This document shows positions 1 to 34,767 of a stretch of DNA of 34,767 nt, one piece after another. Each line of letters begins with the position of its first letter. The stretch's first letter is position 1. The notes beneath the pieces are model-generated. The model did not search any database and was not told the DNA's origin. It worked only from the letters and a program-made list of their open reading frames with translations. This DNA comes from Nemertoderma westbladi. Lineage: Eukaryota > Animalia > Xenacoelomorpha. The stretch spans positions 1 through 34,767 of the forward strand of contig JAUCBJ010000991.1 in assembly GCA_032718475.1 (NCBI GenBank). Direction: 5' to 3'. The translations under genes were made by a program, and so were the position numbers.

Positions 1-1
1 G

Positions 2-1615
2 ATTTCCTCCGCCTTCGGTGTCGGTGGTATCGCCTTCCTCAGATGATGTATACCCCTGTCTCTTGGGAGTAGATCGACTCATCATCTGCATATTGCTCGC
101 TGTTAACTGTTTATTGAAGTTGTCTTGCCTCTCTTGAAGATTTTCCAACTCTAGTTGGGTTGCCTCTTCAGATGCCCTCCGTTCTGCTTCTGCCACTGCC
201 TCTACCGCCTTTCTTTCAGCTGCTGCTTCTGCCAAGGTCGCCTTTGCTTCTGCTGCTGCCTCTGCCGCCTTTGCCTCTGCCGCTGCTTCTGCCGCCTTTG
301 CCTCTGCCGCTGCCGCTTTTGCCTCTGCTGCTGCCTCTGCCGCCTTTGCCTCTGCCGCTGCCGCTGCCGCTTTTGCCTCTGCTGCTGCCTCTGCCGCTGC
401 CAATTTTCTTTCTGCTTCTGCAGCTACCACTGCTGCTTTCTTTCTGTCTTCTATACGTTTTTTCTTTACTTGTTCTTCTCTTTCTCTAGCGATGCGGAGT
501 TGTTCATCGAATTTAGCTTGGTTCGCAGCTAACCTATCCACATCAATCGCATCTAACACAAGTTTGGCTCCTTCGCTATTAGGGCTAAGTCCCTCTAGCC
601 TTCTCCTCAACTCTTTATCTCCCACAAAACGCTGATAGTCTGACAGATAGATATCAATGGCATCCTTCTTATGCGGTTTCTCTGCCGTCGCTTCACTTTC
701 CACTTGGGAAGAAATAGCGTCCGTTGATTCTCCATGGGTTGAGCGCTCCTCCAATTGAGCTTTCCACTGAGCTGCTCCTTGAACCTGGTGACTCACCCTT
801 TGAAACCAAGTCTTTACGGCAACTTGCAACGACGTGTCTTGCTTTCGTTTAGAAGCCTCCTCAAAGGCGGATAAGATTAGCCTAATCCGCAGAACTCTTT
901 CTCTAACTTGATAAAGCAGCGATCCCTGCTCTTGAGGTCCTTGAGGTTGTTGAAAAAGTTGCTTTTCTATTCGCTCCATAGAGCTGAAGAATCCCTGTGC
1001 GTATCCGGCTGCGGACCTCTTCCACACAGCTGGATCGATGGTTTCCTGGGCTACTCCCATCCGGTGTATGTCTTCCCAGGCAGCTTCTGATAAATCAAAC
1101 GGGAGTCCGGGTCCGGGGAAGTTCCATTGCGACTCGACAATAGACTTCAGTTCTTCACTAGTGTAGCCCGCGTAGCTATCTCTAGTTGACCGTTGACTTC
1201 TCGCCCAATCGATCTGGTGTTCTTCCACCGCGATCAATAACCCAGCGAGCACGGCTGCAGGAAGGATGAGAAGGGGATCCGTATAAACCGCATCCGTCAT
1301 CTCTGCTCCGCTCTCGGGTGTCAGCTCTACAGTATCCTCACTACTGGAGCTGCTGGGCCGCTGAGGAATAAGTTCTTGACTAGCGGGTTGTTGCTGTTCC
1401 GCTGCCTTTTGGTCCCGCTTGACCTGAGCTCGAGTGCCTATGATAGACCTACGATGTTGGACCAGCCTAGGTTCTGTTATTACTACTGGAGGGATGACCT
1501 TCCTCACAGTGGGAGGTGAACTGGATTTACGACCAGACAGTGATACTTCTCTATCTGAGTCGCAGATAGTTACATCTAATAAACTGTCTGACAGGTTCTG
1601 CTTAGTATCAGACAT
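2..1615 (-). CDS. Partial ORF (538 codons, runs off the left edge): coiled-coil/Ala-Glu-Lys-rich protein of unknown function; gag-like N-terminus or accessory ORF
   Basis: Manual translation from ATG at 1615 (MSDTKQNLSDSLLDVTICDSDREV...KLAAAEAAAEAKAAAAAAEAKAAEAAA...EEGDTTDTEGGGN) finds no stop codon down to position 2. Absent from the ORF track because no stop lies in the window. Confidence 0.8.
   Translation of the reverse strand, partial: MSDTKQNLSDSLLDVTICDSDREVSLSGRKSSSPPTVRKVIPPVVITEPRLVQHRRSIIGTRAQVKRDQKAAEQQQPASQELIPQRPSSSSSEDTVELTPESGAEMTDAVYTDPLLILPAAVLAGLLIAVEEHQIDWARSQRSTRDSYAGYTSEELKSIVESQWNFPGPGLPFDLSEAAWEDIHRMGVAQETIDPAVWKRSAAGYAQGFFSSMERIEKQLFQQPQGPQEQGSLLYQVRERVLRIRLILSAFEEASKRKQDTSLQVAVKTWFQRVSHQVQGAAQWKAQLEERSTHGESTDAISSQVESEATAEKPHKKDAIDIYLSDYQRFVGDKELRRRLEGLSPNSEGAKLVLDAIDVDRLAANQAKFDEQLRIAREREEQVKKKRIEDRKKAAVVAAEAERKLAAAEAAAEAKAAAAAAEAKAAEAAAEAKAAAAEAKAAEAAAEAKAAEAAAEAKATLAEAAAERKAVEAVAEAERRASEEATQLELENLQERQDNFNKQLTASNMQMMSRSTPKRQGYTSSEEGDTTDTEGGGN
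183..435 (-). repeat. Coding minisatellite encoding (A)EAKAA/EAAA helical repeats
   Basis: Reiterated gcagaggcaaaggcggca / gcagcagca units on the minus strand, in frame with the 1615 ORF. Confidence 0.85.
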
Positions 1616-1700
1616 GACTATGTATACCGTTGAATGTCTACTGCTGTATTACAGTCTGAGTAAGTCTAGTAACTCAGTATTACCTGCTAGCCTAGTAATT

Positions 1701-2000
1701 AATTACCGGTACTGCTACTCAGTGTAGCGTGATATATATATAATATATTAGAATACCGGTATACTTATAGTATATATAACTATATAAGTATTATTACAGA
1801 CTAGGTTTATCACAGAATACCGGTATAATTTTAGCACAAATATATATAAATATATAATAGGCCTATCGGAATACCGGTATACAGCTTACAGTTTGTAGGA
1901 TATATAATTCTGAAATAGAATTAATTACAAGTACCGGTATAATTTCAGCCTAGATTTATAAAAATAAAGATAATAGGCTTATCGTAAATACCGGTATATC
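1701..2000. repeat. Degenerate ~57-bp-period array, each unit centred on the palindrome TACCGGTA (6 copies)
   Basis: ACCGGT at 1705, 1755, 1819, 1873, 1933 and 1990. Segments 1811-1880 and 1925-2000 align as a ~115-bp higher-order repeat. Confidence 0.8.
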
Positions 2001-2955
2001 AATTATTTTAAAATAATTGAATTTCTGTTACTTTAGGGTTACTTTGTTACTTTACTTACTTTATTACCGTTATTTGAGCAGTAATCCAACTGATATTTAG
2101 ACCTAATGGTTGTATGGTAGGCCTACGATTTATAAATCGTTAGATTTGATTTATAATATATATATACCCGTTTTAAATGGGTTTTGTCAATGTTTGAAAT
2201 AAATGTTATTATTTCTGGGGAGTAATCACTACACAAAGCGGTGCGCTTTCAGTGAAGTGTTACGTACAGGACACTAAAACAAATAATACTAATTTACCTA
2301 AGTTACTTAATACTACAAATTACGTACAATTCGGGTGAGATTACAATCTCTAAATAAATGCAAAAATTTACAAAAACGCAAATACGAATTTTTAGGGTAA
2401 TTTTACAAGAAGTCTACAAACCAGCCTAACAAAGGGTTAGAAAACCGGTTATTACACGGACAGGGTACTACGGTATTTGAAATAATAAGTAGTAGTAAAT
2501 ACACTGCGTTGTCTAGATAGGAAAATGCCACCGCCTGACGACCTATAGCCGTATCGCTATAGGTTCTACGTTATGTATCACGGAGTGTTCCTACCTAGAA
2601 GTTAATAGAGCTAATCGAATGTGCCTATCAACCACTTTACAACACAAATATAATGGCTACAATAATTACTTCAGGAAAGCACTGTACACTAAACCCTAAA
2701 TTAGGTACGAGTACTTGTACAACAAATAATCAGCAGTTAAATATACTTGAACAGCTAAAAGAACCACGGCATCTGCTGGAGTGACCGATGCACAAAATCA
2801 CCAGTCTTTACCTACGCCGAGCAGCCCGTGTAGTACCGGGGTTAATTTAACTATAACGGTATGTATAACAAACACAATTACTGTAGGAACAAACTTGGGG
2901 ACATGAATGTTGCGAATAATCGCATAAACTCTGAATAATAAATATTACGCAACGC

Positions 2956-3505
2956 GTACAAACCACTTAAACAAAATGCAGACTAAATACTGACAGACTA
3001 CTATCAAGCCTAAACAAACCACGGTATATGCAGACTCCGAAACGATTAGGGAGTATGCGTTCTAACCCAGTAGTACGCCTTATTCTTTAATTGAGGGTTT
3101 ACCTTACTGCATTGGCTGCCTCAACTTCCTAACCTTACTTAATCGGACAGATGCTCTACACACACTACAATCCGTTCAGACTTAATAACAGCCAGACAAC
3201 TATCCAGCCTACAAGTTATCCAAATAAAATTATACGCTACCTGTACAGACTTACACAAACAAAGTACAGACCAAACGATGGCAGACTACTCTCAAGCCTA
3301 AATAAACCACAGTACATGCAGACTCCGAAATGATTAGAGAGTATGCGTTCTAACCCAGTAGTACGACTTATTCTTTAATTGGGGTTTACCTTACTGCATT
3401 GGCTGCCCAAACTTCCTAACCGTACTTAATCGGACAGGTGCTCTACATATACTGAAATCCGTTCAGACTTAACAGCAATCAGACAACAGCTCAGCCTACA
3501 AATTG
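2956..3505. repeat. Tandem duplication, period ~288 bp, two diverged copies
   Basis: cagactactatcaagcctaa at 2994 recurs as cagactactctcaagcctaa at 3282; gagtatgcgttctaacccagtagtacg and taatcggacag occur in both copies. Confidence 0.9.
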
Positions 3506-6037
3506 TCTGTACAATCTGATCAGGCTAACACGCCTTCTGTTCAATACTGGCCTACTAACAAATAAAACTTGACAGAAATAAGTAAAAATCTCAATAAAAA
3601 ACCAGGGCTGCAGTCCCTGATTAATTATTAAGGCCTACTGGTATATAACAATCAAAATCGAATAATACTGCTGTAGGTACCGGTCCGGATGATCAGGCAG
3701 TCAGGCCTACTGGTTACCGGTCGACCGGTACTTTCGACTTTATTGCTTACTGCAATAAAGAAGCTATATCCTTTAATGTTCGCGCTTTCAGACCTTTGGC
3801 AGTTTAACCCGCCAAATTAGAATGTCTTCTAGATAATAAATCGCTTTTTAGTCTATGACAAGTATTTGATTCACTACACTAGTCGAAACCAATCCGTGCG
3901 CGACCATTCACCCGCTGGATATTCCCGGGAGATTGGGTTCGACGGTTTAATTTTTATTGCTATGTAAGCCTAATGTATTATTCGACTGACAGTATTATAT
4001 AATCTCTGACAATATTATTCACCTTCGGTAATATTAACAGTTCCTTTAGGACGTGGCGCTTTATCTACATAAACAGAGTTATGACTTAAACTACTCGCAA
4101 CGATATGGCTTAATTATAATCCACATATATGGCGCATTCTTTAGGAATTGCTTCTTTAACAGACTCACTCATACACTATGCTGCACAATACTGCACACTA
4201 ATCTGCCAATCTTCACTGATTTTAGTCACATATAAAAGGAACACAGGCTGACTCATGTAGGGTCTATCAAATAACATTAGATTCACTTCAAACCACTTTA
4301 ACATAAGTCACAATCGTTTATCTGTAACCCTTCTCTCTTACCTTCGGTATATCAAGAACATTGGGTTTCGGGGTTGTTTATCGTTATTCCAAATATAATA
4401 ATTCATCAACCATATTATGAAGAACTGACAGCAAATAGCAGTATAAAACAACAAATCAGCACCGGTATGTCAGTGCACATAGGCATGCAGTTCCGTCAGT
4501 CCGTTTGCAGTTAAAGGATATATGCCCTTTATAATTAAACCTACTAGTGTACGACTAAAAAGCAGTACAGCACAAAAAATACTTCCAAGCCGTTCTTTCT
4601 TTGGCTCAAGACTGGATGTAAGCACTGCACATAGGCATTGCGTCATTTCTCGGAAATTCTCTGTACAAGGAGCCACAAAAACGCTCTCATTGGCTGACTG
4701 AGCTGAGAGACGCCGTAGAACAAAGGAAATCAACACGTATGAATGTCAGCTGTTAACCGTAGTCATAGTAACTACTGTTCAAGAGTAGCTATCACTCCTT
4801 TGTGTCACGAATTGCCATAGAATCATAAAAATATACCTTTCACAATACACATACGAAGGAAATAAGTCTTAGATCCTCTAAAAACACCGATACAGTAATA
4901 ATACGGTCTCTTACACTTATTAAATCAACTACAGAGTATTTTAATGTAAAAGATAATAAAAATAACGGGGCAATTCAGCAAAGGCTTTTACATAATCTGA
5001 TGATCTGTGAAGTTGTGCATTTTCACATTCCCACATTCAGATTAATTCAAATTTTAATTCCAAGAAATTTCAAATTTAAATTCTGAGTACCGGTACTGGT
5101 AATATTTTGCATAAATTAAATAAATATATACCTTCTGCTTCTGTTCAGATTTAGTGGTATACCGGTATCAGGAGTTTTGCCTTTCAGCCTATACTGCTAT
5201 ATATACCGGTATATATCTATATATCTGTACGGTATATAACCTAGTTAACTCCAGAACTCATAACTGGTTGATAGACCGAGTTAACCAATTTCAGTACCAG
5301 GATTTGATAGGCTATTATTGTCTATTATAGTGTGTATATTAATATTATTACATAATAATATTAAAGGTAATAGCGTCATACATATACTCAACTCAGACGT
5401 TATTTCGTTATTATATATATAAAGTACCGATATCTGAGTATAGGCACTGACAGACTGTCTAGTATCTACCAATATCTGGTTCGTATCTATATAAATATCA
5501 GTATATAGCTAGCCTATATGTATTTAGTATTTAATACACTGCCCAACAGCCCAAGCTGCCATAGTGCATAGGCCTATTTAATTGTGTATCTAGGTAGGCC
5601 CTACTTCAATATTTACAATATAGACATTATTCACCCTCGTCTTACTGTCTTATGAGTAATTAACTGCTTCAGTCTAGCAGTAAATCCTATTAATTCTGTA
5701 AATATATTTGTGTTTGCCTAATTGTAAGTTACTAGTTTTTGATTGCAGTTCTGCAGTTAAGTTTAAAATATAAACACAGTATCGGTACATACCTGTCTGT
5801 TTCAGCAATTTTAATCTTTTAGGCTATCCACTGACCACGATTGAATACAATCTTTTGTGAAAAAGGGATATCATATTACGCTTCCCTACTGCTCCCAATA
5901 GGTACAGATTGAGTAGGCCTACCCAACATTTATATTCGGTTCAATAAAAGTAGTAGTAAGCCTACTTCTTTTTAAGACATTCAGACCATTTGGCTTTATT
6001 AGGCCTTTGTTGAATATTTCATATATCAATTTTAAAC

Positions 6038-9000
6038 ATGTCTGATGATAATGGACAGTATACCACAGATGGGGAAAATCCGAACAATTCGCCATCAGCT
6101 TCTGACTTAACAGTAGTTCCCCCACAGCAAGAAAGTGATGAAACCAAATCAGAAGAACACCAGTTATTAGCTGTAACAACGAGACCCCTTAGTGAGAGAG
6201 CCACAGACTCCTACTTATCAGCTTGTATGCAGTTGAAATTGGAGGGTATTGACCCCACTGTATCTTGTGAACGTTTAGACCGCATAAGCTCCGGATATTT
6301 ATCAGCATCGACACGGTATCTAAACACATTGGAAGCGAAACTCACCCCCGAGTATTTCCAGGCTCACCGTCCAGACGAAGTATACACATGGAATGTTGAA
6401 TTGGAAGCAAAACGACAACGCCTTATGTCTCATTTGGAGTGGATACGTCTCGTTGCCAAGGCCCGACAATTGGACACTCTTGATCATAGATTACAGATGC
6501 GCGCACGTGAGCACGATGGCAGATACCAAAAAATATCTAGTCTATACCAAAAATGGTGTGGAGCAGCAGGAGTAATGATGCCTCTATTTTCACCCCCGAC
6601 CTGCACATTAAGCGAAAGCAGTGTTGCCTCTTCAAAAAGGGAGGACGGGATGCAACGCTTTGAAATAGCAAAGAAACATAGGGATCGTCGCCTTAAGGAA
6701 TATCAACAACAGGAAGAATTGATCACTCAACGAAAGCAAACAGAAGCACAACAACTGAGAGATAACATAATACTGAGCTCCCAGAAGAGAGCCAACCAAC
6801 AAGCTGTGGAAGAAAGGATAGCCCAATCTAAGAAACGAGAGGTTGAAGAAAGAGTTGCTGTGGAACAACGTCATCAAGATAATATATTTGAGGAGTTAGC
6901 GGAACAAAAGAAACTGAAAGATATGGAGTTTCAATTGCAGAATGATGCCCTAGATCAACAACAGAAATTTATCCGTCTGCAGTCCCAGCTGCAGGAAGTA
7001 AATGACACCATCCTGGATGATGCCCCTTTTGTTTCAATTGGACAAGAAGGGCAGTCTTTGCTACCAGCTGCAAGAGGACCTATCAGCTCATCTCCAATTA
7101 ATCCCAGTTCCGAGACTTTGCAGCGATATTTACAGCAACCCCTGGTACCTGATGTTAATCGGTTGGTTATGGAAGAAAATCAAGAGGATCACTTGATAGA
7201 CGAAAACCTAGAAGATAGAAAGGGAATGAAGCTCAATGTTGTAACCACCCAACCCGACTTGTCACATCATGTTGAGTTTTGCCCAGCAGTACCTAACAAG
7301 AGGCGAGCTGACGAAATTCCACCAGAAAAACATAGAATTCTCTTAGAATCAGAGGCTTTGAAAGAGGCGAAAGGAACTCCTAAACCTGGTAGAATTGAGC
7401 CAAGACATGGAACCTCAGAGATTAGATATGAGCGGCAGGACACTGAGATGGCACCATCCTCCCACTATTTCCAGAAGAATCCTGGAAGTGGAAATAGACC
7501 ACAATTATCTTCACCGAGGTATCAAACCTCGAGAGAACCAAAGGTTATCTTATATCCAAGGATACAATCAATACCTGTACCACCTCCAATATCCATGCAA
7601 TACTCTACAAGTATAGGCGGAACCATTCCTAAATACAACCATGCTATATACGATAACAAAATGGGAGGGTCACCAATAGACCACTATTCGAATTGGAGAT
7701 ATGAAATGGAGCAGAGTCTGCAGGGTTTATCCCAGAAGATTAATGAAATACAGGGTTTACAACCACCCCATGGGCACTGGGGACATCACATAAGTCAGCT
7801 AGCCAAGAACATGGACATACGGTTAAAGGACCTTCGGAAGAGTTGCTTTGATCATGTGGATAGGATCCAAGCAGAAGTTGCGCTCAATGCAGATACGGCC
7901 CAACTGCCCCCTCATGAAACTCTAACTTCCAATGGTAGTATGAACGCTCCAGGGGGTCAAACTCACAATAACCTTTCTAGAAGTCAACTAGTAAATAATA
8001 CATACCAGGATAATATTGATAGATCAAATTCAACTTCTGCTCCACTGGGTGAAGGGTGTCCACCTCCTTTGGTATCGAGGGATATAGGGATGCTTCAGTC
8101 CAGTAGAATTAATACTTCATCGATGGAACCAACCATAGCACATGCTATGAATAGACTTACGGCTGAGAGAAATCTTCCGAAAATAAAGTTAAAGAAATTT
8201 TCTGGTGCTGCAGATGATTGGGTAACCTTCAGACATCACTTTGAGACAGCAGTTTTGGGATTCCACTTGACGGATCAAGAAAACTTGAACTATTTGATGG
8301 CTATGGTGGAAGAAGCACCTTTAAGGATGGTAGAAAGTTGTGTTGGTCTTCAGGATGGATTCATAAAGGCCTGGGAAGGTTTGAACAAACGTTATGGTCG
8401 AGAGCAATCCATAATTGCATCATTATTGGAGAAACTTTTGAAAATGGAACCTGTAAGCCAACCTGAAAAGGTAATTGAATTCGCAGATGAGGTAAAATGG
8501 ACTTTCCAACAGTTGCATCAACTCGGGGCTGGACCTCAGCTAGATAACACTAAGATATTGAACGACCTCGCAGCTAAGTTAACAGAACCCACTCGTCGAC
8601 GATGGGTAAAGGCACAATTACGTCACCAGCGTCGATTGAATGATCCTAATATTGCCAAAGCCGAACATTTTGTCCAGTTTCTGGAAGAAGAGGTGGATAT
8701 TCTGGTTTTAATGCCTGTTGCAAAGCCCAATAATACCACAATTCTTAATAAAGATATTAAAAGAATTTCGAGGGTAAATGCAGTAAGAACAGATGACTCA
8801 AGTGATGATGATGAGTTCTTAAATCGGATAGTGGCGAAATTGCATAAGCCAGCAAAGGGAAGACATCAGCAATCCAAGGCTCTTAATGCTATCACTCGAC
8901 CTTCTAAACAAAATATCCCACCCAAACCAACTGTATCCAGAGGGACAGGTGAGTTGAAATGTATTAAATGTGGAGATACCCATAACTTGTTTAAATGTGA

Positions 9001-12000
9001 AGACTTTAATAAGATGAATCTAGAGAAAAGAAGATCCTTTTGTCAACGTGAAAAACTTTGCTACAACTGTTTATCAAGCCTCCACCTCCGGTCCCATTGT
9101 AAGAATAAAAATCGTTGTAAAATTTGTGGTGAAGCCCACCACACTATCCTTCATAAAGAAGAACTTACCTCACGTGAAACTAAACGAGAAGAGGCTGCAA
9201 TGAGAATAGTAGAATCTGAGACAGATTCAGATGCTGCTGGTGATGAATATGGAGTTACTGAGTTTGCAGAACATGAGTCAAATTTTATCGATAATGCTGC
9301 CATAATTTCCTGTAGACTCAATCGTAGAGGTGGTCCAGTGCGTGAATTTCCGGTTTTGACCTTGAGACTAAATGGCGATAAGGGTTCAACAATAGTTAAT
9401 GCTCTTGTAGATACGGGTAGCTCGACTACCTTTCTAGATGGGGATATTTTCGACCGGTTGTTTGGAGTAACCAAAGAAACTAACCTGCACTTAACGGCCG
9501 TAGCCTGGTACCAAGAGATGCCTACGGTAGTGGCAAAGGGTAAACTTAGTCCAGCCAGGGATGACGTGGAAGGGGAAATGGCAGAGAACATCAAAATTAT
9601 ACGTATGAATGGTTTAAAAAACGCACTTGGGACTCCCCATGACTGGTTGAGTGATGATTTTTCCAAACAATACCAGATTCCTCTAGCAACGGCTGAAGAT
9701 CCTAAGGTTGTCATGCTCATAGGGCAGAACTGCCCTGAAGCCTTTCGCGTTTTAGAAACAATCCCAGCAGCTTTCTTGGGAGTGGGGTCATCCAAATACA
9801 GTTCGCCATTTGCGGCACGAACACCTCTTGGATGGTATTGTTCAGGACCATCAGAGAGAACATTAAAAGAGAGAGAATCTGAGAGTATAAATTACATTGA
9901 AATACTCACTCATGAATCAGTATGTCGACTACAAGATACATTCATAGAACAGGAATTGGCAGCCTTAGGTAGAGACATGACTGAACTGCCCACTCAGGAT
10001 ACTTACGATACCTTAATGCACTTGGTGACTCATAGTGAATCATCTAGAACCAACGACGATTATCATAATAATGAAGAATGTTCAGCCTTGGATAATATGA
10101 CTCTTGATTTGGCCATGCAACGATGGCTTGAGAATGACAGCACTAACGTGAATGAGGATAAATTAGCAATGTCTCCAGACGACCTCCATGCTGTGGAGAT
10201 CCAGCATCGGACGCGCAAACTTCTGCCTGATGGACATTATCAGACTGGCCTGCTGTGGCGGGATGATCCTCCACAGCTTATTAACAATTCTAGCCTAGCA
10301 TATAATAGAGCTCTGAACATGAGAAAAAGGCTGAAGAAGAACCCTAAATATTTAGATATGTATCAACATCAAATGGATAAATACCTCAAAATTGATTGCG
10401 CAGAATTGGTTCCAACTGACCAACAACAATTTGGTCCCAGGTCATATTTTATGCCGCATCATTTTGTAACCCATGAAAACAAACCCAACACTGTACGAGT
10501 TGTTTTCGACTGTCATGCTACATATAAAGGTAAATCACTCAATACAGAGATACTTCCTGGACCAAACTTATTACAATCTTTGGTAGGAATTCTTATTAGA
10601 TTTCGTGAGTTTAATGTAGCTTTCGTAGCAGATATAGAAGCAATGTTTCTACAGGTACGTGCCCTCCCAGTGGACCAAGACAGCCTCCGATATTATTGGT
10701 GGCCGACAACTGAGCTTGAAGGTGAGCCAAGCCAATATTGGATGAAGTGCCAACCCTTTGGAGTAATATCCTCACCTAGCAATGCTGAGAGTATTGTGTA
10801 TGCAACAGCTGATGACAATGCCAATGATTTCAAAAAGGTCATAATTGAAACAATAAAGAATAGTTTATATATGGATGATGTTCTTAAGTTACATCCAATC
10901 AGTGGAAACTTAATTGATATTGCTCATGGTGTTCAAGATTGCCTGCTCCGGGGTGGCTTTCGACTGGTGAAATTCGCTAGCAACAGCAAGGAACTACTAC
11001 AGACATTTCCACCAGAAGAACGGGCCTCCAATACCCTAGACTTAGATGTAGAGCAGCTCCCAGTAATGAAAACATTGGGACTACGTTGGCGAATGCAAGA
11101 AGATGAGTTCTACTTCACAGTTGCCTTTATCGATAATGTGCCAGCAAAAACACGACGCCAATGCCTTTCGAAAATGCACAAGGTCTTCGACCCATTTGGA
11201 TATGTTGCGCCAGTAATTATGAGGGCTAAATTCTTGCTTAAGAAAACTTGGCTTTTAGATTTAGATTGGGATGATACTATTCCCCAATTCCTGTTTGAGG
11301 CCTGGAGTAAGTGGGAAAAGGACCTTAAAAATATAGAACAATTAACTATTCCCAGAACATACTTTCCTCACCTGCAAACATCCGAACAACTTCAACTTCA
11401 TGTTTTTGTTGACGCTTGTGATAATGGGATGGGTGCAACGGCCTATTTTAGACGAGAGTTGAAGGGTATATTTTCAGTAACCTTTGTTGCTTCAAAATCT
11501 CGTATTATGCCTAAACAGGAACTATCAACCCCTAAGGCAGAATTGCAAGCTGCTGTGCTGGGAACTGAACTTGCTGAGATTATCACAGCTGAACTTACTC
11601 TTAAGGTAGAACAATATTATTGGACTGATGCTACCATAGTATTACAATACCTGCATAACCGAAAACATAAACTCTCTGTGTTTATAACAAACCGGGTGAC
11701 TCGAATATTAAAACGATCACTCCTATATCAATGGCGTCATATAGCTGGTACCCTTAATCCAGCTGATCTGGCCTGTCGTGGCTCAACAGCAGAAGAATTA
11801 GTCAATTCTTCCATATGGTGGAAAGGTCCAGATTTCTTGTGGGAGACAGAAGATGAGTGGCCTCATGTACTGCGAGATCTAAATCTCCCCAAGGGAGCGG
11901 AGATAGTTCCCGATAGAGTATACCCCCCCAAATCTAGGTTGATTTCAGGAGAAACCAATACAATAATAAATGTTGAAGATGATCCTACCCCAATTCCCAA

Positions 12001-13066
12001 AGGTTCAAGTAAAGAGATTCAATTTCCAAACTTAGACAAAGGATTGCATCCTTGGTTGAAAAGACTTCTGAGCAGTCAGCAAAGTCTTCGTGCCTCGATT
12101 CGGGATATTTGCTACATTCGCCGCATGGCACATTGGTATTGTTGGCGACAAAAGAATCCCAATACGACCGAGAAACCTCTTAGATTTTTTGGTCCATTAA
12201 CACTAGAAGAACTAAGGACCAGTTTACAAATGAGACTTCGCCTCTCACAAAGAATAGCAGATCCAGAACTTTTTTTGAAACATCAACATAATGACCCTAT
12301 CCCCCCTCAGCGTGTTGCCACAATCATGTCAAATGGGATTATTCGAGTTCAAACACGCCTAACAATGGCTCCAGTGTCCTATGACACTATACATCCTATC
12401 ATGTTGCGCGAACCACTCCTCTTGGAACAATTATTTCATGACACTCACCTTGAACTTAATCACTCAGGAAGAGACCATATCTTGAGTCATTTGAGACAAC
12501 ACTATTTTCTAGTTTCACCCTGGAAGTATCTACGGAATGTTATGCGCAATTGTCTTCACTGCCGGAGATACAACTCACCACTGATGAAGCAACAGATGGG
12601 AGATCTACCCAACGTTCGGATGGCGGCATATGAGCCAGCATTTACCAATTGTGGAGTGGATATGTTTGGCCCGATATTAGTTAAGCGTGCCAGAACTACT
12701 GTCAAACGATGGGGCTTATTGGCAGTATGTATGACTACAAGGGCGATCCATCTGGACGTTTTGTATCAAGCTAACATGGGTTCGTTTTTGTCCGCATTGT
12801 CCAGATTGATCGCACGGCGCGGACAACCACATCATATCACCTCTGATAATGGAGGAAACTTCGTAGCAGCCGAGAAAGAGCTTCGTAAGAATATCAATGA
12901 GTGGAATACGCAATCGCTACACGAGCTTCTTGATAATCATCAAATAAACCTCATAGACTGGTACTTTACTCCACCCCACGCTCCTTGGTATGGGGGAACT
13001 TATGAAAGGCTGGTACAGAGTGTCAAACAAGCTTTCTACAAACTGTTGCCCGAGGATGAGACTTAA
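6038..13066 (+). CDS. BEL/Pao gag-pol polyprotein (2342 aa)
   Basis: Gag core (LPKIKLKKFSG..DW.TF..HF, DUF1759-like); BEL-type Cys-His boxes CIKCGDTHNLFKC, CYNCLSSLHLRSHC, CKICGEAHHTILH; protease LVDTGS; RT ADIEAMF...YMDD; RNase H LHVFVDA...PKAEL...WTDA; integrase HHCC (H..LNH...CLHC) and D,D,E (VDMFGP, SDNGGNF, YERLV). Confidence 0.95.
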   Translation: MSDDNGQYTTDGENPNNSPSASDLTVVPPQQESDETKSEEHQLLAVTTRPLSERATDSYLSACMQLKLEGIDPTVSCERLDRISSGYLSASTRYLNTLEAKLTPEYFQAHRPDEVYTWNVELEAKRQRLMSHLEWIRLVAKARQLDTLDHRLQMRAREHDGRYQKISSLYQKWCGAAGVMMPLFSPPTCTLSESSVASSKREDGMQRFEIAKKHRDRRLKEYQQQEELITQRKQTEAQQLRDNIILSSQKRANQQAVEERIAQSKKREVEERVAVEQRHQDNIFEELAEQKKLKDMEFQLQNDALDQQQKFIRLQSQLQEVNDTILDDAPFVSIGQEGQSLLPAARGPISSSPINPSSETLQRYLQQPLVPDVNRLVMEENQEDHLIDENLEDRKGMKLNVVTTQPDLSHHVEFCPAVPNKRRADEIPPEKHRILLESEALKEAKGTPKPGRIEPRHGTSEIRYERQDTEMAPSSHYFQKNPGSGNRPQLSSPRYQTSREPKVILYPRIQSIPVPPPISMQYSTSIGGTIPKYNHAIYDNKMGGSPIDHYSNWRYEMEQSLQGLSQKINEIQGLQPPHGHWGHHISQLAKNMDIRLKDLRKSCFDHVDRIQAEVALNADTAQLPPHETLTSNGSMNAPGGQTHNNLSRSQLVNNTYQDNIDRSNSTSAPLGEGCPPPLVSRDIGMLQSSRINTSSMEPTIAHAMNRLTAERNLPKIKLKKFSGAADDWVTFRHHFETAVLGFHLTDQENLNYLMAMVEEAPLRMVESCVGLQDGFIKAWEGLNKRYGREQSIIASLLEKLLKMEPVSQPEKVIEFADEVKWTFQQLHQLGAGPQLDNTKILNDLAAKLTEPTRRRWVKAQLRHQRRLNDPNIAKAEHFVQFLEEEVDILVLMPVAKPNNTTILNKDIKRISRVNAVRTDDSSDDDEFLNRIVAKLHKPAKGRHQQSKALNAITRPSKQNIPPKPTVSRGTGELKCIKCGDTHNLFKCEDFNKMNLEKRRSFCQREKLCYNCLSSLHLRSHCKNKNRCKICGEAHHTILHKEELTSRETKREEAAMRIVESETDSDAAGDEYGVTEFAEHESNFIDNAAIISCRLNRRGGPVREFPVLTLRLNGDKGSTIVNALVDTGSSTTFLDGDIFDRLFGVTKETNLHLTAVAWYQEMPTVVAKGKLSPARDDVEGEMAENIKIIRMNGLKNALGTPHDWLSDDFSKQYQIPLATAEDPKVVMLIGQNCPEAFRVLETIPAAFLGVGSSKYSSPFAARTPLGWYCSGPSERTLKERESESINYIEILTHESVCRLQDTFIEQELAALGRDMTELPTQDTYDTLMHLVTHSESSRTNDDYHNNEECSALDNMTLDLAMQRWLENDSTNVNEDKLAMSPDDLHAVEIQHRTRKLLPDGHYQTGLLWRDDPPQLINNSSLAYNRALNMRKRLKKNPKYLDMYQHQMDKYLKIDCAELVPTDQQQFGPRSYFMPHHFVTHENKPNTVRVVFDCHATYKGKSLNTEILPGPNLLQSLVGILIRFREFNVAFVADIEAMFLQVRALPVDQDSLRYYWWPTTELEGEPSQYWMKCQPFGVISSPSNAESIVYATADDNANDFKKVIIETIKNSLYMDDVLKLHPISGNLIDIAHGVQDCLLRGGFRLVKFASNSKELLQTFPPEERASNTLDLDVEQLPVMKTLGLRWRMQEDEFYFTVAFIDNVPAKTRRQCLSKMHKVFDPFGYVAPVIMRAKFLLKKTWLLDLDWDDTIPQFLFEAWSKWEKDLKNIEQLTIPRTYFPHLQTSEQLQLHVFVDACDNGMGATAYFRRELKGIFSVTFVASKSRIMPKQELSTPKAELQAAVLGTELAEIITAELTLKVEQYYWTDATIVLQYLHNRKHKLSVFITNRVTRILKRSLLYQWRHIAGTLNPADLACRGSTAEELVNSSIWWKGPDFLWETEDEWPHVLRDLNLPKGAEIVPDRVYPPKSRLISGETNTIINVEDDPTPIPKGSSKEIQFPNLDKGLHPWLKRLLSSQQSLRASIRDICYIRRMAHWYCWRQKNPNTTEKPLRFFGPLTLEELRTSLQMRLRLSQRIADPELFLKHQHNDPIPPQRVATIMSNGIIRVQTRLTMAPVSYDTIHPIMLREPLLLEQLFHDTHLELNHSGRDHILSHLRQHYFLVSPWKYLRNVMRNCLHCRRYNSPLMKQQMGDLPNVRMAAYEPAFTNCGVDMFGPILVKRARTTVKRWGLLAVCMTTRAIHLDVLYQANMGSFLSALSRLIARRGQPHHITSDNGGNFVAAEKELRKNINEWNTQSLHELLDNHQINLIDWYFTPPHAPWYGGTYERLVQSVKQAFYKLLPEDET

Positions 13067-13669
13067 ACGTATTTGGATGATGAGGCGTTGCGCACATTGT
13101 TGGCTCAGATCGAATTAGTTTTGAACAACCGACCATTAACACGTATTTCGCAATCTTCTGAATCAGCTGAAGCTCTCACTCCAGCACATTTCCTCTTCTC
13201 TAAACCAGCCATTACGATACCAATATCCGAAATGGAGGATAATGATCTTCATTCCCGACGCACATGGAAAGTTCTTCAACTCCTGACTCAACGATTCTGG
13301 AACAATTGGTTGATTGACTATTTACCTTCTCAACGCCTAAGATCGAAGTGGTTTTGCCAACGACCAAATCTAAATATTGGTGATATCGTCTTAATTCATG
13401 ACCCTGTACGGCCACGGCGGGATTGGGTTACAGCTACTGTCTTAGAACCTAACTACAGTGGCGATGGCTTAGTCAGAAGCGCTAAGTTGAAGACGCAGAA
13501 TGGGAGTATTCTCGAAAGACCGATACAGAAATTATGCCTCCTTGAACAAGACTCAGGGAAGACAGGTATATATGGTCAATTTCAGCCTCTTCAACATAAT
13601 CAGCCGTGGATCCTTAGTAATATTACAACAAATACCCAACGGAAATCTGTTGACAAACATAAACCGTAA
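13067..13669 (+). pseudogene. C-terminal part of element 1 integrase, same frame, separated by a single TAA (13064-13066)
   Basis: EDET*TYLDDEALRTLLAQIELVLNNRPLT...ALTPAHFL...FWNNWLIDYL...GDIVLI...DGLVRSA...RPIQKLCLLE is the typical BEL integrase tail (DUF5641-like). Confidence 0.9.
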
Positions 13670-14014
13670 ACGCCGTGTTAATAACTTTAATGATTCTACT
13701 TATTAACTGAAACTGTATACAGATAACCGATTAAATATAGCAAAGAATGTGTGTATTATAATTCGTTGTATGTTTAGTATGAATAGATCGTATGATGTTC
13801 ATATTTATCTGATCTAAGAAACTAGCGCATGAATTAGAACAAAATATGACATACATAGAGACATATAAACATAATTCCGGTAATAAATTTAAATTTATTT
13901 AAATTTATTGAGATTTGTTGAATTTATAGTTAACGATAAAATTTTTAATTAATGATCAACTTTCAAAAGTAATTCGAGAAAAATTTAATGACTTAATAAA
14001 ATACATTTTAGACC

Positions 14015-14812
14015 GAAGGAGGGTCGGAGTGTTTAAAAAATAAAAATAACATTTATTATAACTAAAACTGTTTGATTAATTAAAAAATAATTAATCTCTG
14101 AAGTTATTCTTCCTCTTGGTTTCAGTTTGGTGAATTTAAGTTATCACCAATTTGATTACTTTTACATTTTAAGAGGTAATCGCCTGATTGGATTGATTTT
14201 GATTATGAAACAGTGTGATACTATATAACATAATAATAATAAAGAAAAACCCAGGCTATCTCTATGGGTTTATTATTATTGGGGGGAATCGAACGGTGGG
14301 TGAGGGACTAATTGCCTTATCGCCAACGTTGGAATACTCCATTTGACTCCCCACGGCAACGGCTATTTACCTAGACTACGGAACCACAGACGTCCTGGGA
14401 CAAAGATGTTCGTTGGACCGATGCTAGACCTATATATACCTAGACGGATCGGATCTGCGTGACGTGATGGGCGACTCGTTATCTATCTTACCGGTGAACC
14501 AAATAATTATCTCAACCTTTCCTTGGAAATTGCCTGCAGACGGGAAAAACACCGGGTGAATGACCTTCAGGAGTCAGTCCCCGAAAACGGAGTCTATTAG
14601 AATTTCAGAAGTTTGATTAATTTGACGTTGAAATGTTTATATTGTTAATACTTGGTTTGTTGATAATTTCTTTGATATGATAACTTTACTTGCCGGTAAT
14701 ATAGTTTTATTCAGAAAGTCCATTATATTAATCATGTTATTATTCTAAGAATATATATTAAGTTATACATATAGTGCAATAGTGTTTACTGGATCAGCAT
14801 ATTCAGCAAACA
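14015..14812 (+). repeat. Polypurine-tract-like motif followed by the probable 3' LTR of element 1 (start 14030; end uncertain)
   Basis: gaaggagggtcggag immediately followed by TGTTT at 14030; TATA-like ctatataa at 14221; candidate inverted end AAACA at 14808-14812. No second copy in the window to confirm. Confidence 0.5.
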
Positions 14813-15217
14813 TTACCCAGAGAAACCTTGCCTAAATGGGAGCCAGCAAGTACTAAGTATTTCATTTCGAGTTAATCATACTCAATCGTAAATTTTTAGA
14901 AATTTTTGTTGTTGTTGTAATAACGGTGCAATAAGTAAATTAAATGCCTTTGTTAGTTTATTTTCCCTTATTGATAGTTAATTAATTTGAGTTCCAACTC
15001 AAAATATATACACCATATATACTTAACTACAACTACGTAAATAATTAATAATAGTCACAAATATAGTAGTTTACAACAATTATTAATAACGTATTGTGTT
15101 ACCAATATAATTATTTACGTGTGTCATAATGGTGAAGGGATTACGTGCAATTTGTTGTACCACCAGTTTCCTTTTTGTTTATAAATAATTTATAAATAAA
15201 TTCTTTAGGGAGCGGTA

Positions 15218-15262
15218 TGACGTCACCTGGTGGCCTGTAAAATGACAAAATGACACTTCCGG
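15218..15262. promoter_or_regulatory. Cluster of CRE (TGACGTCA), E-box (CACCTG) and ETS (CACTTCCGG) motifs
   Basis: TGACGTCA 15218-15225, CACCTG 15224-15229 and CACTTCCGG 15254-15262, at an AT-rich to balanced composition transition. Confidence 0.3.
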
Positions 15263-15807
15263 TATCCATCAGATAGCAGACAGCAGAAGTGACAGGACAC
15301 GACTGCACTACTCCTGCAACACAGAGAGTAGCCTACCGATGTAGGCATACTGCAGTACTGCTAACTACTGACTGGGAGAATTCATAAAGTTCTTATGGGA
15401 TTTGTTCCCAATCCTACAATAACAGACAACATTACTCACCAGCGCCTAGAACAATCCACCGGGTCCGTCGTCCGTTCTCTATTATATCGTGGGTTACAAC
15501 TTATATTTCCGTCACTCTATTCCGCCGTGGGGAGGGGCTTCACTCGCGGTCAAGCGAGCAAGGTAACTTTGGCAATCAGGTAACTCTATTGGGTTTGGCA
15601 GTTTGGGTATTTATATTAAGGTGCAGGGAGAGCCTGGAGTCTGTTTGGGAGGTTTGGACATCCTTATAAAAGGAGCTCTAGAATTATCAGCCCAGTCAAG
15701 GCTTACACGTGGCCCAGGGGAAGAAATACTTGGAGTACCGCAACCGGCCCTCCTTATTTCCTTCCCGGCTATAGAATCTTCACAAAGGATTCTTTTAGCC
15801 AACGTGA

Positions 15808-18800
15808 TACTACTACTCTTGCTAGCCTCCGCTGATTGTTGATGATTGTGTTGTCCGTGATCATCACCAAATCACCTTTCTTTAAATCTCTAGTGGTATT
15901 TCTCCACTTGCTCCTCCTATGTAATGTGGGTAGGTATTCCTCGATCCACCTCCTCCAGTACTCTGCGCTTATCGCCATAGCGACTTTCCAACTCTGTCGG
16001 GAGTGTATGTCATCTGGGTCTACACCCCGCATGTCGATGGTCGCCAGCCTTTCCATCAGAAAATGGCTGGGTGTTAGCACGTCTAGTGATTCTGGGTCGT
16101 CATTTTCTGGATACAGCGGTCTGCTATTGATGATACCCTCGCACTTAGCTAGCACCATCCTTAGTATATCCTCTGTCACCATGTGGGTGTTCATCAACTT
16201 CGTCATTAGACGCTTGGAACTACCCACAAGTCTCTCGATGCATCCTGAAGTATGCGGAGCATACGGCGTCCTCCTTTCCCACTTCACCTGTCGTCTCCTC
16301 ATGGCTGCCCTGACTTCCTCTCCCTCCAGGATGTCCAAGGCCTCTGCCAGCTCGTTCTCCGCCCCCACAAAGTTGGTTCCATTATTGGAGTATATTACTG
16401 CGATCGTCCCACCTTTGCGGTCTCTGAACCTCTCTAGGGCATTGATGAATGCCAATGCGGTTGCGTCTTGGGCGAGTTCTATTCCTACCACCCTCGTGTA
16501 GTTACATACGAAGATGATGCTGTAGCGTTTCTCCGTGTGTCGCATCACCTTGATCTTTATCGGCCCGAACATATCTACACCACAGTGCGTGAATGGCGGG
16601 TCGTGCTGTCTCACCCTGCTGGCCGGTAATGGCGCCATCTCCTGTATGGCCCGTTCTTTTCTCGTCCGTCAGCAGGTCTGGCACTGCCCCACTACCGCCT
16701 TCACCTTCTTTCTTAGCTGTGTGATCCAGAAGGTCCTCCGTATCTCCGTGAGGGTCTGGTTGGTGCCCCCGTGCAATATCGACTTGTGGGAGTCCCAAAT
16801 GATCTGGTGGACTATCGGCGATCTGTTTGGGATGATAATGGGTTTTGGTGGGATGATGAGGCTGTTGATATTTAGCACTCTAGAGTTCATTACTAGAATC
16901 CCATCATCATTGAGTTGTGGCGACAGCGTGATGAGTTCGCTGTCCCGACGAAGATGTTGTTATTTGCTGACGCGCTCCACATCATCGCCGTAGTTCTTTC
17001 TCTGTTCGTACCGTATCACGGCCTTAGCCGCTCCCTCCAGATCGATGTTTGTTTTCCTCTTGGCATCCTTGCCAACTCCCTTGAGGAAATCCCCAAAGGC
17101 CCTCCAGTACGCTACCAACTTCTTGGTCTTGTACCAGCTTGAGCTGTAGCTGAGTAGCTTATCCGTCGGGTTGTCGTACGGTTCTTCTAATTTTGGTTGC
17201 ACCCCCCTGATTTCCCTCACCATTTGACTATATATCTCTTCACCTTCTGAGTCTTCTCCCTCTTCCCCTGGTGCTACTTCCTCTGAGCCCGGGTCCACCT
17301 TCTTCATTGGTGGCCAGGCCAACCTATCATTCAGGAAGTGTGGCCCGTGCTGCCACAACACTTCCTTCTTTAAGAAAGTGTGGCATGCCACGCCCCTCGA
17401 TAACAAGTCTGCTGGGTTCTTATCCGTTGGGCAGTAGTGCCACCTTTCCAAGTCTGTCGTCGCCATTATTTTGTCCACCCTATTTGCGATAAATATAGGG
17501 TATCTCGTCCTCTCATTGTGCAGCCAACCAAGCACTACCATGGAGTCCGTCCAGTAGTGTGTTTCCACTATGTTGGGAATAGTGTCCATCAAGTAGGCTG
17601 TGGCCCTTACTCCTAGTCTTGCAGCTGTCAACTCGAGTTTCGGGACTGATGCTGAATCTGGCGGCATCGACTTTGCTTTGCTGAATGCAAGTCTGGGCTT
17701 ATGAGCCCCCTTTCGTTGTACTAGGTAGAGTGCCACTCCGTACGCTTCCAACGATGCATCGGAGAACATGTGTAGATCCAAATTCGTCATGTCCCCATCT
17801 GGGAAATACACGCGTGGCATGCTGTATGTCCCCATCTGTTCTAAACTCTCCGTCCACTTACTCCACTGCTTGCTGATCTCTTCCGGAACCTCTGTATCCC
17901 ATTCGTCCTTTAATTTATATACTTTCTTAAGTATATGTTTCCCCGTGACTAACAGTGGGGATGCTAGGCCTAGGGGATCGTATATCCTTGCTATGTACGA
18001 TACATAGCCCCTCTTTGTGTGGATGTCCGCGCCCTCCTGGCTCAGTTGATACTTGAACTCATCTGTCTCCCGGTTCCACACGATCCCCATGGCCTTCTGC
18101 TGAGACTCCACTCTCTTGTTTGCCATGTCCTGTCACTTGGCTGTTGTATGGTTATCCATGGTCGACTCCGGTCGTCTGCCCTCTATGGCTTTCATAAACC
18201 CCTCTGAGCTGGATTGGAACTTGGTCAGGTTAAACCCGGATCCCTTCAGGATGTCGCGAACCTCGCGCCCTGTATCCAGTAGTTCTTTAACCGTGTTTCC
18301 AGACTCCATTCCATCGTCTACATAGAAGCCGCGTCGAATCATATCGACCGCTTTGGCTCTATACTTCCCTTCTTTCCCCTCTGCTGTATCTCTTACAGCC
18401 ACAGTCATTGTAAATGAGGACGACTTCGCCCCCATGTTCTGCACCACCATCTTGTACATTGGTATTGTCGACGGTTCCTCATCGCCGTTGTACCATAGGA
18501 AGCGCTGGCTGTCACTATCCTCCTCTGTCACCTCTGTCACATGGACTTGGTTGAACATGCCTTCAATATCGCAGGTAAAGGTGTGTCTCCCATTTCTAAA
18601 TCTCAGTAGGACCTCGATTCCCGAGTTATAGATATTTGGGCCCTCCAGCAGATAGTCGTTTAGGCACTTGCCGTTGGTTTTAGCCGATGCGTCAACTACC
18701 ATCCACAATTTACCTTTCTTTGGATCTTGAGCCACGTGAAGTGGCAGGTAGTATGTCCTGTCCGTGTCCGGTTCGTCGACCGGCAATTCCACGGCCCATC

Positions 18801-20121
18801 CTTTCTCGAGGTACTTCCTTATCGTCTTGTGGATGTACTCATCCTTCTCGGGGCTCTGCTCTATCGACTCCTTCACACTTTGTATAGCTTGTTTATCCTC
18901 TACCAAGGTTCCGACCCCGGTCTCCTTTAGTCCCTCAAAGTCCTGTCTGAGCAGTCTCCTGAGCTGCTCCTCCACTCCTTCATCTTCCATCTCCATCATA
19001 GTTCCCGCAAACATGCACCCTGATGTCTCCGACATCCTAAACGGAATCTTGGTTTTAATTGGGCCGCTTAGCGTCCACCCGAATGGTGTTAAAATTGCCA
19101 TCGGGTCACGCTGCCTGTCTTCGCCGAAGACCGTCTGCATTCTCTCGTGGGCCGTCGGGCAGTCCATTCCCACTATGATGGATACTTTCCTAATGTCCAC
19201 CTCTGGTATCGAGAAATCGATGCTGTCCAGGAATCTGTATTGCTCGACCTCGATGTTGGTTGGTCGCCTGGCGTTGATATTGATCGATTCTATTGCCTGG
19301 ATGGGGTCGATGGTCGTCCAATAGTCGCATCCCGGTGCTATCGCAGCTATCTCGCACCGTCCCGTCCTCATCTCTAGGACATCATCTTTGCTGGAGATGG
19401 TTGTTACCGCCATCCTACTTGGCCTCGTCTTTAGTCCTATTTCTTCAGCCACCCAATTCTCCATCAATGTGAAGGCTGCTCCACTGTCGACCAGCATCAG
19501 CGTGGTTACTGAACGACCGCCTTCTCCGATCACCCTCACTGGTACTACCCCGAGTAGTACCGTTCCTCTTTTCTTCGCCCCTACGGTGCTTGTTGCCATT
19601 GTCTGTCCTTTGCCTTGACCGAACTTAATTGGTGTTTCTTTGCACTGATCAGCTTTGTGTCTGCCCGCCACACATCGATGACAGATTCCACTCTTCCTTG
19701 CATATTCTACCTGATCTTGTTTGGGCAACGCTTGCCAATATTTGCAGTTCATGGTCTGATGAAGTGCGTTCGAATGCAATTGGCATTTGTTGTTTGGATT
19801 ATAGCCATCCCTATACAGTGCGCTGCGTATCGCACTTACGTTCGTACCTAGTTCCCTACTGTTCTTATTTTTTGGGTTCGGCCTACTGGGCGTGTTGGGG
19901 TTGTGTTTGTTTGTGTTGTTATTTTGCCCCTGTCCACTCCATGATATGGCCCTACCCCCGGCTACATGTGGACTAGCAGTCCCCTGCGTCGCCGCGTATG
20001 GCAGCGATTGTCTAAGCTTTGGCAATGCGTTTGCCATGATGTGTTCTGGTTTTTGCCTGTTATATTCAGTCTTTGGCCCCTTCCCCAGACTATCCTCGCT
20101 ATAGACTGGGTCCGTGATCAA
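15808..20121 (-). pseudogene. Element 2 Cys-His boxes, protease, RT, RNase H and integrase, broken by stops and frameshifts
   Basis: CQLHSNALHQTMNC, CHRCVAGRHKADQC, LVDSGA, CDIEGMF, YVDDG, LHMFSDAS, PKLEL, YWTDS, H(KSIL)HGG...CQTC, GVDMFGP, SNNGTNF (catalytic D changed to N), IERLV, across ORFs 18133-20121, 16960-18126, 16669-16890 and 15769-16638. Confidence 0.92.
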
Positions 20122-22437
20122 CTCGTGCTTCGTAGTTGAGGAAGTTCGACATTTCCTCTAGGCCCGGTTCCGCACCCTTCTTCTCCCGGGTGGAGAAGGC
20201 GATCTTCCTCCATTTGTTGCGCAGCCAGATCGGCAGTGCCTGCGCTATCGTGGTGATATTATTAGATGCGTTGAGTTCGTATGGCGCGTCTAGTGTTTTC
20301 AGCACGATTAACGCCTTCTCGACTTTGTTCGCAAACATCTTTATGCTAACGGGGTTATCCTGTAGGCCACCCGATGTTATACCCCTCAGGGTCTGCCGGA
20401 TGATCTTGGCCGGGTGCCCGTATTCCCTGTCTAGGGCCCGCCATGCAGTCGTGAAGCCACCCTCGATGCCCTGATACTGCCTCACGATGTCGTACGCTGG
20501 GCCTCCTGTATATACCTGTAGATATTTTAGGCACTCTGCCTGCGTCAGGTTCTTAGTTAATATCTCGTTGCTGTACATGCGCCGAAATTGCAGGTATTCT
20601 TCCGGCCTACTTCCGTCGAATTTAAATGGCTCTACGGGTGGTAGCTCGATTCTGGTCTTGAGCTGCATCGATTAGTGTAGCCATTCCCATCGCCTGTGCT
20701 TCCAATGGGTTCGAAGGATGCTGTACAGATTCTCCCGTTGGGTGCGGCCCGCCCGTCCGGCCTGTTGCCTTCCGTTGCGTCGGATATACCATTGGGGGTA
20801 ACGGCCCCCTCCATATTTCCGTGTCGCAAGATCTGTTCTCGTCCAGGGGGTTCGATGTTCTTATTTCTGTTTGAGTGTATTGTTGATATTGTAATGGGGG
20901 AATGTCACCCTGCCCCCCCCCCCCCCCCCCCCCCCACCGGTGGTATGTTTGGTACTGGGGTTGATGTTAATATATTGGGGCCCATACACCTATCCGCAAT
21001 AACTCTCCCCTCCCCTGGATATATGTTATGTCCCTGCATGTTATAGTCATACTGCTGTGCTGGTACCGGTATAGGCCTATCCACTTCTGGCCTACCTACC
21101 GGTATATACTCCGCGACTTCCGGGTCTAATCCGTCGTCCGCGCTACCCTATCGCCTACACTATCTCTCCCAGCATGGCCTATAGTATGTGCAGTAAGGCC
21201 TACAGTATGTCCTGCAGTCTGTATGTGTCCCTCTGGACCGAAGTTTAACCTTCTCGAATAATCCAAGAAGTCCTCCCCGCGACTACCGTACCCTCGATCG
21301 GCAGCTATATCCCGTCGGGAAGTTTCTCTTCGATCCCCTCTCCTATTCTCGTCCTCGTACCGGTACGCCCTGTACCCCTCTCTCGGCGTATAGTACACCT
21401 CGCCAGGTTGCGTCTCTCCGGGGCGATGGCAATCTCCCGGAGTTCGACCCCACTGACTCTCCAACTCCATCTCTACTACCGACGGCTCGCTATCCGTCCT
21501 CGCTCTCCGGTCGCTCGTAACGACGCTTCTTCTACTCTCTTCTCTTCTTCTCTCTTCAGTGTAGCGTCCCCGCTCGTGAGATCTCTCGTCGACCTCCCGG
21601 TTAAACTCCACTGTTCTTCTTCCCTCTTCTGACTGGGCTCGACGTCTCATCGCTCGCCCGCTCGCGACGCCAACCTCCCTCTCTCTAGCCGGTCGCACGC
21701 CGCTGGGGATATTCGTAATCCCCCTACTATTCTCCGTCGCCGGGTGCTGCGGTTCACCTAATTCGCCCTGCGCATTATCCGCCGACGCCTGTGGGACACT
21801 CTCTGCCCCCCCCCCCTCTCGCCGCTAATCTCTCGTTGTGGGGCTCCTGTAGCCCCCCCCCCCCCCCCCCCCCCCACTCGCCACCTATCTACTTCACTAT
21901 CTCTCACTTCGCCTCTACGCCCCTCTCTAGTCGACGCACTATCTCTACTGCGGCTGGGTCTATTCACCCCCGCCTCTCCCTCTATCACTGCGTGGCCTGG
22001 CAGGCTCCCGTTGGGGTCTCTCACCCCAGCTACTCCCTGCGTATTAACTATGTGGCCTTCCAGGCCCCTGCTGGTCGGACCACCTACATCTGCCACGTTT
22101 ATATTAATAGCACCATTATTAACATTATTAACAAAATTATTCGGATTATTTGAATTATTCTGTACCGAGTTTGGATTATTATTTAAATTATTTTGTATAT
22201 TTAGATTAGAATCGGGAATATTTTGCTCGTTTGAATTAAAATTATTATTTAGATTATTTTGCGTATTTAAATTTAAATTATTCGAATTACTTTGTGTATT
22301 TGAATTATTTTCTATATTTGGGTTTAGATTATTATTTAAATTATTTGGATTATTATGTGCATTTAAATTAGGAATACTCGGATTTAAATTATTATTATCG
22401 GGCAAAATATTATTTCCTGGAATAAAAGTTTGATTAG
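20099..22437 (-). pseudogene. Element 2 gag, downstream part: Asn-rich and Arg/Glu-rich low-complexity region, then gag core
   Basis: ORFs 21758-22405 (NNLNNN repeats), 21126-21698 and 20099-20668 (LPPVEPFKFDG..EEYLQFRRMY...LKYL...AWRALDREYG, DUF1759-like); some frameshifts lie at poly-C runs. Confidence 0.85.
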
Positions 22438-22442
22438 GGTTG
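22438..22442. repeat. Left target-site duplication GGTTG of element 3
   Basis: GGTTG directly precedes TGTGAG at 22443; the same 5-mer follows TCACA at 31961-31965. Confidence 0.92.
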
Positions 22443-23023
22443 TGTGAGGGGATTCAATTCCGCTCCACCAACCCCATAAAGTTGGGAAGTGGCGTTTTAA
22501 GCAATATTGGGGAGTACGAGGTTGATTAGAATCAACCTCATATCACCCCCAATAAAGGGGGACAACACACAGCCCCAAAGAGCCACACACAAAAGAGGTT
22601 ATAGGTCAAACCTCTTGGAGAGGGAAAGTGACAGCAGTGGGGGGAAACACTCCCACAGAGGTGGGAGCCGAGAATTAGGTTATTGGCCAATAGGGGACAA
22701 GGAAAATGCATCCGCTAAGTAACAAAGCCACAAGTAGAGTAGAGGTGAATATATTTTACCAGTTAGTGTTTGTATCCTATTCAGTTATCTCAGTCACGTA
22801 GGACAGTACGGTGACACTTTAGTACGGTCACCGCCGTCACCAACATTTATATTATCAATTTACCGGTACAACATCCAAGTTATCTCATGCTATCATATTC
22901 TATATTGTATACTATATTTCGACCCTATTAATAATACTGGAACGACAACAACAAACTCTTTTCACAACCTTGCGGCGATGCGTAACTAAAATCAACTGGT
23001 CGGGATCCTCTGATCCCGTCACA
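22443..23023 (+). repeat. 5' LTR of element 3 (581 bp)
   Basis: Direct repeat of 31426-31960; TGTGA/TCACA inverted ends; TATA-like at ~22750 and initiator TCAGTT at 22781. Confidence 0.95.
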
Positions 23024-23037
23024 GTACTAAAGTCACC
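23024..23037 (+). other. Non-tRNA primer-binding site candidate GTACTAAAGT(CACC), complementary to R-region loop 22816-22825
   Basis: Abuts the LTR terminal CA, lacks TGG, and is the exact reverse complement of ACTTTAGTAC in the LTR hairpin loop. Confidence 0.75.
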
Positions 23038-23100
23038 TATTACGAAGCATAGACAACTGCCAGAACTGTGACTGCCAGCCACCAGGAAGAAAGTTAAAGA

Positions 23101-24090
23101 ATGAGCGAAGAAGCCCGAAATCTAGAGGGAGAGACGACACCACCATGGACCCCAGACGATACCAACGAAACGATCCGTGAGGCCGCGACGCGACGGTATC
23201 GACCCGTAATGCCAAACTCGCCGGAAAGGGACGATCCGGTAGCCCAAACGGGGGGCGGCCATCTACCAGGACGAGAGGACGAGTCGACGCACGACGGCGG
23301 ACGACGTACCGATGTCGCCGGCCCGCCACAGGCCGAGGGCGACGGACAGCCCACCGGAACGGTGACAGTGGGGCCGCCGGTACGACGCCGAACCAGGAGG
23401 GGAGGAGAGGTCGGCGACGAGGACGTCGGAACCAGTGACCGGCTCCAACGAGCCTACAATGCAACAAAGAAACAACTAAAGGAGGCTAGAGAAGGAGTAA
23501 AATAGACCAACGGAATTTGAACCGGCGACTAGGTGAGTCGAATAAACACTTTAGCTACCTAGTTCGCTTCGGGCAGGGAGAAATAGCCAGTGAGAGAGCG
23601 AGGGGGGTCGCCACCGAACTATTTGAACTGTGGCGGTCCGGGATAATGGAGCCCCAAGTGGTGTACATAGGGCCGTATTTAGTGGATGCTAGGGGAATTA
23701 AGTTAGTGGGTTGGGCAGACCCGCACGAGGGCGAATCCGAGATTAACCCCGAGGATTCAGTCTCGTCGGTTAGCGAGAACCCCAGAAAGTTGGGGAAAGT
23801 TAGTAGGACAGAGAGGCGACGTCTGGCGTCTGGCGTGTCAGTTGGACATGGTGGCGCTAGACCAGAAAGAGTTAGAGAGGCAGTTGGAAGAGGGAACTGC
23901 GTTTTTGGAAAGAGAGAGAGAACTGGCGAGAGAGATGGTGGCGCTAGACCAGAAAGAGTTAGAGAGGCAGTTGGAAGAGGGAACTGCGTTTTTGGAAAGA
24001 GAGAGAGAACTGGCGAGAGAGAATAAAGAGAGGGCTGAGAGGGTCGCGAGAAACTTTAGAGAGTGTGAGGAGATAGAAATAAGGGAAGGA
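23101..24090 (+). pseudogene. Element 3 gag N-terminus (stops, frameshifts, truncated by an internal deletion)
   Basis: Homologous to 33422-32493 (RLQRAYNATKK, GVATELFELWRSG, PYLVDARGIKLVGWADPHEGE, LDQKELERQL). Confidence 0.9.
23848..24021 (+). repeat. Perfect 87-bp tandem duplication in the gag coiled-coil
   Basis: atggtggcgctagaccagaaag...ctggcgagagag starts at 23848 and again at 23935. Confidence 0.95.
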
Positions 24091-27000
24091 AAGGAGCCCC
24101 GAGAAGAATGAGTACATTCATAGAACAATAAGAAAGTATGTCGAGAAAGGATGGGCCGTGGAGTTGCCGGTCGACGAACCAAACACAGATAGGACCTATT
24201 ACCTGCCACTTCACGTGGCTCTAGACCCGAAGAAAGGTAAACTGCAGATGGTAGTTGAAGCATCGGCTAAGACCAACGGCAAATGCCTAAATGATTATCT
24301 GCTGGATGGTCCTAATATCTATAACTCAGGAATCGAGGTCCTGCTTAGATTCAGAAATGGGAGGCACGCCTTCACTTGCGACATTGAAGGCATGTTTAAC
24401 CAAGTCCGTGTGACGGAGGAGGATAGTGACAGCCAGCGCTTCCTATGGTACAGCGGCGACGAGGAACCGTCAACAATACCGATGTACAAGATGGTGGTAC
24501 AGAATATGGGTGCCAAGTCGTCCTCATTTACGACGACTGTGGCTGTGAGGGATACAGTAGAGGGGAAAGAGGAGAAATATAGCGCCAAAGCCGTCGATAT
24601 GATTCGACGCGGCTTCTATGTAGATGAGGGAATGGAGTCTGGAAACACGGTTAAAGAACTACTGGATACAGGGCGCGAGGTTCGCAACATCCTGAAGGGA
24701 TCCGGGTTTAACCTGACCAAGTTCCAATCCAGCTCAGAAGAGTTTATGAAAGCCATGGAGGACAGGAGGCCAGAGTCGACGATGGATAATCCCACGACAG
24801 TCAAGGGACAGGACATGGCGAACAAAAGGGTAGAGTCCCAGCAGAAGGCACTAGGGATCGTGTGGAACCAAGAGACAGACGAGTTCAAGTACCAGCTGAG
24901 CCAAGAGGGCGCGGACATCCACACAAAGAGGGGCTATGTATTGTACATAGCAAGGATATACGATCCCCTAGGCCTAGCATCCCCACTGTTAGTAACGGGG
25001 AAACAGATACTTAAGAAAGTATATAAATTAAAGGACGAATGGGATACAGAGGTCCCGGAAGAGATCAGCACTCAGCAGTGGAGTAAGTGGACGGAGAGTT
25101 TAGAACAGATGGGGACATACAGCATGCCACACGTGTATTTCCCGGATGGGGACATGACGAATCTGGATCTACACATGTTCTCCGATGCATCGTTGGAAGC
25201 GTACAGAGCGGCACTCTACCTAGTACAACGAGAGGGGGCTCATAAGCCCAGACTTGCATTCAGCAAAGCAAAGTCGATGCCGCCAGATTCAGCATCGGTC
25301 CCGAAACTCGAGTTGACAGCTGCTAGATTAGGAGTAAGGGCCACAGCCTACCTGATGGATGCTATTCCCAACATAGTGGAAACACACTACTGGACGGACT
25401 CCATGGTAGTGCTTGGTTGGCTTGGAAAGGTGGCACTACTGCCCAACGGACGAGAACCCAGCGGACTTGTTATCGAGGGGCGTGACATGCCACACTTTCT
25501 TGAAGAAGGAAGTATTGTGGCAGCATGGGCCACAATTCCTGAACGATAAGGTGGCCTGGCCACCGATGAAGAAGGTGGACCCGGGCTTAGAGGAAGTAAC
25601 ACTGGAGGAAGAGGGATGAGATTCGGAAGGTGAAGAGATATATAGTCAGATGGCGAGGGAAATGAGGGAGGTGCAACCAAAATCAGAAGAACCATGCGAT
25701 AACCCGACGGATAAACTCCTCAGCTACAGCTCAAGCTGGTACAAGACCAAGAAGTTGGTAGCGTACTGGATAGCCTTCGGGGATTTCCTCAAGGGAATTG
25801 GCAAAGACACCAAGAGGAAACTAAACATCGATCTGGAGGGAGCGGCCAAGGCCGTGATTCGCTACGAACAGAGAAAGAACTACGGCGACGAAGTGGAGCG
25901 CGTCGGGGTAAACAACAACATCTTCGACGGGACAGTGAGCTCATCACACTGTCGCCACAACTCAATGACGGCGGGATATTAGTAATGAACTCCAGAGTGC
26001 TAAATAACAACAGCCTCATTATCCCACCAAAACCCATCATCATCCCAAATAGATCGCCGATAGTCCACCAGATCATTTGGGACTCCCACAAGTCGATATT
26101 GCACGGGGGCACCAACCGGACCCTCACAGAGATACGGAGGACCTTCTGGATCACACAACTGAGAAAGAAGGTGAAGGCGGTAGTGGGACAGTGCCAGACC
26201 TGCCGACGGACAAGGAAGGAGCGGGCCGGACAGGAGATGGCGCCATTACCAGCCAGCAGGGTGAGACAGCACGACCCGCCATTCACGCACTGCGGTGTAG
26301 ATATGTTAGGCCGATAAAGATCAGGGTGATGCGGCACACGGAGAAGCGCTAACGCATTATCTTCATATGTAACAACATACTAGTGTTCTCCGTGTGTCAT
26401 CAGGCGGTAGGAATAGAACTCGCCCAAGACGCAACCGCATTGGCATTCATCAATGCCCTAGAGAGGTTCAGAGACCGCAAAGGTGGGACGATCGCAGTAA
26501 TATACTCCAATAATGGAACCAACTTTGTGGGGGTGGAGAACAAGCTGGCAGAGGCCTTGGACATCCTGGAAGGGGAGGAAGTCAGGGCAGCCATGAGAAG
26601 ACGACAGGTGAAGTGGGAGAGGAGGACGCCGTATGCTCCGCATACTCTAGGATGCGTCAAGAGACTCGTGGGTAGTTCCAAGCGTCTGATGACGAAGTTG
26701 ATGAACAACCACATGGTGACAGAAGATTTACTAAGGACGGTGCTAGCTAAGTGCGAGGGAATCATTAATAGCAGACCGCTATACCCAGAAAATGATGACC
26801 CAGAATCATTAGATGTGCTGACACCCAGTCACTTTCTAATGGAGAGCCCGGCGACCATCGGCATGTGGGGTGGTGTAGACCCAGACGACATACACTCCCG
26901 ACAGAGTTGGAAAGTCGCTAAGGCGATAAGCGCGGAGTACTGGAGGAGGTGGGTTGAGGAATATCTACCCACACTTCATAGGAGGAGTAAGTGGAGAAAT

Positions 27001-27193
27001 GCCACCAGAGAGTTAAAGAAGGGTGATTTGGTGATCGTCACAGATGACACCATCATCAACAATCAGTGGAGTTGTGGGCACTTACTCCGGTGAGGACGGA
27101 AGAGTCCGAATAGGTGGCAAGATAGGAGCGAAAGATAGGAAGACCCACAGGAGGGCTGTAGGAAAGTGCTGCGTACTAGAGGGCGCACCTTAG
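24091..27193 (+). pseudogene. Element 3 RT, RNase H and integrase (decayed)
   Basis: Closely similar inverted copy of 18855-15808; RT motif mutated to YVDEG; several frameshifts; ends GEDGRVR...RRAVGKCCVLEGAP* at 27193. Confidence 0.92.
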
Positions 27194-27360
27194 TGTTTAG
27201 TCGTCCAAGTGTTGGACTGAGGGGGGTGGGATTGAGGGTGAGACGCCCTTCCCACACAAAATATAAAAAATAATAATAAAAATAAAATAATAAGAAAGAG
27301 AGTAAGAGAAAGGAAAGTAATAGTACACAGTAGGTACGTAGTAAGTAAGTAGGCAGATAG

Positions 27361-27765
27361 AAGTTAGTAAGAGTAGTAAGAGGGTACGTAGTACCGTTAA
27401 TAAGAGTTAGTGGAGTTAGTTAGTAAGAGGGTACGTAGTACCGTTATAAAGAGTTAGTGGAGTTAGTTAGTAAGAGGGTACGTAGTACCGTTAGTAAGAG
27501 TTAGTGGAGTTAGTTAGTAAGAGGGTACATAGCACCGTTAGTAAGAGTTAGAGGAGTTAGTTAGTAAGAGGGTACGTAGTACTGTTAGTAGAAGAGTTAG
27601 TAAGAGGGTACGTGTAGTACCGTTAGTAGAGGAGTTAGTAAGAGGGTATGTGTAGTACCGTTAGTAGTAAGAGTTAGTGGTAGGAGGGTATGTAGTATAT
27701 AGCAAGAGTTAGTAAGAGTTAGTAGAAATTAGTTAGAAAGTTAGCAGAGTTAGTAGCGAGTAGTG
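27361..27765 (+). repeat. Minisatellite between pol and ORF3: 47-bp unit decaying to 36-42 bp, about 8 copies
   Basis: gagggtacgtagtaccgtta-like cores near 27380, 27427, 27474, 27521, 27568, 27604, 27642 and 27684, separated by gagttagt subrepeats. Confidence 0.9.
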
Positions 27766-28116
27766 AGAGGGGGGCATGTGGGTACAGCAGGACAGATCGT
27801 GTAGGCTACACGAGACATACTACTGTACTGCACAGCCCGTAGAGTAGGCCAGAATATGGATTAAAAGAAGAAATAATCCATTAATAGATACTGATAGCAC
27901 AGTTGTAGGATTAAAAATAAATATTAAAATCAAAATTAGACAAATTATGGTAACAGTAGGCAAGATATTCCAGAACATAATTAAAGTAACTGACAAAATT
28001 AGGGAATTAGGCAATAACCTAGCATTCAGAGAGAGATAGGCCATTATCGGACCGTACAGACCATCCTAACTACATCACTCACTTATATTGTGCCTTGGCA
28101 AGGCCCCACCTTATAG

Positions 28117-30681
28117 GTGAGCAATCGGGAGAGTTCGAAATAGCGGAGAAACTTGTTTGAAAGAGAAAGGCAGAGTTGGGAGAAAAGGAGATACTGGTGG
28201 ATTTCACCGAAAGGCATCCGGAAGAGAAGACGAGGGGATACTATGAGCGGTTAGAGAAGGGTCACAAGGAGCGAGCGCTGCAGGACCATTTCAGGGAGGT
28301 GCACTAACAGCGGCTGATCAGGACCTATGGGACACCGTCGCTAGACAATGCGATCTTCGAGCATTTCCACTATGTGGTAAAGGGAGACGAGGCGAAGTTC
28401 AGGATACCGAAGTATCCAAAGGAACCACCGAGAAAGGACTGGAAGAGGTTCGTAGAGTCCATCAGCAGTGGAGGATACATGGTTCTAGACAATGAGGGGA
28501 CCATGGAAGACGAGGAAGGTTCGAGAAGAGGAGCGACGGGGTCGGCCAGAACCATACTCCTGCATTTGGCCGCGCCAAATGGGGATATATTCCTGTTCAA
28601 TCTGGGAACGTATGGGAAGAAGAACGGGCCGAAGTTAAACCGGTTGCCAAAGGCGGTGCAGAGCCTAGTAAGAGAGAAGTTGACGATAAAGGTGGGATCG
28701 GCGATCCGCGACGATGCGGAGAGGATCATCGGTCCGGAGACCCCCAACCTCCTGGACATGCAAACGGTCTACATGGCTATGACAGCGCCAGACAGGTTGG
28801 GACTAGTAGAGAACGCGGACCATTGTGGAGCGGTGGCGATGGGCCAGCTAATGGGGCTGGTATGCCACAAGCCAATGGACTGGGGTAAATTCAGGGAGGA
28901 GTACGGAGCGGAGTTGGCGAACTCGCTGAAGTGGCGAGCGAGACCGGGGAAGCAAGAGGTGTATCAATTCCGGAGAGGAGATTCAGGAGGTATATCAGAA
29001 GCGATATATCCTGCAGGAGGACAGAATAATGATAGGTTTGCTAAACCTATTCATGACCGTGGTTATCAAGAGAGAACCAACGGCATTTCTGCTATCGGGA
29101 TCACCCCTGAACTACAGAAGAGCCTTCAAAGTGGCTTTCGAGGGTCTGGTAGACCACCCGGGTCTGAAGGGGGGGTCGGTATATTATAACTGCCAATATC
29201 TAGTAGACGGGGAGGTGGATACGCCATATCAGAGGTGGGAGCAGCTAGAGGCGGATAGACGAGAGGTGAAGCGATTGGAAGAAATTGCTAGACGAGAAAG
29301 GAGAGAGGCAGAAGAAAGGGAGGCGGAAACTAGAGGAGAGGGATACGGGTTCGAGGAACAGGCGGCCTTAGACAATCTACACTGGACATCAGGGAGTTCA
29401 GGCGAGTCTCTAGGGCGAGAATTGGGGTGGACGGTAGGATCACCGAAACAGTCGACATCGGGGTTGCAGACGACGCCCATACCAGCAGGCGCCGAGGGCA
29501 ATTTCGCGGAGAGAAGGCCATGGGAACTGGAAGGATGGAGAGTCACGGGCGAGAGCCAAGGTGGGAAGGGACACAGTGGATCCACCAGGATACCGGGTTT
29601 GGAGCCACTCCCAGAGGAGGACGAGGATGACAATGAGTTCGGAGAGATGCCGCCCATCGGGAGAATCGGCCACTCGGAAACGGACTGGGTTGGCGGGAGA
29701 GTGGTGACGGCCAGCGGGGCGAGAGCCTTCTGGGATAGACCTGGCAAGCGGGCCTGGGTGCATGAGGAGCCGGTGATGGATTTCGCGGGGAGCACCATCG
29801 GGTTGGGCGAGCAACCGGGAACGGCACCACGGGTAGTATTCAGAGAGACAATGCCCAGGCGAGGCGAGGAGATAGACGTGGACAGGGTCGCTAACGTCCA
29901 GAAGTTCGCTTACAAGCGACTCCATAGACAGAGGAGATCGCTTGGGACGAAAGACGACATAGGGCAAGAGGCATTGGTACTCGGCTGCGATTATTGCGGG
30001 AGGCAAACTCACCAGGAAAGGAGCTGCTTGTACCGATTCCAGAAGGGGACGAGTTACCTCTACTGCCGCGAGTTGAGTCATAGGATGGGGGCGTGTCCAC
30101 GGTTGCACAACCGGTGTTCTAAGTGCAACTTCCGGGGGCACTATGGATGCCAGTGCAACTGGATGGATGACGAGGAGAAGTTTAGGATCTTCGAGGAGTG
30201 GGCCGATGCCGGCGCCATGACGCGGCAGCGGATGAAGGCCCAGGAATTCCGGTGGGGCTTCTTTAACATCAACCAGGAGGCCCACCTGGAAATCATTAAA
30301 CGGAGACTTCCGTTTACTTGTCAGGAAGTGTCAATGGCGGCGTCGTATGCCGGAGTGATAAATACGCAGAGGTATTTAGACAGGTGGACGCCACAGAATC
30401 GGGGAGATTTCAGAGATTTCTTGGTGGAGCATGTGCCTCGGGCTATAAAGGTGATCCTATGGGACGCCACTTGGGGGAAGCAACAGTGCCATTTGGAGGG
30501 GCTAATAACACCAGCACCCAAGGAGTCCACGACGGGAATCAGCAGAGAAGTGATGGCAAGGATCAGGAACCTTAAAGGGGATAAGAACAAGGGAGCGGCA
30601 ACGACCAGGAAGCGACTGAGGGAGGAGGACGACAGAGGGAAGGAACTGAGATGGTTCCCAAAGTCAGGAGGAGCGAACTAG
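28117..30681 (+). pseudogene. ORF3 of element 3 (~850 codons reconstructed): DEDDy/WRN-like 3'-5' exonuclease domain, acidic linker and three CCHC zinc knuckles
   Basis: ExoI-like YMVLDNEG; LLHLAAPNGDIFLF; LPKAVQSLVREKLTIKVGSAIRDDAERI (ExoII-like); NLLDMQ; after a +1 frameshift (28930-28980) QKRYILQED (ExoIII-like). Knuckles CDYCGRQTHQERSC, (Y)LYCRELSHRMGAC and CSKCNFRGHYGCQC. Frame extends upstream through TGA 28158 and TAA 28305. Confidence 0.75.
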
Positions 30682-31417
30682 AACTTAGAGGGGGAAATGT
30701 GGAGATGCCTGGAAGGCACCACACGTGAAGTAATACGAACTCCTAAGTGCAAATTTAATTAAAAGTGCAATTAGTATGTACGTATGAAATAATCATTAGT
30801 ATATAGTCATATAGCAAATATAAAGTAAGTACTATAGTCATGCAACCTTTTTTCCAATTAGCTACTGGGACTGGGGGGCCAATTGACTGTGACAGGAGGA
30901 TGGGAGACTAGACGTAGCACTACACACTTGACGCTTCTTAAGTGCGACGGCACGGAAGGGGAGGGTGAGGCTCGCCAGGAGCAAATAGGAATCGAGTATA
31001 GAACGCGTGGAGAGAAGGCGAGTGCAATTCAAGTGTGGGGGGGGGAGGAGTAAGAGGCAGATTGAGGGACAGGTGGTCCGGAAGTTAGAGTGAAGGTAGA
31101 AGAGAAGTAGAGGAGAATCAGGGTGAGAGTGGAGAAGTTAGAGTCAGTCAGAGCGGAGTTAGAGTGGAGAGAATAGTGGGGAGATAAAATTGTGTGAGAG
31201 AAATCTACAATTTTCGCGACCCGAGACGCCAGATGTCTTGGTGCAACATAGGTGAAGTTGCACCAAGAGAGGGTAGCAATATCATACCCATAGGGAGCAG
31301 CCTGGAAAGCCGGCTCCAAGAAAGACAACTCCACCTCACACCCGATAGTAGATCGGGTTCCAGCAGAATTGAAGCACACTCGTTGGTGATGGTATCTTCT
31401 CACCGGGAAGATAGCAT

Positions 31418-31425
31418 GGGGGGAG
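31418..31425 (+). other. Polypurine tract of element 3
   Basis: GGGGGGAG directly before the 3' LTR TGTGAG. Confidence 0.8.
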
Positions 31426-31960
31426 TGTGAGCGGATTCAATTCAGCTCCACCAACCCCATAAAGTTGGGAAGTGGCGTTTTAAGCAATATTGGGGAGTAC
31501 GAGGTTGATTACAATCAACCTCGTATCACCCCCAATAAAGGGGGACAACACACGGCCCCAAAGAGCCACACACAAAAGAGGTTATAGGTCAAACCTCTTG
31601 GAGAGGGAAAGTGACAGCAGCGGGAGGGAAACACTCCCACAGAGGTGGGAGCTGAGAATTAAGTAGAGGTAGAGTAGAGTTAAGTAGAGTAGAGGTGAAT
31701 ATATATTACCGGTTAGTGTTTGTATCCTATTCAGTTATCTCAGTACGGTGACACTTTAGTACCATCACCGCCGTCACCAACATTTATATTATCAATTTAC
31801 CGGTACAACATCCAAGTTATATCATGCTATCATATTCTATATTGTATACTATATTTCGACCCTATTAATAATACTGGAACGACAACAACAAACTCTTTTC
31901 ACAACCGTGCGGCAATGCGTAACTAAAATCAACCGGTCGGGATCCTCCGATCCCGTCACA
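31426..31960 (+). repeat. 3' LTR of element 3 (535 bp)
   Basis: Direct repeat of 22443-23023 with roughly 16 substitutions by eye plus two larger indels; TATATA at 31700 and TCAGTT at 31731. Confidence 0.95.
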
Positions 31961-31965
31961 GGTTG
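31961..31965. repeat. Right target-site duplication GGTTG of element 3
   Basis: Matches 22438-22442. Confidence 0.92.
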
Positions 31966-33422
31966 TCTACTACGGTACTATTAATGTTAACGTCTTCTAA
32001 CGTATTGTTATTACCCCACCCCCCCCCCCCCCCCCCCCACCCCCCGCCCGTACGGTTACACCAGTCTAGGGTCTGTTGTCCGGTCCCTGTAAGTGGGGTA
32101 TTAACAAACGTTTCCATAACCTCTGGCCCCTCGTAAACACTACCCAAGCCAGCCTCACACACTGTTAGTCCCAACTGCGCCAGTTCTAGTCTGCGCTTCT
32201 GTTTGGCCTGATATTGCATAAGCCCCCTCAACCGAGAATGCATATCATCCCGCATGCGCTTTCCCGCTCGCTCTCTCTCTCTCTCTCTATCTTCTCGCAA
32301 ACTCTGGTTCGCTAACTCTGTTTCTCTTGCCATCCGCTCTCTACGCTCGCTCTCTACTCTCGCCTCCCGCTCTCTATATTCATTTGTTTCTCTCTCCACC
32401 CTCGCTGCCTCTCTCGCTTCTCGTTTTATGCGCTCGTTCTCCACTCTCGTTTCTCGCTCTTTACGTTCGTCTGCCTCTCTCACTTCTTGCTCTCAACAAT
32501 TTCTCGCTACCCTCTCAGCCCTATCTCTACACTCCCTCGCTAACTCTCTCTCTTTCTCTAGCAATGCAGTTCCCTCATCCAACTGCCTCTCTAATTCTTT
32601 CTGGTCTAGCGCCACTATGTCTAATTGACACGCCAGATCTATCTCTATCTCTATCCCATTATAGGATGTAGCGGACTTATCGGTCGCGACGGACTCCCGT
32701 CGCCTCTCTGTCCTACCAATTTTCCCCCGCTTTCTGGGGTTCTCGCTGACCGACGAGACCGAATCCTCGGGGTTAACCTCGGGTTCGCCCTCGTGCGGAT
32801 CCGCCCAACCCACTAACTTAATTCCCCTAGCATCCACTAAATATGGCCCTACGTACACCGCTTCAGGCTCCATAACCCCGGATCGCCACAGTTCGAATAG
32901 TTCGGTGGCGACCCCCCTCGCTCTCTCACTCCCCAGTTCTCCCTGCCCGAAACGGACTAGATATCTGAAATGTTTATTCGACTCACCTAGCCGCTGGCTC
33001 AACTTCCCCTGGTTTACCTTCTCTCCCTCTTTGGCTTCCCTCAATAGTTTCTTGGTGGCGTTGTAGGCCCGTTGAAGCCGATAGCTGGTCCCGATGTCCT
33101 CTTCGCCGACATCTCCTCCTCCTCTCCTGGTTCGGCGTCGTACCGACGGCCCCACCGTCGCCGTTCCAGTGGGCCGTCCGTCGCCCTTGGCCTGTGGCTG
33201 GCCGGCGACTTCGGTACTTCGACTGGCATCGTGTGTCGACTCGTCCCTTCCTTGTGGTAGATGGCCGCCCTCCGCTTGGGCTGCCGGATCGTCTCTCGTC
33301 AGCGAATCCGGCGTCGTGGGTCGATACTGTCGTGTCGCGGCCTCGTGGATCGTTTGGTTGGTGTCGTCCGAGGTCCGCGGCGGTGTCCTCTCTGCCTCTG
33401 ATAGTTGGGATCCTGTGCTCAT
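31961..33422 (-). pseudogene. Element 2 gag N-terminus (one in-frame TGA at 32493-32495), interrupted by element 3
   Basis: ORFs 32493-33422 and 31956-32483 share a frame; Glu/Arg coiled-coil; joins 22437 in frame as ...STVVDN|PNQTFIPGNNILPDNNN... Confidence 0.88.
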
Positions 33423-33459
33423 CTTTGTTCTTTAGGCAGTCACAGTTTTGTGGTAGCTG

Positions 33460-33471
33460 GGTATCTTACAC
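33460..33471 (-). other. Non-tRNA primer-binding site candidate GTGTAAGAT(ACC), complementary to the R-region loop of the element 2 LTR
   Basis: Plus-strand ATCTTACAC 33463-33471 is the reverse complement of GTGTAAGAT 33675-33683, the loop of stem CGGTGAC/GTCACCG. Confidence 0.75.
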
Positions 33472-34055
33472 TGTGACGGGATCAAGGGATCCCAACCAGT
33501 TTGTCAAACTACGCGTCACTGTGGTATTGGAATAAAAGAGTTTGTTGTTATCTCTTCGACGCTTGGTAGTTAATATTGATAAATGGATTGATAATATATG
33601 TAATAGCACATTTGATATATCGACAATAGCAGTATACTGGTAGGTAGGATATACAATATGTAATGACGGTGACGGTGTAAGATGTCACCGGTCTGCACTC
33701 AAACTAATGACTGGAACAACTGAATTGGTATCTCAATACATTGATAATATATGTAATCATTCCTACATTACTGTGGCCTTTGTCCAGTGGATGCTTTTCC
33801 CCGCTCCTATTGGTTGATAACCTACTTCACGCCTCTCACCTCTGTGGCAGTGCTTCCCCCCCTTGTTGCTATTTGCCCTCTCGAGGAGGTGAGACCTCTA
33901 ACCTCCCTTTGTGTGGCTTTTGGGGTTTGTGTTATCCCCGTTATTGGGTGTGATACGAGATTGGTTGTTATCAATCTCGTATCTCCAATATTGCTGAAAA
34001 AGGCGCCACTTCCCAACTTTATGAGGGTAATGAGGTGGAATTGAATCCGCTCACA
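33472..34055 (-). repeat. 5' LTR of element 2 (584 bp), a diverged relative of the element 3 LTRs
   Basis: Minus strand begins TGTGAGCGGATTCAATTCC and ends GATCCCGTCACA, like the element 3 LTRs; TATA, TCAGTT and the hairpins are conserved. Confidence 0.92.
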
Positions 34056-34308
34056 TTTTTTATATTAGTGAATGTTCTAGAACCTTAGTTTTTTTTTTAT
34101 GGTATATAGCTATTATTTTTTACTAGCTAGTAATTTTTGGAAATTATTTTGGTCATTAATATATTCTTCAACAGTTTAACCTGAAATATCATGGACTTTC
34201 ACATTTTTTATAATTTCTAAAAATACTAGCTAGCAAAAAACACTACCGGTAGCTATCATAAAGAACATATCTACTAATGTTCTAGAACTTTCACCAATAA
34301 CAAAAAAA
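34056..34308. repeat. AT-rich imperfect foldback (arms ~34056-34148 and ~34209-34308), possible MITE remnant
   Basis: Left arm attagtgaatgttctagaac...ttttttactagctagta..gaaattat matches the reverse complement of the right arm (attggtgaaagttctagaac...ttttttgctagctagta..gaaattat). Confidence 0.7.
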
Positions 34309-34380
34309 TTTAAAAACTCTAAAAAAGGATTGGTGAAAAATGGCTGGGGTATCGACAGGGCGAAGTAGGGACCGTGTTGC

Positions 34381-34452
34381 TTAACCCCTTAGAGCCTATG
34401 ACGTCCAGTGCATGTCACCATGGACAACACTAAGACGTGCAGTGGACGTCAT
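34381..34452. mobile_element. Possible piggyBac-like DNA transposon terminus
   Basis: TTAA followed by CCCCTT, then a 19-bp subterminal inverted repeat (atgacgtccagtgcatgtc / gacgtgcagtggacgtcat, 2 mismatches); the other end is not seen. Confidence 0.45.
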
Positions 34453-34767
34453 GCTGCAATACATGTTTTATTGGAAGGCTCTTGGTCTAGGTATACTGGT
34501 GGATAGTATGAAAGACATTTAGTGCTCTTCATGGCAAAAAATCCATTCTGTACTGTAGATATAGGCTTTATTGTAGACTGTATTATCAATGTTAGGTATA
34601 TGGCGTAATGCCAACCACAGTACAGTAGTACAGACTGACAGTAAGACCGTCAGACAGACAGACTATATTTATGTAAACGTGTAAACTGACATCAGAAATG
34701 AAATCAGCAACCCTTAACACCCCCATAGCGGGAATGTTGGTTAGTTAGTATACTTTCTTAAGTTTTG

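Follow-up and report, generated by a model that had tools for sequence, protein, structure and literature searches.

How does an LTR retrotransposon start minus-strand synthesis when no tRNA-type site follows its 5′ LTR? The question is raised by a 34,767-nt stretch of Nemertoderma westbladi DNA (assembly GCA_032718475.1, contig JAUCBJ010000991.1), hereafter the window, which carries three BEL/Pao elements, E1, E2 and E3, recognized through the Pfam families Peptidase_A17, DUF1759 and DUF5641. A first-pass annotation of the letters had stated that TGG follows neither 5′ LTR, and we find none within 20 nt of either end. In E2 and E3, the post-LTR bases are complementary to a hairpin loop of the element's own LTR, and this loop, not a tRNA, probably serves as the minus-strand primer. 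The parts of the three elements are:

22443–23023 (+): E3 5′ LTR, 581 bp, TG...CA, delimited by a second LTR and a 5-bp target duplication
31426–31960 (+): E3 3′ LTR, 535 bp, with a purine tract just before it
24083–27093 (+): E3 RT, RNase H and integrase remnants in several frames (Pfam Peptidase_A17, Integrase_H2C2 and DUF5641; self-BLAST)
34055–33472 (−): E2 5′ LTR, 584 bp, identical to the E3 5′ LTR at 431 of 548 aligned positions
15769–22442 (−): E2 gag, protease, RT, RNase H and integrase remnants, past the E3 insertion (Pfam)
6014–13669 (+): E1, third BEL/Pao element, a 2,350-codon frame followed by a 200-codon DUF5641 frame

E3 spans 22443–31960 on the plus strand (9,518 bp) between copies of a 5-bp target duplication; its two LTRs agree at 509 of 534 aligned positions, and the element is nested within E2, its minus-strand relative. 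The LTR end of E2 was placed by homology to E3, and no E2 3′ LTR was found within the window. Pfam matches in E2 run in the order DUF1759, Asp_protease_2, RVT_1 (weak), Peptidase_A17 (E 6e-42), rve and DUF5641, which is the protease, RT, RNase H, integrase order of BEL/Pao; four acidic RNase H-type motifs are present, whose roles in that enzyme we assume. The lengths of the three LTRs and of E3 and the purine tract are likewise those of BEL/Pao elements. E2 carries stops and frame changes, while E3 has split frames and is without the gag-protease part present in E2 (about 4 kb absent); because both are broken, neither shows current activity. Compared with E2 (15827–18856 and 32490–34055), E3 (22443–27071) is about 90% alike in pol and 74–79% alike in LTR and leader, and E3 is possibly a mosaic. 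Clades within BEL/Pao include Pao, BEL, Tas, Sinbad/Sailor, Suzu, Flow and Dan. Our tree of 92 rows, which held no named references for BEL/Pao clades and from which a length filter dropped two loci (L073 and L086), puts E3 on a long (1.64), weakly supported branch.

The RT-RNase H region of E1 is 30% identical to that of E3. A purine tract and a TG occur near 14030, and since no matching 5′ LTR was found within the window, E1 cannot be used as a control. Several other features were observed in the window: a 251-bp imperfect palindrome (34056–34306; 69%) that directly adjoins the E2 5′ LTR and is perhaps a fold-back or miniature DNA element; a 47-nt tandem array (27374–27608) and an 87-bp duplication (23845–24018), both in E3; a 288-bp tandem duplication (2940–3507); and, on the minus strand at 2–1648, an open 549-codon frame that contains Ala/Glu/Lys repeats, has no Pfam match and runs past the window edge.

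The candidate primer and its site comprise the following in each element:

22809–22815 and 22827–22833 (+): arms of the E3 hairpin, seen in sequence, in folding and as a depth peak
22816–22825 (+): E3 loop, candidate primer segment, +34 to +43 from the putative transcript start
23024–23033 (+): E3 candidate primer-binding site; a 4-nt extension to 23037 pairs with the hairpin 5′ arm
33667–33690 (−): E2 hairpin, whose loop (33683–33675) is the candidate primer, +39 to +47 from the putative start at 33721
33471–33463 (−): E2 candidate primer-binding site, with a 3-nt extension to 33460

The E3 site is the exact complement of its loop over 10 nt and the E2 site that of its own loop over 9 nt, both as first described, and in each the pairing can reach past the loop into the 5′ arm, by 4 nt in E3 and 3 nt in E2. 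The loop had been placed in a 7-bp stem, which holds for both elements with one correction: an extra base lies between the loop and the 3′ arm in each. The matches begin at a homologous place (LTR offset 373 in E3 and 372 in E2). The E3 LTR end was fixed by the second LTR and the target duplication, without using the pairing, and the predicted primer 3′ end abuts it. In the E3 3′ LTR the loop is intact (31753–31762), with one mismatch in the stem. No tRNA gene was found in the window, and the four Rfam matches there all fall far under the gathering score.

Loop and site had also been said to change together. Three substitutions and one indel separate the E2 loop from the E3 loop, and each is mirrored at the site; the comparison amounts to a single contrast, not many. 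Swapping LTR and site between the two elements leaves matches of under 4 nt and of 4 nt at offset 0. Such a match arose in 3 of 5000 dinucleotide-shuffled LTRs for E3 and 18 of 5000 for E2.

Sequencing runs of the same species provide further variants. Three of the six listed runs contain part of the stretch; they come from two studies, and none is RNA. Contigs aligned at 80% likeness number 262, 184, 163 and 8 in four runs, two of which are from one sample. In three runs, contig depth is concentrated at just two places, the R hairpin and the U5 hairpin, and falls more than tenfold between them: bin peaks on E3 reach 3,059–10,101 and 8,418–18,416 at the two hairpins vs 71–429 between, a contig depth that is not a copy number, and E2 shows the same shape. 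We read this as many diverged subfamilies sharing R-hairpin and U5-hairpin modules. Among the variants listed for E3, the sole loop substitution (22817) and the sole site substitution (23032) are pairing partners, and the pair is kept, although the variants are unphased. Their shares are close to each other in one sample's two runs (18.1/18.6% and 23.8/22.5%) and far apart in the third run (6.9/31.7%), and they may partly reflect E2-like copies. In E2, where depth is low, the loop variants 33681 and 33678 are common and have no site partner among the variants listed. The within-organism evidence for co-change is suggestive, not decisive.

The first-pass annotation had proposed looking for the same complementarity in relatives. 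The closest proteins are 26–37% identical, and those of the relatives compared here 31–37%. An alignment of 25 sequences retrieved 87 loci, of which 34 have a distant direct repeat, 13 of these ending inside the contig, and 10 were kept; L039 was dropped for a duplication inside pol, and L046 and L066 for having no recognisable LTR end. For L031, L060 and L062 we placed the LTR end manually on inspection of the sequence, a choice that may favor a match. None of the 10 relatives has TGG in its first 8 post-LTR bases, and nine carry a self-complement of 10–12 nt, each with its own letters: six across a GT-AG intron and three contiguous. Under identical rules, 5 of 132 non-cognate pairings among the 12 elements (E2, E3 and the relatives) reach 10 nt. 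The tenth relative, L086, has just 8 nt of exact match, likewise across an intron and with one mismatch, and the L060 match requires a 9-nt offset; in the other 10 of the 12 elements, no more than 4 nt separate the helix end from the LTR end. The segment ends in AC in 11 of the 12. Because L060 and L067 group as sisters and a single host may have contributed several loci, the relatives amount to fewer than 10 independent cases.

The putative introns, 77–186 nt long, lie within the LTRs of L010, L021, L030, L031, L062 and L073, and their predicted removal by splicing would create an 11–12-nt complement to the post-LTR bases. We found no intron in the E2 or E3 primer segment, and none among the contig joints listed. 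The two pieces of L008 (LTR 1–326 and 6693–7103) differ at the segment, which is contiguous in the 3′ piece and preceded by an acceptor-like end in the 5′ piece; possibly the assembly collapsed two copies of one family here, one with the intron and one without.

A hairpin around the segment does not carry over to the relatives. A 7-bp flanking stem is confined to E2 and E3; the 10 relatives have 0–5 bp, and when flanks are swapped, 4 of 130 pairs give a stem of at least 7 bp. Because the hairpin is not general and most relatives build the segment across an intron, the window represents one variant of a wider BEL/Pao pattern. Thus, of the original proposal that this lineage primes from its own RNA, the complement, its position at the LTR end and the relatives all speak for self-priming, but not for self-priming as a feature of this lineage alone.

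Broader scans were also made. For 42 of the 87 loci, scanned without a known LTR end, self-complements of at least 10 nt occurred in 15 real sequences vs 19 reversed controls; candidates in L024, L029 and L066 were left uncounted because the scan did not beat this control. An LTR-end pattern scan gave no matches among metagenome contigs and two among viral contigs, judged unrelated on reading, and a protein scan of viral contigs gave none. L083–L089 are BEL/Pao coding contigs filed inside bacterial MAGs and are likely host DNA contamination.

With these data in hand, could the match be due to chance, to assembly error or to a neutral local inversion that both elements inherited? The two share ancestry, and matches of at least 10 nt and at least 9 nt occur at 0.19% and 0.52% of the roughly 34,100 window positions per strand, so that about 0.2–0.5% of positions carry such a match. 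Such an origin is nevertheless very improbable, given the four changes mirrored between E2 and E3, the nine of ten distant relatives that are alike with other letters, and the same modules in other runs.

The surrounding R and U5 features in E3 bear on how the pairing would be made:

22750 to 22786 (+): E3 TATA-like box (22750) and initiator-like TCAGTT, with the A at 22783 as putative +1
23002–23017 (+): E3 U5 hairpin, 6 bp with a 4-nt loop; pair probability 0.99–1.0; highest depth
23065–23072 (+): E3 leader segment complementary to 23018–23025; pair probability 0.06

TATA-like boxes and initiator-like TCAGTT motifs are promoter-type signals. The box lies at −33 from the putative start in the E3 5′ LTR, −30 in E2 and −31/−33 in the E3 3′ LTR. 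The U5 hairpin is, as described earlier, kept in both elements (33493–33478 in E2), with a probability of 0.95 or higher in each. A helix between U5 and leader had also been suggested. The complementary segments exist (23018–23025/23065–23072 in E3 and 33477–33470/33446–33439 in E2), but their pair probability is just 0.06–0.09. The last two bases of this helix are the first two of the primer site, so the two pairings would compete.

Folded from the putative start, E2 has a lowest-energy structure that includes the loop–site helix (probability about 0.42 vs 0.58 for the hairpin), and the state with hairpin and U5–leader helix lies 0.8 kcal/mol above this minimum. The loop–site helix is absent from the lowest-energy fold of E3, where it has a probability of 0.04–0.19 and costs 2.9 kcal/mol over the minimum. 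Alternative states lie within 1–3 kcal/mol in both, and whole-leader z-scores are −0.16 (E3) and −3.38 (E2). Cognate duplexes reach −17.1 (E3) and −12.6 (E2) kcal/mol vs −6.6 and −11.0 when swapped; the latter value, from the E2 arm and loop with the E3 site, comes from the arm alone and is near E2's own. The folding model allows a strand switch without demonstrating one.

Alternative folds so nearly equal in energy would also suit a structural switch in packaging, dimerization or translation, with synthesis primed by something else, e.g., a tRNA fragment or a protein. The distance from the LTR end to the first ATG, 77 nt in E3 and 49 nt in E2, fits a switch of this kind, and half-tRNA primers occur in copia lineages, according to the available part of PMC6317226. 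We consider a switch of this kind unlikely, since in 10 of the 12 elements the helix stops no more than 4 nt from the LTR end, where a primer must end, and no TGG site is left. Moreover, the sites vary by element yet match their own LTR, a pattern not expected from a small set of tRNA fragments.

For the self-priming reading that we favor, we propose the following course. The transcript would start at TCAGTT (22783 in E3; 33721 in E2), placing the segment in the RNA interior, within nucleotides 20–47. The segment would at first be held in the 7-bp hairpin and the primer site partly held by the U5–leader helix; the loop would then pair with the site, and as this pairing spread to the 5′ arm it would push the 3′ arm out of the stem. 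The RNA would next be cut just past the final C of the loop, with the element's own RNase H as the most likely enzyme on the model of Tf1, and the resulting 3′ end would be flush with the LTR end. RT would copy U5 and R only back to the cut, the upstream part being restored from the 3′ repeat copy, and during plus-strand synthesis the primer would serve as template, so that the site would take on the loop sequence. Site rewriting of this kind would explain the joint changes of loop and site. Copying only to the cut also predicts that an intron upstream of the segment's 3′ end survives, where copying a spliced RNA to its cap would presumably erase it. The putative introns retained in the relatives are in line with this prediction.

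The primer might alternatively be supplied in trans, by short capped RNAs (paused or prematurely ended transcripts of any LTR copy, or small RNAs) that end at the loop and anneal to full-length RNA, with no cut in cis. Promoter-proximal pausing covers a range that includes +43 and +47, the segment ends in E3 and E2, and donors would be abundant, given how many contigs contain the hairpin. Six of the 10 relatives, however, need a 77–186-nt intron removed, which is too far for pausing; the spacer is 13 nt shorter in the E3 3′ LTR; and strict element-by-element matching fits cis pairing better. Priming in trans thus seems to us improbable, slightly more so than a structural switch.

Taking self-priming in cis together with the intron-spanning relatives, it is conceivable, though we would lean slightly against it, that a broad part of BEL/Pao has swapped tRNA priming for an internal, AC-ending segment licensed by splicing in most relatives or, in E2 and E3, by a hairpin-loop toehold strand switch, with reverse transcription gated by RNA processing or refolding. 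If a large share of BEL/Pao self-primes, self-priming would occur in all three LTR superfamilies. LTR finders that rely on a tRNA site may then miss such elements, and silencing by tRNA fragments at the site would presumably not apply. The model predicts exact RNA 3′ ends, at 22825 in E3 and 33675 in E2. What the window newly provides is the hairpin-held, intron-less form and, in E3, an extra frame with likeness to a WRN-type exonuclease:

28308–30681 (+): E3 extra coding region after integrase, two overlapping frames, with a WRN-like 3′–5′ exonuclease part and CCHC-like knuckles

By language-model features, the first part of this region matches ESM Atlas clusters of PF01612 (Werner-like exonuclease) at 0.95, with 10 of 10 named matches in one clan, and the CCHC-like knuckles lie at 29986 and 30115. 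Pfam, PDB and phmmer/sequence searches gave no support, tblastn found no match among the 87 loci, and a single-sequence model has a pLDDT of 39.8. One further match, P0121, is a TPR protein and was rejected as nothing real. That the exonuclease-like product trims the primer end is a speculation to which we give little credence. The bdelloid LTR retrotransposons Juno and Vesta, as described in the available part of PMC5408684, carry a DEDDy exonuclease in ORF3; E3 resembles them in having a 3′–5′ exonuclease-like frame after pol, and differs in that theirs are rotifer families for which that part of the source mentions no link to priming.

The elements fit, and depart from, the standard picture of their own superfamily. 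ICTV describes Belpaoviridae as having LTRs of 0.2–1.2 kb, a length of 4.2–10 kb and an 18-nt site to which tRNA-Arg or tRNA-Gly pairs by its 3′ end, with tRNA-primed replication that is called poorly understood (PMC8742986). E2 and E3 share LTR size, domain order, purine tract and Pao-type Pfam families with Belpaoviridae (Semotivirus) but have no tRNA-type site; they are BEL/Pao-type by their proteins, not standard tRNA-primed semotiviruses. The first-pass annotation had named no precedent in BEL/Pao, and our literature search, which covered open main texts outside Repbase, GyDB and subscription journals, found no report of self-priming there. C. elegans Cer7 is said to have been proposed to carry its own tRNA-like primer; the search found no paper on it. 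Among BEL/Pao surveys, PMC3118150 makes no mention of PBS, primer, tRNA or priming, PMC6238403 none of PBS, primer or tRNA, and PMC554778 refers to PCR primers only. The available portions of PMC8220671, PMC5443660, PMC3601003 and PMC6934838 treat a generic site, or self-priming for other groups only.

Outside BEL/Pao, self-priming has been predicted for plant Tcn1 (gypsy) and TAR elements including Houba/Osr-1 (copia), under a rule of at least 10 bp of complement starting 0–5 bp after the LTR (PMC6317226, in the part available). E3 satisfies this rule and E2 is 1 nt short. Those plant elements are gypsy and copia, not BEL/Pao, and the accessible part of PMC6317226 mentions neither hairpin nor intron for them. 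The copia elements Osser, Bryco and Bianca are half-tRNA-primed, with a site complementary to an internal tRNA segment.

The closest parallel is the Tf1/sushi group of Ty3/gypsy, in which Tf1, Tf2 and Tj1 of Schizosaccharomyces have a site complementary to their own LTR over about 11 nt, use no tRNA and have a proposed RNase H cut (PMC7175516, PMC4600332 and PMC5341516, each in the part available). In Tf1, pairing with the site involves the first 11 bases, and RNase H makes the cut (PMC7175516, available part). E2 and E3 are alike in having a site complementary to their own LTR directly after that LTR. They belong to another superfamily and carry Pao-type protein families only; because Ty3/gypsy (chromovirus) proteins are not found in them, they are not members of Tf1/sushi. 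A U5-IR-like structure is reportedly required in Tf1; candidate counterparts in E2 and E3 would be a U5 hairpin of probability 0.95–1.0 and a U5–leader helix of 0.06–0.09. Whereas the Tf1 primer is the RNA 5′ end, that of E2 and E3 would be internal, at +34 to +47 as judged from promoter-like motifs, which would be a departure from the Tf1 model. The arrangement in the window is thus a likely self-primer that would act like Tf1 outside the Tf1 group, in an intron-less form held in a hairpin.

Follow-up and report, generated by a model that had tools for sequence, protein, structure and literature searches.

Between the pol gene and the polypurine tract of a BEL/Pao retrotransposon of Nemertoderma westbladi lies a long decayed reading frame, ORF3, and its presence raises the question of what this frame encodes and what the element would use it for. 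The locus was studied in contig JAUCBJ010000991.1 of assembly GCA_032718475.1, whose 34,767 nucleotides are called here the window. A sequence-only reading of the window had seen in ORF3 a 3'-5' exonuclease of the WRN/EXD2/Mut-7/Nibbler type followed by three zinc knuckles.

As shown in Table 1, the element that carries ORF3 has LTRs of the TG...CA type, a short TSD and a PPT, in addition to a Pao-type pol in the order RT-RH-IN, all of them features of BEL/Pao elements (Belpaoviridae). Both LTRs are identical at 507 of 535 aligned letters (94.8%). The pol remnant was recognized in a Pfam scan through Peptidase_A17 (E 5e-37), H2C2 and DUF5641; PF05380 was present in all of the 120 pol homologs listed, and the best identity among them was 36%, as corresponds to a divergent pol. 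Through an internal deletion, the element has lost its protease, the greater part of gag and a portion of RT. The element is inserted into the gag of a related BEL/Pao element on the opposite strand, with a pol around 90% identical, and the empty form without the insertion was detected in X2 and X3 contigs that join 22437 to 31961. Because this relative is cut off in its integrase, it cannot show the presence or absence of ORF3. The window holds several LTR retrotransposons.

Table 1. Location in the window of the features of the ORF3 element and of its relative.
Feature	Position	Strand	Details
Related BEL/Pao element	15827..34055	-	5' LTR 34055-33472; cut off in integrase
TSD GGTTG	22438..22442 (left copy), 31961..31965 (right copy)		5 bp
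5' LTR	22443..23023	+	581 nt, TGT...ACA
LTR-internal 10-mer	22816..22825	+	Exact reverse complement of the PBS position; 3' LTR copy 31753-31762
PBS position	23024..23033	+	Without TGG start; pairs with the element's own LTR
gag, N-terminal part, broken	23101..24063	+	Internal deletion joins gag to RT at ~24094
Predicted splice donor AG/GTGAGT	23532..23538	+	Last exon base 23532; phase 1 in gag
Decayed BEL/Pao pol remnant	24083..27193	+	RT, RNase H (Peptidase_A17), integrase H2C2 finger, DUF5641
Purine-rich spacer, pol to ORF3	27330..27760	+	47-nt tandem repeats
Predicted splice acceptor	28092..28116	+	Last intron base 28116; phase 1, frame A
ORF3	28117..30681	+	855 codons; stops 28158, 28305; one frame break near 28950-28990
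DEDDy-type (WRN/EXD2-like) 3'-5' exonuclease domain	28410..29070	+	ExoI D-x-E 28488-28496, ExoII K-V-G...D 28689-28715, conserved Trp 28932
Linker of ~300 codons, charged, then Gly/Ser/Glu-rich	29070..29985	+	No family match
Three CX2CX4HX4C knuckles	29986..30156	+	29986-30027, 30055-30096, 30115-30156
C-terminal 175 codons	30157..30681	+	No family match
PPT, polypurine tract GGGGGGAG	31418..31425	+	
3' LTR	31426..31960	+	535 nt

The frame of about 850 codons that had been proposed for the env position, between pol and the PPT and inside the LTR and TSD boundaries, was delimited to 855 codons, and the two stops and the frameshift described in it were also located, the latter being a single break between two frames, A (open at 28308-29189) and B (open at 28930-30681). 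A codon model trained on the pol and gag stretches of the ORF3 element and its relative, with ORF3 excluded, gave frame A as the best and positive from around 28110, and favoured frame B up to around 30680-30690, this frame being the best in 17 of the 19 windows scored from 28920. The switch from A to B was best placed at 28962-28974, and the break lies within a short imperfect repeat that encodes QEVYQ twice. No transmembrane-grade segment was detected in ORF3, where the highest hydropathy over 19 residues was 1.27, in agreement with the absence of such a segment noted earlier; the anchor of an env protein is missing.

Regarding the expression of ORF3, frame A has no ATG ahead of the Met placed just before ExoI. 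The predicted splice donor in gag is the only AG/GTRAG between the 5' LTR and ORF3, and the relative conserves it at 32987. The predicted acceptor is joint best by pyrimidine count among the 90 YAG sites in 27190-28490, has a CTRAY branch-like site upstream, and coincides with the start of the coding signal. The phases of donor and acceptor match, which by chance happens in 1 of 3 cases. Since the conserved gag donor and the acceptor at 28116 share their phase, a spliced Gag-N/ORF3 product is predicted, in such a way that an env-style message spliced from 23532 to 28117 would join around 145 Gag residues to ORF3.

The relationship of the N-terminal part of ORF3 with exonucleases was analyzed by several approaches. 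The top match in ESM Atlas, a "Werner syndrome-like exonuclease", had a score of 0.95, a value that according to the tool's own note is reached by 1 of 100 shuffled proteins, with 194 of 256 features shared and a recognition value of 2607; 25 of the 30 matches belonged to PF01612 sets, and 38% of the members of the top cluster carry PF01612. With an independent profile made of 34 DEDDy domains, mostly bacterial and WRN/EXD2-like, the ORF3 frame ranked first among 596 six-frame pieces of the window (E 0.015), the X-read-through of the frame reached a pairwise E of 1.8e-5, and the score was attained by none of 2000 shuffles. In a MAFFT alignment of 22 rows, residues D27, E29, K94, W175 and D191 fell in invariant columns and D102 in a near-invariant one, so the ExoI D-x-E (D27, E29) and the ExoII K-x-G...D of the PF01612 type are both present, with an identity to DEDDy relatives of around 20%. 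The same 65 columns were aligned by hhalign with an E of 5e-4 and a probability of only 31%.

The motifs listed in the sequence-only reading were found in place: VLDNEG at 28482-28499 (D 28488, E 28494), LLHLA at 28557, FLF at 28590, LPKAV at 28644, KVG at 28689, DD at 28710/28713 and QKRYILQED at 28996-29022. Their order is that of the WRN, MUT-7, RRP6 and Dada exonucleases, as compared by eye with Fig. S1 in the portion of PMC3706591 available. ORF3 has the same ExoI D-x-E, L-x-L...F-L-F strands and LP...L...KVG...D ExoII as the WRN/EXD2/Mut-7/Nibbler/Egalitarian group, and likewise has the DL strand and the conserved Trp with W-x-x-R-P of MUT-7, RRP6 and RNase D. By contrast with PF01612 exonucleases, it lies below Pfam detection at that level of identity, contains insertions, has an ExoIII that is not Y-x3-D, and is borne by an element.

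Direct searches missed this relationship. For the exonuclease part, 0 Pfam families were found at E up to 10, below the cut-off of PF01612, and scans of ORF3 against NCBIfam and PHROGs gave no match. No exonuclease was matched by phmmer among 1.84 billion proteins, where the sole hit, a TPR-repeat protein, was discarded as spurious; a word search for relatives (0 of 1451 candidates), PDB sequence searches (0 matches) and tblastn against phages were also negative, and tblastn against plasmids gave two rows at E 5, a chance level. An unaided single-sequence AlphaFold model had a pLDDT of 35 and no meaningful fold match. The alignment-guided model reached 61, exceeding 80 in both the ExoI and the ExoII block and falling below 50 at residues 175-201 (ExoIII), and matched RNase D, Nibbler and EXD2 (E 7e-6 to 2e-4), and also Egalitarian; having been seeded with that same family it is circular, and its fold matches show compatibility with the DEDDy fold only. 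Among the checks suggested in the sequence-only reading, the Pfam search gave no match and the unaided structure model failed, whereas the remote profile and ESM Atlas agree on DEDDy. The profile rank, the ESM Atlas match and the aligned ExoI and ExoII acids show, at the level of sequence comparison, a remote WRN/EXD2-type DEDDy exonuclease homolog in the N-terminal part of ORF3, and it is highly probable that ORF3 is a real accessory gene derived from a DEDDy exonuclease.

Two candidates for ExoIII were found around the frame break. The one chosen in the sequence-only reading, with an atypical Y-x3-E-D spacing, is present as described after the break (Q-K-R-Y-x3-E-D, Y-x3-E or Y-x4-D at 29005-29022), and a second one, F-x3-D at 28968-28982, lies before it, its F and D being spaced canonically (12 and 16 residues) from the conserved Trp. 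Neither reading gives Y-x3-D. The depth of other copies drops from 13,019 at 28946 to 1,469 at 28981-28984 in X1, from 13,905 to 1,764 in X2 and from 10,198 to 2,121 in X3, a fall to between around one tenth and one fifth, and the greater share of the depth over these four letters disagrees with the window, supporting that other copies vary around the ExoIII stretch. One X5 contig spans the frame break (28809-29215) with a single gap. Judging from the sequence, catalytic activity in intact copies is slightly favoured.

The three CX2CX4HX4C knuckles, one of them with TAC in place of TGC, were confirmed at their positions, and none of 20,000 shuffles of the frame-B protein contained two perfect motifs of this kind. 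The anomalous codon makes a Tyr of the first ligand of the second knuckle (30055-30096) and is private to the window copy: at 30056 all the depth carries another letter in 4 of 4 runs. In ESM Atlas the knuckle part was placed with clusters of zf-CCHC, HEXBP-like and DUF8363 proteins at 0.78-0.87, which is a lead only. Knuckles of the CX2CX4HX4C type point to single-stranded RNA, and we infer that those of ORF3 bind RNA. Their origin as a duplicate of the BEL Gag box was considered and rejected, as all three have the spacing CX2CX4HX4C, unlike the Gag pattern in the part of PMC554778 available, and no Pao polyprotein (n = 120) matched frame B with an E below 0.06. The region of the triple Cys-His box of Gag is deleted in the ORF3 element, and one match to its pattern was found in the relative.

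Other copies of the family were sampled as contigs of four of the six DNA runs listed from one organism (at most three samples). All 30 bins, those of ORF3 included, were covered in the four runs, and the summed depth in X1 was 10,417-32,385 for ORF3 bins and 19,557-69,529 for pol bins, figures that are not copy numbers; the depth shows no interruption between pol and the LTR, ORF3 included. As contigs of the four runs cover ORF3 at a pol-like depth, ORF3 is a gene of the family, supporting the assumption that it belongs to a repeated element and is not a one-off insertion. No joint skipping from pol to the PPT was found among the joints listed (15 of 189), one X1 joint (27993 to 29253) deletes the exonuclease part, and among the pieces listed none linked ORF3 to pol in another copy. 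Among the rows listed (40 of 2333), and with 28981-28984 excluded, 11 single-letter differences were found in ORF3. All five third-position differences, which lie in the exonuclease part, are synonymous, and three of the four clearly split sites (other letter below 90% of X1 depth) are among them; for five of the six non-synonymous ones at least 96% of the X1 depth differs from the window copy. In this small sample, the pattern is compatible with selection acting on the family and with the window copy having decayed.

The priming of the element was also studied. The Belpaoviridae have a PBS of 18 nt for tRNA-Arg or tRNA-Gly (ICTV profile). Judged by the TGG start, no tRNA-type PBS of the BEL/Pao kind follows the 5' LTR of the ORF3 element, and the PBS position pairs with the LTR of the element itself, up to the LTR boundary and no further. 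In the ORF3 element 10 nt are paired, at an LTR offset of 373, and in the relative 9 nt, at an offset of 372; the letters differ between the two elements, so there is covariation, and cross-pairing between them reaches at most 4 nt. The two pairings were matched by 17 and 88 of 20,000 shuffles. The LTR 10-mer, which a predicted hairpin (z -1.8) would place in its loop, is downstream of what we take to be TATA- and Inr-like motifs. A PBS complementary to the own LTR up to its boundary, as found here in two relatives, is of the Tf1 type. In the parts of PMC6317226 and PMC7175516 available, the PBS of Tf1/sushi, Tcn1 and TAR also pairs around 10 nt with the own LTR and not with a tRNA, but these elements are Ty3/gypsy or Ty1/copia whereas the ORF3 element is BEL/Pao; moreover, in Tf1 it is the 5'-terminal 11 bases of the RNA that serve as primer after an RNase H cut. 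In sequence terms, the priming of the ORF3 element would resemble the self-priming of Tf1.

Exonucleases of this class are not new as cargo. DEDDy-exonuclease ORF3s have been described in Juno and Vesta of bdelloid rotifers, shared with Athena/Terminon (Rodriguez et al. 2017, PMC5408684), and in the part of that report available they are, like the one studied here, non-env enzymatic ORF3s downstream of pol and before the 3' LTR, without a TM segment; rotifer ORF3s are typically expressed there from spliced messages, and no activity is shown for the DEDDy ones. The differences lie in the host, BEL/Pao here and Juno/Vesta/Terminon in rotifers, in the third acid, which is D here whereas the rotifer motif is DEED, and in the three CX2CX4HX4C knuckles within 855 codons, whereas only a Cys-His-Cys motif is described for Vesta2/5. 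Dada DNA transposons of Laccaria and Ectocarpus also encode a WRN-like DEDDy domain, but according to the portion of PMC3706591 used it is inside a DDE transposase and keeps all four acids, whereas ORF3 is a separate frame. A third coding region after pol is likewise present in the env-bearing BEL/Pao elements Tas, Cer7/Cer13 and Atlas virus (PMC8742986, PMC9094657, PMC554778, in part), where it encodes a membrane glycoprotein, whereas ORF3 has no such features; env is the only third gene in the ICTV profile of Belpaoviridae. Neither an exonuclease nor self-priming of BEL/Pao was found in searches of the article literature, and the word "exonuclease" has 0 occurrences in the available text of PMC3118150, PMC13524379 and PMC554778. 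As an accessory gene of a BEL/Pao family, ORF3 is real and had not been matched before, DEDDy ORF3s as such being already published for rotifers. Cer7 is said to have been credited by Malik et al. in 2000 with an RNase D-like accessory domain, and if so, a BEL precedent exists.

With respect to its role, we tentatively prefer the reading, held at somewhat less than an even chance, that this repeated third gene, made as a spliced fusion to the Gag N-terminus, most likely trims 3' ends of the element's RNA. That its substrate is the element's own RNA is a plausible assumption, held with slightly more reserve; that it is the primer specifically, although the self-primer is the candidate substrate we prefer, is unlikely, and it is just as doubtful that a BEL/Pao lineage without tRNA priming carries its own primer-maturation enzyme. 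In such a process, the spliced message would give a protein made of the Gag N-terminus, the exonuclease and the zinc knuckles, and this Gag-tethered, knuckle-guided protein would hold LTR-derived RNA on the primer site. The RNA paired to the PBS position would require a paired 3'-OH; a 3'-5' trimmer would cut its 3' tail back, stall at the duplex and leave that 3'-OH, in such a way that reverse transcription could then start exactly at the LTR boundary. The primer processing suggested in the sequence-only reading gains a concrete context because a self-pairing primer site replaces the tRNA PBS. Self-priming as such needs no extra nuclease, since in the part of PMC7175516 available the Tf1 primer is made by RNase H alone. 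For the proofreading role also suggested, no support was obtained in the analysis.

A possible but rather improbable alternative to RNA trimming is that the protein is a catalytically weak or dead RNA-binding adaptor, whose DEDD fold and knuckles would bind the element RNA and localise or package it. Egalitarian and EXD1 use the nuclease fold without relying on catalysis. In ORF3 the ExoIII is non-canonical in both readings, Egalitarian-RNA complexes appear among the fold matches of the circular guided model, and inactive DEDD derivatives exist in the piRNA pathway, as described in a section of PMC5408684; but the D and E of ExoI and the D of ExoII are kept despite so low an identity, which suggests that metal binding still matters. 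It is unlikely that the protein counters silencing by trimming or degrading host piRNAs or siRNAs or their precursors, in the manner of a misdirected Mut-7/Nibbler. Such a use would go with the abundance of the family in the organism, with Nibbler, EXD2 and RNase D as the top fold matches (again from the circular model) and with the silencing role and possible higher copy number raised for Juno1/2 in the same section, but Vesta2 and Vesta5, which also bear DEDDy domains, are low-copy according to it (PMC5408684). Besides, no link to small RNAs appeared in the analysis, and a fusion to Gag-N, as predicted, would suggest a place in the particle of the element itself.

The nearest ESM Atlas clusters are WRN-like, and WRN-type domains act on DNA, so a helper that proofreads or trims cDNA ends might be thought of, although we give it very little probability: ORF3 is a separate ORF, unfused to RT or integrase, such a domain is found in 0 of 120 Pao polyproteins, and the type of the knuckles points to RNA. 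In its favour, 3'-end processing of DNA has been proposed for the Dada exonucleases (PMC3706591, in part). It is extremely improbable that ORF3 is a neutral passenger or a separate nested element, coming from another mobile unit and with no role for the BEL element. PPT-like motifs, formed by a purine run plus TGT, do flank it at 27765 and 30687, its linkage to pol is seen in the window copy only and one deleted form exists, but the segments after both motifs share no similarity by blastn, the 15 of 189 joints listed contain no pol-to-PPT skip, the depth is unbroken from pol to the LTR, and the predicted splice donor in gag and the acceptor ahead of ORF3 share their phase. We also discarded the possibility of an LTR element nested around ORF3, as no LTR pair was found.

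What nuclease cargo does for LTR retrotransposons is a question posed by the rotifer report, and ORF3 extends this cargo to BEL/Pao with a different architecture, in which a WRN/EXD2-type domain is joined to three knuckles; its family is sufficiently abundant for selection to be analyzed, and the element's own primer is a specific candidate substrate. If primer trimming were true, it would be a priming route unlike both tRNA priming and the RNase H cut of Tf1; if the protein acted on small RNAs instead, it would be an element-encoded counter-silencing enzyme.

The copy that carries ORF3 (a decayed 855-codon frame with an exonuclease-like part and three CCHC knuckles) is also dead in pol; its RT motif is YVDE, and that of the relative, the opposite-strand BEL/Pao element in whose gag the copy is inserted, is YVDD. 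The gag remnant ends in a tandem duplication, which adjoins the internal deletion. As shown in the table, a perfect splice donor was predicted in gag and is conserved in the relative, and an acceptor predicted at the ORF3 start is in phase with it.

The spacer between pol and ORF3 contains a purine-rich tandem repeat whose length differs among contigs. Spacer and ORF3 are flanked by three internal purine runs resembling PPT/LTR starts, two of them followed by TGT, which are possibly relics of former 3' ends; no LTR pair was found for these runs. In all three LTRs, a small inverted repeat (GGGATC...GATCCC) directly precedes the terminal ACA.

Elsewhere in the window, a different BEL/Pao element lacks ORF3 and has an open gag-pol frame of 2350 codons, with no matching 5' LTR found within the window. 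An open frame of 549 codons, with a coiled-coil-like repeat rich in Ala/Glu/Lys, continues beyond the window edge and gave no match in a Pfam search. The imperfect palindrome immediately adjoining the 5' LTR of the relative is possibly a MITE.

Coordinates of the features (ORF3 element, except in the last four rows and where the relative is named)
Feature	Position	Partner or counterpart
87-nt tandem duplication (99%)	23845-24018	
RT motif	24614-24625	
LTR inverted repeats	23005-23023, 31942-31960	33472-33490 (relative)
Predicted splice donor	23532	32987 (relative)
Predicted splice acceptor	28116	
Purine runs	27219-27232, 27765-27779, 30687-30700	
47-nt tandem repeat	27330-27760	
Short inverted repeat, 3' untranslated region (TTGGTGCAAC...GTTGCACCAA)	31236-31263	
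PBS position	23024-23033	22816-22825, 31753-31762 (own LTR)
PBS position, relative	33471-33463	33683-33675 (own LTR)
Different BEL/Pao element, lacking ORF3	6014-14035	
PPT-like run of the element lacking ORF3	near 14014-14029	
549-codon frame, minus strand	2-1648	
Imperfect palindrome (69%)	34056-34306	

The ORF3 element has no tRNA-type PBS. Both in it and in its relative, the sequence at the PBS position can pair with part of the LTR of the same element, and compensatory differences between the two related elements were detected in this pairing. Such pairing makes self-priming a candidate mechanism in these BEL/Pao elements.
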